Assembly (NCBI GenBank): GCA_963727525.1
Contig: CAVSGO010000005.1
Span: 32,001 to 96,000, forward strand
From: an uncultured bacterium
GTDB taxonomy: Bacteria; Krumholzibacteriota; Krumholzibacteriia; LZORAL124-64-63
Reading direction: 5' to 3'
DNA length: 64,000 bases
In this document: positions 1-64,000 of the stretch, piece after piece
Layout of the letters: every line of letters starts with the position of its first letter
Position numbering within the stretch: position 1 is the first letter of the stretch
The notes under the pieces: generated by a model
What the model saw: the letters and a program-made list of their open reading frames with translations, nothing else
Told to the model about the DNA's origin: nothing
The model's database searches: none
Translations under genes and position numbers: made by a program

Positions 1-535
1 AGGCACGGTTGAAGTCGAGTTCCACCGTCCCATCGGCCGCCTGCGTAAGGTCGAGATAGCGCCCACCCTGGTACGTGGTGTCGCCGTTGGTGGCGTCGTA
101 GAACGGCAACCACAGATAATCGTCGCCCTCGGTGGGGCCGAAGACCGACAGCGTATAGGACTTGCCGTCGTGCTCGAAACTCACCGTGCCCTTGCGCAGA
201 TAGGGTACCTTCGCACCCTTGCGCTTGTCGAGGATCACCGTATCGGTGCCGGCCGCGGCCACCAGCAGTGCACGGTACCGCAGATCCTGCGCCGGGAAGT
301 AGTAGTCGAGCCCCTCGAAGCCCTGCTTGAGATCGGGTGGCAGCGGACTATCGGGGGCTGTCGTGAACTGCTCGTTCTTCTCGATGCGCGCCTCGACGAG
401 CGCGATCTCCCACGATTCGAGCGCGGCGGCATCCATGGCGATGGGACCGGGCGCCTGGGATTTCTGGTCGCTATGGCACCCAGCCAGCGCCAGGGTGGTG
501 AGTATCAGGGCCAAGACAGTCAACGGGCGGATCAT
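1..535 (-). CDS. DUF1684 family lipoprotein (3' end runs off the window)
   Basis: Manual minus-strand translation gives MIRPLTVLALILTTLALAGC (lipobox) ... YLWLPFYDATNGDTTYQGGRYLDL...VELDFNRA, typical of DUF1684. GAGGA RBS upstream. Not in the ORF track because the stop lies outside the window. Confidence 0.85.
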   Translation of the reverse strand, partial: MIRPLTVLALILTTLALAGCHSDQKSQAPGPIAMDAAALESWEIALVEARIEKNEQFTTAPDSPLPPDLKQGFEGLDYYFPAQDLRYRALLVAAAGTDTVILDKRKGAKVPYLRKGTVSFEHDGKSYTLSVFGPTEGDDYLWLPFYDATNGDTTYQGGRYLDLTQAADGTVELDFNRA

Positions 536-648
536 GAGCACGTCATCCTCGGCAAGCCGGCCACGCCGGCGGTTTACGGTCTCGGGCGCATTGCGTACCA
601 TACGGACCAGCCGGCAAGCGACGCCGGTTGCGTCACGAGGGAGCATCG

Positions 649-2436
649 ATGCCAGCGCCACAGTATAGCCAAAGCTCGCGGGAGGCCGCAGCGGAAATTC
701 CGCGCGGCACGTCTGCCGCCGTCGTGGCACTGACCGCTGCGGTCGGTCATCTGGCGGCATTCGGCGGTTGGTGGAATCAGGACGATTGGGGCCTCCTCGC
801 GCGGGCGACCGGACTTGCGGCAGAGCCCTCGCTCCCGCTGCGCTGGCTTTCGCGCACGGCGTACTGGTCCGTCCTCGAGCCCCTGGCTCACCTCGATCCC
901 GTCCCTTACGCCTGTACGCGCCTGGCGCTCATCGCCCTGGTCGCGGCCGGCGTGGCCCGTCTCGCCCAGCGCCTGGGGATGACGACCCTGCAATCGACGG
1001 TGGCCGGACTCATTGTCGCCGGCACACCGCTGGCGTTCACGCCCCTGTACTGGGCCTCAGGCGTGCAGGACCTGCTCGCTCTCGCCTGCGGGGTGTGGGC
1101 GATCGAGCGCGGTTTTGCCGGTGGCAGCGGTGCCTTCGTCGCCGCCGTCGCCCTAGGGGTCGCCGCGCTCGCGAGCAAGGAGACGCAGCTCGCGGTGCCG
1201 CTGGGGCTGGCCTGGGCCGTCGTGGCGAGGTCGCCACGCTCCCGGGGCCGCGTCGGCTGGCACCGCTGGCTGGGCGTGGCCGTTGTCACGCTGGCGGCTA
1301 TCGCGGCGCTCGTGCTGGCCTGGCTCTCGTTCTCGCCCGGCGCCGACGAACCATATGCCCGGGGAGGCGCGGCGGCGATCGTGAGCAACCTCGGTACCTA
1401 TGGCTGGTGGCTCGTCTCGCCCGGCCCGCTCTACGCGGCCCACATCACCCTGGCGATGACCGTCGCGGGCTGGGCCTTCTGGGCGGTCTGGGCCGCCTGG
1501 GGCATGGCATGCGGGCGCCAGGGCTGGCATGTGCCGCTCCTGACGTGGGCGTGCGCCCTGGCTGCCATCGCGCCAGCGCTGCCCCTGGCGCGCCACGTGC
1601 TGCCCTATCTGGCCTTGCCGGCCGCGCCGTTCCTCGCCCTGGTGCTGGCCGATCTCGTCCCTCGGCGCTGGACGGCGCGGCAAGGCGTCGTCATCGCGCT
1701 GGTGATCGGCGTGGGAGGCTGGGCCATCCTGGGCATGAAGGCGCGCCTGGAAAACCGCGATGGGCACGGCCTTCCCGCCGACCCGGTCGTGCAGCGCACG
1801 GCGGTGGCCTACCACGCCGCCTCGCTGCTGCGCGATCTGCCCTCCGGAGCACGGCCGGCCAGCGGCCTCGTCCTGCTGCAACCGCCGGCCACCGCGGCGG
1901 CCGCCAACGTCGCGCAGAGGCTGGGCGAGCGCTGGGTGATGGGCAGCCTGCTGCACCGCAGCCTCGAGGGCACGCTCGGTCCGCGTCTCATCCTCGGCGC
2001 CGACGTGCCGGTGGTGTGGGCCAACGCGCTCGAAGCGACACCCCGCGATGCCCTCGTCCTCGTGGACGCCGGCAGTGAATTCCGGGTGTGGGGACCCACG
2101 CCTCAGGCGCTCTTCGACCTCGCGCTCACCGACGTGGCTCGCGGACTCTTCGAGCGCGCGCGGCGCGACCTCGTACGGGCCGGCGCCCTGAATGGCGAGA
2201 CGGTCGCGTTCCTCTTCGCTCCGGACGATCTTCCCGTACCGCTGGCGCAGGTGCAGGCGCGCAAGCAGGCATTCCTCGACCATCTCGGCGCGGGCGTCGA
2301 GGCTGGTCGCTCCCGCTGGGAAGTCGCCGGTACCCGGCATCTCTTCCTCCAGCTCCTCGCGGCCTGCGCCGACGAGGGCGGAAACTCCCTCAAACCCGAC
2401 GGCCCCTCGCAGCCGTCACCATCGCGGAGGCCATGA
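649..2436 (+). CDS. Multi-pass membrane protein, possibly a GT-C-fold glycosyltransferase
   Basis: About 10 hydrophobic segments, with WWNQDDW after the first TM. GAGGGAG RBS before the ATG at 649. Stop overlaps the next start (ATGA). Confidence 0.6.
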   Translation: MPAPQYSQSSREAAAEIPRGTSAAVVALTAAVGHLAAFGGWWNQDDWGLLARATGLAAEPSLPLRWLSRTAYWSVLEPLAHLDPVPYACTRLALIALVAAGVARLAQRLGMTTLQSTVAGLIVAGTPLAFTPLYWASGVQDLLALACGVWAIERGFAGGSGAFVAAVALGVAALASKETQLAVPLGLAWAVVARSPRSRGRVGWHRWLGVAVVTLAAIAALVLAWLSFSPGADEPYARGGAAAIVSNLGTYGWWLVSPGPLYAAHITLAMTVAGWAFWAVWAAWGMACGRQGWHVPLLTWACALAAIAPALPLARHVLPYLALPAAPFLALVLADLVPRRWTARQGVVIALVIGVGGWAILGMKARLENRDGHGLPADPVVQRTAVAYHAASLLRDLPSGARPASGLVLLQPPATAAAANVAQRLGERWVMGSLLHRSLEGTLGPRLILGADVPVVWANALEATPRDALVLVDAGSEFRVWGPTPQALFDLALTDVARGLFERARRDLVRAGALNGETVAFLFAPDDLPVPLAQVQARKQAFLDHLGAGVEAGRSRWEVAGTRHLFLQLLAACADEGGNSLKPDGPSQPSPSRRP

Positions 2437-3527
2437 TGGACCCATTGTTGAAGAAGCTCGGCGAGCAAGTCGGTCCCTGGAGCGGGCACGAAATCCTCGT
2501 GGCACTCGGCGTGATCGTGGGGGCATTCGTCGTGCGCACACTGTTCCAGCGCTGGGTCGCGCGTCGCCTGCTGGCACTGGCCGAGCGCACGCGCACCGAG
2601 GCCGACGACGTGGCCGTGCACGCGCTCATCACGCCGCTTGGCTGGGTGTTGCCGTTGCTGGGAATCTACGTCGCGTTCCGGTTGCTGGCCGCCGGGGACG
2701 TGGCGGTGGCGACTGCCGGCGGCAGGATCTTCATGGTGGCGATGACGGTCATCGTTGCCTGGACGTTGTTTCGCTTCGTCGACGCCCTCTCCATCTTCGT
2801 GCTCGAGTATAGCCGCCGCACCGAGACCACGCTCGACGATGCCCTGGTGCCCACCGTGCGCAAGGCGATCAAGGTGTTCCTCGGCGTCCTGATCACGTTG
2901 ATCATGATCCAGAATCTCGGTTACTCCGTCACGGGCATCCTGGGAGCGCTCGGCGTGGGCGGCGTGGCCGTAGCCCTGGGCGCGAAGGACACCTTTGCCA
3001 ACCTTTTCGGCTCGGCCACGATCCTCATCGACCGTCCCTTCCGTCCCAACGACTGGATCACGCTCGACGGCGCCGACGGCGTGGTCGAGGAGGTGGGCCT
3101 GCGCTCCACACGCATCCGTACCTTCGCCAAGACCGTGATCTCCATCCCGAACTGGGTCCTCGCGAACGCCACCGTGGAGAATCACTCGCTCATGCCGAAG
3201 CGCCGTGTCCGGTTCACCGTGGGCGTGACCTACGACGCCTCGCCCGCGCAGATGCGTGAGGCCGTGCAGCGAATTGAGGCCTACCTGCGCGGCAACGCCG
3301 AGATCCACCAGGAGTTCATGCTGGTCAAGTTCACCGAGTTCGGGGCCTCGAGCCTGGACATCCTCGTCTACTGCTTCACCGTGACCACTGACTGGGAACG
3401 CCACCTGCAACTGCGCCAGGACATGAACCTCGCTGTCATGGACATCGTGGCCGACCTCGGACTGAGCATCGCGTTCCCGACCCGCACGGTGCACCTGGTC
3501 AACGAGGAACCGGCGCCCTCGGCCTGA
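2433..3527 (+). CDS. mscS: Small-conductance mechanosensitive channel (MscS family)
   Basis: GVGGVAVALGAKDTFANLFG, DRPFRPNDWI, GVVEEVGLRSTRIRT, FGASSLD, IAFPTRTVHL. Confidence 0.92.
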   Translation: MMDPLLKKLGEQVGPWSGHEILVALGVIVGAFVVRTLFQRWVARRLLALAERTRTEADDVAVHALITPLGWVLPLLGIYVAFRLLAAGDVAVATAGGRIFMVAMTVIVAWTLFRFVDALSIFVLEYSRRTETTLDDALVPTVRKAIKVFLGVLITLIMIQNLGYSVTGILGALGVGGVAVALGAKDTFANLFGSATILIDRPFRPNDWITLDGADGVVEEVGLRSTRIRTFAKTVISIPNWVLANATVENHSLMPKRRVRFTVGVTYDASPAQMREAVQRIEAYLRGNAEIHQEFMLVKFTEFGASSLDILVYCFTVTTDWERHLQLRQDMNLAVMDIVADLGLSIAFPTRTVHLVNEEPAPSA

Positions 3528-3614
3528 GTGTAGGCGAATTTCGACTTCGTCTCGCGGGCGCAATATGATACCGTCATGCTCCTGTTATCACTTGACCCGA
3601 GAAGGAGGCTCACG

Positions 3615-4379
3615 ATGGTGAAGGTTCCGCGTATCCCCCTCGTCGCTCTTGCCGCGCTCGCCCTGATGGCGGGTTGCGGTGGCGACGACAACAACGGGGG
3701 CACCAATCCGGGCGGCCAGACCGACCAGTTCCAGGAGAGTGTCGCCGTGGCCCAGTCGCAAGCCGCCGTGCCTCTGGCGCTGAACATGGTGCAGTCGATG
3801 ACCGCGTTCGCCCAGAGTACGCCCGGGAAGGACGGGACCTTCGGCTACGACGAGTCATCGCATTCCTGGGTTTCCGACTACACCTACGCGAACGAAGGCT
3901 ACTCCTACACGTTCCACTACGTCGTCCAGTATCTCGACTCTGCGAATCTGCCCCAGCAGTATCCGGCCGACGCCTCGAGCATGGCTTACTCCTACGCGGG
4001 TACCGGCCACTACACATCGAACAGCAACGGCACGCAGGTCACCGTCGACAACACGTACCACGCCGATGTCACCCTGCAGGGCCTCGGTTCGTCCACGCTC
4101 ACGATGGCGGGTAGCGGAGGGTTCGGGATCGACGAGACCGTGGTGTCCGGCGGCAACCACTACGACTACAACTACGACGTGAGCTGGGTCACGGGAACCG
4201 GCGGCATCACGTTGCCGATCGGCGGTTGCCCGACCGGCACGTTCCATTACACGCTGGCCCCGTACCACCTCGACATCGTGTTCGACGGCACCAACGTGGC
4301 CACCCACACGCTCACCGACGGTTCCGGCGCCGTGGTGGCCGCGGGGACCGGTACCGACACCATGAGCTGCGGGAACTGA
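3615..4379 (+). CDS. Lipoprotein of unknown function (beta-rich, rich in Tyr/Thr/Gly)
   Basis: AGGAGG RBS. Signal peptide with lipobox LMAGC followed by GGDDNNGGTNPGG. Confidence 0.75.
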   Translation: MVKVPRIPLVALAALALMAGCGGDDNNGGTNPGGQTDQFQESVAVAQSQAAVPLALNMVQSMTAFAQSTPGKDGTFGYDESSHSWVSDYTYANEGYSYTFHYVVQYLDSANLPQQYPADASSMAYSYAGTGHYTSNSNGTQVTVDNTYHADVTLQGLGSSTLTMAGSGGFGIDETVVSGGNHYDYNYDVSWVTGTGGITLPIGGCPTGTFHYTLAPYHLDIVFDGTNVATHTLTDGSGAVVAAGTGTDTMSCGN

Positions 4380-4402
4380 GCACCGGCATCGCACGAACTG
4401 AC

Positions 4403-4436
4403 GCGGACGGGGGCGGGATAGCACGACCCCGTCCGC
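4403..4436. terminator. GC-rich hairpin between convergent genes
   Basis: gcggacgggg ... ccccgtccgc inverted repeat. Confidence 0.55.
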
Positions 4437-4448
4437 ATCAGGCTGCCG

Positions 4449-4826
4449 TCAATGGCAGGCGTGCCCGTGGCCATGCCCCCCACAAGCCATCGCAGGCGTC
4501 AGCTCGGTGACGTCGCCCGCCTCGAAGGCCGCGATCGCCTCGGCCACCGTCCGCGCACCCAGGCGATACACCCGGACGCCCGCGTCGTTCAGTCGTGTCA
4601 CGGCACGCTGCCCCATTCCGCCGGTGACGACGGCATCCACGTGCTCCCCCGCCAGCGCATGCACCGGCATGCATGCCCCGTGGGCATGGTGCTGGTTCGC
4701 GTTGCCGAGGACGTGCATCTGCTTCGTGTCGGTATCGTAGACGACCAAGCAGGGCGCGCTGCCGAAATGGCCATGCAGCGGATCCTGCGGTTCACCGGTA
4801 CCCGTGGTCGGCAGACAGATCTTCAT
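4449..4826 (-). CDS. NifB/NifX-family (Fe-Mo cofactor-binding domain) protein
   Basis: MKICLP...HGHFGSAPCLVVYD...HHAHGAC...VDAVVTGGMGQRAV...AGVRVY; His/Cys-rich tail. Confidence 0.88.
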   Translation of the reverse strand: MKICLPTTGTGEPQDPLHGHFGSAPCLVVYDTDTKQMHVLGNANQHHAHGACMPVHALAGEHVDAVVTGGMGQRAVTRLNDAGVRVYRLGARTVAEAIAAFEAGDVTELTPAMACGGHGHGHACH

Positions 4827-5113
4827 GGACGTTCCTCCGCGTGCTGGATCGCAAGAGCCTCGTTGCCCAGAAGCGCGCCCACGACCTTGCGGCGCGCGAC
4901 CTCGAGCAGACGCTGCACCGTGCCGCGCGACACGCCCATGGCGGCGCCGGCCTCCGCCTGCGTGCGCCCTTCCAGGTCGCACAGCCGCAGCGCCTCGAAT
5001 TCGTCGAGTCGCAGGTGCGTGACCACGCAGTCGCGCATGGGGACGGCGCGCGGTTTGAAGACACGATCGCCCGCGAGCGGACGGCAACAGCGGTGTTTCG
5101 GGCAGCGAGGCAT
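4823..5113 (-). CDS. DUF134 family HTH DNA-binding protein
   Basis: MPRCPKHRCC...FKP...LRLDEFEALRLCDLEGRTQAEAGAAMGVSRGTVQRLL..AR.KV..AL; overlaps the downstream NifX-like gene by ATGA. Confidence 0.92.
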   Translation of the reverse strand: MPRCPKHRCCRPLAGDRVFKPRAVPMRDCVVTHLRLDEFEALRLCDLEGRTQAEAGAAMGVSRGTVQRLLEVARRKVVGALLGNEALAIQHAEERP

Positions 5114-5122
5114 CGATCCTCC

Positions 5123-5144
5123 ATTTTGTGCATATGCACAAAAT
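5123..5144. promoter_or_regulatory. Perfect 22-bp palindromic operator upstream of the DUF134 gene
   Basis: ATTTTGTGCATATGCACAAAAT is a perfect palindrome, AT-rich in a high-GC background, and abuts the RBS. Confidence 0.75.
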
Positions 5145-5185
5145 AGCCATCGGGCGGCACGCGGTCAAGCCCGGGAGGCCGCGCC

Positions 5186-5767
5186 TCAGAGATATCGTCT
5201 GACGCGGCCGTGGTAGGTCCGGTACGCGAGGCCGAAGCGCTCGGCCAGGAACCGCTCCTCCGCGCGGACGATGCGGTCGTGGATCACCGCCGCGACCACC
5301 AGGGGAATCGCGGTCCAGAGCGAGGGCACAGCCACCACGGCCGCGAGGTGCAGGATGACGATGGCCAGGTACATCGGATTGCGACTCACGCCGTAGATGC
5401 CGCCGGTACGCAGGGTGGTCGCCTCACGGGCTAGGCCGGTGCGCGTATCCGTGTCCAGTTCCCCGAATGCGGCCACCGCTACGCCGGCTCCCAGCGTGAA
5501 CAAGGCCGCGCTCGCCCAGGCGGCCGCGAGCGGCGGCGAGGGCGCGCCGGCGAGCGTGCGCACCACGGCCCGCGCCAGCACCACGAGCGGCACGACGATC
5601 GCCAGTTTCGCCAGCCAGAAGAGGGGTGCCGGCACGGGATAGCGCCCCACGGCGTCCACGTGGCGGTCGCGGATATGCCACGCGGTGCGCAGGAACGCGA
5701 CCAGCGCCCCCGCGTAGCCGAACGCGATGAGCAGAGCGGGTACGCGGCCCTGTAAGTCTGATGTCAA
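5186..5767 (-). CDS. Isoprenylcysteine carboxyl methyltransferase / PEMT family membrane protein
   Basis: LRTGGIYGVSRNPMYL...EERFLAERFGLAYRTY..RVRRYL. Confidence 0.88.
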   Translation of the reverse strand: MTSDLQGRVPALLIAFGYAGALVAFLRTAWHIRDRHVDAVGRYPVPAPLFWLAKLAIVVPLVVLARAVVRTLAGAPSPPLAAAWASAALFTLGAGVAVAAFGELDTDTRTGLAREATTLRTGGIYGVSRNPMYLAIVILHLAAVVAVPSLWTAIPLVVAAVIHDRIVRAEERFLAERFGLAYRTYHGRVRRYL

Positions 5768-5835
5768 CTCTCCGCCTCCATGCTAGAATCGTCCCCGGTC
5801 GCGCATTCCCGCGCACTTCAAAGAAAGGCGTCCCC

Positions 5836-6339
5836 GTGTTTCGCCAGCTCGACGACTTCATCCGTGCCCACCACATCGTGGCCGAGAACACGCTCAAGAT
5901 CCTACGTACGCTCACCGACGAGTCGCTCACGCGACCGGTCACCGACGGCTACCGCACGCTCGGAGGCATGGCCTGGCATCTGGTGACCACCGTGCCCGAG
6001 ATCATGACGCGCACCGGCCTGCCGATCGACGGTGTGCAACCCGAGGCGTTGCCGCCGGACACCGTACGCGAGATCATCGCCGGCTACCAGGCCGTCACCG
6101 ACGCCCTCACCGGCGCCCTGCGCACCCACTGGACGGACCCCGATCTCACCACCACCGACACCATGTACGGCGAGGAGTGGCCGCGCGGCGTCACGCTCAT
6201 GATCTTGCTGCATCACGAGATCCACCACCGCGGTCAGATGACGGTACTCATGCGCCAGGCCGGGCTCCAGGTGCCGGGCATCCTCGGCCCTGCCAAGGAG
6301 GAGTGGTCGCAGTACGGCATGCCGGCGCCGCCGTACTAG
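5836..6339 (+). CDS. DinB family protein
   Basis: RTLGGMAWHL ... HHEIHHRGQMTVLMRQAGLQVPG; probable GTG start at 5836. Confidence 0.9.
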   Translation: MFRQLDDFIRAHHIVAENTLKILRTLTDESLTRPVTDGYRTLGGMAWHLVTTVPEIMTRTGLPIDGVQPEALPPDTVREIIAGYQAVTDALTGALRTHWTDPDLTTTDTMYGEEWPRGVTLMILLHHEIHHRGQMTVLMRQAGLQVPGILGPAKEEWSQYGMPAPPY

Positions 6340-6355
6340 ATCGAGGGGAGGCGGA

Positions 6356-7273
6356 TCAGCGCAGGAAAAGCAGCGCACCGCCCGCGATCGCCACGCAAAC
6401 CCCCACGAGGCTGACCGGCGCAGGCCGGTCGCGGTATACCAGCCAGGCCGGCAACAGCACGAACACGGGCACCGCGCTCAGGAGCACCTGCGCCACCCCG
6501 GCCGGTGCACGCCGGATCGCCTCGATCGACACCCATACCGAGACGAACGGTCCCAGCACCGTCGCGCCGGCGAGGGCGGCGGCCCCCACGCGATCGCGCA
6601 GTGGCGCCACCACGCGTCGTATGCCCCGGCGAGGAAGCACCACGAGCCACGCCGCGGCGCAGGCGAAGGCCAGACGTACGAGGGTCGCGCTCAGCGGATC
6701 CACGTCCACCGCACCACCCGCCATACCGATCTTCACGAACGCGCTGCCAAAACCCTGGCAAGCCGCCGCCAGCAACGCGAGCAGGAGACCGGTGCGCCGC
6801 ACGTCGCGCGCGGGCGAGGCGAAGGCGCCGCCGCCAGGGTCGCGTCCGGCGACCGCGAGCAGCACGCCGACGATCACCACGGAGATGCCGATGAGCGCGA
6901 ACACGCCGAGGTGTTCTGCGAGCGCTCCCCAGGCCACGACGGTGGTGAAGACCGGCGCCGTCACCATGAGCATCATCGCGCGCCGCGGACCTATCATCAC
7001 GAAGCTCTGGAAAAGCGCGGAGTCGCCGATCGCCAGACCCAGAATGCCACTGCCACCGATCCACAGCAAGCTCACGAGGGGTACGCCGACCGGCCAGAAC
7101 GAGCCAAAGCGCAGACGATGCGTCGCCGCCAGGAGGATCGTCGCGCCGAGCAGGCGACCCAGGTTGAGTGTCACCGGCCCCAGGCGCCGCCCCGCGGTGG
7201 TGAAGAGCACGGAGGTCCAGGCGAAGATCATGGCCGCGCTCAGGGCGAGCAGCTCGCCCGCATGGGCCGTCAC
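6356..7273 (-). CDS. DMT/EamA family transporter
   Basis: About 10 TM segments in two EamA repeats (SGILGLAIGD, IGPRRA). GTG start overlaps the upstream stop (GTGA). Confidence 0.88.
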   Translation of the reverse strand: MTAHAGELLALSAAMIFAWTSVLFTTAGRRLGPVTLNLGRLLGATILLAATHRLRFGSFWPVGVPLVSLLWIGGSGILGLAIGDSALFQSFVMIGPRRAMMLMVTAPVFTTVVAWGALAEHLGVFALIGISVVIVGVLLAVAGRDPGGGAFASPARDVRRTGLLLALLAAACQGFGSAFVKIGMAGGAVDVDPLSATLVRLAFACAAAWLVVLPRRGIRRVVAPLRDRVGAAALAGATVLGPFVSVWVSIEAIRRAPAGVAQVLLSAVPVFVLLPAWLVYRDRPAPVSLVGVCVAIAGGALLFLR

Positions 7274-9156
7274 GTCGCGATCCGCAACACGCGTGCCGAC
7301 CACGGCGCCAGCGCGAGCGAGAGCATGCCGTCGCGCAGCGTGGCCTCGCCGCCGCCAAGGAGATCATCGAAAGTGCCGGCACCGAGATCATCCACCGGCA
7401 ACACCAGGCGTTCCTCGTGATCCGCGCGGTTGAGGGCCACGAGCACTGCGCCCGCCGCCAGGATCCGCACGAAGACGAGCGCACCATCCCGCGCGTGGCG
7501 TACCTGGACACCGCCGCGCGCCAGCTCCGGCGTCACGCGGCGCAGGGCGATCATCGCACGCACGTGATCGCGGAGTTCGCGATCCCACGCATCCTCGTCC
7601 CACGGCATGCAGGCGCGGTTGGCGGGATCGACGCCCCCCTCGCAGCCCAATTCGTCACCGTAGTAAACACAGGGCACCCCGGGCCAGGTGAGCAGCAGAG
7701 TGAAGGCGAGGCGTAGCTTCGCGCGGTCGCCGTCGAGCAACGTGAGGATGCGCGCCGTGTCGTGACTGCCGAGCAGCGTCATGTGCGCCTGTCCGATCGC
7801 GAACGGCGCCCGCGCCAGCAGGTCCGTGGCCGCGCGCGCGAATACGGACGCGTCGTCGTTCGCCGGGAACATCTGGACGAGACCACGCGGTCCCTGCGGC
7901 TCGCGCCCCGTGAGCCAGCGCAGCAACGGGTAATAGAAGCCGTGATAAGCCATCACGCCGTCGAGCTGGTCGCCCTGCACGAGCGCCGTGGGATCGGCGA
8001 AGGTTTCGCCCACCACGTAGACCGCGGCGCTCGTCTCCTTCGCCGCCTGCCGCAGCTCGCGCAGCACTTCCCTCTGCACCTGCACCGCGCCGCACCGGCC
8101 GAGCATGTTGACGGCATCGAGCCGCCAGCCGTCGATACCGTAAGGTGGGCGCAGCCAGCGGCGCACGACGCTGTCGCGCCCGCCGTAGATCTCGTCGCGA
8201 AGCCGCGCGCTACGGTAGTCGAGCTTGGGCAGGCTCGCATGTCCGCACCAGCTCTCGAAGCGATCGGGATGGCGACGGAAGATGAAGTATTCCGCGTAGG
8301 GCGATGCGGGGTCCTGCCACGCCCCCGGTTCCGGATGCACGTGGCCGCGATTGAACCAGCGATGACCGTCGCCGACGTGGTTGAAAACACCGTCGAGCAC
8401 GATGCGTAGGTCGGTCTCGTGCAGGGAACGGCAGAGCGCGGCGAAAAGCTGGGCATCGCCCAGGCGGGGATCGATGCGCTGGTGATCGCGCACGTCGTAG
8501 CGGTGGTTCGTACCCGCCAGGAAGATGGGCGTGAGATAGAGACCGCCCACGCCGAGATCACGCAAGTAGTCGAGGCGTTCGCGGATTCCCGCCAGGTCGC
8601 CGCCGTAGAAAGCGCGCTCGCCGCGCTGGCGGTAGCCGGGCGGCGGTGCGCCCCAGGGCAGGAGATCGTCTCCGGGGCCGCTGTCGCGGCCGCGCTCGAA
8701 ACGATCCGGGACGATCTCGTACAGCGTGCGCCCCGCGAGCCAGGCCGGCGGCGACGTCGCGAGATGCACGAAATCGGCGTCATCGCAAGGCGGCTCGGCG
8801 TGAAGGCCGCGCTGATCGAGATGCCAGAGACGGCCGCCGTGCTGCAGAATGAACCGGTACCCCAGCCGCGGGCCAGGCACTGGCAGCAGTCCCTCCCAGC
8901 GCTCCCACAAGCCGTCGTCGATGCGGCGCAGGGCGCGGTATTCGGGCTCGCCGTCCGGCGTGCTGCGCACGTGGGCCGACGCCACGCCGCTGCCGCGCGG
9001 AACCCGGAAGCTGATGCTCAGGCGCCGCCGTCCGCCGACAGTCGTGACGCGTACGAACGACTCGGTTCCGTCGCTGTACGGCCGCAGCGCGGGATCGCCC
9101 GTGTGGTCCGGATCGCCCGTGTGGCCTAGATTGCCCGTGTGACCTTGCGCAACCAT
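7270..9156 (-). CDS. malZ: GH13 alpha-glycosidase (maltodextrin glucosidase / neopullulanase-like)
   Basis: YEIVPDRF, FYGGDLAGI, LYLTPIF, NHRYD, LDGVFNH, DGWRLDAV, VGE, LLGSHDT, GVPCVYYGDE. Start uncertain. Confidence 0.85.
   Translation of the reverse strand: MVAQGHTGNLGHTGDPDHTGDPALRPYSDGTESFVRVTTVGGRRRLSISFRVPRGSGVASAHVRSTPDGEPEYRALRRIDDGLWERWEGLLPVPGPRLGYRFILQHGGRLWHLDQRGLHAEPPCDDADFVHLATSPPAWLAGRTLYEIVPDRFERGRDSGPGDDLLPWGAPPPGYRQRGERAFYGGDLAGIRERLDYLRDLGVGGLYLTPIFLAGTNHRYDVRDHQRIDPRLGDAQLFAALCRSLHETDLRIVLDGVFNHVGDGHRWFNRGHVHPEPGAWQDPASPYAEYFIFRRHPDRFESWCGHASLPKLDYRSARLRDEIYGGRDSVVRRWLRPPYGIDGWRLDAVNMLGRCGAVQVQREVLRELRQAAKETSAAVYVVGETFADPTALVQGDQLDGVMAYHGFYYPLLRWLTGREPQGPRGLVQMFPANDDASVFARAATDLLARAPFAIGQAHMTLLGSHDTARILTLLDGDRAKLRLAFTLLLTWPGVPCVYYGDELGCEGGVDPANRACMPWDEDAWDRELRDHVRAMIALRRVTPELARGGVQVRHARDGALVFVRILAAGAVLVALNRADHEERLVLPVDDLGAGTFDDLLGGGEATLRDGMLSLALAPWSARVLRIAT
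9091..9144. repeat. Three degenerate 18-bp tandem repeats at the pepP/malZ junction
   Basis: gggatcgcccgtgtggtc / cggatcgcccgtgtggcc / tagattgcccgtgtgacc. Confidence 0.75.
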
Positions 9157-10907
9157 GTCTTGTGCGGCCTGTCCAGCAACGGGCTCAGTTCGCGGTAGAC
9201 CCGCTTGTGGTAGTCGTTCAGGTAACGGATCTGCTCCGGCCGCATCAGCGCGGGCTCCACGAGCGACAGATCGATCGGGCACAGCGTGACGGGCCAGAAG
9301 CAGAGCCACGTGCGGTCGTCGGTGCTGTGCTTCTCGTCGACCTGCACGAAGGCGAGGTTCTCGATCCGGATGCCGAATTGACCGGCCTCGTAGTAGCCCG
9401 GCTCGATCGACAGCAGGTTCCCCGGCACCACCGGCGGTGTGTCGAGATCCTTGAGCGAATGCGGTCCCTCGTGCACGCCGAGATACTGGCCGACACCATG
9501 TCCCGTGCCGTGTTGGTAATCGAGGCCGATCTCCCACAGCGCGCGACGCGCGAACATCTCGATGCGCCGCCCCGTGGTGCCAGCCGGGAACGGCGTGCGC
9601 GACGTGTCGATCATACCCATGAGCACGCGCGTGAAGCACTCCTTCTGGCGCCTGGTCGGCTTGCCGAGCGCCACGGTGCGCGTGATGTCGGTGGTGCCGT
9701 CGGGATACTGCCCGCCACTATCGATCAGGTAGATGCCGCGCGACTTCAGCGGCGCGTTGGTCTCGTCGGTTGGACCGTAGTGGATGATGGCGCCGTTGGC
9801 CCCGTAGCCGGAGATGGTCTCGAAACTCTCGTCCAGGAAATCCGGCGCCTGGGCGCGGATCGCGTGCAGCTTCGCCGCAGCGGACAGCTCGTCGACCTCG
9901 CCCTTGGACACGGCCAGCTCCAGCCAGCGCAGGAACTTCACCATGGCCACGCCGTCGCGCACGTGGGCCTCCACGATCCCGGCGATCTGCGTTTTGTTCT
10001 TCACGGCCTTCATCGCGGTGATCGGCGTGGGTGCGATATGCTGGTCGGTGTCCGCGAGCAGGTCCTGGACCCAGCGCGTCGTCGTGCCCGGATCGAGCCA
10101 CACCCGCGGCTTGCGCCGAGCGAGAGCTGCGAGATCGGCCGCGAGACTATCGTAGGGCTTGATCGCGCATAGCCCACTCAACGCCTTCTCGAGCGCCTTC
10201 GTGACCTTGCGCGGGTCGACATAGAACGTGCAGTCGCGATCGGTGACCACGGCGTAGCTGATGGCGACCGGCGTGTAGAGGATGTCCTCACTACGCACGT
10301 TCAGTAACCAGGCGACAGCGTCGAGCGCCCCGACGACGTGAGCTTGGCACCCGACCTCGCGCATGGCCATGCGCATCCGCGTGAGCTTGGCTTTCACGCT
10401 CTCGCCCGCGTACCTGGCCGGATGCACCGTCACCGGCGCGAGGGACGGCTCCGGGCGGTCGTCCCAGAGCTTGTCGACGAGATTCACGTCGAGGTACGCG
10501 ACCCGCACATCGTGGGGCGCCAGGGCCGCCTCGAAGTGCGCGGCAGCGCCCACGGAGATGAGGCGCGGGTCGACGCCGAGGGCCTCGCCGGGCTTGAGAC
10601 GAGCCGCGACCCAGTCGGTCATGCTGATCGACTCGGGCACGCCCATCTTCATGAGATCGATCCCCGATCCGAGCAGTTGCATACCCGCCTGCAGGAAGTA
10701 GCGACCATCGGTCCAGAGTCCGGCCTGCAAACGGCCCACGAGTAGTTCGCCCGCCGAACCGGTGAAGCCGCTGAGCCAGGCGCGGCGCTTTTCCGACTCC
10801 GGCAGGTACTCGCTCATATGGGCGTCGGCACTGGGCACGTAGTAGGCCGCCACACCATGCTTCTTCATCAGCGCGCGCAGGGCGGCAACCTTGTCGGCGG
10901 TGGTCAT
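9126..10907 (-). CDS. Aminopeptidase P family (M24B) Xaa-Pro aminopeptidase
   Basis: DAHMSEY, GFTGSAG, LWTDGRYFLQA, IDSGGQYPDGTTDITRT, HGTGHGVG, VHEGP, SIEPGYY, GIRIEN. Confidence 0.95.
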   Translation of the reverse strand: MTTADKVAALRALMKKHGVAAYYVPSADAHMSEYLPESEKRRAWLSGFTGSAGELLVGRLQAGLWTDGRYFLQAGMQLLGSGIDLMKMGVPESISMTDWVAARLKPGEALGVDPRLISVGAAAHFEAALAPHDVRVAYLDVNLVDKLWDDRPEPSLAPVTVHPARYAGESVKAKLTRMRMAMREVGCQAHVVGALDAVAWLLNVRSEDILYTPVAISYAVVTDRDCTFYVDPRKVTKALEKALSGLCAIKPYDSLAADLAALARRKPRVWLDPGTTTRWVQDLLADTDQHIAPTPITAMKAVKNKTQIAGIVEAHVRDGVAMVKFLRWLELAVSKGEVDELSAAAKLHAIRAQAPDFLDESFETISGYGANGAIIHYGPTDETNAPLKSRGIYLIDSGGQYPDGTTDITRTVALGKPTRRQKECFTRVLMGMIDTSRTPFPAGTTGRRIEMFARRALWEIGLDYQHGTGHGVGQYLGVHEGPHSLKDLDTPPVVPGNLLSIEPGYYEAGQFGIRIENLAFVQVDEKHSTDDRTWLCFWPVTLCPIDLSLVEPALMRPEQIRYLNDYHKRVYRELSPLLDRPHKTWLRKVTRAI

Positions 10908-10967
10908 CCTGTCCTCCGTTTCATGGGACCGAGGTTGGTGACGGGCATCATAGCACCGACCTGCGCG

Positions 10968-11588
10968 TCAGTGCCAGCCCGAGGTCGCCGCGTCATCGCT
11001 CGCCAGCACGCCGGCTTGCGCGAGGATCGCCACGAGATCGGCGCCGAGCGACACCGTAGGCGTCTCGACGATGCGACCGATCTCCTCGCCGCCGTGGCTG
11101 ACGATGAACGTGGGAACGTTGGTGATGCGGTACTCGGCCCGGTAGTCGTCGGTTTCGCTCACGTGCAATCCGGCCAGGGCCTCGCGCGCGTCGGCGTCGT
11201 CGGCCCGGCCGACGGCGACCATGGCCAGCTCCAGGCGGGGATTCCGGGCGCCCGCGAGCAGCCGCCAGAACCGTGGCACTTCGCGGCGCGAATCACCACA
11301 CCAGGTGCCCAGTACGCAGAGGATGTCCACCGGCTCGTCGACCTTGGCCAGCGTCGTGACGGCCGCACTGTCCGGCGCCCAGCCCTCGAGCTCCTGCGAC
11401 CAGTCCGGAAAGTGCGTCGCGATGAGGGCCTCGTTGACGTGGCCGAGCAGCTCGAGCCCGCGCGCCGATGGGAAGAGCACCGCTTCGGCGGGGCAGTGCC
11501 CGCCGCCGGCCGGCGTCTCGGCTCCTGGCCCCGCGAGCGCGGCCGCCGGTACGAGCAGCAGCACGAGAGCCAAGGCAAAACGATGCAT
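10968..11588 (-). CDS. Secreted thioredoxin-fold protein (WCGDS)
   Basis: Signal peptide MHRFALALVLLLVPAAALA; LGTWCGDSRREVP; YRITNVPTFIV...EIGRIVETP. Confidence 0.85.
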   Translation of the reverse strand: MHRFALALVLLLVPAAALAGPGAETPAGGGHCPAEAVLFPSARGLELLGHVNEALIATHFPDWSQELEGWAPDSAAVTTLAKVDEPVDILCVLGTWCGDSRREVPRFWRLLAGARNPRLELAMVAVGRADDADAREALAGLHVSETDDYRAEYRITNVPTFIVSHGGEEIGRIVETPTVSLGADLVAILAQAGVLASDDAATSGWH

Positions 11589-11718
11589 GACGGCCTCCGG
11601 GATGCGGTCCGGGTACAAGATCTGGTAGAATATAGGCGTAAACCACCGTCCGCCCAAGATCGGTGCCTGCCTGGAGCCGGCCCGTCCGTCTTGTCGCGCA
11701 TAGACCGAGGAGACCTCC

Positions 11719-14508
11719 ATGAAGACGTTTCTGATCGCGTTGCTCTGCGTTCTGGTGACCGGGGTCGCCGTCGCAGGCGACGTTGCCCTGCTCGCGCGCC
11801 CTGCGATGCAGACGCCGGCGCCTACCGGACGCGTCGTGGTCCTGCTGGCTTCCACGACCGATCTGACGACGGATGATGCCGGCCTCGTCGGCAGGAGCGC
11901 CGACGTCGTGCGCCTCCAGCGACTCGTCGCCGGCCTCGCCGGTGGTGCCCGGATCGAACGGCGCTTCGCCATTCCCGCGGCCGCCGCCACGGGCCTCGCC
12001 GCCACCGCCCGGCAACGGACGGGTCGCCCAGCGCCCGACCTGAATCGCTACGCGATGTTCGATGCCGGAACGCGCGACCTGGTCCGCCTGCGCACGATCG
12101 TCGCGACGGTTGCCGCCGATCCGGCCGTGGCGACCGCCTTCGCGGAGCCGGTGGCCGTGCCGGCCGCGCTCGGGTTCGACGCCTTCACCGGCGCCACGCC
12201 GCCGGCCGCCGCGGTCGGTGCGGAGCCGGCCGTCCTGCCGTCGCCCGATTACTCCGCCATGCAAGGGTACCTCGAGGATGCACCCACGGGTATCGGTGCG
12301 CTCACCATGGCCAGCCAGCCCGGCGCGCGCGGCGGCTCGATGCAGGTGGTCGACGTGGAAGGCGCATGGCTCTGGACGCACGAGGATCTGCCAAGTCCCG
12401 TCTTCACCGCCGGTACCCCGTTCGAGGACCTGAGCTGGCGCAACCACGGCACGGCCGTCATGGGCGAGATGCGCGGCAACGACGACTTCAGCGGCGTGCG
12501 GGGCATCGTGCCCAGCTGCGCCGTCGGCGGCAGCAGCATCGGCTCCCAGTCGACCGCCGATGCGATCATCGCCGCCGCCGCGGCCAACGAGCCCGGCGAC
12601 GCCATCCTCATCGAGCTCCACGCCCCCGGGCCCAACGCGAGCGGTAGCGGCCAGTTCGGCTACGTGGCCATGGAGTTCTGGCAGGACAACTTCGACGCGA
12701 TCCAGCTCGCCACGGGCCTCGGGTTGATCGTCTGCGAGGCCGCGGGCAACGGCTCGCAGAATTACGACGACCCCATCTACGGCGACCTCTTCGATCGCAC
12801 GTTCCGCGACTCGGGCGCCATCATGATCGGCGCCACCGTCGGCGCCAGCCTCGATCCGGCCTGGTTCTCGAACAACGGCACCCGCGTCGACTGCAATGGC
12901 TGGGGACTGGACGTCACGACCTGCGCCTACGGCGATCTGCAGGGCGGCGACGAGACGATGTGGTACACCAGCGGCTTCAGCGGCACCAGCAGCGCCTCCC
13001 CCATCGTGACGGGCGCCGTGCTCAGCCTGCAGGGCATGGTGAAGACCCAGTACGGCATCCCGATGGACGCCTACCTCGCACGCGCGATCCTCAGCAGTAC
13101 CGGCACACCCACCAATGGCAGCACGCTCATCGGCACGCGGCCCGATCTGGTGGCGGCCTGGTCGTTGGCATCCGCCGGCATCGGCACCGTCGCGGGCGCG
13201 GTTTTCGATGACGCCGCGCAGCCCCTCGAGGGCGTGACGATCTCCGTCTCGCCGGGCGATGCGGTCGCCGTCACCGCGGCCGATGGCAGCTACCAGATCC
13301 CGCTCCTGGCTGGCAGCTACGCCCTGCACTTCCACGACTTCTACCATGCCGACGTGGACGCCGACGTGGTCATCGCCACCGGCGCGACACCCCTCGACGT
13401 CACCATGGATCTGTTGCCCCTGGTCGCGGTTTCCGGCCAGGTGACTGACGTCGATGGCGGCGGACTGGGCGGCGCCGTGATCACGCCCCTCGGCGTACCG
13501 CTGTCCCCGGTCACCTGCGCCGCCGACGGCAGCTATGTGCTCTCGGGACTCCCCGCGGGCGTCGCCTTCTCCCTCGTGGCGGGCAGCGTGCCGGGCTATG
13601 GCGGCGTGGCGCGCGACATCTCCCTGCCGGCGTCGCCAGGCAGCGTGACGGTGGATCTCGAGCTGCCCGCGGCCACCTATACCTTCGAGTCGGACGCGCA
13701 GGGCTTCACGGCGAACTCGTTGTGGACGCGCGGCGATCCCATGGCCACCCACGCCGGACCTGGCAACGCGTTCGACGGCAATAATTGCTGGGGCGTGGGC
13801 ATGGATGGTGCGGGTTATCCCGACAACTCGATCGGGACCCTCTCCAGCCCGGACTTCACCGCCGACGATTTCGACGGCTACGCGAATCTCTTCCTGAGTT
13901 TCCACTACTGGCTGGGATCCGAGGCGACGTACGACGGATTCAATGTCGTGATCGCCTCGCCCACGCCGGAGGTTGTCACGCCGGTCGGCGGTTACTCCGA
14001 CGCCTCCCTCGCCGGTCTCGTGTACCAGCCGGGCTGGTCGGGCGACAGCGGCGGCTGGCGCACCGCGGTCTTCGACCTCAGCGCGTACCTCGGCACCGAT
14101 TTCAGCGTGCGGTTCGTCTTCGGCAGCGATGAGGCCGTCACGGAAACGGGCGTGTTCATCGACGGCGTGACGCTGGCGCCGCGCATGACGGTCACCCCGG
14201 TGCCCGACGGTGGCGTGTCCCCCGCTCCGGCGATCGCCGCGGTGCAAGCGTTTCCGAACCCATTCAATCCGCAGACCACGCTGAGATGGGCGTTGCCACA
14301 CGCCGGCCGCGGCTCCCTTTGCGTGTATGATCTGCGCGGCCAGCTCGTGCGCACGCTCCTGGCCGACGCGTCGGTGCCCGCGTCCGGCACGCTCACCTGG
14401 GACGGCACGGACGACCATGGTCGCAGCATCGCGAGCGGCGTGTACCTGGTGCGGCTGCGCGGTGATGCCGGCGCGGTTGCCACGCAGCGCGTCGTCATGG
14501 CCAAATAG
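11719..14508 (+). CDS. Secreted S8 serine peptidase with carboxypeptidase-regulatory-like repeats and a C-terminal FlgD-Ig domain
   Basis: Catalytic VVDVEG / NHGTAV / AAGNG / FSGTSSASP; C-terminal FPNPFNPQT...VYDLRGQLVRTL...WDGTDDHG..ASGVY. Confidence 0.9.
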   Translation: MKTFLIALLCVLVTGVAVAGDVALLARPAMQTPAPTGRVVVLLASTTDLTTDDAGLVGRSADVVRLQRLVAGLAGGARIERRFAIPAAAATGLAATARQRTGRPAPDLNRYAMFDAGTRDLVRLRTIVATVAADPAVATAFAEPVAVPAALGFDAFTGATPPAAAVGAEPAVLPSPDYSAMQGYLEDAPTGIGALTMASQPGARGGSMQVVDVEGAWLWTHEDLPSPVFTAGTPFEDLSWRNHGTAVMGEMRGNDDFSGVRGIVPSCAVGGSSIGSQSTADAIIAAAAANEPGDAILIELHAPGPNASGSGQFGYVAMEFWQDNFDAIQLATGLGLIVCEAAGNGSQNYDDPIYGDLFDRTFRDSGAIMIGATVGASLDPAWFSNNGTRVDCNGWGLDVTTCAYGDLQGGDETMWYTSGFSGTSSASPIVTGAVLSLQGMVKTQYGIPMDAYLARAILSSTGTPTNGSTLIGTRPDLVAAWSLASAGIGTVAGAVFDDAAQPLEGVTISVSPGDAVAVTAADGSYQIPLLAGSYALHFHDFYHADVDADVVIATGATPLDVTMDLLPLVAVSGQVTDVDGGGLGGAVITPLGVPLSPVTCAADGSYVLSGLPAGVAFSLVAGSVPGYGGVARDISLPASPGSVTVDLELPAATYTFESDAQGFTANSLWTRGDPMATHAGPGNAFDGNNCWGVGMDGAGYPDNSIGTLSSPDFTADDFDGYANLFLSFHYWLGSEATYDGFNVVIASPTPEVVTPVGGYSDASLAGLVYQPGWSGDSGGWRTAVFDLSAYLGTDFSVRFVFGSDEAVTETGVFIDGVTLAPRMTVTPVPDGGVSPAPAIAAVQAFPNPFNPQTTLRWALPHAGRGSLCVYDLRGQLVRTLLADASVPASGTLTWDGTDDHGRSIASGVYLVRLRGDAGAVATQRVVMAK

Positions 14509-14535
14509 ACGGCGACGTTTCACCGACGACGTCTC

Positions 14536-14565
14536 GCGAGCCCCGGTCCGCCGACCGGGGCTCGC
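14536..14565. terminator. Hairpin after the S8 peptidase gene
   Basis: gcgagccccggtc-cgcc-gaccggggctcgc. Confidence 0.6.
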
Positions 14566-14668
14566 CCTGTCTGCGTACTCGCCGCCGCGGCGGTCGTGGG
14601 CTATACTTCGTCGTCGTGCCCCCCTCCGGCGGCCCCACCGCCGATCACCCGCAGCCTGGAGGTCTCCC

Positions 14669-16768
<2,100 letters not shown>

Positions 16769-16793
16769 ACCGCGAGCGCGGATCGTGATCGCG

Positions 16794-16828
16794 CGAAGCC
16801 CCCGGTCGACTTGCGACCGGGGGCTTCG
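16794..16828. terminator. Bidirectional terminator-like hairpin between convergent genes
   Basis: cgaagcccccggtcg-acttg-cgaccgggggcttcg, a 15-bp perfect stem. Confidence 0.7.
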
Positions 16829-16847
16829 TCGTCCCGCGGGCATGCGC

Positions 16848-19307
16848 CTACGCGCTCCGCGCCCCGATGCCGTGCTTGTCCAGCCGCCGGTACAGCGCCG
16901 CCCGCGAGATCCCCAGCCGCCGCGCCGCCTCCGCCCGATTGCCTCCCGCTTCCTCCAGCGCCAGCAGCAACCGCGCCCGCGACAGCTCCGCGACCTCCCC
17001 CGCGCCCGACGATCCCGCCGCCGCTTTCGCCTGACGACCCGGACCCGCCAGCACCAACGCGTCGCGACCGCTGCCCAGTTCCACGTCCACCACGCCCAGC
17101 ACCTTCTGGCTGATCGCCGCCCGACGCGCGATCAACGCCACCTCGCGCGCATTCCCTGCCCACGGGTAACGCTGCAGCAGGCCCAGGCTCTGCGTGCTGA
17201 AGTAATCCGTCGCCGCCACCTTCCGCCCCACAGCCTCGCTCAGAAAGTGCTCCAGCAGCGGCAACACGTCCTCGGGCCGCTTCCGCAACGGCGCCAGGTG
17301 GATCTCCAGGATCCGTAACCTGTAGAAAAGGTCTTCCCGGAACTTCCCCTGAGCCACCGCCTCCTCGAGATCCAGGTTCGTCGCCGCGATCACCCGCAGA
17401 TCCGCATACCGCGTGTCCGGATCCCCGAGCACGTTGTAAGATCCGTCCTGCAGCAACCGCAGCAGCTTCGCCTGCACCTCCGACGGCATGTCCCCGACCT
17501 CGTCCAGGAACAGCGTCCCCCCATCTGCCTCCGCCGCGTAGCCCGTCCGGTCCATCTCCGCCCCGCTGAACGCACCCCGCACGTGGCCGAAGAACTCACG
17601 CTCGAACATCGTCGTCGGCACCGCCGTCATGTTCACCGCCACGAACGGCTTCCCCTGCCGCGGACTCAGCTCATGCAAGCGCCGCGCGATCACTTCCTTG
17701 CCCGTCCCCGTCTCCCCGATCACCAGCACCGGCTCGTCGTACGGAGCAAACGCCTCGACTGCCTGCAGCACCTCCTGCATCGAACGCGACTGCGCCACGA
17801 TCACGTCCCGCGCCTCGTAGCGATCGTCCTTGCTCTGCACGCGCCGCACCGCGTAACGCGTCTCCTCCATCCGCCGCTTCGCGATCCGCGACTGCATCCG
17901 CTGCACCGATGACGACCACGACGCGATCCCCACCTCACGGCTCAGCGCCTGCGCCGCCACACCATGCTCCCAGGCCGCATCCAGCAGATCCCGCGGCGCC
18001 ACCTCCTCCTTGACGTCGCTACTGCGCGCGATCAACGCCTGACCCGCCACCAACCGCGCCGACAGATGCTCCAGCCGCGCCTCGATCGCCCCCAGCAGAT
18101 CGCACGCCTCCTCCGCGTAACGCTGCGCGTTGCGCACATCGCCGATCGCCTGCATCGCCTGCGCCAGGCAACGCAGCGTCACCCCTTCCTCGTAACGATC
18201 CCCCAGCCGCGCCGCATGCTTGCGCGCCTCGTTCAGCACCGGCAACGCCGCCGCCACCTTGCCCTCCAGCGTCAGACACTCGCCCTCCCGACGCCGCAAC
18301 TCCATCACCAGGTCACCCCTGGGCGCGATCTCCTGCGCGATCGCCATCCCGCGCGCGTAGTAACGCCGCGCCTCCTCCGGCTTGCCCTCATCGCGATAGA
18401 CGTCGCCAAGGAATTCGAGCGCCAGACACTCCTCGCGCGGCACCTTCAACTCCGCCGCCAGCGTGTAGGCCTGAGTCAGATGTTTGCGGGCGGTGGTGTG
18501 GTCTTCCAGGAGGCGGTGGACGTTGCCCAGGGCGATGTGGGTGCGGGTGAGGTTGAGGCGGTTCTCCACCGCCGCGAAGAGGCGGGTGGCTTCCTCGAGA
18601 TGAGGCACCGCCACCACCGCGCCGCCCGACTTGTAACAGGCGATGCCGAGGTTGAGGGAGTTGAGGCCCGCGGCGAGGCGTGCGCCGATCTCGATGTTCA
18701 CCGCATGGGCCGCGGTGAACCACCGTCGGCTCTCGTCATACCGCCCCTCGACCACGGCGAGGACCCCCAGGAGATTCGCGAACTCCGCGACCTGCGGCTT
18801 CTGCGCCCGCAGGCGCGCGATCTGGTAGCCGGCTTCCGCGTCGCTCACCGCGTCGCGATAACGGCTCCGGAGAAAGCGGATGTTGGCGCGCAGGAAGAGC
18901 AGGCGATCCAGGTCCCGATGCCAGTCGCGGATGGCCACCTCGACGTCGTGCGCGACTGACGCCTCCACCTCGCTGTACTGGCCCCGGCACACCTTCAGCC
19001 ACGAGCCCAGGAGATGGATCTCGAAGCGATCGTCGGCGTCGACGACATGGCCAGCGAGCCATCCCACGAGGTCCGTCGCTTCGTCGTAGCGCCCGGTCTT
19101 CTGCCAGACCCAGCCCTGGAGCAGCCAGCAATCGACCACGGTCGGCCCGCTGCGGGCGTACACGACGAGTTCCTGTCCCACCAGATCGGCGAGGGCATCC
19201 GCACAACGCGCATAGTTCTCGCGCACGAAGTGGTCCTGGGCCGCGCGGAATCGCGGCCCATCGACGCGTGCTAAGAGACGTGCGGCATTGCGAGGCGCAG
19301 GACTCAT
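16848..19307 (-). CDS. Sigma-54-dependent transcriptional activator with N-terminal TPR sensor, AAA+ domain and Fis-type HTH
   Basis: TPR-like repeats (NLLG, SLNLGIAC, IALGNVH, LEFLGDVY); GETGTGKE; FFGHVRGAFSGA; LFLDEVG; FREDLFYRL; WAGNARE; GNRAEAARRLGISRAALYRRL. Confidence 0.92.
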   Translation of the reverse strand: MSPAPRNAARLLARVDGPRFRAAQDHFVRENYARCADALADLVGQELVVYARSGPTVVDCWLLQGWVWQKTGRYDEATDLVGWLAGHVVDADDRFEIHLLGSWLKVCRGQYSEVEASVAHDVEVAIRDWHRDLDRLLFLRANIRFLRSRYRDAVSDAEAGYQIARLRAQKPQVAEFANLLGVLAVVEGRYDESRRWFTAAHAVNIEIGARLAAGLNSLNLGIACYKSGGAVVAVPHLEEATRLFAAVENRLNLTRTHIALGNVHRLLEDHTTARKHLTQAYTLAAELKVPREECLALEFLGDVYRDEGKPEEARRYYARGMAIAQEIAPRGDLVMELRRREGECLTLEGKVAAALPVLNEARKHAARLGDRYEEGVTLRCLAQAMQAIGDVRNAQRYAEEACDLLGAIEARLEHLSARLVAGQALIARSSDVKEEVAPRDLLDAAWEHGVAAQALSREVGIASWSSSVQRMQSRIAKRRMEETRYAVRRVQSKDDRYEARDVIVAQSRSMQEVLQAVEAFAPYDEPVLVIGETGTGKEVIARRLHELSPRQGKPFVAVNMTAVPTTMFEREFFGHVRGAFSGAEMDRTGYAAEADGGTLFLDEVGDMPSEVQAKLLRLLQDGSYNVLGDPDTRYADLRVIAATNLDLEEAVAQGKFREDLFYRLRILEIHLAPLRKRPEDVLPLLEHFLSEAVGRKVAATDYFSTQSLGLLQRYPWAGNAREVALIARRAAISQKVLGVVDVELGSGRDALVLAGPGRQAKAAAGSSGAGEVAELSRARLLLALEEAGGNRAEAARRLGISRAALYRRLDKHGIGARSA

Positions 19308-19633
19308 GAGTCGTGATGCCCCGGGCTGTGTTCACGGTCCAGCGTCTTGGGTGTCGGCACACCGTCGGGCAGATCGAGCGACCACCAGGTCGTCGGACTC
19401 CACGGACCGAGCCATGGCAGCCAGATCATGATGCGCGGAAGCCGTTCGTTCTCACCCTCGGGATCGCCCGACCCGGCGGTGTCGCGCGCGATGCCGAATC
19501 CACCGAGCGGATCGCCGGGGATTGGCCGGTTGACCGACTGTTCCGCCTGGAAAGGACGCGCCACCCCGGGCCGCGGTGCGACGAGAAGAAGAACGACAAG
19601 CAGGCAAAGGCCGAAGCCTACGCGGATCTTCAT
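19304..19633 (-). CDS. Small secreted protein or pro-peptide, translationally coupled to the TPR activator
   Basis: Signal peptide MKIRVGFGLCLLVVLLLVAPRPGVA; AGGAG RBS; stop overlaps the activator ATG (ATGA). Confidence 0.65.
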   Translation of the reverse strand: MKIRVGFGLCLLVVLLLVAPRPGVARPFQAEQSVNRPIPGDPLGGFGIARDTAGSGDPEGENERLPRIMIWLPWLGPWSPTTWWSLDLPDGVPTPKTLDREHSPGHHDS

Positions 19634-19772
19634 GGGAGGCTCCTCGTTTGACGAGGTGGGTGCGATCCCCGTGTGGCATGAAGGTACGGAGTCGCGGCGG
19701 CGGAGAAAACCCCTGAATTGCGGATTCGGGCCAGCAGAAGCACATAATGGCGGGCAACAAGCCTCGATTCGG

Positions 19773-21116
19773 TCAGGGGGCGCCGCGACCCGTCGTCACG
19801 ACGCGCGCCAGGCGCTGCAAGGTGGCGCCGAGTGCGGTGTTGTCGAGGTACGCGCCACGCACGGGATCGTGGCCGGTGGCGAGTGTCACGAATTCGGCAC
19901 TGCAGAGCCCCTGTGCGAGGAAAGGGACGAGCTGGTTGGTGTGCTCACCCGTGTGCAGGACGAGGGCGGGCATGCAGCCGACGCCGCAACCCGTCACGGG
20001 TGGCCAGTCGGCCGGCCCACCTGTCGGTTCGCCGGTGAGGCGGCCCGTCTCGTGGTCGGCCGTCACGATGAGCAGGGTCTCGTCCCAGCCGCCGTGGGTC
20101 GCGATCCAGGCCGTGACGGCGTGCACGGCATCGAGGAAGTCGACGACCTCCTCGACGAGACGGCCGGGCCTGCCGTCGTGGCTGGCCCAGTCGGCGGCGC
20201 CGCCCTCGATCATGACGAAGAAGCCGTCGGGGTCGGCGTCGAGGACGTTGAGCGCGGCCAGGGAGATCTCGGCGAGGGTCGGCACATCGTCGTTGCGTGC
20301 CACCGCGAAGGCCGCGGCCTGTCGATCGCCGTCGCGCTGCGCCTGCAGCGTCTCGTGCACCCTCGGAACGCCGAGCAAGCGGGCCGGCGCCGGGCCGGAC
20401 GCGAGGGCCTGGAACTGCGCGCGCGTCTCGACCACGGTCCAGGGATCGGGCGTCCCGTCGCCGTCGGCATCGGCGCCGGCACCGGCGAGCACGGCGCGCC
20501 AGGTGTCCTCGCCGCCGACGTAGCGCCAGCCGGGACGCGTGCGCCTGCGCCCGCTGTCGTCGTACCAGGGGTGGCCAGCGCCGATGATCACGTCGACGGC
20601 GCTGTCCAGGAGCATCGCCCGCGCGATACCCTCGTAGTCGTTCCGGTCCGGGTCGGCGACACAGACGCCCGCCGGTGTGGCATGCGCGAACGGGACGGTC
20701 GTCACCACGCCCATGGCCTTGCCTGCGGCAGCCATGGCTGCGGCCAGGGTCGTCAGGGGCGCGCCGTCCGGCCCGACGGCGAGTCGACCGTTGCGGGTCT
20801 TCACGCCGGTGGTCATGGCCGTGATCGCCGCGGCCGAATCGGTGACGTGGTGATCGACCCGGTCGGCATCGGCCCAGGCTGCCACGGGATCGTAGCCGCC
20901 GCCGGCCGGATACGTGCTCATCGCCAGCCGCACGGCGAGCGAGTCGAGGATATCGCGGCCCGCGGCGCCGTCGCGATAGGCCTCGCCCGCCGCGATGTGG
21001 TTGAATCCGCAGCCGTCGCCGATCATGAGGATGACATTGTGCGGCGTGGCCGCGGACGCGGCCACGGGCGTCGCCAGCAGGAGCGACACGAGCAGGACGA
21101 GCGGCAAGCGCGACAC
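19773..21116 (-). CDS. phoA: Alkaline phosphatase (PhoA family)
   Basis: ILMIGDG, VTDSAA, TGVKT, HATPA, MIEGGAADWASH, VTADHETG, HTNQLVP; signal peptide. Confidence 0.92.
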   Translation of the reverse strand: MSRLPLVLLVSLLLATPVAASAATPHNVILMIGDGCGFNHIAAGEAYRDGAAGRDILDSLAVRLAMSTYPAGGGYDPVAAWADADRVDHHVTDSAAAITAMTTGVKTRNGRLAVGPDGAPLTTLAAAMAAAGKAMGVVTTVPFAHATPAGVCVADPDRNDYEGIARAMLLDSAVDVIIGAGHPWYDDSGRRRTRPGWRYVGGEDTWRAVLAGAGADADGDGTPDPWTVVETRAQFQALASGPAPARLLGVPRVHETLQAQRDGDRQAAAFAVARNDDVPTLAEISLAALNVLDADPDGFFVMIEGGAADWASHDGRPGRLVEEVVDFLDAVHAVTAWIATHGGWDETLLIVTADHETGRLTGEPTGGPADWPPVTGCGVGCMPALVLHTGEHTNQLVPFLAQGLCSAEFVTLATGHDPVRGAYLDNTALGATLQRLARVVTTGRGAP

Positions 21117-21253
21117 GGTGACCTCCCCCGCCTGGTGAGCGCACGCGAACGTGTCCAGTATATCGTCATCACGTCAGGGTCGTGTCAAATCCCACGGCGA
21201 GTGATGGCCGGTGCCCCGCCCGCAAGCGAGGCACCGGCCGGCGGCTCGCGCCG

Positions 21254-24223
21254 TCAGCGCACGAGCGTGAGTGTCTTCACGCTCGACTGCGCCCCGGCGT
21301 GCAGGCGGGCGAAGTAGGTCCCCGAGGCCACGGTGCGGCCCATGGCATCGTGGCCGTCCCAGCGTACCTCGTTCAGGCCGGCGGGACGAGGACCGTCGAC
21401 GAGCGTACGCACGAGCCGTCCCTGCACGTCGTACAGGCTGAGCTGCGCGGGTTGCGCCGACGGCAGATTGAAACGCACCACCGTCGTCGGGTTGAACGGA
21501 TTTGGCACGGCGCCGATGAGAGTGAACGGACCCGGCGCGTCCGGCGTCGCCGTGGCGTTGCCGGAGTCAACGGTCAGCTCCACCGTCACCGTCATCGATG
21601 GTGTGGTCGGATCGTTGCTCGTGATCTGCACCGGCGCCGTGTACACACCGTCGCGGAGATTCGAACCGTCGACCTGGCAGGCGAGCGTACCGTAGGTCCA
21701 CGAGTTGACCGTTCCCGACAACGGCGTGATCTGCAACCACGACGTCGACTCGCTCGCGGACCACGAAAGGTCCGCGCCACCCATGTCGAAGAGGTAGAGC
21801 GGCACCGTGGCCATCGGCAGGCCGCTCGTGACCGTCACCGCGACCGGCTGCGGGGCGGCCACCAGCAGCGGCGTAGTGGAGCCACCGCCGGGGAAGACGA
21901 TGTCGTCGAGCCACGCGCAGTCGTCGCCGGACGACTGCGCGGTGGTCTTCAGGTAGCGCCAGCGGAACGTGTGGGTTCCCGACGTGACGGTCCGCGTGTA
22001 CTGGATCCAGTCCACCTCGCCCGACCATTCGCCTACCACGGCCGAGCCGTCGAAGAACTGCAGCACGTCGATGCCGCTCTGGGACGAGACCTTGAGCCAG
22101 AACGTGATATCGCCGCCGTCCCCGCAATCCACGACGGTCTGGATCTGCGAGTAGCCGGTGCCGGAAACCGCGCCCGAGTGCGCGGCTTCAGTGCCGGAGT
22201 GCACGACGTCCGACTGCACGTACCAGGGCGGGGACCCCACCTGCTGCCAGGCGAGTCCGGTGAAGTCGCCGGTCTCGAAGCTGTCGCCGGTGAGCGAGTC
22301 GAGGCGAAGATCGAGGTCGAGATCACCGAGGAACGGCACCGTCTGCGTGAGCACGCCCTGGGCTCCGGCGGCCACCTGCAGCGTGAAGTCGCCGCTCGCG
22401 GGCAAGGTGAGGCTGTACTGGCCGGACGCATTCGAGGTCACGGCTGCGATGGGGGCGTCGAGCACGGTGATCAAGGCCCCGGCAGCAGGCGTGGATCCGT
22501 CGGGCAGCAGGACCGTGCCGCTGAGCGTCGCGGATCCGACCGCGTCCATCGCCACATTCACGGTCACGGTGTCGCCGTCGGGCACATCGACGGAGGTCGC
22601 CAGGTCGCCGTAGCCGAAGTCCGAGACGCGCAGCATCGTGGTCCCGGCGGGCGCGAGGACGCTGTACGCGCCGGTGGCGTCGGTGGCGTCGGTCTGGACG
22701 CTGCCGTCGACCGACACGTGCGCGCCCTCGAGAGGCAGGCCCGTGGCCTGGTCGGTGACCACGCCGCTGATGGTGCCGATACCGCCCATCACGGCCGTCA
22801 CGGCCGCGTAGGCATCGATGAAGCCGTGGCCGTACGTATTGTCGTCACCGCCGGCGCCGAGGTCGTGGGCCGTGTCCATCAGCACCTGCTTGATGGTGAT
22901 GCCGTCGAGATTCGGGTTGGCCGAGCGCATCAGGGCCACGACGCCCGCCACGTGCGGGCAAGCCATCGAGGTGCCGTCGTAATACGTGTAGCCGCCACCG
23001 GGGATGGAGCTGTAGATGCCCACGCCGGGCGCGCTCACCTCCGGCTTGATGCGATTCTCCACCGGGCCGCAGTTCGGGCCGGCCGGGCCGCGGCTCGAGA
23101 AGTCGGCGATCGTGTACGGCGGCTGCGGGTTCGTGGCCCCCACGCTGAAACAATTGTAGATGGTGGTGGCGCGGTCGGCGGGGGAGCGCAGGGTCGAGGC
23201 CGTCGGCCCCTCGTTGCCGGCGGCGAACACGATCACGGGACCGGCCGCCTCGCAGGCATCCATCACGTTCCACCAGCGAGAGTCGCAGTCGGGGTAGCCG
23301 AAGCCCTCGTGCACGCCCCACGAGTTCTGCACGACGTCAGGCACGTCGTCCATCGTGTTCGGGTCGCCGTCGGGATCGGTGAACCACTCGAAGCAGGCGA
23401 TGATGTCGGCGTCGAAGCCGCCGCCCACACCCTGGGCGATGGGATTGGCGGCGATCCACTCGGCGCCCGGCGCCACGCCGATCGTGTCGTCGGGCGCGAG
23501 GCCGCACATCGTGCCCATGGTGTGGGTGCCGTGGGAGTTGTCGTCGGAGGGGAAGGTGGACGGCGAGCCGACCACGTCGAGCCAGCATTCCTGCCACGGG
23601 GCATGCAAACCGCGCCAGCGGCTGGCCAGCGCGGGATGGTTGCCGTCGCAGCCCGTGTCGAGGCCGCCGATCAGGGCGCCCTCGCCGCGGATGCCCAGCT
23701 CGTCCCACACGCGGCGCGCGCCCACGTTCACCACGCCCGGCGTGATGCCGATGCTGGTGGTGGCGGCGTCGTAGCGGGCGACCGGTTCGATCAGTTCCGG
23801 TACGAGGTTCGGCTCGACGATGTCGACGTCGTCGCGCAGGGCCAGCTCGCGGATGATGGCCGGGCTGGCGGTGACGAGCACGCCGTTGACGATCCAGTGT
23901 GGCCGGAAGGCTTCGATCTGTCCGCTCGCCTCGCGAGCGGTGAGGTCGGCGATGAAGGGCGCCTGCGCGGTCTTCGCGGCGTCCTGCAGGGTCTCGATCA
24001 CGATGGCGTGGCGTGCGGCGAGCGGCGCCTTTTGCGCGTGCAGACTGAGGTCGAGAGCCTGGACGTCGACGCTCCCCCGCATCACGAAGAGGACGGTGAG
24101 CGGCGTGTCATCGGTCTTGGCGGCCAGGACGTTCTCCAGGCGCGCCGAAAGCTCGCCGGCCTGGACGGCACCGGTGCCGAGCACCACGAGCAGACTGGTG
24201 AGCAGGGCGTTCTTCATGCGCAT
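21254..24223 (-). CDS. Secreted S8 peptidase (bacillopeptidase F-like) with a C-terminal FlgD-Ig domain
   Basis: LDTGCD, HGTHTMGTM, AAGNEGP, FSSRGP, GTSMACPHVAG; C-terminal PNPFNP...WDG. Confidence 0.92.
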   Translation of the reverse strand: MRMKNALLTSLLVVLGTGAVQAGELSARLENVLAAKTDDTPLTVLFVMRGSVDVQALDLSLHAQKAPLAARHAIVIETLQDAAKTAQAPFIADLTAREASGQIEAFRPHWIVNGVLVTASPAIIRELALRDDVDIVEPNLVPELIEPVARYDAATTSIGITPGVVNVGARRVWDELGIRGEGALIGGLDTGCDGNHPALASRWRGLHAPWQECWLDVVGSPSTFPSDDNSHGTHTMGTMCGLAPDDTIGVAPGAEWIAANPIAQGVGGGFDADIIACFEWFTDPDGDPNTMDDVPDVVQNSWGVHEGFGYPDCDSRWWNVMDACEAAGPVIVFAAGNEGPTASTLRSPADRATTIYNCFSVGATNPQPPYTIADFSSRGPAGPNCGPVENRIKPEVSAPGVGIYSSIPGGGYTYYDGTSMACPHVAGVVALMRSANPNLDGITIKQVLMDTAHDLGAGGDDNTYGHGFIDAYAAVTAVMGGIGTISGVVTDQATGLPLEGAHVSVDGSVQTDATDATGAYSVLAPAGTTMLRVSDFGYGDLATSVDVPDGDTVTVNVAMDAVGSATLSGTVLLPDGSTPAAGALITVLDAPIAAVTSNASGQYSLTLPASGDFTLQVAAGAQGVLTQTVPFLGDLDLDLRLDSLTGDSFETGDFTGLAWQQVGSPPWYVQSDVVHSGTEAAHSGAVSGTGYSQIQTVVDCGDGGDITFWLKVSSQSGIDVLQFFDGSAVVGEWSGEVDWIQYTRTVTSGTHTFRWRYLKTTAQSSGDDCAWLDDIVFPGGGSTTPLLVAAPQPVAVTVTSGLPMATVPLYLFDMGGADLSWSASESTSWLQITPLSGTVNSWTYGTLACQVDGSNLRDGVYTAPVQITSNDPTTPSMTVTVELTVDSGNATATPDAPGPFTLIGAVPNPFNPTTVVRFNLPSAQPAQLSLYDVQGRLVRTLVDGPRPAGLNEVRWDGHDAMGRTVASGTYFARLHAGAQSSVKTLTLVR

Positions 24224-24372
24224 GGGGCATTCCTTGCGTTGGAGGAATGGGCAAGGGGTGACGCTGTCTCGTGGACCGGCCCGGCTGCCGGGTTCGCGAA
24301 AACAGGAGCAGAATAATAGGGTCTCGTCACGATTCTGTCACGGGGCGCCCCGCAATGGGTCCCAAAGACGCC

Positions 24373-24401
24373 ACCGGCGCCTCCCGCAGGAAGGCGCCGG
24401 T
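24373..24401 (-). terminator. Hairpin between the two S8 paralogues
   Basis: accggcgcct ... aggcgccggt. Confidence 0.5.
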
Positions 24402-24427
24402 AGCATCGCGAACCTCGCGGGCGCGGG

Positions 24428-27415
24428 TCAGCGCACCAGCGTCAACGTCTTCACGCTCGACTGGGCACCGGCCTGCAGCCGTGCGAAGTAGGTGCCCGAG
24501 GCGACCGCACGGCCACCCTGGTCCTTGCCGTCCCAGCGAACCGTGGTCTCGCCGGCCGGCCGCACACCATCGACCAGCGTGCGCACGTGACGTCCCTGCA
24601 CGTCGAACAGCGCCAGCGTGGCCTGCTGACTCGCGGGCAGGTTGAACTTGATGGACGTCTGCGGATTGAACGGATTCGGCATGGCGCCCAGCAGCGCGAA
24701 CGCGGCCGGCGCTCCATCCACCGCCGTCGACTGGCCCGTCACGAGGAGATCGACGGGGATCACCGTCGTCGGATCGGCCGGATCGTTCGAGGCGATGGAG
24801 ACGGACGTGCTGTAGTGTCCCGGAGTGAGGCCCGAGCTGCTGAACACGAGCGTCAGATCCATGTAGCCGCCACCGGAAACGCTGCCACTCGCCGGCGAGA
24901 CATCCAGCCACGGCGCCGATGTGCTCGCGGACCAGTCGAGGCTGCTGCCGGCCATGTTGAACACATACTCGGAAATCAGGAGCTGCGTGGGTGCATCCGC
25001 AGCCATCTCGACCATCACCGGATCCGGCGCCACGACGATCTGCGGCACGGGCGCAGCCCCGGGGAAGACGATGTCGTCCACGAAGCCGGAGTCGAGGCCG
25101 TCGGACACGCTGTAGTCCTTATCATAGGTGAAGCGGAAGGTGTGGACACCCGCCGGCACCTCGTAAGTGAACTGCGACCAGTCGACCTCGCCCGACCACG
25201 ATGCGATCTCGGCGCCGTCGACGGCGAAGATCAGGAAATCGTAGGTGGCTTCCGACGAGACCTTGTACCAGAACGACATCGTGCCGCCGGCGCCGCAGTC
25301 CACGGACGCCTGCATCTGCGAGTACTGGTTGTCCGAGACATCGCCCGAGCGCGCGGCGTAGGTGCCGCTATGCTTGTACTGCGTCTGCACGAACCAGTTG
25401 GCGGTGCCACTGAGCTGCCAGGGCAGGCCGGTCAGGTCGCCGGTCTCGAAGTCCTCGGCCGTCAGAGCGTTGAGGTAGAGATCGAGGGTCATGTCCTGCT
25501 CGAAGGGCACGGTCTGCACGAGGTTTCCAGCCGTACCGGCGGAGGCATGCAGGTCGAAGACACCCAGGGGCAGGGTGAGGCTGTAGGACCCGGCCGCGTC
25601 GGTATTGATCGTGGCCAGCGGCGTGTTGAGCACCGTGATCGCGGCACCCACGGCGGGCGTGCCACCATCGCCGGGGTTCCCGCCGGGCAGGTACACGATG
25701 CCGCTCACCGTCACGGACGGCAGAGGCGTCAACGCGAAGTCGGCCACGACGGTGTCGTTCTCGATGGCCGTCACGCCGACCGACGCGTCCGCGTAGCCGA
25801 AGGCCGACACGTTCACCGTGGCCGGGCCGATCGGCACCACGAGATGGTAGGAACCGTCGACTCCGCTGAGATCGGTCTGGAAACCGCCGGTGACGGTGAC
25901 GTGGGCGCCGCTGATCGGCGACCCCGTCGACTGGTCGGTCACGACGCCGTCGATGTAGCCCAGGCCGCCGGCCACCGCGAGCACGGCCTCGTACGCGTCG
26001 ATGAAGCCGTGGCCGTAGGTGTTGTCCTCACCCGGCGCGCCGAGATCGTGCGCGGTGTCCATGAGCACCTGCTTGATGGTGATCACGTCCACGTTCGCGT
26101 TGGCGGAGCGCATGAGCGCCACCGTGCCGGCCACGTGCGGGCAGGCCATGGAGGTGCCGTCGTAGTTTGCATAGGAGTTGCCAGGGACGGAGCTGTAGAT
26201 GCTCACGCCAGGCGCGCTCACCTCGGGCTTCACCAGGTTCTCGGCCGGACCGCAGGTCGGGCCGGCGGGGCCACGGCTGGAGAAGCTGGCGATGGTATAC
26301 GGCGCCGAGTGCTGCGTGGCGCCCACGGAGAAGCTGTTGTACAGCGTGGTGGCGCGGTCGGCCGGAGAGCGCAGGGTGCTGGCACCCGAACCCTCGTTGC
26401 CGGCGGCCCACACGACGACCGGGCCGGCGGCCTCGCAGCCATCGATGACGTCCCACCAGCGGCTGTCGCAGTCGGGATAGCCGAAGGCCTCGTACACGCC
26501 CCAGGAATTCTGCACCACGTCGGGCACGTCATCCGTCGTGTTCGGGTCGCCGTCGGGATCGGTCATCCACTCGAAGCAGTCGATGATGTCGCCGTCGAAG
26601 CCCGAGTTCACACCCTGGTCGATGGCGTTGGCGGCGATCCACTCGGCCCCGGGCGCGACGCCGATGGTGTCGTTGGGCGCCGTGCCGCACATGGTGCCGC
26701 AGGTGTGGGTGCCGTGGCTGTTGTTGTCCACGGGAAACTGGGTGTTGCCGCCCAGCACGTCGTGCCAGCACTGCTGCCACGACGCGTGGTTGCCACGCCA
26801 GCGGCTGGAAAGCGCCGGGTGGTTGCCGTCGACGCCGGTGTCGAGGCTGCCGATGAGGGCGCCCTCACCACGGATGCCGAGTTCGTCCCACACGCGGCGG
26901 GCCCCGATGTTCACGACACCCGGCGTGATGCCGATGCTGCGCTCGCCGCTCTCCTTGGCCGGCACGCGACGCACGGGCTCGATGAGCTCGGGCACCACGT
27001 TCGGCTCCACGACCTCGACGTCATCGCGCGTGGCGAGATCCCGGATGGTGGCCTCGTCGGCCGTGACGAGCACGCCGTTGACGAGCCAGTGCGGCGTGTA
27101 GCCGACGATCTCGCCGCGGTCGCGGCGGGCGTTGAGGCTGGTGATCAGGGACTGCTGCGACGCCCGCGCGGCGTCCTGCAGCGTGTTCATGACGACGGCG
27201 TGGCGGGTCGCCAGGTCGACGCGCTGATCGTGCAGGCTCAGATCGAGAGCCTGGATATCGACGCGCGTACGCATGATGACGAGGACCTTCACCGGCGTGC
27301 CGGGCGCGGTCGCGCCAAGGACCTTCTCCAGGTTTGGCGAGATCTCGCCCGCGAGCGCCGAGCCCGCCAGGAGAGCCACCAGCACGACGCTCAGGACGGC
27401 TTTCGTATGTCGCAT
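24428..27415 (-). CDS. Secreted S8 peptidase, tandem paralogue of 21254..24223
   Basis: LDTGVD, HGTHTCGTM, GTSMACPHVAG; same domain order and identical C-terminus AGAQSSVKTLTLVR; AAGGA RBS before MRHTK. Confidence 0.92.
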   Translation of the reverse strand: MRHTKAVLSVVLVALLAGSALAGEISPNLEKVLGATAPGTPVKVLVIMRTRVDIQALDLSLHDQRVDLATRHAVVMNTLQDAARASQQSLITSLNARRDRGEIVGYTPHWLVNGVLVTADEATIRDLATRDDVEVVEPNVVPELIEPVRRVPAKESGERSIGITPGVVNIGARRVWDELGIRGEGALIGSLDTGVDGNHPALSSRWRGNHASWQQCWHDVLGGNTQFPVDNNSHGTHTCGTMCGTAPNDTIGVAPGAEWIAANAIDQGVNSGFDGDIIDCFEWMTDPDGDPNTTDDVPDVVQNSWGVYEAFGYPDCDSRWWDVIDGCEAAGPVVVWAAGNEGSGASTLRSPADRATTLYNSFSVGATQHSAPYTIASFSSRGPAGPTCGPAENLVKPEVSAPGVSIYSSVPGNSYANYDGTSMACPHVAGTVALMRSANANVDVITIKQVLMDTAHDLGAPGEDNTYGHGFIDAYEAVLAVAGGLGYIDGVVTDQSTGSPISGAHVTVTGGFQTDLSGVDGSYHLVVPIGPATVNVSAFGYADASVGVTAIENDTVVADFALTPLPSVTVSGIVYLPGGNPGDGGTPAVGAAITVLNTPLATINTDAAGSYSLTLPLGVFDLHASAGTAGNLVQTVPFEQDMTLDLYLNALTAEDFETGDLTGLPWQLSGTANWFVQTQYKHSGTYAARSGDVSDNQYSQMQASVDCGAGGTMSFWYKVSSEATYDFLIFAVDGAEIASWSGEVDWSQFTYEVPAGVHTFRFTYDKDYSVSDGLDSGFVDDIVFPGAAPVPQIVVAPDPVMVEMAADAPTQLLISEYVFNMAGSSLDWSASTSAPWLDVSPASGSVSGGGYMDLTLVFSSSGLTPGHYSTSVSIASNDPADPTTVIPVDLLVTGQSTAVDGAPAAFALLGAMPNPFNPQTSIKFNLPASQQATLALFDVQGRHVRTLVDGVRPAGETTVRWDGKDQGGRAVASGTYFARLQAGAQSSVKTLTLVR

Positions 27416-27640
27416 GTGGGGTTCCTTCGGTTGCGTGCGAACGATAGCAAACGCCGACCACGCCGATGGACGTGGCGGCCGCATGGATTCGCCTTCCATT
27501 CAACCAGAAAACCATTGCGAAACCTTCACGATTCGCGAATTTTCTACCCCTCATTAAAGATCAAACGTAGACCATGGCCCCGCCGGCACACGCGTGCTAT
27601 TCTCTTGTCCGGACTGTGTTTCCCAAGCAAGGAGATCACG

Positions 27641-28414
27641 ATGGACCACTCCCGGATCGCCCTCATCACGGGCGCCAGCGCAGGTATCGGCCGCGCCTGC
27701 GCCGCGGCCCTGGCTGAGGAAGGCTATCGTCTCATCCTGGCCGCCCGGCGTGCCGACCGCCTTGCCGAGCTGATTCGATCCCTGGGGGCCGACCACGGCA
27801 CCGAGTGCCGGACCCTGGCTCTCGACGTGCGCGACCGCACCGCCGTCGACGAGTCCATCGCGGGTCTCCCCGCCGACTGGCAGGCGATCGACCTGCTGGT
27901 GAACAATGCGGGCCTCAGCCGTGGCCTCGACCGGCTACCGGCGGGGGAACCGACGGACTGGGACGAGATGATCGATACGAACGTGAAGGGACTGCTCTGG
28001 GTCACCCGGGCGGTGCTGCCCGGCATGGTGGCGCGCGACCGCGGCACGATCGTCAACATCGGGTCGATCAGCGGGCACCAGGTCTACGCGGGCGGCGCCG
28101 TGTACTGCGCCACCAAGCATGCCGTGGCGGCCATCACCCAGGGGTTGCGCCTCGACCTTCTGGGCACACGGGTCCGCGTATGCAGCGTCGATCCCGGTCT
28201 GGTGGAATCGGATTTCTCGCTCGTGCGCTTCCACGGCGACAAGACGCGTGCCGACGCGGTCTACACGGCCTATCCGCCGTTGCAACCGCGCGACGTGGCC
28301 GCCTGCGTGGTGTTCTGCGCAACGCGTCCCGATCACGTGGCCGTGATGGACCTGATCGCGATGCCCCAGGACCAGGCATCGGTATACGCGAGCCACCCCC
28401 GGGGCACGAGTTGA
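27641..28414 (+). CDS. SDR oxidoreductase (YdfG-like NADP-dependent 3-hydroxy acid dehydrogenase)
   Basis: TGASAGIG, NNAGLSRG, NIGSISG, YCATK; AAGGAG RBS. Confidence 0.92.
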   Translation: MDHSRIALITGASAGIGRACAAALAEEGYRLILAARRADRLAELIRSLGADHGTECRTLALDVRDRTAVDESIAGLPADWQAIDLLVNNAGLSRGLDRLPAGEPTDWDEMIDTNVKGLLWVTRAVLPGMVARDRGTIVNIGSISGHQVYAGGAVYCATKHAVAAITQGLRLDLLGTRVRVCSVDPGLVESDFSLVRFHGDKTRADAVYTAYPPLQPRDVAACVVFCATRPDHVAVMDLIAMPQDQASVYASHPRGTS

Positions 28415-28426
28415 TCCGCAAGAGAT

Positions 28427-30658
28427 CTAGGCCGTGGGCGCGGGCCCGATAGCCACGATCTCCCACTCCCGGTGATCGGCGCCGTCGCCATAGGCGACGG
28501 TGTCGCCGACGCGGTGTCCCATGAAGGCCAGAGCCAGGGGCGCGCGGTAGAAGAGGATATGCCGTTCGGCATCGGAATCCCAGGGACCGAGGAAGGTGAA
28601 GGTGACCTCGTCCCCGCCCACGAAGTCACGCGCCGTGATCTGCGTGCCGATGTTCACGTGGTCGCTGCCTGAGAGATCCTTGTCGATCACACGGGCCAGC
28701 TTCAGTTCGTTCTCCATCGTGGTCGCCCGGCTCGCGAGCTGATCACGCTTCTCGAGGGCCGCCGTGAACTCGGAGTTCTCGCTGAGATCGCCGAAGCTCG
28801 CCGCCTCGCCGATCTGCTTGGCCACCTCGGGAATCTCCACGTCGATGATGTGACCGAACTGCTCCTGCCGGCGCCGCATGCCGCTGGCCGACGTGTAGAG
28901 CACCGATTCGTCTTCCCAGGGACGGGCCATCTCGGTGAACAGCTCGGGATGTTCCAGGCGCAGCATGTGCTTGAGTCGCGAGCGCAGGCTCGGCTGCAGG
29001 CCGCCGTTGTTCACCGCAAGGTCTCGCAGACGCTCCGCCTGCGCGGACGAGGCCCCGTGGACCACAGCGAGCAGCGGCTCGCCACGTTCCACCATGACGT
29101 CGGCGCGTGCTGATTCGAGGATCTTGAGGTAGCGCTCCTCGCCGGAGAGGGCGTGCAGGTGGCCAAGGGCTTCCGTCATCGTGAGCAGCGCGATCAGCAC
29201 ATTGTACGGTGTCACCTCGGGAAAGCCCGCGAGCGTGCGCGACACCGAGCCGTTGCCGGCGCGCATGCGCCAGAGCCACGAGACGAGCTCCGGACTCGCG
29301 GTGGGCTTTGCGATGGCCCGGACCACGGCTTCGTGCAACGCCTCGATCTTCCCGCCCTCGATCAGGATCCGCGCGCAGGTATCGGCGTGGCGCTTGCCGC
29401 CGCGCAGCATCGTCGCCGAGTAGAGGCGATCCCAGGTCTCGGGCAGGGTTTCGCGAAGGTACTCGAGCGTGGGCTGCACGAGCGCATCCGGCAGCTCGAC
29501 CGCCAGCACGCCCGGGTCGGAGATCTTACCGAGCACCTGCTGCGCCGCACGAGGATTCGGCCTGGCCACGGGTACGCCGCGCGCCGCCACGGACGCGTGC
29601 ACCGCGAGGCCGGCAAGCGCCAGCACCGGATCGCCGGCCAGCGCGGTCACGGCGATCTTGGCCGCGCCGTTGCCGAAGTGCGTCATGAGGTCCACGTCGA
29701 CTCGGCCCGGATTGTCCTTGCGCGACGTCTCGTCGAGGTAGTCGAGCACTCGGCGCAGGCGATCGACCGGTTCTGGCGTGCGATCGAAGCGGCGGCGTAG
29801 GCGGTCCTCGTAGCGGTCTGCCTGGCGCAGGAGACGCAGGGTGGGCTGCGATCCCCCGGACATGGCGAGCATGGCGTCGTGCTTGATGACGTCTCGCGCC
29901 GACCGCCACCAGCGCGTCCAGCCTTTCTCGCCGAGCAACCGCGTGACATGCAGCTTGAGGTCCTTGTAGGCAAGACGCTGATCGCTGTCGGCCTTGAGCG
30001 CCAGCGTCACGAAAGCTGACGCATCGGTCTCCGCCAGCTCGCGCAGGTGGTCCGGATCGTACATGATGAGCGCCGGGAAGAAATCGGAGGGCCGCGGGTG
30101 GATCTTGCCGAGCGTCGTCGGTCCGTACTCGCTCGACCGGTCGTCGAAACGGACGCTGACGACCCCGTTCTCGGGATTGACGCTCTCGACGATCCCCGGC
30201 ATCACGAAGTTGAAATCCACCGCGTACGCGCCGGGGCGCAACGCCACGTAGGCATCGATCAGCGCCACCACCTTGTCCAGGCGCGCCTGCTCGCCGCAAA
30301 AGGTCTCCAGCAGCCGTGGCAGCTCGACGAAATCGGCATGAACCGTCTTGTAGAGCCGGATCAGCTCCGTGCGGATACCCTTGCCGTCGGGGATCTGACG
30401 TCCCGCGGCCCGGGCCGCTGCCAGCGCAGCCGTGTCATCGCCCGCTGCGGCCACGACCATCAGCGCCAGCTCGTCCGCCGTGTCATCGGCGCCGAGCCGA
30501 CCCACCTGCCCGGCGATGCCCAGCAGATCGTTCGCCGTGAGATCGTCCTGGTCTACCGCCTGCGGCCACAGCTCAGCGAGCAGGTCGAACTTCTTGCTAT
30601 TGGCGAGTTTACCGAGTTTGATCAGAGAAGGGGCTTTCGGAGCGGACGCTTCCTGCAT
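28427..30658 (-). CDS. greA: Long-form transcription elongation factor GreA (large N-terminal extension)
   Basis: C-terminal IGEAASFGDLSENSEFTAA...FLGPWDSD...YRAPLALAFMGHRVGD; about 580-aa N-terminal extension. Confidence 0.85.
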   Translation of the reverse strand: MQEASAPKAPSLIKLGKLANSKKFDLLAELWPQAVDQDDLTANDLLGIAGQVGRLGADDTADELALMVVAAAGDDTAALAAARAAGRQIPDGKGIRTELIRLYKTVHADFVELPRLLETFCGEQARLDKVVALIDAYVALRPGAYAVDFNFVMPGIVESVNPENGVVSVRFDDRSSEYGPTTLGKIHPRPSDFFPALIMYDPDHLRELAETDASAFVTLALKADSDQRLAYKDLKLHVTRLLGEKGWTRWWRSARDVIKHDAMLAMSGGSQPTLRLLRQADRYEDRLRRRFDRTPEPVDRLRRVLDYLDETSRKDNPGRVDVDLMTHFGNGAAKIAVTALAGDPVLALAGLAVHASVAARGVPVARPNPRAAQQVLGKISDPGVLAVELPDALVQPTLEYLRETLPETWDRLYSATMLRGGKRHADTCARILIEGGKIEALHEAVVRAIAKPTASPELVSWLWRMRAGNGSVSRTLAGFPEVTPYNVLIALLTMTEALGHLHALSGEERYLKILESARADVMVERGEPLLAVVHGASSAQAERLRDLAVNNGGLQPSLRSRLKHMLRLEHPELFTEMARPWEDESVLYTSASGMRRRQEQFGHIIDVEIPEVAKQIGEAASFGDLSENSEFTAALEKRDQLASRATTMENELKLARVIDKDLSGSDHVNIGTQITARDFVGGDEVTFTFLGPWDSDAERHILFYRAPLALAFMGHRVGDTVAYGDGADHREWEIVAIGPAPTA

Positions 30659-30826
30659 GGTGTCCTCACGGGAGATCGGTGGTCAAGAAACGCGACGACG
30701 CGCCCCAAGATAGCTACTCGGGGCGCGTCTGGAAAGTCGGTGTCTCGGTGACTGTGTCTCGGGACGGACGTCCAGGACCCTTACATCCGCGAGTGGCGAG
30801 ACGTCATGGAGCGACTCGGCGCACAA

Positions 30827-31474
30827 TCACTTGACCATCATCATCTTGCGGGTCTGCATGAATTCGCCGCACACGTAGCGGGTGAGATAGAGCCCGGTGG
30901 CCTGCGGCGCCCCCATGTCGTTGGTGCCGTTCCACTGGACCTGATGCCAGCCCGGAGTGCGATCCACGGCGAACTGCCGGATACGCTGGCCATGCAGGTT
31001 GTAGATCTCCAGCATCACCACGTCGCTCTCGCTGATCGTCGACGGCACGCCATACGCGATGCTCGTCTCCGGATTGAACGGGTTCGGCACGTTGGGCGGC
31101 AACCGGGGAGCCTCGGGTGGCTGCTCGGACGAACGCTCGGCATCGAAGTATACCGGATCCGACCACTCGCTCGTCGGCGAGGCCCGGTGCCTGCTGTCGC
31201 GTCCGACCACGCGCACGCGATGGATCACCCCCGGCGTGAATTCCAGCGTGCAGGTGGTGTCGCCCTGCACGGTGGTGATGAGCGACTCTGTCCCGTAGTC
31301 CTGCTGCACGTAGACCTCGTAGCTCACGGCCGGCGCCAGTGGGTGGCCATCACCATCTTGCTGGGAGCATGCGGCCCACTGCACGGTGACCTCGACCGCA
31401 TCCTGGGCCAGGACCACGTGGCTCGCGAACACGAGGGCGAGGGTCAGGATTGCGAACAGCGTCTTGGATTTCAT
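30827..31474 (-). CDS. Small secreted protein: Fn3-like domain plus FlgD-Ig domain
   Basis: Signal peptide; SYEVY...HRVRVVG...SEWSDP; VPNPFNPETSI...IYNLHGQRIR...WNGTND. Confidence 0.78.
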   Translation of the reverse strand: MKSKTLFAILTLALVFASHVVLAQDAVEVTVQWAACSQQDGDGHPLAPAVSYEVYVQQDYGTESLITTVQGDTTCTLEFTPGVIHRVRVVGRDSRHRASPTSEWSDPVYFDAERSSEQPPEAPRLPPNVPNPFNPETSIAYGVPSTISESDVVMLEIYNLHGQRIRQFAVDRTPGWHQVQWNGTNDMGAPQATGLYLTRYVCGEFMQTRKMMMVK

Positions 31475-31731
31475 GGCGTGATCCACCTCGGCATCGCGGG
31501 ACGAAAGCAGGCGCGGACAGCCGCGATCGACACGGGTCGTTTGCAAAGGTGGGACCAGAAACCGGCGAATCTCGCGATCAGGGGTTGCGGCACCAAGTGT
31601 TTGCCGGACATCGAACTAAGACGATGTTGAAGACCGTTTTCATGAGGAAGGAAGACCGAGGCGGCAGGATCGTTCGCACTCGGCAGGCATTGCCCAATGC
31701 ACGCATTGCAATCTGCCCGGACCGAGGATGG

Positions 31732-32625
31732 TCAGGCCTCATCGTCCATTGCGCGCAGACGGCGGCGGTCTCGCCAGCGTCGCCGCAACGCACCGACGAG
31801 CACGAGGACTGCCATGAAGACGAACAGCGTGGGCCAGCGCACCAGCGCCAAGCCCCAGCCGAAACGCAAGCGCATGGACGCCGCGAACTCCTGCTCGAAA
31901 CGGTCGAGATCCTCGCCGGTGGCGGCGGCGAATCCCGCGTCGAAATCGCCGCGGCGCGCCGATTCGGAAACGATCCGCGCCACGACACCTGATCCGTGGC
32001 GCTTCACCAGGGCGTTGACCGCCAGCAGGCTGGTCCGATAGGCCCGATCCGCGGCAATGAGTCCACCGGGAAACGCCCCCTGCAGCCGATCGAGCGAGGG
32101 CAGATCGCCCTCGAAGATGACCTGGACCGTGTCGGTCCAGCGCCACTGACCCGACCAGCGCATCGCCGCTCCCTCGTGTAGCCACGTGGGCAGCCGTACC
32201 CCTTGCGAGCCCTGCATGAGCAGCGCGTGCACCATCTCGTGCAGGAAGACGTCGCCCACGCCGGGACCGGTGGCTCGCGACCGCTGGTCGTCGACAGCCA
32301 CGAACCGCCCCGGCGGGATAGCGACCCCCACGCCCCAGTCGGGCAAGGCGCCGGCGAAGTGGGCGCGAAACGCGGCGGTGGGCAGGACGGCGCACACCAC
32401 GGTGTCCAGCGCGGCGATCTCCGGCACGAGTTCCGCCGTCATCGCGACACCGAACTCCCGCCAGGCCTGGGCGCAGCGATCGGCCGCCGCGCGATCGCCC
32501 GCGTCTCCGAGTTGAAACACGACAACCGGCGGCGACGCCTGGGCCCGCGCGTGCCCACTCCCGATGACGGCAAGCACCGTGATCAGCGCAACAACCGTGA
32601 CCTCGAAACGACGGAAATGACGCAA
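31732..32625 (-). CDS. Peptidase MA-like metallohydrolase with a C-terminal membrane anchor
   Basis: FLHEMVH...LPTWLHEGAA; probable TTG start after GGGAG. Confidence 0.78.
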   Translation of the reverse strand: MRHFRRFEVTVVALITVLAVIGSGHARAQASPPVVVFQLGDAGDRAAADRCAQAWREFGVAMTAELVPEIAALDTVVCAVLPTAAFRAHFAGALPDWGVGVAIPPGRFVAVDDQRSRATGPGVGDVFLHEMVHALLMQGSQGVRLPTWLHEGAAMRWSGQWRWTDTVQVIFEGDLPSLDRLQGAFPGGLIAADRAYRTSLLAVNALVKRHGSGVVARIVSESARRGDFDAGFAAATGEDLDRFEQEFAASMRLRFGWGLALVRWPTLFVFMAVLVLVGALRRRWRDRRRLRAMDDEA

Positions 32626-32710
32626 CCGACTCTCCCGGTTGACACCCAACAACCTGGCCGGGATCATGGGTCCAGATTCGCGACGCCGCAACCACGCGCC
32701 GGGGGTGACC

Positions 32711-33436
32711 ATGGACGACGCCATTCGCGCGCAACTCGACGCGCTACGCGCCACGATCACCCCGGCGACCCGCGTGGCCGCACTCACGGGCGCCGGCATC
32801 TCCGCGGCCAGTGGCATCCCCACCTTCCGCGGCGCCCAGGATAGTCTGTGGAGCCGGTACTCGCCCCAGGACCTCGCCACGCCCGAAGCCTTCGCGCGCG
32901 ATCCCGAGCTGGTGTGGCGCTGGTACGACTGGCGGCGCGGCCGCATCGCGGCGAGCTCACCGAACGCGGCACACGACGCGCTCGCCACGCGCGCGTCGCT
33001 GACACTGATCACTCAGAATGTCGACGGGTATCACCAGCAGGCAGGCAGCCGCGGCGTGATCGAGTACCACGGGTCGATCTGGCGCGTCCGCTGCCAGCGG
33101 TGCCGTCACGACGAGATCGACCGCCGGGTGCCGATCCCCATCCCGCCCACCTGTCCACACTGCGACGGACGCCTGCGCCCGGGCGTGGTGTGGTTCGGCG
33201 AGGGCATCGATCCCGCGGTGCACGAGGCCGCCACGCTGGCGGCCGCCGGCGCCGAGATCTTTCTCGTGATCGGCACGGCCGGCGCCGTCTATCCCGCGGC
33301 CGGCCTGGCGGAGCTGGCCCGCAGCCGGGGCGCCCGGGTCGTGGAGTTCAACCTGGAGCCGAGCGCCCTCACCCGCATCGCTCACCTCTTCGTACCGGGC
33401 AGCGCGGCCGACACCGTACCGTCCCTCTTGCGCTGA
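32711..33436 (+). CDS. cobB: NAD-dependent protein deacylase (sirtuin)
   Basis: GAGISAASGIPTFRG, TQNVDG, HGSI, CxxC..CxxC zinc site, RPGVVWFGE, VYPAAG. Confidence 0.95.
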   Translation: MDDAIRAQLDALRATITPATRVAALTGAGISAASGIPTFRGAQDSLWSRYSPQDLATPEAFARDPELVWRWYDWRRGRIAASSPNAAHDALATRASLTLITQNVDGYHQQAGSRGVIEYHGSIWRVRCQRCRHDEIDRRVPIPIPPTCPHCDGRLRPGVVWFGEGIDPAVHEAATLAAAGAEIFLVIGTAGAVYPAAGLAELARSRGARVVEFNLEPSALTRIAHLFVPGSAADTVPSLLR

Positions 33437-33490
33437 CGGTCGACGACCGCCGGAGCGAACACGCGCAGCTCGAGGCGCGCGGGGCTCAAA

Positions 33491-36400
33491 TCACTCGGCG
33501 ACCGCGATCGGCACCTCCAGCACCAGGCGGCCGGTGCGATCGCCGGCGGCCTTGTCGGCGAGATCGCGGTCGAGGAACCGCACGCGGCCCGTGTAACCCA
33601 TCCCGTCCGGCGCGGCCGGCCACTCGCCGGCGAAGCTGAGCGACACCTCGGTGGGCATGCCGCAGTAGAGGCGCAGGCCGTCGCGTCCGGCCTGCTTGGC
33701 CGTGCCGCGCACCGGCTGCGCGAACGCGGTCGTCTGCTCCGCACGGAAACCCCAGTCCTTCATGTCCGGAGCCAGGGCGAACGCACCCACGACCTGCAGC
33801 TTGTACGAGGCCGAGTCGACGCCATCGGGCAGGCTGGTCGCGATGTCCACTTCGAGCCCATTGAAGCCCGTCTGCGCCACGGCCACGCCGTCACTGTCGA
33901 GGATGTTGACGGCGCAGTCGGTGAAGAGATTGCCCGTATTCTTGTCCATCACCAGGCGAAAGCTGGCGCGCGGCGTCGCGGCATCGAGAGAGAACGCGTA
34001 GGTCCAGGTGTCGCTGTCCTTCACGGTGACATCCCAGGCGCGATGGAAGCCGACGAGCGCCGCGTCGATATCGCCGCGAAACGCGCCGGGAAAGGTGCGG
34101 GTGACGGTGAGCGTAGCCTTCGCGGGCTCGCCGGGTCCCTTGCGCGGCAGAGCCGCAAGCGTGTCCGGCGTCGCGTCGTAACCGTCGCAGCTCGCCGTGA
34201 GGCGGTACGCGCCCCTGTCCTCGGCGATACGGCTCGAGGCCACGGTGATCTCCCACGTGCCCGGCGTCAGTTCGGGCCGCGTGACCACGTGATCAGTGAT
34301 CGGGTTGCCCTCCAACGAGGCATAGCCTGCGAAGCCCCCATGCACGTGCCCCTCAGGATCGTTGATCTCCGACAGCACGCGCGCGCCGCGGCTGGCGCCG
34401 ACCTCCTTGTCCACCTCCAGGCGTACGCGCAATGCGCTCGAACCGGCAGGCACGTTCACGTAGTAATGATGGACCCAGCTCGCGGGCAGATCCTTGCTCG
34501 TCCACGTGCGGCTGAAGCCGTTATCCGCATTCAACGGCTCGCCCACGACCACGGAGTTCCACAGCGCGAACTCGCGGGCGGCGAGGCCGCTCAGATCGCC
34601 GCCGTCGAGGCTGGCGATGACGCGCGCGGCGTGCAGGCCCGGTTCCTTCAGCTTCGTACCGTCGTACTCGACGTTGACCGTCATGCCCATGTCGCCGCGA
34701 ATGTACCGCTTGCCGGAGATCACGCGCAACCAGTCGGCCTCGCTCTTGAAGGTGAAGCTGCGGAAGTAGGTGTCCTTCTGGTCGGGCGTCAGGTCGGGAT
34801 TGAAGATCGGATGCACGGTGAAAGTCACCTGCTCCGGCTTCACCGGAGCGCCGCCCGGCGTGCGCCAGTAGGCCGCCTCGGCAAGCCCGTCGCTCTGCAG
34901 CGGGCACGCCGTCTCGATGCGGTACCACAGGATGTCGTGCGCGCTCTTGCTCTTCGCCAGCGTCTCCAGCAGGGGCCAGGTGCTCGACAGCGTGACCAGA
35001 CCGCCGCCCTGGTCCAGCAGCGACAGCCCCTCCACCCGCGTGGCGCCGGCGATGAGGGCGCGCTTCATCATGCCCCAGTGCGTCTTCAACCCCTCCTGCT
35101 GCGCGGCGCTGAGCAGGCAGGCCACGGCGCCGGCCGTCTCGGGGCTGGCCATGCTGGTGCCGTTGTAGCGCGCCATGCCCTCGACGTAGCCGGGCACCGT
35201 CGATAGGGCCGACCCCGGCGATACCACGTCCGGCTTGGCCGATTCGCCACCACGACTGCTGAAGGCGAAGAGGGTGTTGCGGTCGAGGTGCGTGTCGTAG
35301 AGATCGGCGCCGGTGCCCACGGAGAGGTAGGCGCCGCTGGAGATCACGCTGGGACTGGTGGCCGGCAGGCCGATGGAAGACAGACCCGGTCCCTCGTTGC
35401 CGGCACTCTGGCACACGTAGAAGTCGGGATTGTCGGCCAGGAGATCGTCGAGCCACTTGCCCATATGATCCTCGCCCTCCTCCACCGCCGCGATGCCGAA
35501 GCTCATGTTCACGACCACCGGCAGGCCGTAGCGCTTGCCGAAGTCGACGGCATATTCGTACGCCTTCTTCATCGACTCGGTGCGCGTGGCACCCCCGGAA
35601 AGGCGGTTGTCACCCAGCTTGCAGGAGATGACCCAGGCCCCGGGCGCCACTCCGTCGAGCCCCTCCTGGCCGCTCACGGCGCGTCCGGCCGCGATGCCGG
35701 CGCAGTGCGAGCCGTGGCTGCCGTCATCGAAGTGGAACTCGGCCGTGGGGGCCTTGGGTGTACCGCGCTGGTCCTCGTTCTCACGCACGTTCACTTCCCA
35801 CGACATCATCGTGTGCGCGTCCGGCGCGTCGAGCCCGCCGAGGGCGAACGTGTCGAAGTTTACGTGATAGTCGCGCAGGCAGGTCTCGGTCGAGAGATCG
35901 CCATCGCCATCGGTATCCACGGCGACGAGCCATACCTTGGCGCTCTGCCGTTCCTCGTCCACGGTCCGCGCCGCCGTGGCGTTGAGCCCGCGCGCGAACT
36001 CCGTGCCCTTCCCCTGGCCCAGCGCCGCCTCCGCGATGGAGCGGTCGACGAGATAGACGACGAAGGCAAAGACGTCGGTCTGGTCGCCATCGTCGTTGAG
36101 GTCGGTGACTTCGGGGTTGTTCACGAACTGGTGCTCGCGGATGGCGCCGATGAACACGGGGTGCCCCACCGGATCGCTGGAGACCGGCGGCACCCGCAAT
36201 CCATCCGCGCCGCGCAGCGCGAGATCACCGTCCTCGTTCTTGACGACGCCGTCGGCGACCGTCGCCTTCTGCGTCTCCCAGTCGCCCTCGGTGGAGAAGT
36301 CGCGCACCTCGATGAGCTTGGTCCGACCCGTCGTGGTGGTCTGCATGCCGGGCATGAACGCGTCGACCCCGGTGTCGAGGATCGCCACCACCACACCGCG

Positions 36401-36565
36401 GCCGTCCCACGTGGGGTGCGCCTGCTTGAACGCCACCGCCCCCATGTCGTCGTTCGGCAGGTAGTTCCAGCCCTGCCCCGGCGCTGCGGCCAGGATGGGC
36501 GAAGCCACCACGAGGATGGCGACGAGGACAGCGAGACGACGACCGGACCGCAATGCACGACGCAT
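33491..36565 (-). CDS. Secreted S8 peptidase, tripeptidyl-peptidase II-like
   Basis: VAILDTGVD, long D-H insert, HGSHCAGIAAG, ISCKLGDNRL, NMSFG, SAGNEGP, NGTSMASP. Confidence 0.88.
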   Translation of the reverse strand: MRRALRSGRRLAVLVAILVVASPILAAAPGQGWNYLPNDDMGAVAFKQAHPTWDGRGVVVAILDTGVDAFMPGMQTTTTGRTKLIEVRDFSTEGDWETQKATVADGVVKNEDGDLALRGADGLRVPPVSSDPVGHPVFIGAIREHQFVNNPEVTDLNDDGDQTDVFAFVVYLVDRSIAEAALGQGKGTEFARGLNATAARTVDEERQSAKVWLVAVDTDGDGDLSTETCLRDYHVNFDTFALGGLDAPDAHTMMSWEVNVRENEDQRGTPKAPTAEFHFDDGSHGSHCAGIAAGRAVSGQEGLDGVAPGAWVISCKLGDNRLSGGATRTESMKKAYEYAVDFGKRYGLPVVVNMSFGIAAVEEGEDHMGKWLDDLLADNPDFYVCQSAGNEGPGLSSIGLPATSPSVISSGAYLSVGTGADLYDTHLDRNTLFAFSSRGGESAKPDVVSPGSALSTVPGYVEGMARYNGTSMASPETAGAVACLLSAAQQEGLKTHWGMMKRALIAGATRVEGLSLLDQGGGLVTLSSTWPLLETLAKSKSAHDILWYRIETACPLQSDGLAEAAYWRTPGGAPVKPEQVTFTVHPIFNPDLTPDQKDTYFRSFTFKSEADWLRVISGKRYIRGDMGMTVNVEYDGTKLKEPGLHAARVIASLDGGDLSGLAAREFALWNSVVVGEPLNADNGFSRTWTSKDLPASWVHHYYVNVPAGSSALRVRLEVDKEVGASRGARVLSEINDPEGHVHGGFAGYASLEGNPITDHVVTRPELTPGTWEITVASSRIAEDRGAYRLTASCDGYDATPDTLAALPRKGPGEPAKATLTVTRTFPGAFRGDIDAALVGFHRAWDVTVKDSDTWTYAFSLDAATPRASFRLVMDKNTGNLFTDCAVNILDSDGVAVAQTGFNGLEVDIATSLPDGVDSASYKLQVVGAFALAPDMKDWGFRAEQTTAFAQPVRGTAKQAGRDGLRLYCGMPTEVSLSFAGEWPAAPDGMGYTGRVRFLDRDLADKAAGDRTGRLVLEVPIAVAE

Positions 36566-36600
36566 GATCGACCTCCAGGAAACGTAGCGCGGACGCGAAA

Positions 36601-36626
36601 GGGCCCGTCCATGATAGGACGGGCCC
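36601..36626 (-). terminator. Hairpin between the Calx-beta gene and the TPPII-like gene
   Basis: gggcccgtcc-atgata-ggacgggccc; the loop reads TATCAT on the minus strand. Confidence 0.5.
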
Positions 36627-36662
36627 GGACGCAGGACAAGGAAGCACGGCGATGGACCGCCA

Positions 36663-38051
36663 TCAATGGAAGAGCGACTTCACCGCGCCCCAGCTCGCCG
36701 GTTCGATGGACATGCTGTTGTCCTCGATCCGCGTCTGCAGGTCGCTCGCCGTGAGCCCCGTGATGTTCGCGAGGTCGAGCGCCGACTGGAAGTCCGCCAT
36801 GGCGCCGCCCAGTTCCGGGCTGCCCACTTCGGCGAACTCGTTCATCACGCCCACGAGGGCGGCCTGCATCTCGGCGGTGATGAGGAAGCTGTCGCCCTGC
36901 CCGCCGACCTCGGCCCCCACGGCCGGCAGCCAGAGGTCCCACGCTTCAGCCACGCGGTGAATGAGCGCGGGGCGCTGCAGGACCGCCACGGCGAGATCGT
37001 CGGAGAGATCGTGGTAGAGCTGCACGTAGTAATCGCCCACGGTCGACGGCACCAGGATCTCGTCGCGGTACCGGCGCAACATATCCAGGTCTGGCCCCGG
37101 GTTGAACGTCTTGTCGCCGGCGGGATATTCCGTCTCAGCGTCGTCGAGCCGTTTATCGGGACAGGGCAGGCCGCAAATGTCAGCGATCGGTGCGCAATCC
37201 GCCGGACGCATGATCGAATACATGTAGGCGAACACGCAGGCGAAGCAGTAGTCGGCGGATCCGTTGATTTCGTCGGCGAGGAATGCGAAGAGCACGAACC
37301 AGTTGGATGAGGAGACGCGCTTGTTCGTCTGATTCAGGAGACGGAGCTCGTGGGTCGCGGACAGGTCGCCGCCACTCACCGCGGCGGCCGGCACCTGCAA
37401 CGTCTGCCGGGTGCTGCCGCCGAACTCGAGGGCGTGCAGGCCGCCATCGATCGAACTTGTGTACCAGACCACCGCGCCACCGGGCGGCAGGGTGTCGATC
37501 ACCACGTCCACCGCGACCGTGGTGCCGGGCGCGGTGGCCTCGGTCAGGCGTCCCAACGGGTCGAGCGGGATGTCGTCCGACACCTCGAAGTGGGCCGGCG
37601 GCGTCTGCGAGTCGTCGTCGACGATCGTCAGGACCGCGGCCGAGGGCTCGCCCACCTGGTAGAGGGCGCCCCCGTCGATGAGGCTGAGCAGGATGGTTTC
37701 CGGCGGCTCCAGCACGCTATCATCGTAAATCTGTATGCTGGCGTAGACGGTGTCGGCAACGCCGGGTTCGAAAATCGTGAAGGTGGTGCCGGACACGAAG
37801 TCGTCGCCGAACGTCGCCGTACCGGGGTCGATCTGCACGTACACCGAGATGGCCGCCGACGGCGGTTCGGAGATGACGAGGGCCACCATAGCGTTCGTAT
37901 TCTGTTCCACGACACTGTACTGCGTGAAAGCGAAGCTCACGGTGGGCTGGGCGACCACCATACTCGCGGACGCGAGCAGGACGGCGCCGGCCAGGACGCT
38001 GACGGAAACAAGGATCGGGCGCCGACTGCGGCGCGGTGCGCGGGTGCTCAT
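36663..38051 (-). CDS. Secreted Calx-beta domain protein with a CFI-box-CTERM-like region and a 'WGxVK' C-terminal motif
   Basis: VSFAFTQYSVVE...GTATFGDDF...IYDDSVLEPPETILLSL...LTIVDDD; LRRYRDEIL...G.YYVQLY; terminal IEPASWGAVKSLFH. Confidence 0.78.
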   Translation of the reverse strand: MSTRAPRRSRRPILVSVSVLAGAVLLASASMVVAQPTVSFAFTQYSVVEQNTNAMVALVISEPPSAAISVYVQIDPGTATFGDDFVSGTTFTIFEPGVADTVYASIQIYDDSVLEPPETILLSLIDGGALYQVGEPSAAVLTIVDDDSQTPPAHFEVSDDIPLDPLGRLTEATAPGTTVAVDVVIDTLPPGGAVVWYTSSIDGGLHALEFGGSTRQTLQVPAAAVSGGDLSATHELRLLNQTNKRVSSSNWFVLFAFLADEINGSADYCFACVFAYMYSIMRPADCAPIADICGLPCPDKRLDDAETEYPAGDKTFNPGPDLDMLRRYRDEILVPSTVGDYYVQLYHDLSDDLAVAVLQRPALIHRVAEAWDLWLPAVGAEVGGQGDSFLITAEMQAALVGVMNEFAEVGSPELGGAMADFQSALDLANITGLTASDLQTRIEDNSMSIEPASWGAVKSLFH

Positions 38052-38339
38052 TGCGAAACTCCTCACTGGCGAGTCGCGGCGAAGCCGGCGACGGAATCGG
38101 TACTGGTAAACGGTGCGCGAGCGCGCTGTCCCTGATATGAGACAGTTTTCGTCCCCGCGAATCACAGAGCCCGGGCAATTTCTTGCCGCCAGCCCCCGCG
38201 TTGGCGAGGCGCCGCACCGCTGCCTATTATTGAGTGGCCGTCTCGAGACCGGCCCGGGCTCGCCACGCCGCGTCCTGGCCGCGATTCGCCGACAAATCTC
38301 GCCGTCGGGCGCCCCGCGCCACCCTGGGAAGGATCGATC

Positions 38340-39530
38340 ATGCGCGATGTCAGCAAGCTGGGACCGATGACCCGCATCATCCACGCCGGACAGCACCCCG
38401 ACCCGGTCACGGGTGCGGTGTCCACCCCGATCTACCAGTCGTCCACCTTCGCTTTCCGCGATGCCGATCATGGCGCGGCCTGTTTCCGCGGCGAGGTGGC
38501 CGACGGTTTCATTTACACCCGGCTGGGCAATCCCACGACCCGCGCGCTCGAGGAGAGCATCGCCACGCTGGAACATGGCTGTGGTGCCCTCGCCTGCGCC
38601 TCCGGCATGGCGGCGGTGAATCTGGTGTACTACGCGTTGCTGAGCCAGAACGACCACGCCGTTTGCACCGAGTCGCTCTACGGTCCGAGCCGCATGGTGC
38701 TGGAGACCGAGTACCCGCGCTTCGGCATCAGCGCCACGTTCGTCGACACCGCCGACGTGGCCAAGGTGGAGCAGGCCATCACGAAGCACACGAAGCTCGT
38801 CTATCTGGAGACGCCAGCCAACCCCACGCTGAAGCTGGCCGACGTCGAGGCCATCAGCGCCATCGCCCATGCGGCCGGCGCCGTGGTCTGCGTCGACAAC
38901 ACCTTCGCCTCGCCGGTACTGCAGAACCCTCTGCTGCAGGGCGCCGACATCGTCTTGCACAGCATGACCAAGTTCATCAACGGTCACACCGACGTGGTGG
39001 CCGGCGTGGTGGTGGCCAAGGAACCGGGAATGTACGCGCGCCTGCGCAAGGTGCATGTGAACCTGGGCGGTACGATGGATCCGCACCAGGCCTGGCTGGT
39101 GCTGCGCGGCGTCAAGACGCTGGGTCTGCGCATGGAGAAGGCGCAGGAGAACGCGCTGCGGCTGGCTCGGTGGCTCGAGAAACACCCCAAGATCTCCTGG
39201 ATCCGCTACCCCTTCCTCGAGAGCCACCCGCAGCACGCGCTCGCGAAGCGCCAGATGCGCGGCGGCGGCGCCGTGTTCTCCTTCGGCGTGAAAGGAGGCC
39301 TCGAGGCGGGCAAGATGCTGATCAACAACGTCGAGGTGGCCACGCTCGCCGTGAGCCTGGGCGGCATCGAGACCCTCATCGAGCATCCGGCCAGCATGAC
39401 CCATGCCGGCATCCCGGCCGCGGAACGGCTCAAGGCCGACATTTCCGACGACCTGGTGCGCATCGCCGTGGGCTGCGAGGACTACGCGGATATCGAGCAT
39501 GACCTGGCGCGGGTCCTGGACACGCTCTGA
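38340..39530 (+). CDS. PLP-dependent trans-sulfuration enzyme (methionine gamma-lyase-like)
   Basis: PIYQSSTF, YTRLGNPT, ASGMAA, ETPANP, VDNTFASP, HSMTKFINGH, AVSLGGIETLIEHPASMTH. Confidence 0.92.
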   Translation: MRDVSKLGPMTRIIHAGQHPDPVTGAVSTPIYQSSTFAFRDADHGAACFRGEVADGFIYTRLGNPTTRALEESIATLEHGCGALACASGMAAVNLVYYALLSQNDHAVCTESLYGPSRMVLETEYPRFGISATFVDTADVAKVEQAITKHTKLVYLETPANPTLKLADVEAISAIAHAAGAVVCVDNTFASPVLQNPLLQGADIVLHSMTKFINGHTDVVAGVVVAKEPGMYARLRKVHVNLGGTMDPHQAWLVLRGVKTLGLRMEKAQENALRLARWLEKHPKISWIRYPFLESHPQHALAKRQMRGGGAVFSFGVKGGLEAGKMLINNVEVATLAVSLGGIETLIEHPASMTHAGIPAAERLKADISDDLVRIAVGCEDYADIEHDLARVLDTL

Positions 39531-39532
39531 CC

Positions 39533-40816
39533 ATGCACAATCCGTGGGTCACACCGGACCGGATCCTCCCCCAGAATGGCGCGATCGATTGGGCCGTGGA
39601 CTACACGGCCCATCCCTTCCTCGATCCCACCATGCCCGACCGCGCGTCCCGGCTGCGCCGGTTCACCCAGCTCACCTGGGAGCGCATCCGCGACGACGAC
39701 GCGATCTACCGGCGCGAGGCCGCCCGCCTGCTGCGTCCGCTGCGCGGCGTACCGGGCGAGATCCAGCCGTGCCACGACGACATCGTCATCATCTCGGAGT
39801 ACCTGCAGGAAGCCGACGTCTACCTCTATTCCACCATCGACCTCTTGCCCGAGCCCTCGCGCGACGCGGTGCTGCCGCACGAGGACGTGAATCGCTGCCA
39901 CGACCTGCGCGAGCTGCTCGCCATGGTCTTCGGCGACGATCCCGGGCGCCGGCGCTTCGAGGCCCAGCGCAAGCTCTACCTGGCCAACCTGCTACTCGAC
40001 ATCGACCACTCGCGCCTGGTCCAGGACGGACCGCTCCACCTCGCGTACTTCGAGGAGTTGCTCGACAACGTGCTCTGGCGGCACAAGAAGCAGGAGTACG
40101 AGATCAAGATCGGTTTTCACATCGCGGACGATGGCGAGACGATCCGCTACTCGGCGCGGCCGCGGCGCAACGATCAGGTGTGGACGTTCCACTCCGCGTA
40201 CCTGGAGACGCCGAACGCGGGGGCGATGACGTCGCTCGACATCCTTTACTGGAATTGCCGCTTCAAGCGTTCGGTCGATCGCGTGAGCTTCGAGGTGGTG
40301 GATGGTCAGCACAAGGTGCTGGAACGGGTGCGCTGGAGCGAGATGCGCCAGCACCGCAGCGGGTCGATTCTCTCCAAGATGATCCGCCGCGGCATCAACA
40401 ACCCCGGGGAGATCGCCGACATGCTCGGCGCGATGTTCATCGTGCACGACGACGACGCCCTCAACGATCTCCTGGCGCTCCTCGACGCCGGCATCGGCAA
40501 CCCCTTCGGCTGGCGCAACGTCACCGACACCTTCGGCGCCGAGCCCGCGGGCAGCCGCCTCAATCGGCACAGCGCTGCCGGCTTCAAGGTCTTCAAGGGC
40601 GACGTCGACATCCTCATCCCGGGCCGCGGACCGGGCCAGCCGCCGTATCGATTCTCGGTGGAGATCCAGATCCACACGCTCGAGAGCTTCCTGCGGACGG
40701 TGTGCTCGGCGCACGCCGCCAGCCACCTGGCGCTCAAGCTAAGGCAGTTCGTGAGCGGGCTGGTACCGTACCTTTTCCCCACATCGGTCTACGGCGAGGA
40801 ATGGCTGCGCTACTGA
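39533..40816 (+). CDS. Divergent RelA/SpoT-like nucleotidyltransferase-fold protein (TIGR04552/TIGR04562-like)
   Basis: SILSKMIRRG..EIADMLGAMFIV ... HSAAGFKVF ... SVEIQIHT ... SHLALKLRQ resemble degenerate synthetase motifs. Confidence 0.6.
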   Translation: MHNPWVTPDRILPQNGAIDWAVDYTAHPFLDPTMPDRASRLRRFTQLTWERIRDDDAIYRREAARLLRPLRGVPGEIQPCHDDIVIISEYLQEADVYLYSTIDLLPEPSRDAVLPHEDVNRCHDLRELLAMVFGDDPGRRRFEAQRKLYLANLLLDIDHSRLVQDGPLHLAYFEELLDNVLWRHKKQEYEIKIGFHIADDGETIRYSARPRRNDQVWTFHSAYLETPNAGAMTSLDILYWNCRFKRSVDRVSFEVVDGQHKVLERVRWSEMRQHRSGSILSKMIRRGINNPGEIADMLGAMFIVHDDDALNDLLALLDAGIGNPFGWRNVTDTFGAEPAGSRLNRHSAAGFKVFKGDVDILIPGRGPGQPPYRFSVEIQIHTLESFLRTVCSAHAASHLALKLRQFVSGLVPYLFPTSVYGEEWLRY

Positions 40817-40836
40817 GCGGCGCCGTACGACCCGGG

Positions 40837-41895
40837 TCAGTGCGTCCCCGGCGTGATGAGGTGGCACTTCTCGCAGAGCGGCCCCTGCTCCGGATCCCCG
40901 TAGGGATTCGGTAGCGGGAAGGACCCCGAGACTTCCCCATCGTCCTCGAGCAACGACACGTGGAAATCCCAGCGCCCCGCCGCCGGCGCCGACGAGGCGT
41001 GCGCGCGGTGGCAACTCAGGCACATGACGCGGCTGTTGCCGATCGGTCCGATCGTGCTCGTGGTGGCGGCACGAGTGTCCTCGAAGGGAACCTCGGGCAG
41101 GTAGGCGAGCGCAAAGGTACCGCCGCCCGGGTTGCGGGTGCCGTCGTAGTTGTTGTAGTTGCGCGCCGTGCCGTGGGACAGCGTGCTGTCGGTGGGGTGC
41201 TGGAAGACGCTGACCTGTTCCTCGTGATAGCGTCCATGGCAGTTCGCGCACCAATCGGACATGCCCGCGCGATAGGCGGTATGGGATTCCGGCGTCTCGC
41301 CCGAGGCGAACCCCTGCGGCGGCAGCCCCACGGCCGTGGGTGCCGGATGGCTGAACTGGTAGCGTCCGCCCTGGATCTCGCCCACGCCGTACAGCATCCG
41401 GAAGTTGTCGTTGCCGTGCGGATCGTGGCAACTCGTGCAGCCGAGCCAGGCGCTCGGATAGGTGCCTCCGGGTGCCTCGGTGAAGCGCGTGTCGGCGTCG
41501 GCCCCGCGGTCCGGCGCCACGATGCTGTGGCCGGCCGCCTCGCCGGCGATGGGCTGCGTCAAACCGTCCGGACCATCGTTGATGTTGTCCTCGAGCAAGA
41601 AGACGAAGTTGCCGGCGCCGCGCTCGACCGGCGGGGTGAGCGGATTCTCCCCGAATACGCCACCCTGTCCGCCGTGGCACATCAGGCACACGTCGCTCGG
41701 ACTCGCCGCCACGAGCAGGGCCTCCCCGCCGTCGATCAGGACATCGCCGTCGCGTTCACCGTGGGTGACGTGGCAGGATGCACAGCTGGCGACACCCTTG
41801 TCGTGGAACGCGCGCGCCGTGGGTCCCGCGAGCAGGACCAGGAGCCCCAGGCCAACGCCGGTCAGGCGGGTCATGCTGGGTCGTATGGACTTCAT
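40837..41895 (-). CDS. Hexaheme c-type cytochrome, OmcS/OmcT-like paralogue
   Basis: Signal peptide ending ARA|FHDKGVASCASCHVTH; six CXXCH (CASCH, CLMCH, CTSCH, CANCH, CLSCH, CEKCH); APGGTYP, GMSDWCANCH, CLSCHRAHAS. Confidence 0.88.
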   Translation of the reverse strand: MKSIRPSMTRLTGVGLGLLVLLAGPTARAFHDKGVASCASCHVTHGERDGDVLIDGGEALLVAASPSDVCLMCHGGQGGVFGENPLTPPVERGAGNFVFLLEDNINDGPDGLTQPIAGEAAGHSIVAPDRGADADTRFTEAPGGTYPSAWLGCTSCHDPHGNDNFRMLYGVGEIQGGRYQFSHPAPTAVGLPPQGFASGETPESHTAYRAGMSDWCANCHGRYHEEQVSVFQHPTDSTLSHGTARNYNNYDGTRNPGGGTFALAYLPEVPFEDTRAATTSTIGPIGNSRVMCLSCHRAHASSAPAAGRWDFHVSLLEDDGEVSGSFPLPNPYGDPEQGPLCEKCHLITPGTH

Positions 41896-42013
41896 GATGG
41901 TCAGGAAGGCTCCCCGGGATGCGTGTTCGTTGCGAGCCGTATGCCCGCCCCCCACAATATGATAGCACATTGACCGCGTGTTTCCAGCAGCATTGTCGCC
42001 GAACGGCTTTGGG

Positions 42014-42047
42014 AAAAAGGAGACCCCGCGGAGCACGCCGCGGGGTC
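42014..42047 (-). terminator. Rho-independent terminator after the omcS-like gene
   Basis: Minus strand reads gaccccgcgg-cgtgct-ccgcggggtc-tccTTTTT. Confidence 0.8.
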
Positions 42048-42088
42048 CCCTGTCAGCAATCCCGTCGAGACGGGCCGAAGGTCCGCGA

Positions 42089-43192
42089 CTACTCGTTCGG
42101 GGCGTCGAACTCGTCCTTGACGTGGCACTTGTTGCACAGCGAGCGCTGGTTGTCGCTGAACGTGTACTGGTAGTACTTGTTCGTCACATCGTCAGCCGTC
42201 GCGCCGTCGTCGGTGATCTGCGGGTGGGATTCATTGATGAACGTCGTGCCCATGTCCCAGCGCGCGATGTCGGAGAAGGCCGACGCGTGCGCGCGGTGGC
42301 AGCTCAGGCACATGACCTTGTCGACGCTGTCCGGGCCCAGCGTGTAGTCCATGGAATCGACGGTCTCCAGGTCGACGTTGACGGCCTCGAACGGCACCAG
42401 ACCGGCGTACGCCGTCGCCTGATCGCCACCATTCGGGTCGTCGGTGCTGATGTAGGCGTTGTAGATGGCGGCCACGGTGCTGCCCAGGTTCTCGCCGGCA
42501 GGATGCACGTGGTTGGTCGTGTTGTCGGTCAGGAAGTTCGGGTGGCAGTTGGCGCACCACTCGCTCATGCCGCTCTTGTACACGGTGTGCTTGGCATCGG
42601 TCTCGTTGCCGTTGGTGTCGCCCACCATCGTGCGGCGGCTGTTGCCCTTGGCCAGCGGCGCCGCGCTGGTGAACGGGAAGCGGGTGCCGTCGTAGCGGGG
42701 GCCGGCACCGGCGCCGTAGAGCAGGCGGAAGTTGGCGTTGCCATGGGGATCGTGGCAGCTGGTGCACGCGAGGCGGCTGCTCAGGAAGTCGCCGCCGGGG
42801 GCATGCTCGAGCGTCTGGTCGACGTCGATGCCGTAGGCCGCGGACACGACGTTGTGGCCGTGGGAATCACCGGAGCTGACCGTGGTGTGGCCATGAGCGC
42901 TCCAGCTGTAGTCCTTGGTGACCCAGTAGAAGTCGCCGCCGGGGCCGTAGCCGGCGCCGCCATAGAACTGGCCGTAGTCGGCGTGGCAGCTCAGGCACAC
43001 GTCGGTCGGCGTCGCCGCGACGAGCAGGAACGGATAGCCGGTGGCGCTGTCGGTCACCTGCTCGCCGTCCTGGCTGTTGTGCATGGTGTGGCAGCCGGCG
43101 CACTCGGCGACGCCGCCAGCGTGAAACGCGAGCACCGCGTTGGCGCTCAGCGAGAGAGCGATGATGAGAGCAATCTTGAACGTGGTCTTCAC
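42089..43192 (-). CDS. omcS: Hexaheme c-type cytochrome, OmcS (nanowire subunit) homologue
   Basis: GGAGG plus GTG start; signal peptide ending VLA|FHAGGVAECAGCHTMHNS; six CXXCH; PGGDFYWVTKDYSW, GHNVV, APGG, CTSCHDPHG, GMSEWCANCH, HPAG, CLSCHRAHAS, QRSLCNKCHVKD. These match my recollection of Geobacter OmcS motifs. Confidence 0.9.
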   Translation of the reverse strand: MKTTFKIALIIALSLSANAVLAFHAGGVAECAGCHTMHNSQDGEQVTDSATGYPFLLVAATPTDVCLSCHADYGQFYGGAGYGPGGDFYWVTKDYSWSAHGHTTVSSGDSHGHNVVSAAYGIDVDQTLEHAPGGDFLSSRLACTSCHDPHGNANFRLLYGAGAGPRYDGTRFPFTSAAPLAKGNSRRTMVGDTNGNETDAKHTVYKSGMSEWCANCHPNFLTDNTTNHVHPAGENLGSTVAAIYNAYISTDDPNGGDQATAYAGLVPFEAVNVDLETVDSMDYTLGPDSVDKVMCLSCHRAHASAFSDIARWDMGTTFINESHPQITDDGATADDVTNKYYQYTFSDNQRSLCNKCHVKDEFDAPNE

Positions 43193-43391
43193 GGGTCTGC
43201 CTCCAACGGATTGCTACCAGGTTGTTCCGAACACCCGCGGTGCCCGGAGCGTTCGTGCCGTCAATCTCGATCACTGTCTGACACGACGAATCTCATATCG
43301 GTCGCTGCGGACTTTGCGTGCTTGGTTGCCGGTCTTCACTCCTTTCGTCATTCTTGCGCAGGCACATGCTGCAGGTTCGTGAGTGCCGCAA

Positions 43392-44357
43392 TCAGCGACG
43401 CCCGAGTTCTCGCATCCTGAAAACCTGCACGCGGCCCTCGAAGCCCTGAGCCACGTAGATCCGCCCCTCCGGCGTCGCGGCGAGCGCCAGCGGGTGATAG
43501 AGCTGTCCGGGTCGGAAGCCGAGCTTGCCGAACTCCGTGACGAACGTGTGGTCGCTGTCGAAGACGAGCACGCAGGCGCGCATGCGATCGAGCACCAGGA
43601 CCTCGCCCTGCGGCCCGAAAGCCACGGCGACCGGAAAGCTCATGCGGCCCGGCGACGAGCCGAAGCGTCCAAACGTGTCGAGCAAGGCGCCATCGGCGGC
43701 CAGGACGATGATGTGACGCAGATCGCCGCCGGGAACGTAGATGCGACCATCCGACGCCTCGGCCGGGCGCCCCATCGCCGTGAACGAGCGGCCTTCGCTG
43801 ATGTCGCGCTGCCACAGGAGTGCGCCGGTGTGCGCATCGTGCTTCGCCAGCACGCCGGAAGCCGAGTCCAGGGTCAGGTAGTCGCCATCGCGCGTGATCA
43901 GCAGATGGTCGGGATTCCAGTCGGCGATGGGCGGTTGCGCCGCGTAGGCGACGGGCTCGCCGAATACGTTCAGACGGCGGATCTCCGTGTGGAAATCGCG
44001 GCCGCGATCGGTGAACACGAATCCGCCATCGCGATCGATTGCGCCATCGGCGGGGTACGAGAGATCGGCGAGACGACTCGTGCGGAAAACCTCGACATCG
44101 CTCGGGTTGAGCAGGTGGAATATGGACTGGCGTACATCGGTGACGCAGATCTCGCCGTTGGTAGGATCGATGGAGATGGCCACCGGCCGCGGCTTGCCGA
44201 CGCTGCCCACGGAGAGCGGCAGCGTCGCCTCGTAGTCGAAGGCGTAGCCCGCGGCGCAGACCACGGCGTCGAGCAAGGCGGCAGTGATCGTTGTAAAAAC
44301 TACCAATTTCGTCAGCGTATTCACAACTCGCGAGCCTCGGAATGCGAAATCGGACAA
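43392..44357 (-). CDS. NHL-repeat beta-propeller protein (omcS-adjacent)
   Basis: FGRFGSSPGRMSFPVAVAF, FGKLGFRPGQLYHPLALA..GRIYV..RVQVF; alternative GTG start at 44324. Confidence 0.85.
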   Translation of the reverse strand: MSDFAFRGSRVVNTLTKLVVFTTITAALLDAVVCAAGYAFDYEATLPLSVGSVGKPRPVAISIDPTNGEICVTDVRQSIFHLLNPSDVEVFRTSRLADLSYPADGAIDRDGGFVFTDRGRDFHTEIRRLNVFGEPVAYAAQPPIADWNPDHLLITRDGDYLTLDSASGVLAKHDAHTGALLWQRDISEGRSFTAMGRPAEASDGRIYVPGGDLRHIIVLAADGALLDTFGRFGSSPGRMSFPVAVAFGPQGEVLVLDRMRACVLVFDSDHTFVTEFGKLGFRPGQLYHPLALAATPEGRIYVAQGFEGRVQVFRMRELGRR

Positions 44358-44415
44358 TTATCGACCAGTTACAGGCCCACCAATCCGCAGCACCTGTTCA
44401 TTCCCGACGCCATCG

Positions 44416-44443
44416 AGCATATCAAACAAAAAGTAACTGTCAA
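44416..44443 (-). promoter_or_regulatory. Sigma-70-type promoter for the NHL-omcS unit
   Basis: Minus strand TTGACA (44443-44438), 16-nt spacer, TGn-TATGCT (44421-44416), inside an AT-rich spacer. Confidence 0.6.
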
Positions 44444-44552
44444 ACTATTTGCACAAAGGTTAACACCTTTGATGTTTCTTTTTGCAATGGCCGAGAACCC
44501 CCCTCCAAATACCTATGAATTAAGGAATTCTGGAATTGTGAGAATGAACACT

Positions 44553-44582
44553 AGCGGCGGGCCCCCAAAAGAACCCGCCGCT
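44553..44582 (-). terminator. Hairpin after the 42-heme cytochrome gene
   Basis: agcggcggg ... cccgccgct. Confidence 0.55.
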
Positions 44583-44611
44583 GTCGCGATTTGCACCGTT
44601 TCCCGGAAAGC

Positions 44612-47600
44612 TCACTCCCGCTTCTGGCGCAGCTTGTCGGTGTGGCACTGTACGCAGAGGCGGCCGCCCGGGTCCGCAGTGAGGAACTTCGGGAAGGCAC
44701 TCCCGTGCTCATCGTGGCAGCTCGCGCACCCCATCGGACCACCCGTGCGCGGATCCGTGACAGACGGCCCGACCGGGTGGTCGGTGTGCTCGGCGTAGGT
44801 GTGGCAACCCAGACACGGTTCGCGCCGCGGCCCGGCGGCGGCTGCCTGCGTCGGCGCCGCGAGATGGGGATCGTGGCACATGCTACAGGTCCGGTCGTCG
44901 ATCACCGGATGCGTGTACGCGGCCTGGCGACGCTGGTCAACCTGCTCGGCATGGCACTGGCCGCATACGTCAGCCTGCTCGCGCGGCATCAGGGCCGCCT
45001 TCGGCGTGGTGTGAGGCGCATGGCACACGGTGCAGGCACCCCCGTTCGCGAGCGGAGCGTGCGGCACGCCCACTTTCAGGTCCTCACCCAGCCCGCGATG
45101 GCAGGTGAAGCACAACGCGGGTTCCGGCTTCACGAGATCGGTCTTGCCCGACACGTGACAGGCCGTGCACTGACCCTTGCGGTAGGGCGCATGAACGACG
45201 GCATGCGGCAGCGATTTCGCGTCCGACGCGTGCGGGGCGTGGCACGAGGCGCAGTCGGCCTCGGCCACCGGGAAGCCCTGGTGCTTGGACTTGAGGGCCG
45301 CGGCCGATTCACGGTGACAGTGGCCGCACACCTCTCGCGGCGCGGCGCGCAGGCTCATCGCCACGCGGCCGCCGTGCGCATCGTGGCACCCGAGGCAGTT
45401 GCCGGCGCGGAACGGGGCATGCACGAAGGCCTTCTTCTGTGCGGCCTGCAGGTCCGCGTGGCATTCCCAGCACAGCTTGCCGGCGGGTACGCGCAGCAAT
45501 GCCTTCTGCTGCGACGCGTGGGGCTCGTGGCAGGCGTCGCACTTGCCGTCGCGAACGGGCGTGTGCGCGAACGCGGGATTCGGTGCGAGATCCGCGAGGG
45601 CGTGGCACGACTCGCATGTCTCGGCCACGGTATCGGACACGAGCAAGTGCTCGCCGCGGCTGACATGAGGATTATGACAGGCTGAGCATTCGCCGGCCGC
45701 AACCGGGGCATGCACGACCGGAGCTGCCCCATGCCCCGTTACGGGATCCTCGTGGCAGCCCGCGCACAGGCTCGACTGGTCGACGATCGGCGCTTTCGAT
45801 TCGTGGCACACCGTGCAATCGCCGTCGGCGAATGGCGGGTGGCTGCGGGCGTGCAGCAGCGACGGTCTCGTGGAGCGGTGCGGTTCGTGGCACCACATGC
45901 AGTCGAGAGTACTGGGATCGCGGTCGAGATGCTTCTCCCGGAACGCGCTGGCGTTCTCGTCATGGCACTGGAAACAGAGCGCGGGCACCGGCTCGTTCAG
46001 GAAGCCCTTGCCCTCGCCGCCATGCGCCTGGTGGCAGGCGAGGCAATCGCCCTGGGCCGGCGCGTGGATGGACACCGCACCCTCGGTGGACGCGACGTCC
46101 TGATGGCAGAGTGTGCAGAGCACCTCGGTCGGGGCGACGAGGAGCTGCTTCTGCGGCGACCGGTGGGGATCGTGGCATGCCGTGCAGTCGCCGGTAGCCA
46201 CCGGCTGGTGCGCGTGCCAGTTCGGGCTCTGCGCAACCTGCACATCATGGCAGGTCGCGCAGATCTGCTGCGCGGGCTCGCGCAGGAATGCGGGGTTGTC
46301 GCCACCGTGCGGCAAGTGGCAGGTGCTGCACTCGCCGGCGGCCGTGGGCGCATGCACGCTGCCGCCGTCAGGCGCCGTCACCATGTCTTCGTGGCAGCGC
46401 TGACAGAGCTGCTCGGGCGCCGTATTCAGGAGCTGCGGCTGTCCCGCCGCGTGCGGCTCGTGGCAGGCCAGGCATTCACCGCGGGCCACCACGTCATGCG
46501 GATGGGCAGACGCGATCTGGAGCTGCGTACTCACGTGACAGCTCAGACAGAGCGCGCCGGGCTTGTCCCTGAGGAGCGAGGCCTCGCTCGCACTGTGGGG
46601 GTCGTGGCACTTCGTGCAGTCCTTCTTGACGACGGGCGCGTGGGTCGACGCCGCATCGGCCGGCACGACGTCGTCGTGGCAGGTCGTGCACAGGTCGCGC
46701 GAAGCGGCGACCAGGAGGTGCGGCTGCTGACCACCGTGCGGCGTATGGCACTCGGCGCAGTCGCCGTCGGCCACTGGCGCGTGCACGTCGGCGCGCTGGA
46801 AGGCGGCCGCATCGTGGCACGCAAGGCAGGTGCGCGCCTGGTCGCTGACCAGCAAGTGGGCATACGGACTGCCGTGCGGCGCGTGGCACGCCAGGCAATC
46901 GCCATCGGCCGCCGGCGGATGGGGCTCCGTGGCGCCGGCCGTCACGTCGTCATGGCACGCCTGGCAGAGCTGGGGCACCGTCGCCAGGAGCGCATGGTCG
47001 TCGCGCATGGCACCGTCGCTCGTGGTCTCGTGGCAGGAGGCGCAGTCGCCGTCGGCCACCGGCGCGTGGCGCACGACGTGCAGCATCGCCCGGGAGTCGG
47101 AGCTGTGCGGATCGTGGCACGAGATGCAGCCGCTGGGCGCGGTGGTCGCGTTGCCATGGGCGCTCGCCAGCTTCGCTGCGTCGTCATGGCACGAGGCGCA
47201 GAGCGCGTCGGGAGCCTCCTTGAGCATCGCCAGCTGGTCCGACCCGTGCGGGTCGTGACAGACCACGCAGCCGTCCTTCTTCAGGGGCTCGTGCACGTAC
47301 TTGCGCGCGAAGGCGCCGGCGTCATGGCAGCGGGTGCAATCCTTCGCACCGCGAGCCTGCAGGAGATAGGGCTGGCCCGAACCGTGCGGATCGTGGCACG
47401 CCGCGCAGCCATCGTCCTTGATCGGCGGGTGCGTCACCTTGCGCTTCACGGCCGTCGCCACATCGTCATGGCACTCGAGGCAAAGCGTGTTGCCCGGCAG
47501 CTTGAGCGCGAGCTTGCCCACCACGCCGTGCCGGATATGGCATGCCTCGCAGTCTGCCGCCTTGAACGGCTCGTGGGCGTACTTGTCCTTCACCTGCGAC

Positions 47601-47737
47601 TTCATCGTGTCGTGGCAGTCGAGACAGGCCTTCTGCTTGAACGGCCCCGCCTGAGCCGTCGCCGCCAGCATCACGACGACGGCGAGGCTCAGGAGAGCCC
47701 ACCGGCGAGCTTCGGTCATGAAGGAGGTGCGGACCAC
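44612..47737 (-). CDS. Very large multiheme c-type cytochrome (42 CXXCH, doubled-CXXCH repeats)
   Basis: 42 CXXCH motifs counted by hand, mostly in the repeat H-x-P-x(4-6)-CXXCH-x-PH-x(13-15)-CXXCH; signal peptide ...AATAQA; GGAGG RBS before the GTG at 47737. Confidence 0.95.
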   Translation of the reverse strand: MVRTSFMTEARRWALLSLAVVVMLAATAQAGPFKQKACLDCHDTMKSQVKDKYAHEPFKAADCEACHIRHGVVGKLALKLPGNTLCLECHDDVATAVKRKVTHPPIKDDGCAACHDPHGSGQPYLLQARGAKDCTRCHDAGAFARKYVHEPLKKDGCVVCHDPHGSDQLAMLKEAPDALCASCHDDAAKLASAHGNATTAPSGCISCHDPHSSDSRAMLHVVRHAPVADGDCASCHETTSDGAMRDDHALLATVPQLCQACHDDVTAGATEPHPPAADGDCLACHAPHGSPYAHLLVSDQARTCLACHDAAAFQRADVHAPVADGDCAECHTPHGGQQPHLLVAASRDLCTTCHDDVVPADAASTHAPVVKKDCTKCHDPHSASEASLLRDKPGALCLSCHVSTQLQIASAHPHDVVARGECLACHEPHAAGQPQLLNTAPEQLCQRCHEDMVTAPDGGSVHAPTAAGECSTCHLPHGGDNPAFLREPAQQICATCHDVQVAQSPNWHAHQPVATGDCTACHDPHRSPQKQLLVAPTEVLCTLCHQDVASTEGAVSIHAPAQGDCLACHQAHGGEGKGFLNEPVPALCFQCHDENASAFREKHLDRDPSTLDCMWCHEPHRSTRPSLLHARSHPPFADGDCTVCHESKAPIVDQSSLCAGCHEDPVTGHGAAPVVHAPVAAGECSACHNPHVSRGEHLLVSDTVAETCESCHALADLAPNPAFAHTPVRDGKCDACHEPHASQQKALLRVPAGKLCWECHADLQAAQKKAFVHAPFRAGNCLGCHDAHGGRVAMSLRAAPREVCGHCHRESAAALKSKHQGFPVAEADCASCHAPHASDAKSLPHAVVHAPYRKGQCTACHVSGKTDLVKPEPALCFTCHRGLGEDLKVGVPHAPLANGGACTVCHAPHTTPKAALMPREQADVCGQCHAEQVDQRRQAAYTHPVIDDRTCSMCHDPHLAAPTQAAAAGPRREPCLGCHTYAEHTDHPVGPSVTDPRTGGPMGCASCHDEHGSAFPKFLTADPGGRLCVQCHTDKLRQKRE

Positions 47738-47764
47738 GGTGTATCCTCCCGCCACGTGGGCGAT

Positions 47765-49102
47765 CTATGGCGCGACGGCGCCTTCGCGACCAGTGCCTGC
47801 TGCCGCCACCCGCGCCGCGACCATGGCCTCGGCGTCGGGGACGATCGTGATCGGTGTGGCCGCCCTGAGCTTGGTGATGGCCTCGGACATCTGTGCCACG
47901 GACTGCTCCGTGCGCATGAGGCCGATGATCTTGCTACGGCAGGCGTCCAGCGGAGCGGGTTCGACCTTCTCGACGCCGTCGACCACGGCCACCACCCATC
48001 CGCCCGGCACCTCGAAGGGATCGAGCACCGTACCGGGCTTCATCTGCACCGCCTCGATGCCAAGCATCTGCGGGTCGAAGAAATCCTGCGGGAACGGCGG
48101 CGGCCCGTCGACGACGCCGGGCAGATTGCGCCGCAGCCAGCCGAGCATGGCCCCCTGCGCCAGCCGCGTCCGCATGGTCTCGGCCGCCTCCTTCGACTCG
48201 AGCTTGACGCTGTCGAGCTTCACCCGCGGCGCCGGTGTCACGTCCGACAGATGCTTCTCGTAAAACGCCTCGACCTCGGCATCGGTGGGCTTGGTGTCGA
48301 CCGCCGCGAAGATCTTCACCGACTCCTCCTGCACGAGCTGCCGCTCGAGCCGCCGCGCGTACAGGCGCAGGTCCGGCCGCTCATCGACATGCTCGATCTT
48401 GGCCTGATAGCGCACGAGAGCCTCATCGAGCCAGCTCGCGAAAATCTTGTCGCGCCGTTCGGCCGCGTCGGGCTTGCCCTCCATGCCGTGGTACTCGCGG
48501 AAACGTATCTCGCGCGAGAGATGCTTGACACGCATGGTCCCCGAAGGGATCCGGGTCAGCACGTCCTCGCTATCGTGCAGATGCTGCTGTATCGCCGGAT
48601 CGGCCGAGCCGTAGTCGAGCGACTTGAGGAGCGTCGTATCCACCGTGACGGCGTATTGCTCGCGGAGTCCCTGGATGTAGGCGTGCACCGCGGCCGTGCG
48701 CGACGGGACATCGGCGGCGGCGGTCGCGGCCACGGAATCGAGGAGCGCCTTGGAACACTGCGTACGCACCGCCTCCGTGACCTGATTCTTCACCGTGAAC
48801 TGCTGGTCCAGCCCCATCCGGTAGCCCTCCTGGATGATGAGCTGGTTCTCGATCATGCGTTTCAGGACGGCGGCCGGTTCCGGGAGCGCGATCGGCATAC
48901 CGGAGGGCGCACGCTGGCGCATGAGCGAGAGTTCGATATCAAGATCGACGACGCGCAGCGTGTCGTCGCCGATGAAGGCCAGGGGCTGCTCGGACGCGAC
49001 CGGCGTCGCAAGTGCCGGCACGGCCTGGACGCAGGCCACGGGCACCGCCGACAGGGCGATCAGCAGCAGTCCCGGCCACCAGGACAGGCGATGTACGGAC
49101 AT
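47765..49102 (-). CDS. SurA/PpiC-like periplasmic chaperone (peptidyl-prolyl isomerase-like)
   Basis: VLKRMIENQLIIQEGYRMGLD (SurA N-like), PTDAEVEAFYEKH, rotamase-like C-terminal PFEVPGGWVV. Confidence 0.7.
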   Translation of the reverse strand: MSVHRLSWWPGLLLIALSAVPVACVQAVPALATPVASEQPLAFIGDDTLRVVDLDIELSLMRQRAPSGMPIALPEPAAVLKRMIENQLIIQEGYRMGLDQQFTVKNQVTEAVRTQCSKALLDSVAATAAADVPSRTAAVHAYIQGLREQYAVTVDTTLLKSLDYGSADPAIQQHLHDSEDVLTRIPSGTMRVKHLSREIRFREYHGMEGKPDAAERRDKIFASWLDEALVRYQAKIEHVDERPDLRLYARRLERQLVQEESVKIFAAVDTKPTDAEVEAFYEKHLSDVTPAPRVKLDSVKLESKEAAETMRTRLAQGAMLGWLRRNLPGVVDGPPPFPQDFFDPQMLGIEAVQMKPGTVLDPFEVPGGWVVAVVDGVEKVEPAPLDACRSKIIGLMRTEQSVAQMSEAITKLRAATPITIVPDAEAMVAARVAAAGTGREGAVAP

Positions 49103-49103
49103 G

Positions 49104-50171
49104 TCAGGATTCCTTCCTCACCGAGCGAAGGTCTTGCCAGAGTCTATCGGCGGAGCGTTGCAAGATGCGCATGAGAGGCGTGGTGTCGGTGGACCCGAAC
49201 CACCGCACGTCGTCGCTGCGGTCGCGATACCGGGTGGCGCTGGCCGCCAGCAATCCGTCCGGAAGATCGATGGTCCGCAGCGTGAACGCGAAGTCGCGCA
49301 CACCCGTCGCATGCACACTGGGCGCGGCATCGTCGAACATGGCACTGCGCACGCCGCTGCCGCGCAGGTCGTCGAATGCGACCAGTTCCGGCCGCACGAG
49401 GGCGGACACGCCGAAATGGTCCTGGAGCTGCTGATACGCCGCGTGCTGCAATCGCTGCGGGTCGAATCCCGCGGCGAGCAGGTCGGACAGCACGAGCGCC
49501 GGATCGATGGGGCGGGCATCATGGCTGGCGAGCGCGGCGCCCAGGACGCAGAACGTCGCGGTCAGCGCCATGTCGGCATCACAACCCACGCCGATGGTCG
49601 GCATCACGAGCACCGATGCGGCACTCGTGGCGGGGGACACCGGGGAAGTGAGCTGAGCCATGACGCCTTGTACCGCCGCGAGCAAGGCCGCGGTCTCCCC
49701 CGCGGGATCCTCGCCGGTCAACCTCTCGGCCACTGGCTGCTCCGCGAGCCAGACCTGATTCACGCGTCCCGAACTCGTCTCGACGCCGCGAACCAGGGCC
49801 ACGACGCGCTGCGCCTCGACGATGACGTGCGCGACCACGAGATCAGCCACACCCACGCTATCGCGCGCAGCGGCGAGGAACGCCGGCGTCAAGAGCATGC
49901 TGCTGCGGATGCGCTCCTGCCGCGCAAGCGCCACGACTGCAGACGTCGGCGCGACATCGTGCCCCAGACGCTGCAATGCCGTCTCGCCGGCTCGCGTCAC
50001 GACGATGCGGAGCTGGCTCACGGTGATGGGCAGGACCGTTTCCGTACGGCCGCTGATGAAGACCAGGAGTCCCGTGCGCGCAGGAGCAGGCGCGGCCCAC
50101 ACCGGCCCGGCCGCCGCCAGCGTGGCGGCGAGCAGTCCGGCTGCGAATCGGTTGCGCGCGACGTCGGACAT
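49104..50171 (-). CDS. Secreted protein with two CsgG/TolB-N/LpoB-like alpha/beta domains
   Basis: Signal peptide; 'GVADLVVAHV...RGVETSSGRV' and 'GVSALVR...FAFTLRTIDLPDGLL'; start overlaps the upstream stop (TGATG). Confidence 0.55.
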   Translation of the reverse strand: MSDVARNRFAAGLLAATLAAAGPVWAAPAPARTGLLVFISGRTETVLPITVSQLRIVVTRAGETALQRLGHDVAPTSAVVALARQERIRSSMLLTPAFLAAARDSVGVADLVVAHVIVEAQRVVALVRGVETSSGRVNQVWLAEQPVAERLTGEDPAGETAALLAAVQGVMAQLTSPVSPATSAASVLVMPTIGVGCDADMALTATFCVLGAALASHDARPIDPALVLSDLLAAGFDPQRLQHAAYQQLQDHFGVSALVRPELVAFDDLRGSGVRSAMFDDAAPSVHATGVRDFAFTLRTIDLPDGLLAASATRYRDRSDDVRWFGSTDTTPLMRILQRSADRLWQDLRSVRKES

Positions 50172-50740
50172 CAGAACAACGTTTCCATGGCATCGTCGAC
50201 GGCCTCGCGTGTCACGTCGTAGAGACTCGCCGAGCCGCCACCGAAGAGCTTGCGCCAGATCGAGGTTCCGTTGCGATGGACCTGGCTCTGCCACACCAGG
50301 GACCCGGTCTGCGTCTCTGCCAATGCCAGCGTCAACGTCACTGCGTTGACGCGGTCGCCGCCGAGCTTCTCCGCCCCATAGTCCTCGACGGATCCGAAAA
50401 CGATGGCGTCGACACCGAGCTCCTTGCCGAGCGCCACGATCTGCTCGGACGAGGGATCCTGATTCGTGTCGAGCTTGAGGCTGCGGATCGCAGCGTAGAC
50501 CTGGCCTTCTTCGATCACACGCAGCGCGCCACGATCGAGCAGGTACGACATGACCACCGAGTAGACACGCGCGTCCGCGAACGGATCCGGTGTGCGATTC
50601 TGGAGGGGGTAGACAGCCGCGCGTTGGATGAAGCTGTAGTCGACATCCTCGCGCACGAAGGATGTCGGCCGAGAGGCGCAGCCTGGAAAGACCGCCCCCA
50701 CGACAAGCAGGATCCCCAGGCCGATTGTGGTTCGCTTCAT
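50171..50740 (-). CDS. Lipoprotein, CsgG / GNA1162 (DUF799) / LpoB-like fold
   Basis: Lipobox FPGC; AVYPLQNRT; LGKELGVDAIVFGSVEDYG; LAETQTGSLVWQS. Confidence 0.75.
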   Translation of the reverse strand: MKRTTIGLGILLVVGAVFPGCASRPTSFVREDVDYSFIQRAAVYPLQNRTPDPFADARVYSVVMSYLLDRGALRVIEEGQVYAAIRSLKLDTNQDPSSEQIVALGKELGVDAIVFGSVEDYGAEKLGGDRVNAVTLTLALAETQTGSLVWQSQVHRNGTSIWRKLFGGGSASLYDVTREAVDDAMETLF

Positions 50741-50795
50741 CGTACCGCCTCCCGTTCGTATTGACGAACGTCCCACGAAATCAGTGATTCCAGAC

Positions 50796-53006
50796 TCAGA
50801 AAGTCCAGGTCCCTCTCACGTTCCAGTTCGTCGGCGTATTACGATCTCCATGCTGCTTGACCAGAGTCCACTCCGCACCACCCTCGAAGCGCAGATGGCG
50901 GCGCGCCTTCCATACGGCGCCCCAGCCCGCGCCACGCTGCACGTAGTCGGTGCGGGTGTCCTGCTGGTCGGTGAGATAGAGTCGCAAATTCATGCTGCCA
51001 CCTGGCAGCGGGGTCCAGCTCAGGGTATTGCGTAGCAACCAGGCGTCTTCGTCGCGCACCTGGTACAGGACCTGACTGTTGAAGAACACGAGCGGCCGGA
51101 TGGACCAGTTGACATCGAGGCTCGTGTCGTTGAACGGCGTGAACCCGGAGCCCGCCTCCTGGTTGACCCAGCGATCGGCGCGACGCAGGTGCAGATCGAG
51201 GTAGGGCCGCGGCGCCCCGCGCACGTCGGACACGAGTACCCAGGAGTGGCTCTGCCCGTCCACGTCCTGCGCATCGCGAATGCCATAGGTGACCTTCTGG
51301 GCGAACGTGAGCCGCGGCTTGGCGTCCCAGGTCACGTCGCCCGTCCAGGAGTTCGTCGTACGGCGCTGGATGTCGCTCTGATCGTTCACGCGCGACCAGG
51401 CGACGCGCGCGCGCAGATCGGCCCGCCGGGCCGTGGCGACGGACACGTGCTGGGCCGTAACGTCCGTATTCTGCCGGGACGCGCTGATCACACGATTGAT
51501 CTGGTGGTCGGCCGACACAACCACGGGACCGGGCCGCCACGAGGCGCCGAACACATGGGCCATGCCGTAGACGTCGCGATCGTCGGTGTCGTAGTGGCGA
51601 CCAGTGAGGCTGGTGCTGTAGCGCACGCCGATGGTGGTCGTCAGGTCGTAGCCGATGTCGCCCTGCACACGATAGCGGTCGAGCGTGGAACGCACGCGCG
51701 TGTCGCCGCTGCCGGGCGCCGGTTCGTACACCTCCATCTCGTTCACGTAGAGGTCGGCCTCGGTGGGGCCGAACTTCTGATCGACGAGCTTGAGGCGACG
51801 ATGCGCGATCGGCGTGGCGAAGGTGAAGACCCAACCTTGACGGTTATCGGCCATCTCGTCCCAGACGACCGACACCTGACCCGCCGACAGCGGGTCGCCC
51901 CACTCACGCCCCTCGGGATCGTCGCTCACGTAGACCGACCAGGCGATCAGATCCGGGAAGCGGACGATGCGGTCGACGTAGAGGACGACCGACGCCATGG
52001 TCTGCGCCTCGCCGAAGTCGACGATGAGGTTGCGGAAGTCGCCGCCATACTGGCGCACGATCGAGGCCGAGTCGCCGATGTTGATCACGGTCGGCGTGTC
52101 GCGATCGCCGTCGGCCAGGGCCGTCACGGCCACGGGATCGAGCTCGAGCGGATCGAGGATCCCGGGCGTATCGTCGAGCGAGTAGCCGCTCCAGATCGGC
52201 GGCACGAGGATCGTGGCCCCGCTGCCGAATGCGGTGTTGGTCTGGCGGAAACGGCTGCCGGTGGCCTGGAGGGAATACCGTCCGCGGTGGTCGGCGAAGG
52301 CCCGCGCGCTACGCAGTTGCACCTCGTGGCTCACGTACTCGGTCTCATGGCCCTGAGTCTTGGCCCGCTGATCGCTGCGTGTGAACTGGTACTGCACGGA
52401 CTCGAACCGCGTGGGGTCGACCTCCACACGGCCCGACTGACGATGTTCGCGATTCTCCCGGCTCGTGCCGTTGGCCTCGCGCCACGATCCGATCTCGAGG
52501 GCGCGCGCCTCCAGTGAGATCTGCGCGAACTCGAGGCGCGACCAACCACCGTACTCCGCGTAGTCGTCCCGGCGGGACGTGCCGTCGGCATACCAGTAGT
52601 CGCGGCGCGAAGCGAGACCCGAGAGTCCGCTCCGCCACGCGCCCGTCTCGTAGTTCAGCAGCAGGCTCGGACTCGCGTACTCCGAATGCGACTTGCTGGT
52701 CGCGCCGTCGAAGCTGCTCTCGAGATGCTGGCGCCTCGCGACGGCACTGCTCAGGAGATCCAGGCCGCGCATGAATACGATACGTTGATCGAGGCGGTAG
52801 GTCTCGGTGAGCGTGGAGTTGTCGTAGGCCGTGAGTCCGGCGCCACCGCTCTGCCACGTATTCCAGAGGTCGGCGCGCCCGTTGAGGGCGAGCGCCGCAG
52901 GCGCGAGACCGGCAACCACGACGACGAGGAACAGGCAAGACGCCTGGACGTGCGCTCTGCTGCCCGCGCAGCACTCGTCGAATCGCGTTGCCGGAAGCAC
53001 TCGCAT
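50796..53006 (-). CDS. Outer-membrane beta-barrel protein with an inserted discoidin-like domain
   Basis: Alternating amphipathic strands throughout; C-terminal WNVRGTWTF (BAM signal); central NLIVDFGEAQ...RRLKLV...VNEMEVY. Start uncertain. Confidence 0.75.
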   Translation of the reverse strand: MRVLPATRFDECCAGSRAHVQASCLFLVVVVAGLAPAALALNGRADLWNTWQSGGAGLTAYDNSTLTETYRLDQRIVFMRGLDLLSSAVARRQHLESSFDGATSKSHSEYASPSLLLNYETGAWRSGLSGLASRRDYWYADGTSRRDDYAEYGGWSRLEFAQISLEARALEIGSWREANGTSRENREHRQSGRVEVDPTRFESVQYQFTRSDQRAKTQGHETEYVSHEVQLRSARAFADHRGRYSLQATGSRFRQTNTAFGSGATILVPPIWSGYSLDDTPGILDPLELDPVAVTALADGDRDTPTVINIGDSASIVRQYGGDFRNLIVDFGEAQTMASVVLYVDRIVRFPDLIAWSVYVSDDPEGREWGDPLSAGQVSVVWDEMADNRQGWVFTFATPIAHRRLKLVDQKFGPTEADLYVNEMEVYEPAPGSGDTRVRSTLDRYRVQGDIGYDLTTTIGVRYSTSLTGRHYDTDDRDVYGMAHVFGASWRPGPVVVSADHQINRVISASRQNTDVTAQHVSVATARRADLRARVAWSRVNDQSDIQRRTTNSWTGDVTWDAKPRLTFAQKVTYGIRDAQDVDGQSHSWVLVSDVRGAPRPYLDLHLRRADRWVNQEAGSGFTPFNDTSLDVNWSIRPLVFFNSQVLYQVRDEDAWLLRNTLSWTPLPGGSMNLRLYLTDQQDTRTDYVQRGAGWGAVWKARRHLRFEGGAEWTLVKQHGDRNTPTNWNVRGTWTF

Positions 53007-53168
53007 CCTCGTGAATCCTGTATCGCCGCGGCGATGCGTCCCCCACAACGCGTGACTTCGCTGCACGGTGCTGTCGAAATGTGGTTAAAAGCGTAACAGT
53101 ATGGCGTCACGGAATCAAATAATTCCTAATTATCAGTCGGATTTCTTGACAGACAACGTTCGGATTTC

Positions 53169-53996
53169 TCAGAAGCCGGCCTGGGCGACCTGCGGCGACG
53201 GCACGCCTGGCGACGCGAATTGATGGCAACCGAGGCAGAGATCCCGCGGTGGGTCGAACGGGATCAGAAGGTCGCGCGTGGTCGCCGTCAGCAAGTGGCA
53301 CGTCTGGCACTCGAGCCGCCCCGCCGGCAACGGTAGGCGGCTGTCGAGATCGGCCCGCAAGCGGCTGCCGGGAATCGTCTGCCCCGCACGCACCGCGATG
53401 CCGAAGGGATGACTCGCGTGCTCGTCGAACCGCGGACCGGTCTCGGCCCCTCGTTCACGCCAGAACGACGCTTTGTTACCGGAATGGCAACCGAGACAAC
53501 CCTCGGACGGGGAGAGCCCGGCGAGCCGCTTCGCGTCCTCGTGATAGAGTCTCGCGGCTTCACGATGCGCATCCGAGACCTGGGCAAGATCGTGCCCCGG
53601 CCCGTGGCATGACCGGCAATGGGCCGCGTCCACGGTGCGCAGACTCGCCAGCGACAGGCTGCCGAGCGGCGTCGCGACGGCATCGGGCGCATGGAAGGCA
53701 TGGCAGCGCACGCAATCGGGAGCATCCGCGCCCCCGCCCCGCACCTGGTGGAACCAGGTCGCGAGCGCACGGGTCGAGGCCGGATGCGCGCCATGGCAAC
53801 TCCGGCACGCCGCCGTCGACGCGTTCCCGCCGGCCGACGCACCGCTGGCGGAACGGAGATGGCAGAGGCGGCAATCCACTCCGGAGTGCGCCGTCGCTTG
53901 GCCCGGATCGGCCGCGCCAGCCGACGCGGCGAGGAGGACCAGGGCTGCGAGGATCACCCCCGCCAACCGGCGATGCTTGATCACGTTGCTCATCAT
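53169..53996 (-). CDS. Heptaheme c-type cytochrome
   Basis: Signal peptide; seven CXXCH (CRLCH, CRSCH, CVRCH, CRSCH, CLGCH, CQTCH, CLGCH); SHPFG..LPLPAGRLECQTCH. Confidence 0.88.
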   Translation of the reverse strand: MMSNVIKHRRLAGVILAALVLLAASAGAADPGQATAHSGVDCRLCHLRSASGASAGGNASTAACRSCHGAHPASTRALATWFHQVRGGGADAPDCVRCHAFHAPDAVATPLGSLSLASLRTVDAAHCRSCHGPGHDLAQVSDAHREAARLYHEDAKRLAGLSPSEGCLGCHSGNKASFWRERGAETGPRFDEHASHPFGIAVRAGQTIPGSRLRADLDSRLPLPAGRLECQTCHLLTATTRDLLIPFDPPRDLCLGCHQFASPGVPSPQVAQAGF

Positions 53997-54040
53997 GAAG
54001 CAACTTTTCGATCAAAAATTCATTTACTTGAGGGAATTCT

Positions 54041-55343
54041 TCAGTGACTGGATTCACTGTCGAGGCGGCGCAAGACCGAGTTCACCGACTCGGCATCGCC
54101 CTCGCGCGCCACGGCCAGGGCGAGGGCGCGCGCCATCGCGAGGTCGTCCTGCTCGCCGCTGGCCCGCCGGAGATTGCCGGCCACGAGGCCGACGACCTTT
54201 CGCATGAGCGACTGGGAGAAACGGTCGAGCTGCTCGTGGTCTTCAGGCTGGAAGCGTCGCTTCTGGCGGGCCACCTCGTCACTGCGCAGCGTCTCGAGCA
54301 CCTGGGCGAGCTGCTCCACCATCGGCGCCACGCGGTGCTCGCGATACCAGGCGACGAACTCCTCGACGTGTTTGTCGATGAGCTTCTCGGCGCGCTCGGC
54401 CTCGTGTTCGCGCGCCTTGAGGTTCGCGGCGACCAGCTCCTGGAAGTCGTCGACGTTGTAGAGATAGAGATCCGGCAGACCACGCACGTCCGGTTCGACG
54501 TCGCGTGGCACGGCGAGATCGAGGATGAGCTGCGGCCGCTTGCGCTTCTTGTTGGCCGGCGCCACCCGCTCGCGGGCGAGCACCGCCTCCGGTGATCCGG
54601 TGGCGCAGACCACGATGTCGGCCCACACGAGATCATCGAAAGCCGGCGGGTACGCGGTGGGGCGACCACCGAGCAGATCGGCGACGACGCGCGCGTTCGA
54701 CTCCGGTACGGTTGGCCACGCGCCAGTTCGCCACGCCGGCGCTCTGCAGATGCTTGGCCGCCAGCCGCGCCGTCTCGCCTGCCCCCACGAGCAGAACGTT
54801 GCGGCCTGCGAGATTGCCGAAGATCCGCTGGGCCATTTGCACCGAGGCGCTGGCCACCGACACGGCGCCCTGACTGATCCCCGTCCGGTGACGTGCGGCC
54901 TTGCCCGCCTCGATGGCGCGCAGCATGGTCTTGTTGAGCACGCTGTTGGTGGTGCCCAGCTCCTGGGCCTGCATGTACGCATTCTTGAGCTGGCCGAGGA
55001 TCTGCACCTCGCCCAGCATCTGGCTGTCGAGTCCCGCGGCGAGGCGCATGACGTGGCGGACCGCCTCGTCGTCGCGCAGGATGTACGCGCTGGCGGCCTC
55101 GGCGGGAGCGAGCCCCGTCAAGTCGCACAGGAGATCGCGCAATTCGTCGGCGTGGCAGTGCTGCAGGGGCGACAGGTAGAGCTCGGTGCGGTTGCACGTG
55201 CTGAGCACGACGGCACCCTCCACGCCCTCCTGCGTGACGAGGCGCTGCACCGCCTCGGCCACTTGCTCCGAACCCATGGCTGCCTTCTCACGCACCTCGA
55301 TGCTGCTGGTGCGGTGGTTCAGCCCGATCAGTTCGAGCCTCAT
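54041..55343 (-). pseudogene. hemA: Glutamyl-tRNA reductase, interrupted by a +1 frameshift near 54705 (real or a sequencing error)
   Basis: N-terminal half IGLNHRT..VREK, LSTCNRTE, GLDSQMLGEVQILGQ, GAGET, ANRT is in one frame. ADIVVCATGS, LDLAVPRDVEP, YNVDD continue in another. The junction reads AAC CGT ACC G GAG TCG. Confidence 0.88.
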
Positions 55344-56167
55344 ACCACCCTCCCGACGAAGATCTCCACGACCGAGACCATCAGCAGCACCACGACCACC
55401 GCCGAGAGCACGAAGCTGATCCAAGCGAGACGCTGCACCGCGAGCCAGCGAAAGCGGTCGGCCAGTACCAGCAGGGTGATGAGCACGGCGAGCAGCAGCA
55501 TGGGATGCAGGTGGCTGATCACGGGGGCATGATCGGCGGCCGGCCGCAGTCGCAACCAGATCATCGCCGACACGAGACTCACGGAGATGAGCAGCCATCC
55601 GGCCACCAGGGTCACGCGGCGCAGACGATCGAGATCGCCGAGCGACGGTAGGCGCTGGAACCACACGTCGAAGTCTCGCTTGCGCAGATGGCCGTGCAGG
55701 ATGATCTGGCCGGCGCCGAAGACGCCGCTGCCCAGGAGCATCGCGATGCCCGCGAGCGAGAGCGTGATGTGCACCGACGCCTGGCCGCCCTTCAGGCCGT
55801 CCGGCACATGGGATGGGGTCGGCCCCGCCGCGAGACCGACCAGCACCAGCATCACGACGCCCGCCAGCGGCAGCAGCGTGAACAGGCGCTGATCCACGCG
55901 CCACTGCGCATACGCCTGGCCGATCCAGACGAGGCCGCCGAGGAAGAGCGCGAGTTGCCCGAAGTTGTAGACCGGCACCTGGCCCTGCCGCAGGGTGAGC
56001 GCCACCATCCAGGCCAGGTAGAGCAGCGCGCCCAGCCAGCCCACCCCTCTGGCAGCCGTTTCGAGGCGCGTATCCGCGCGGCGTACGAGCACGATCCACA
56101 GGCCGATGAGTCCGCTGAAGAACACGAGCAGGAGCAGCGGCACGATGTGGTAGAGCAGACGATCCAT
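55340..56167 (-). CDS. Cytochrome c assembly protein family (CcsA/HemX/YpjD-like)
   Basis: About 8 TM segments; VHITLSLAG...LRKR...FQRLPSLGDLDRL; overlaps the hemA start by ATGA, a common hemX-hemA arrangement. Confidence 0.8.
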   Translation of the reverse strand: MDRLLYHIVPLLLLVFFSGLIGLWIVLVRRADTRLETAARGVGWLGALLYLAWMVALTLRQGQVPVYNFGQLALFLGGLVWIGQAYAQWRVDQRLFTLLPLAGVVMLVLVGLAAGPTPSHVPDGLKGGQASVHITLSLAGIAMLLGSGVFGAGQIILHGHLRKRDFDVWFQRLPSLGDLDRLRRVTLVAGWLLISVSLVSAMIWLRLRPAADHAPVISHLHPMLLLAVLITLLVLADRFRWLAVQRLAWISFVLSAVVVVLLMVSVVEIFVGRVV

Positions 56168-56360
56168 GATGGCGATCCTCCGTACGGGCGACGCCGCCGG
56201 CGCACGCCGCGACGCCCCTGGAATGTAAGACCTAATTCGTGGTCGCGACAGGACGACATCGCCGACGCTGTTTCCGGGGGCGCCATGTGATATGATCGTG
56301 TTCCGTTCGCGTCGAGACCGTAGGACCAAGCCGATCACACCGTTTCAAGAGAGATCCGCC

Positions 56361-58535
56361 ATGACGTACCGTCCCCTCGCGGCCCTCGCGCTGGTCGCGA
56401 TCGCCACCACCACCGTCGCCATGGCGTCGGCAGGGACCAGCCCCTGGCGCGTGAGCGCCCAGGGTCGGGTCGCCCCGGACCTGGCGCGATACCACGACGT
56501 CTCACCGCTGGGCACCACCTCCGTCGACGTCGTCCCACGTCGGGTCGATTTCCACCTGCGCAGCGCCGACGTCACGGTCACCGGCCCCGACGGCATTCCC
56601 CACGTCATGCTCGACCTGGACGGCGCCACGTTCCTGCCGGCCGAGGACGGACTGCTGGTCGCGATCGACCCCTTTCCGGCCCAGGCGCGCATCCGCGTCC
56701 TCGACCTCACAGGCCGGGAACGGCTCGTGCGGCGGGTCCCGTCCCTGTCCGACCCGGCGCTGACGAGCGACGGGCATCACCTGGTCTACCGGCGGCGCGG
56801 CGGGGTGAGCGTGCTCGATCTCGCCCGTGGCACGGTGACCGACCATGCGCCGAGCGTCCTCTTCGCGGCCGGTCCATCCGGGCGATTCGCCGGCGTCGTG
56901 GCGGACGCACCCCGCACGGTCATGATCGACGACGGCGCGACCACGTTCACGCTCGCCGTTGATGTGCGCAAGCTCGCCTGGTCGAGCGACGGCGCGCAGC
57001 TCTGGGTGCTCGATGCCCGCACGCTCTCCCTCTACACACCGGCAGAAGGCAAGGTGGCGCCGGTGCTCGCGTGCCCCGCGGGAGCCGAATTCCGCGACCT
57101 GCGGCTGGGCAGCCGCGAGATGGCGGTGGGGCTGCGGCACATCGACGGCACGATCGCGCACGGCACCCTGATCGTCCTGGACACGGCCGGTCGCGTGCGC
57201 GCGCGGCGCAATGGCCCGAGCGCCGACATCACACCGGCGGCCTTCGGCGAGAACACCCACGAGACCATCCCCTGGCCCCTGCTGCCCAACGCGCAGCACG
57301 CCGTGGGCAACACCTACGGCGAGTACCAGAACTACGGCTCGGCCTACCTGCACCCCGGCTTCGACATCTTCGGTTCGCCCGGCCAGGCCGTGTACGCGGT
57401 GAAGGGCGGCGTGGTGAAGGCCATCCTCACGACGAGCGGCGCGTACCACTGGCGCATCGCGATCGGCGAGCCGGGCAGCGGCACCAGCGAGGGCTATCTC
57501 TATGCGCACGTCGACCAGCCCACCATCGCCGTGAGCGTGGGGCAGACCGTCACTACCGGCCAGTTCCTCGGCAACCTGGTGGAATGGCCCAACGACAACT
57601 TCACTCACTGCCATTTCGGGCGCATACGCGACGCCGGAACCGTCTGGTCGGGCAGCTGGCTCAACACCGACAACCCGCATCTCGACATGGAGAACCAGAA
57701 CGACCAATCCTGGCCGGTCTTCGTGCCGGCGGTGGGCAACGACATGTTCGCCTTCTGCACCAACCAGACGTCGAGTTACCAGAGTCCCGCGGCCCTACAC
57801 GGCGCCATCGACATCATCGCCCACGTGGGCGACACCATCAACTCGAGCTGGGTGTGCGCGGTGCAGTCGATCCGCTACAGCATCTACCCCGCTGGGCATC
57901 CCGAACAGCCGGTGGTGGACGACAAGCTCGCCGTGAACTTCGACATGCTGCTGGATACCTACCAGAACAGCACGATCGACCAGTTCCTCGTGGGACTGCT
58001 CTACAAGCGTGACACGACCTGCTTCACCGAGGGCGACTACGGCGCGCGCGAGTTCTATCACATCATCACGAACTCGAACGGCGACGAGATCTACGACGCG
58101 AGCGATCTGGCCGAGGCCTGGGATACGACGCAGCTCTACGACGGCGACTACGTGGTGGACGTCACCGCGCGCGATGCTTCGGGACGCGCGGCGAGCGCGA
58201 CGATGACGGTGACGACGCAGAACGGCAACTTCCCCACGGGCGTGGGCGAAGACCTCGCACCCTCGCTCACGTTGCGGGGCTTCCCGAACCCGACGCCGGC
58301 CGGCGTGAACCTGCGCTACGCATTGCCGCGAGCGGGCGCCACGACGCTCGCGGTATATGACCTCGGCGGCCGCCTCGTCCGTCATCTCGTGGGGGGCCTG
58401 GCCGTACCGGGTGCGTACGCGACGCGCTGGGACGGGCGCAACGACGCAGGTGTGCCCGTCGCCGGCGGCACGTATCTGCTGAAGCTGACGTCCACCGCGG
58501 GCGTGCGCACGGAGAAGGTGTTGCTGGTCAGGTGA
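56361..58535 (+). CDS. Secreted M23-family peptidase with an N-terminal propeller-like region and a C-terminal FlgD-Ig domain
   Basis: LHPGFDI (HxxxD), VYAVKGGVV, YLYAHV, HCHF (HxH); C-terminal FPNP...VYDLGGRLVRHL...WDGRND. Confidence 0.82.
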   Translation: MTYRPLAALALVAIATTTVAMASAGTSPWRVSAQGRVAPDLARYHDVSPLGTTSVDVVPRRVDFHLRSADVTVTGPDGIPHVMLDLDGATFLPAEDGLLVAIDPFPAQARIRVLDLTGRERLVRRVPSLSDPALTSDGHHLVYRRRGGVSVLDLARGTVTDHAPSVLFAAGPSGRFAGVVADAPRTVMIDDGATTFTLAVDVRKLAWSSDGAQLWVLDARTLSLYTPAEGKVAPVLACPAGAEFRDLRLGSREMAVGLRHIDGTIAHGTLIVLDTAGRVRARRNGPSADITPAAFGENTHETIPWPLLPNAQHAVGNTYGEYQNYGSAYLHPGFDIFGSPGQAVYAVKGGVVKAILTTSGAYHWRIAIGEPGSGTSEGYLYAHVDQPTIAVSVGQTVTTGQFLGNLVEWPNDNFTHCHFGRIRDAGTVWSGSWLNTDNPHLDMENQNDQSWPVFVPAVGNDMFAFCTNQTSSYQSPAALHGAIDIIAHVGDTINSSWVCAVQSIRYSIYPAGHPEQPVVDDKLAVNFDMLLDTYQNSTIDQFLVGLLYKRDTTCFTEGDYGAREFYHIITNSNGDEIYDASDLAEAWDTTQLYDGDYVVDVTARDASGRAASATMTVTTQNGNFPTGVGEDLAPSLTLRGFPNPTPAGVNLRYALPRAGATTLAVYDLGGRLVRHLVGGLAVPGAYATRWDGRNDAGVPVAGGTYLLKLTSTAGVRTEKVLLVR

Positions 58536-58564
58536 TGGCCAGCATGGGCAGGAAAGAACGGCGG

Positions 58565-60184
58565 CTATTTCAGTAGCGCGATCTCGTCCCAGTCGAGGAA
58601 GCCCTCGGGTACGTCGACCATGGCGTTGACCACCAGTTCCACGAGACCGCCGTAGTGGATGCGGGCCCGGGGCCAGGCCTCGTAATGGTCGAGCAGGTCG
58701 CGCATCTGGCCCTTGCAGTTGGAGCAAGGCGCGCACACGTAGCGCGGCGTGGCGGGGTCGTCGATGCCGGTCTGGAAGGCCTCGAGGATCTGCTGGAACT
58801 TGCGGCGGCCACTCACCTTCATGCGCCAGTCGAGGAAGTTCAGCGAGTTCATGATCGCGAATCCACTGCCGCCGCCGCAGCAGTAGTTCTGCACGCCGTG
58901 CGGCGTCATCTCGCGGAAGTCGGCGCAGGCGGCGCGGATGACCTCGCGCTGCGGCTGGACCACGCCCATGCTGCGCACGACGTTGCAGGGATCGTGCAGC
59001 GTCACGGGGAACGGATTCCGCGCCGGATCGAGCTTGAGCCGCCCATCGCGCAGGAGCTGCGCGAGCAGCGTGAAGCAGCTCTCGCGCGGGATGTTCAGAT
59101 CGCCGAGCCACACGCGATCGCCCACCGCCATGGCGGCCTTGTGTGCATGCCCGCACTCGCCGATGACTACCTTGCGCACCCCCAGCGCCCGCGCCGCCTG
59201 CGCGTGCTTCACGCCGACCCGTGCGAGCTGCACGTCATCGTAGAAGAGGCCGTAGTTCACCGAATCGTAGCCGGCGATCTCGCTACTGAGGGTCCAGCTC
59301 AGGCCGGTCTGGTGGAAGATGATCGCGAAGGCGGCCAGATTCTCGGGCCAGCTCAGGAACTCCCCCGCGTTGTGCATCACGAGGATTTCGGCACCCGCCT
59401 CGTCGACCGGGATGGCCACGTCGAGACCGAGGCGATCCTTGATGTCCTCATGCACGAACGCGACGACATCCAGGAATCCACGCGGATTCATGCCTGTCGA
59501 TGAGCCCACGCTGAGTTGCTTGACGGTGCCGTCGGCATGCAGCTCGGGCGGCGACCAGCCGAGTTCCTGGCTGAAGAGCTTGCGCAGTTCGCGCGCGATG
59601 AGACCGTTGTCCACGCCCATGGCGCAGCTCTGCGCGCAGCGCCGGCAAAGGGTGCAACGATACGACAGATCGGCCAGTCGTGCGACGAGATCCCAGGTGA
59701 CATCGATATCGTTGCCGTTCAGCCGCGCGAACAGGCGGCCCAGTCCACCACGGCGCCGACCCACCAGGCGGCGCAGCGTCTCGCCGCGCAGGAGCGGACG
59801 GTACGCCTCGTTACCGCCACTGCTCTCGTAGACGGGGCAGGCGGCGGCGCAGGTGTCGCACTTCACGCAGTTCTCGAGCGAGAGTACGAGCGGTTGCAGA
59901 AACGTCCAGTTGGCTTCGCGATCGAGCAGCTTGTCGAGACCCATCAGGAAGCGGTCCACATGGACGGCACGTTGCGCATCGCTGTCCGGACGCGCAACGC
60001 GCAGACCCACCACACCGTCGAGGCTGTGCTCGAGACGGCCGGCGGCATCGGCGGAGAGCGCCGCGATCGGTTCATCGCGCCAGTCCTCGTAGGGATGCGG
60101 CAGCGGCGGGAGCGCCTGCGGATCGACAGGCGACAGGACCTCGGCGGGTTGCGCGAGGTCGCGCGGGCGCAGGGCGTCCGTCAT
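58565..60184 (-). CDS. Fe-S oxidoreductase, DsrK/HdrD/HmcF-like (CCG domain)
   Basis: CVKCDTCAAACP, CTLCRRCAQSC, GECGH, LHDPCN, YCCGGGSG, CAPCSNCK. Confidence 0.88.
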   Translation of the reverse strand: MTDALRPRDLAQPAEVLSPVDPQALPPLPHPYEDWRDEPIAALSADAAGRLEHSLDGVVGLRVARPDSDAQRAVHVDRFLMGLDKLLDREANWTFLQPLVLSLENCVKCDTCAAACPVYESSGGNEAYRPLLRGETLRRLVGRRRGGLGRLFARLNGNDIDVTWDLVARLADLSYRCTLCRRCAQSCAMGVDNGLIARELRKLFSQELGWSPPELHADGTVKQLSVGSSTGMNPRGFLDVVAFVHEDIKDRLGLDVAIPVDEAGAEILVMHNAGEFLSWPENLAAFAIIFHQTGLSWTLSSEIAGYDSVNYGLFYDDVQLARVGVKHAQAARALGVRKVVIGECGHAHKAAMAVGDRVWLGDLNIPRESCFTLLAQLLRDGRLKLDPARNPFPVTLHDPCNVVRSMGVVQPQREVIRAACADFREMTPHGVQNYCCGGGSGFAIMNSLNFLDWRMKVSGRRKFQQILEAFQTGIDDPATPRYVCAPCSNCKGQMRDLLDHYEAWPRARIHYGGLVELVVNAMVDVPEGFLDWDEIALLK

Positions 60185-61098
60185 CGCGGTTCCTCCGCGA
60201 CCGTCGTGGCTGCATCCTGCCACGTGCGCCCCTCACCCACATGCGGCGCCGACCAGCCGACGCCGAAGGTCATGGCCTGCTGCAGTCGCCGCTCGAGGGC
60301 ACCGCCGCGGGGATTGGGCGCATCCTCCCAGCGAACGCGGTGGTAGAGGAAATACTTGGCCACGAAGTGGAACATGCGCGAGAGCGGCAACCACACCAGC
60401 ACGACACCGCCCAGCGCCAGCTCGACCTGCACGCCCGCCGGCGCCGCGAGCGGTTGAAACGCGACGAGAGCGGCCGCGGCCGTCACGAGGGACGCGAATC
60501 CGCGCTCCACCGCGTGCACGCCCAGGGCCGTGCCGAGCCAGGCGACGAAGACCGCCAGGTTCAGGATGTCGCTCGGCGCGTTGTAGGCGCGCAGGGCGGG
60601 GTCGACGAGTCGGCGGTGCGCCAGCGCCACAGCACCTCCTAGCGCCAGGACGAGGCCCGTGAAACCGACCACCGTCGTCGCCGTGCTCGCGGCCGTCGAC
60701 AGAGTGCCGCCGCCGTGTCCCGTTGCCACCGCGATTCCCTGCCCGAGGTTGCCGAGAAGCCAGACGATCAGCAGGTAGAGGCCGGCATGGAAGGGCCAGC
60801 TTCGCCGCCACAGCGCCGGGTTGTGATGCCGTACGCCCGCCAGCAGGACGATCTCCGCCGCCATCGCGCGAAGAGCGCCGCCGTGATCCGGCCGCCGCGT
60901 CCGGGTCCACCAGTCGCTCTCCTCGAAGATCGAGCCGCCATAGTGGGCCCGACCTCGCTCGTGCGCCACGGGATACAGCTCCCAGCGCAGGTGGACCGGC
61001 GCGCGCCCATAGCGCAGGCTCCTCACGACGACGGCGACGAGGCAGAACACCACGGCGGCATACACGAAGATCTGCACGGGAAGCTGAAGTTGCGGCAT
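60181..61098 (-). CDS. NarI/DsrM-like membrane b-type cytochrome (nitrate reductase gamma subunit family)
   Basis: PVHLRWELYPV; FHAGLYL; LPLSRMFHFVAKYF; overlaps the DsrK-like gene by ATGA. Confidence 0.85.
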   Translation of the reverse strand: MPQLQLPVQIFVYAAVVFCLVAVVVRSLRYGRAPVHLRWELYPVAHERGRAHYGGSIFEESDWWTRTRRPDHGGALRAMAAEIVLLAGVRHHNPALWRRSWPFHAGLYLLIVWLLGNLGQGIAVATGHGGGTLSTAASTATTVVGFTGLVLALGGAVALAHRRLVDPALRAYNAPSDILNLAVFVAWLGTALGVHAVERGFASLVTAAAALVAFQPLAAPAGVQVELALGGVVLVWLPLSRMFHFVAKYFLYHRVRWEDAPNPRGGALERRLQQAMTFGVGWSAPHVGEGRTWQDAATTVAEEPR

Positions 61099-61199
61099 GA
61101 TCGGCTCCGATGGCGACGATGCGAGGGCACGGCGCGAGCAACGGATGGCGGGCCAAACATAATCGGCGGCACCAGGGCGGGCAAACCGGACTCGCAGGA

Positions 61200-61910
61200 T
61201 CAGGCGGGGCGGACCACCGCGATCTCGGCGGGCAACGCCAGGCGCGCGATTGCCGCGGTGCGGGCGAGATCCGGCTCGAGCAGGGCGGCCGGCCAGGGCA
61301 CCGTGTCCCGCAAAGCTTCGGGCAGCGGTGACGGCAGGTCGTCCTCGCCGCGGCAGGCGCGCACGGCGACCTCGCGCACCCCTCGCGTGCGCGCGTGCAG
61401 CTCGCGCACGTGCGTCAGCAGTTCGACACGCTCGGGATACACCTCGAGGTGCCCGATCACCAGGGTGACACCCAGCGTCACTCCGCCGCGCGTCAGATCG
61501 TGGGCCGCCTTGAGCCAGGCCGTCGTGCCCGGCGTGAGTCCGAGCAGCGACCGCGCGCGGTCGCTGAGCAGCCAAGTTTCGCCGGCCACGATCTCGCGCA
61601 GGGCGGGTGGCAGGGGCAGGTCGCCCGGCGTCGCCACGGCGGGGCCCGCCGGTCGTCGCGGCACCGGCCCCGCGGCAGCCTCGAGGTCGGCGAGCGCGGC
61701 CTCCTCGAAGAGCACCAGCAGCTCGCCGCTCTCAGGCAGCCGCGTGCGCAACTCGTCCAGCAGCGTGCGGGCGAAGGCCGACGACGTCGGCGGCGGCGCG
61801 AGCCGGTCCGGCGGGAAGACCCGCGGCCCCTCACCGCTGGTCTCGTCCTCGCGACGCGCGAGTAGCTCGTGGAACCGATCCGGGGGCATGGGCAGTTCGC
61901 GGTCGGTCAT
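61200..61910 (-). CDS. Hypothetical protein
   Basis: ORF in the same run as the sulfotransferase and sulfatase genes; no recognisable motif. Confidence 0.5.
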   Translation of the reverse strand: MTDRELPMPPDRFHELLARREDETSGEGPRVFPPDRLAPPPTSSAFARTLLDELRTRLPESGELLVLFEEAALADLEAAAGPVPRRPAGPAVATPGDLPLPPALREIVAGETWLLSDRARSLLGLTPGTTAWLKAAHDLTRGGVTLGVTLVIGHLEVYPERVELLTHVRELHARTRGVREVAVRACRGEDDLPSPLPEALRDTVPWPAALLEPDLARTAAIARLALPAEIAVVRPA

Positions 61911-61914
61911 GGCA

Positions 61915-62781
61915 TCAGACGGCCGTCGTCTCCATCCGTCGCCGGTAGGCACGGACGGCGGGATTCACGCGGAACTTCCAGTAGAGACGATTGAGCCGAT
62001 CGTGCACGTGATTGAAACCGCGACCACGATGCGCCTGGAAGCGGGCGAGGTCGTCGGCCAGCGACGGGCCGTAGGCGGCGCGGTGACGCGGCATGAGCAC
62101 GTTGGCCACATGGTCGTACAGTGGCTGTTCGCGGCGGTTCAGATGGGCGAGCTGCTCGCGCCGCACCGGATCGTCGAGGATGCCACGCGCCACGTCGTTG
62201 CGCTCGGCCACGTTGGATCGCAGGTAGGCGATGTTCAGTTCGGGCGCCACCAGCTTGCGCAGCAGGAGCAGCGATTCGTCGAAGTGCTCGAGCAGACCCA
62301 CGAAGATCCCCAGCTCCTCGATCGCGGCGATCGCGGCCGCCGCGTCGCTCTCGCGCGTGAAGTACTTGAGCTGATGATTATGCGGCTCGTTCCAGACACA
62401 CCACTGCGCCCAGTCGAGCGGGTCTTTTTCCGTCGCCACATGATACTGGTAGTGCGACGCCGCGCGCTTCAGGGGATCGCGCACGAAGGCGAAGTACCGT
62501 ACGGGTTGCAGATCGTGCAGTCCGCCGGGGACAGTGACGGCATGGCCGCCGATCGCCTTCATACCGGGGCACACCGACATCAGCCGGCGGAAGTCGTCAT
62601 GGTCGTACGAGGCGACCGATAGCGCGCGCTCCTCGGCGCCGGGCACGAGATGGCTCCGCCAGGGCACGGCGTGGCAGTAGGCGATGCCGAACGTGGAGCG
62701 CAGCAACGTCTCCACCGAGCGGCCGCCGGTCTTGGCCAGGTGCAAGAATGTCAGCAGAGAACGCGACTCTTGGCTCATCAC
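61915..62781 (-). CDS. Sulfotransferase family 2 protein
   Basis: FLHLAKTGGRSV (5'-PSB loop), FVRDPLKRAASHY (3'-PB), VGLLEHFDESLLLL. Confidence 0.85.
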   Translation of the reverse strand: MMSQESRSLLTFLHLAKTGGRSVETLLRSTFGIAYCHAVPWRSHLVPGAEERALSVASYDHDDFRRLMSVCPGMKAIGGHAVTVPGGLHDLQPVRYFAFVRDPLKRAASHYQYHVATEKDPLDWAQWCVWNEPHNHQLKYFTRESDAAAAIAAIEELGIFVGLLEHFDESLLLLRKLVAPELNIAYLRSNVAERNDVARGILDDPVRREQLAHLNRREQPLYDHVANVLMPRHRAAYGPSLADDLARFQAHRGRGFNHVHDRLNRLYWKFRVNPAVRAYRRRMETTAV

Positions 62782-64000
62782 ATGTACCCCAGATCCTTCA
62801 TCTCGCGCTCGATCTTTGCGCGCATCGCGTCGTCGGCGTCGGCGACGGCCCCCGGGTCGGCGCCCGCCTCCAGCGACGCCGCCAGCAGCGCCCTCAGGCG
62901 CTGCGTCCGCGCGCGATCCCGCCGCAGGTTGTGGCGCTCGTGCGGATCGGCCGTGAGGTCGTAGACCTCATCGCCGTGCTGCCTCAGATAGAGCATGCGC
63001 GCGCGTTTGCGCAAGCGCTGGTTGCGCGTGAGATGCGGACTCGGCAGGGAAGCGATGAGCTTGTCACGACCGGCGCGAACCGCAGCCTTGAACATGCCGT
63101 GACAGTACACCGGCGCCGCGATGGACGGATCGTCGTCGACCTCGCCGCGGATCAAGGGCGCACACGAGCGCGCGGCCAGACCGGGCGGCAGGGCGACGCC
63201 GGCCAGGTCGAGCAGGGTGGGCAGCAGGTTCACGTGGCTCACCGGGCTGACGACGCGCCGGCCCGCCCGCTCCAGGCGCGGATCGACGATGATGCCCGCG
63301 GTGCGGATGACCTCCTCGTGCAGGCCGACCTGCCCATGAGTAAATCCGCCATGATCCAGGAATTCCTCGCCGTGGTCAGACAGCACGCAGATGATCGTGT
63401 TCTGATCGAACCCCAGATTCGCGAGCGACTCCACCAGGTCGCCGATGACACCGTCATTGTACTGCACCGCCGCGTCGTACTTGTCGATCAGCCACTGGAG
63501 GGTGTCGGGCGCGAGCCGCTTCCACTTCAGGTTCACGTCGCGAATGAGGCGCATCAGCTTCTGATGGTTCGCATCGTCGCCCGTGTTCAGCCGTTCGCGT
63601 TCCTGGGGAAAGGCGATCTGCCGGATCGCGGCCGGCACCGCGTCGGGAGCGACGGTGTCGAACGCCTCGGCGAACTCGTCGGGTAGCCGGTAGGGTAGGT
63701 GCGGCCCGTCATAATGAAGGAAGAGACAGAAAGGCGCGTCGTGACCGTGTTGGGACAGCCACTCCACCGCTCCCTGCGTGACGGTCCGGGGCAGTTCCTT
63801 GCTGTAATCGAAGCTGCGCCCCTGCGTCACCACCTCGAGCGGTCCCCAGATATCGCCCAGCAAGTGCTCGAAGAAGTTGAAGGTGACGACGCCGGCCGTA
63901 CGCATGCCGGCTTCCGTCAGAGCCGCCGTGACGGGCGACTGGATAGCTCGACGGGTGAAGGCGAAGACACCGTGCTGGCGCGGGTACACGCCGGTGAACA
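62778..64000 (-). CDS. Sulfatase / alkaline-phosphatase superfamily hydrolase (5' end outside the window)
   Basis: TGVYPRQHG, FLHYDGPHLPY, YDAAVQYND, LSDHGEEF, YDLTADPHERHNL. Confidence 0.85.
   Translation of the reverse strand, partial: FTGVYPRQHGVFAFTRRAIQSPVTAALTEAGMRTAGVVTFNFFEHLLGDIWGPLEVVTQGRSFDYSKELPRTVTQGAVEWLSQHGHDAPFCLFLHYDGPHLPYRLPDEFAEAFDTVAPDAVPAAIRQIAFPQERERLNTGDDANHQKLMRLIRDVNLKWKRLAPDTLQWLIDKYDAAVQYNDGVIGDLVESLANLGFDQNTIICVLSDHGEEFLDHGGFTHGQVGLHEEVIRTAGIIVDPRLERAGRRVVSPVSHVNLLPTLLDLAGVALPPGLAARSCAPLIRGEVDDDPSIAAPVYCHGMFKAAVRAGRDKLIASLPSPHLTRNQRLRKRARMLYLRQHGDEVYDLTADPHERHNLRRDRARTQRLRALLAASLEAGADPGAVADADDAMRAKIEREMKDLGYM

Follow-up and report, generated by a model that had tools for sequence, protein, structure and literature searches.

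In the window, a stretch of 64,000 nucleotides from what is probably a Krumholzibacteriia genome, gene A (table 1) codes for a secreted member of the OmcS family, a hexahaem c-type cytochrome whose subunits we think fairly likely to stack into an extracellular wire with the help of companion genes. Filament formation is judged likely by analogy with OmcS of Geobacter sulfurreducens (GSU2504; PDB 6EF8 and 6NEF), a hexahaem nanowire subunit, and gene A is a good filament candidate of a known, widespread kind. In the proposed arrangement, subunits would stack head to tail into an OmcS-like haem wire, the N-terminal arm of each reaching over to the next subunit, where its His16 would complete the ligation of haem 5 as the sixth ligand, and the continuous chain of bis-His haems would let electrons hop to or from minerals or partner cells. 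Folding, export and assembly would be served by the upstream PPIase-domain protein, the barrel-like 736-aa protein and the NHL propeller, and electrons would be fed in by the neighbouring 42-haem and 7-haem cytochromes. The genome contains 24 ORFs with at least three CXXCH and none with exactly three, which makes a PpcA-type trihaem carrier unlikely.

Table 1. Features of the gene A locus, in window coordinates.
Feature	Position	Strand	Basis and remarks
OmcS-family paralogue (gene B)	40837..41895	-	352-aa precursor, about 323 aa mature; six CXXCH; 42% identical to A
Sigma-70-like promoter match ahead of B	41959..41986	-	TGGAAA-16-TATCAT with TG extension; consensus match only
GC-rich hairpin	42014..42051	-	14-pair stem, 6-nt loop, then five U; terminator/attenuator candidate
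OmcS-family hexahaem cytochrome (gene A)	42089..43192	-	ORF and translation; 367-aa precursor, 345-aa mature
Signal peptide of gene A	43127..43192	-	22 codons; predicted cleavage before the Phe matching OmcS mature residue 1
Shine-Dalgarno-like GGAGG	43200..43204	-	7 nt 5' of the gene A start; sequence reading
NHL-repeat beta-propeller gene	43392..44357	-	Directly upstream of A; Pfam NHL E 3.5e-10
Sigma-70-like promoter match ahead of NHL gene	44416..44443	-	TTGACA-16-TATGCT; consensus match only
Multihaem cytochrome, 1047 aa	44612..47755	-	42 CXXCH; Pfam Paired_CXXCH_1 among neighbours
PpiC-type peptidyl-prolyl isomerase-domain protein, 445 aa	47765..49102	-	Pfam Rotamase_2 E 3.4e-12
Exported protein, 396 aa	49104..50294	-	No Pfam match; probable start about 50171; signal-peptide-like stretch
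Exported protein, about 736 aa	50796..53066	-	Probable start 53006; ends ...TWTF; outer-membrane barrel/channel candidate
Cytochrome, 275 aa	53169..53996	-	7 CXXCH (motif reading); head of cluster

Gene A starts with GTG, and direct reading of its translation gives a hydrophobic Sec-type leader of 22 residues ending ...NAVLA, followed by the mature N-terminus FHAGGVAECAGCHTMH, in which residues 2, 13 and 16 are His. In the phmmer alignment, residue 23 pairs with the first residue of mature OmcS (6EF8). The six CXXCH motifs begin at precursor residues 31, 66, 143, 213, 295 and 353, each paired in the same alignment with an OmcS motif in conserved order, and the C-terminal QRSLCNKCHVKD is followed by 7 further residues, which make the tail longer than that of OmcS by that number. 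An earlier note on this DNA had described the mature N-terminus with its His16, the six motifs, the C-terminal motif and the length of the precursor, and all of these are confirmed in the minus-strand frame. Gene A also matches Pfam PF09699 (Paired_CXXCH_1; 59.1 bits, cut-off 20.6) and TIGR01905 (51 bits, cut-off 25.2), both of which are generic multihaem domains and non-specific for OmcS.

The identification as an OmcS homologue, proposed in the earlier note, is borne out by sequence and by fold. A phmmer search of gene A against all PDB sequences returned OmcS as the single match (E 7.4e-55), and the alignment runs end to end in two pieces, with gene A residues 23-153 paired with OmcS 1-150 and residues 154-360 with OmcS 185-407. 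The N-terminal arm is near-identical in the two proteins, as is the C-terminal ...LCNKCH.KD. The mature chain of gene A is 62 residues shorter (345 against 407), in agreement with the earlier observation that it is the smaller protein, and it lacks any equivalent of OmcS residues 151-184, which directly follow the third haem motif, as also anticipated; this gap accounts for less than half of the total shortening. The Cys-to-Cys spacings between haem motifs, counted by hand from the phmmer alignment and the CXXCH positions, are 35/77/70/82/58 (sum 322) in gene A and 38/93/99/89/72 (391) in OmcS, so that every inter-haem segment is shorter in gene A, the largest differences lying after haem 3 (29) and haem 2 (16).

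For the structural comparison we used an AlphaFold2 model built on an alignment of family members (pLDDT 91.7, pTM 0.88) instead of the single-sequence prediction (pLDDT 29.7). Foldseek with this model retrieved only 6ef8_A at E <= 0.001 (E 4.9e-25, TM 0.78/0.70), and VIA-align superposed the two over 326 residues with an rmsd of 2.4 A, a Z of 33.4 and 42% identity between the structurally aligned residues. The predicted structure shows that gene A adopts the fold of OmcS in a chain about 62 residues shorter, the shortening being spread across the five inter-haem segments. The tetrahaem nanowire OmcE (PDB 7TFS) likewise has an insulated haem chain with a His given across the subunit interface, according to the part of PMC9473688 available to us, but overlaps weakly with the gene A model (VIA-align Z 4.2, 131 residues); it is unrelated in sequence and fold, carries four haems and has a gene cluster of its own (PMC13712944, available in part).

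An alignment of 133 sampled family sequences, 119 of which have exactly six CXXCH, contains exactly 12 His conserved at 90% or more, and gene A keeps all of them: the six CXXCH His and precursor H24, H38, H113, H150, H230 and H302. In mature numbering the latter are H2, H16, H91, H128, H208 and H280, and each pairs with an OmcS His, His2 and His16 included, which answers the earlier question of whether every distal His is conserved: six of six are kept in the alignments to OmcS and to the family. With 12 conserved His for six haems, none is spare. Wang et al. in 2019 are said to have identified His16 as the ligand that haem 5 of OmcS receives in trans. Histidine supplies all 12 axial ligands in OmcS, 11 of them from the same subunit and one, at haem 505, from the neighbour, as stated in the accessible portion of Filman et al. 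2019 (PMC6584659), and by analogy with that structure we infer that the distal His of gene A are haem-iron ligands. An additional His that characterizes the compact sequences could in principle alter this scheme, for instance as a cis ligand in place of His16. Precursor position 202 is His in gene A and Arg in OmcS; all 31 compact sequences have His there, while 46 of 66 long ones have Arg. Position 111 is His in 26 of the 31.

The main alternative, which we regard as rather unlikely, is that gene A encodes a non-polymerising member of the OmcS family, a monomer or small oligomer serving as an electron carrier at the outer surface or in the periplasm, in the manner of OmcT, OmcJ and GSU2501, with the fold and the ligands shared only through common descent. 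His16 was described in the earlier note as a hallmark of polymerisation; this does not hold, since CxxCHxxH at the first motif is found in 121 of the 133 family members, and also in paralogue B. His16 therefore does not mark polymerisers: judged from the alignment it is necessary by homology, but non-discriminating for filament formation, and its family-wide occurrence is compatible with a monomer. What is available of a recent preprint (bioRxiv 10.1101/2025.11.06.686851) points in the same direction, in that a wire is known for OmcS only among four G. sulfurreducens paralogues, and in that homology and HMM calls are said to over-predict nanowires. The other three, OmcT (GSU2503), GSU2501 and OmcJ (GSU0701), are hexahaem members of gene A's family that, as far as this part of the preprint goes, have no known wire and are arranged in tandem, either with one another or alongside the companion block, like A and B; we liken them to A and B with no claim of orthology. 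A monomer with the geometry of OmcS (the fit has a Z of 33.4 and an rmsd of 2.4 A) would, however, leave haem 5 short of its sixth ligand, because the 12 conserved His are taken up by six bis-His haems and His16 stands three residues from the haem-1 ligand. The N-terminal arm is moreover the most conserved block of the family (the N-terminal 18 residues score 0.76, the highest of all 18-residue windows, where the mean is 0.51 and the haem-5 block reaches 0.74), and a companion cluster is conserved beside the gene; both speak for the stacking reading rather than for a carrier. It should be noted that the conserved ligands and His16 are common to nearly the whole family, so that they are not predictive of a filament on their own.

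Three of the genes upstream of gene A are of kinds found beside OmcS-like genes in many phyla. Of 79 related loci, 46 have an NHL homologue flanking their OmcS-like gene, 39 a homologue of the 42-haem cytochrome and 18 a PPIase homologue, the last including the Geobacter loci L055 and L059. Homologues of the 736-aa protein are rarer (9/79), one of them in the Geobacter sp. locus L059 (20% identity over 707 aa, E 5.8e-7), as are those of the 7-CXXCH cytochrome (6/79) and of the 396-aa protein (2/79, in L004 and L030). The NHL gene also matches NHL propellers of the PDB down to E 1.6e-33. For the 736-aa protein, Pfam gave no match and phmmer against the PDB none at E <= 1; its signal peptide and C-terminal aromatic residue make it a candidate outer-membrane barrel or channel. 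One related locus (L004) is fully syntenic, with the barrel-like protein, the 396-aa protein, PPIase, giant cytochrome, NHL, A and a second OmcS-like gene; L030 is syntenic through gene A, a second OmcS-like gene not being found there, and L003, a short contig, carries giant cytochrome, NHL, A and B.

Shen et al. reportedly named the OmcS companion block GSU2500-GSU2493 the 'osc' cluster in 2025 (in Cell Chem Biol). As in the window, an OmcS-like gene there adjoins genes for a protein with a PPIase domain, a multihaem cytochrome of very large size, a beta-propeller and a large protein of barrel-like type, and the PPIase, giant-cytochrome and barrel-like homologues are similarly placed in the Geobacter loci L055 and L059. 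The likeness drawn is one of gene kinds, with no claim of gene-by-gene orthology to OscA-K. The giant cytochrome has 42 CXXCH here against the 26 haems quoted for GSU2495 in a source available in part, and the 396-aa protein has detectable homologues in only the two loci given above. In a further difference from OmcS, the OmcS-like genes here stand at the 3' end of the companion cluster. GSU2500-2493, adjoining the omcS-like GSU2501, are tied to OmcS maturation and secretion in the available part of the preprint (bioRxiv 10.1101/2025.11.06.686851), and GSU2505, beside omcS, is an NHL protein according to the portion of PMC9070056 at hand, so that OmcS and gene A each have an adjoining NHL-repeat gene. 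By analogy with that published link and with the reported work of Shen et al. 2025, assembly roles are likely for the companion genes, and the proposal of a wire is supported to the extent that likely assembly genes (PPIase, NHL, large cytochrome and the barrel-like candidate) adjoin gene A.

Directly downstream lies the paralogue B, whose start was set at Met48 of the listed ORF from the signal-peptide reading. It matches OmcS at E 4.6e-29 and keeps all 12 His and the FH...CxxCHxxH arm. The wire might be built by B or by A and B jointly, whether with B as the shaft and A as accessory or cap, as a heteropolymer, or with B as nucleator or anchor; we hold this to be improbable. Its appeal is that B retains the complete ligand set and the arm in a chain more compact than A, and that paired genes recur: two OmcS-family matches within about 3 kb on one contig occur here and in the genomes of 7 relatives, and L003 and L004 also have two such genes close together. 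The B type is furthermore the better match (47-58% to B) in loci of Ignavibacteria, Fibrobacteria, Zixibacteria, Acidobacteriota, Eisenbacteria and others, where genes for NHL, PPIase and giant-cytochrome proteins are often close by, and the authors of the bioRxiv/mBio paper cited above, in the part available, suggest that the cluster-linked GSU2501 type is possibly ancestral. Of the two, A is nevertheless nearer to OmcS (E 7.4e-55, with 4.6e-29 for B), and the second gene is A-like in L004 (55% to A, 43% to B) and in two further genomes (G006 and G009; 54-56% identical to A), which shows that a B-type partner is not obligatory.

The order of the genes and the signals between them also weigh on this point. 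A directly follows the NHL gene and is itself followed by a strong hairpin, an arrangement that fits a highly expressed major subunit and argues against B in that role. The hairpin begins 38 nt past the gene A stop; the fold of 42005-42092 (minus strand) has -43.3 kcal/mol and a z of -2.68, and in L003 and L004 the A-type gene, too, is followed by a strong hairpin at the equivalent place. The gene A hairpin was absent from the output of a consensus terminator scan, and its assignment is based on the RNA fold. The TGCTATCAT element of the promoter-like site ahead of B is also seen in L003. We take gene A to be probably the major subunit, because a strong hairpin follows it and B has a promoter-like site of its own.

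A bolder version of the pairing, to which we attach little weight, holds that the compact A/B pair is the ancestral two-part OmcS wire, A forming the shaft and B a nucleator or anchor, with stripped-down companions and with the 42-haem cytochrome spanning the periplasm and charging the wire directly, in a phylum lacking PpcA-type carriers. Were it true, the 326 superposing residues would be the true polymerisation core, and the Geobacter protein a loop-expanded derivative. The family tree, calculated with FastTree, has no outgroup and is unrooted, so that no direction is drawn as to whether the compact or the long form is ancestral.

The reading of gene A as a pseudogene, or as a set of CXXCH motifs that accumulated by chance, is ruled out by the full-length OmcS match (E 7.4e-55), the intact frame of 367 codons with Shine-Dalgarno sequence and signal peptide, the more than 100 same-length clusters at 63-71% identity and the structural superposition of the model with OmcS (Z 33.4).

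Compact members make up a large and quite ordinary clade of metagenomic sequences. Among the 119 closest non-self clusters, 107 have lengths of 359-379 aa, and the named ones come from MAGs of Krumholzibacteriia, Eisenbacteria or unclassified bacteria. The description of gene A as a 'minimal' subunit, made in the earlier note, has to be given up: its span from haem 1 to haem 6 is 322 against 303 in B, and seven further lineages in the 133-sequence sample have spans of 299-317, shorter than that of gene A. Among close kin its distribution is patchy, with gene A present in 11 of 24 genomes of the same family and in 3 of 16 other genomes of the class.

If gene A polymerises, OmcS-type wires and their assembly genes would extend to the Krumholzibacteriia, in a host phylum different from that of OmcS, and a subunit 15% smaller than OmcS that superposes on it nearly residue for residue would help define what a wire needs. 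Homologues of OmcS with companion genes are reportedly widespread according to Shen et al. in 2025. The same is stated in the available text of Portela 2024, and OmcS genes were previously reported from a Krumholzibacteria MAG (PMC7914226, available in part). Since homologues and companions are thus already widespread, OmcS genes are already recorded from such a MAG and shorter members exist, the value of gene A is practical and not conceptual. The case cautions against taking His16 as a predictor of filament formation.

Traces in sequencing data were few. One 301-nt contig of a salt-marsh metatranscriptome maps to 42331-42631 with 2 differences; it is a weak hint of expression, because DNA can occur in RNA libraries. 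One DNA contig (255 nt, 3 differences) also resembles the source organism. Only two sequencing runs gave matches, with small shares (0.07 and 0.06 of sampled words), and most of the matching pieces in them are 38-71 nt long and correspond to conserved haem motifs of relatives; the run data are contigs, which cannot rank A against B and in which uncovered stretches carry no meaning. The genome itself encodes a cytochrome c assembly gene, and further multihaem ORFs lie at C6:104256-110716.

Gene A, which encodes the OmcS-family hexahaem cytochrome, is an intact frame of 367 codons with a GTG start and a GGAGG 7 nt upstream of it. The product carries a hydrophobic leader of 22 residues at its N-terminus, and residue 23 pairs in the phmmer alignment with residue 1 of the mature chain of OmcS, the Geobacter sulfurreducens nanowire cytochrome (cryo-EM entries 6EF8 and 6NEF); this gives the mature N-terminus FHAGGVAECAGCHTMH, in which positions 2, 13 and 16 are His. 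The six CXXCH motifs begin at residues 31, 66, 143, 213, 295 and 353, and the chain ends in ...QRSLCNKCHVKD followed by seven residues, a C-terminal tail 7 residues longer than that of OmcS. The mature N-terminus, His16, the six haem motifs and the C-terminal motif described in the earlier note are all in place.

The closest known protein is OmcS, which was the sole phmmer match among all PDB chain sequences (E 7.4e-55) and is matched over residues 1-150 and 185-407. The loop after the third haem motif that had been reported missing is indeed absent, OmcS 151-184 having no counterpart, and the mature chain is shorter, as had been supposed, at a net 345 versus 407 residues. Spacings between successive haem motifs, counted by hand from the printed phmmer alignment, are 35/77/70/82/58 in A and 38/93/99/89/72 in OmcS, so that of the 69 residues by which A is shorter between haem 1 and haem 6, the gap after haem 3 makes up 29; the remaining shortening is distributed across the other four inter-haem segments. 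A single-sequence AlphaFold2 model was unusable (pLDDT 29.7), whereas with A2, a 133-row alignment of the OmcS family, the model reached pLDDT 91.7 and pTM 0.88. Its least confident parts are the signal peptide, the start of the mature chain and the stretch around residues 221-230. In a Foldseek search of the PDB this model matched 6ef8_A (E 4.9e-25, TM 0.78/0.70) and nothing else below E 2, and VIA-align superposed model residues 23-360 on OmcS 1-407 with Z 33.4 (rmsd 2.4 A over 326 residues), the runners-up being an Mtr chain (Z 5.7) and OmcE (Z 4.2). Every sequence and fold comparison made thus places A in the OmcS family, a membership we regard as virtually certain and one that upholds the homology first proposed; the protein is an OmcS with shorter loops.

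The same proposal cast A as a minimal subunit, which does not hold: its span from haem 1 to haem 6 is 322, versus 303 in paralogue B, the second OmcS-family gene of the window, and 299-317 in seven other lineages (alignment rows P0210, P0135, P0141, P0127, P0187, P0123 and P0174). In the 119 sequences (out of 133) that have exactly six motifs, the span runs from 299 to 482 with a median of 378; the 19 close relatives added to this sample tilt it towards compact forms. An unrooted FastTree phylogeny of these 119 sequences placed the A-type and B-type compact forms on the same side of a split (support 98) that holds 28 rows, 26 of them compact, and nested most long forms within a 63-row clade (support 99); as the tree has no root, the direction of change between compact and long forms cannot be read from it. 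In a word-indexed search with A as query, 4581 of the 8000 candidate proteins scored reached E <= 0.001. Of the 119 top-ranking clusters other than A itself (63-71% identity), 107 are 359-379 aa long, and the named ones among the 119 are Candidatus Krumholzibacteriia, Krumholzibacteria, Candidatus Eisenbacteria or unclassified-bacterium MAGs. At E <= 1e-3 an exhaustive search over representatives clustered at 50% identity gave 878 clusters, of which 388 reached <= 1e-10 and 139 <= 1e-30, their lengths lying between about 340 and 524. When one genome per species was scanned, 237 relatives turned up; the 79 loci retained belong to Krumholzibacteriia, Gemmatimonadota, Desulfobacterota, Fibrobacteria, Zixibacteria, Ignavibacteria, Nitrospirota, Acidobacteriota, Eisenbacteria, Rokubacteria and others. 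The compact form is common, and A is neither minimal nor unusual. A Krumholzibacteria MAG with OmcS genes was already published in 2021 (PMC7914226), and OmcS homologues have been called widespread (PMC10954620).

The alignment A2 comprises the A query, paralogue B, 19 hand-chosen close relatives and 112 representatives from the 50%-identity library. Exactly twelve of its His columns are at least 90% conserved, namely the six CXXCH His and precursor H24, H38, H113, H150, H230 and H302; all twelve are kept in A, each pairing with a His in OmcS, and no distal His, the loss of which would have told against a filament, is missing. The trans ligand in OmcS was reportedly named as His16 by Wang et al. 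in 2019; a literature search for text naming His16 in this role found none. In Filman et al. 2019 (PMC6584659), 12 of the 12 axial ligands of OmcS are His, 11 from its own subunit and one, that of haem 505, from the neighbour, and the eLife OmcZ paper (PMC9473688) agrees in general terms on the His ligation scheme.

The strongest case for polymerisation lies in arithmetic and geometry: twelve conserved His serve six bis-His haems, and His16 lies three residues away from the ligand of haem 1 and at the opposite end of the chain from haem 5, so in a monomer built like OmcS the sixth ligand of haem 5 would be missing. In a filament, A subunits would polymerise head-to-tail, the His16 of each filling the sixth ligand position of haem 5 in the one that follows. 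The most conserved 18-residue window of the family is the N-terminal one (0.76 versus 0.51 overall), followed by the haem-3 block (0.75) and the haem-5 block (0.74); this pattern agrees with an arm-to-haem-5 contact, short of proof. The weakness of the polymerisation argument is the pair of extra invariant His in the compact clade, H202 and H111, the latter being His in 26 of the 31 compact sequences. Precursor residue 202 of A (codon at about window 42587-42589) lies eleven residues before the fourth haem motif. This position is His in 31/31 compact, 13/22 intermediate and 8/66 long family members, and Arg in 46 of the 66 long ones, as in OmcS; the His/Arg switch tracks protein length in the alignment.

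His16 had further been taken as the hallmark of polymerising cytochromes, a role that the family does not bear out: CxxCHxxH stands at the first motif in 121 of the 133 sequences, paralogue B included, and some of the 12 exceptions have an extra or missing motif and may therefore be mis-registered. Three further OmcS relatives are described for G. sulfurreducens in bioRxiv 10.1101/2025.11.06.686851 (PMC12977616). His16 alone does not make the case for a filament. Established for A are an exported hexahaem protein, the OmcS fold, a full ligand set and conserved companion genes; filament formation is predicted with moderate confidence. A is a good candidate for a filament subunit and may be a conveniently small one for structural studies.

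Genes of the cytochrome cluster and its flanks, in window coordinates
Feature	Position	Strand	Evidence and placement
Subtilase-family protein (1024 aa) and Calx-beta-domain protein	33491-39500	-	downstream of cluster
427-aa ORF	39533-40816	+	convergent with paralogue B
Paralogue B	40837-41895	-	OmcS match E 4.6e-29; six CXXCH; downstream of A
Gene A	42089-43192	-	OmcS-family hexahaem cytochrome
NHL-repeat propeller gene	43392-44357	-	Pfam NHL; PDB NHL propellers to E 1.6e-33; first upstream of A
1047-aa cytochrome, 42 CXXCH	44612-47755	-	CXXCH regularly every about 23-25 residues; upstream of NHL gene
PpiC-type PPIase-domain protein		-	Pfam; upstream of giant (42-CXXCH) cytochrome
Exported 396-aa ORF		-	no family assigned; upstream of PPIase gene
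Roughly 736-aa exported protein		-	no family assigned; C-terminal residue aromatic; upstream of 396-aa ORF
7-haem cytochrome		-	CXXCH count; farthest upstream in cluster
hemA (glutamyl-tRNA reductase)	54041-56099	-	two overlapping frames; just upstream of cytochrome cluster

The N-terminus of the 42-CXXCH cytochrome gives a weak NrfH-like match (61.7 bits versus a cut-off of 134), and the protein may reach across the periplasm from the inner membrane; for GSU2495, its relative in Geobacter, 26 haems are quoted. The roughly 736-aa protein is a possible outer-membrane barrel. With tblastn at E <= 1e-5, 46 of the 79 related loci had a homologue of the NHL protein, 39 one of the giant cytochrome, 18 of the PPIase, 9 of the barrel-like protein, 6 of the 7-haem cytochrome and 2 of the 396-aa protein, the misses being partly truncation since many of these loci are short contigs. 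The whole cluster order is kept in one locus (L004) and kept through gene A in another (L030), and the short contig L003 carries the giant cytochrome, NHL, A and B. Two Geobacter sp. loci also have such companions beside their OmcS-like genes: NHL (E 7.8e-12), PPIase (1.9e-16) and giant cytochrome (6.3e-82) in L055, and barrel-like protein (5.8e-7), PPIase (1.3e-11) and giant cytochrome (8.8e-130) in L059. The abstract of Shen et al. 2025 reportedly lists a chaperone of the PPIase type together with channel-like proteins and a beta-propeller. In PMC12977616, citing Shen et al. 2025, the block GSU2500-2493, adjoining the omcS-like GSU2501, is tied to OmcS maturation and secretion, a reported role with which the kinds of companion gene around A agree. 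The companion proteins would carry out export and assembly of A, and the 42-haem and 7-haem cytochromes may supply electrons.

A GC-rich hairpin of 14 pairs followed by five U lies 38 nt past the stop of A (z -2.68), a strong hairpin stands at the equivalent place in L003 and L004 (3/3 loci examined), and sigma-70-like matches, which are consensus matches only, precede B and the NHL gene. The hairpin and these matches suggest an NHL-A transcript that would be attenuated ahead of B, the arrangement to be expected if A is a major subunit. A single 301-nt contig from a salt-marsh metatranscriptome differs from 42331-42631 at two places and hints weakly at transcription of A in a near-identical strain.

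Gene A and paralogue B (42% identity) are the only OmcS-family members in the 4.66-Mb genome, and B is the more compact of the two. A match at E <= 1e-10 was found in 15 of 41 genomes, the window's own included; by kinship, in 11 of 24 genomes of the same family and 3 of 16 from other families of the class. Two OmcS-family matches within about 3 kb on one contig occur in the genomes of 7 relatives. The module is accessory, and the pairing of two OmcS-family genes is conserved. In loci of Ignavibacteria, Fibrobacteria, Zixibacteria, Acidobacteriota and others, the B-type is the better match. The 427-aa ORF beside B matched neither Pfam nor NCBIfam, and none of the 79 related loci contained a homologue of it.

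The genome has a cytochrome c assembly gene and 24 stop-to-stop ORFs with at least three CXXCH, up to 42 haems; among them are 42-, 20-, 19-, 19-, 16-, 13- and 10-haem proteins. This crude count gave no ORF with exactly three CXXCH in the genome, and hence no PpcA-like trihaem periplasmic carrier was seen. The frame change in hemA falls near 54631-54690: one of the two ORFs holds GlutR_N, the only such match in the genome, and the start of the NAD-binding domain, and the other the remainder and the dimerisation domain. Since the organism has 24 multihaem cytochromes, a one-base assembly error is a likelier explanation of this split than a pseudogene.
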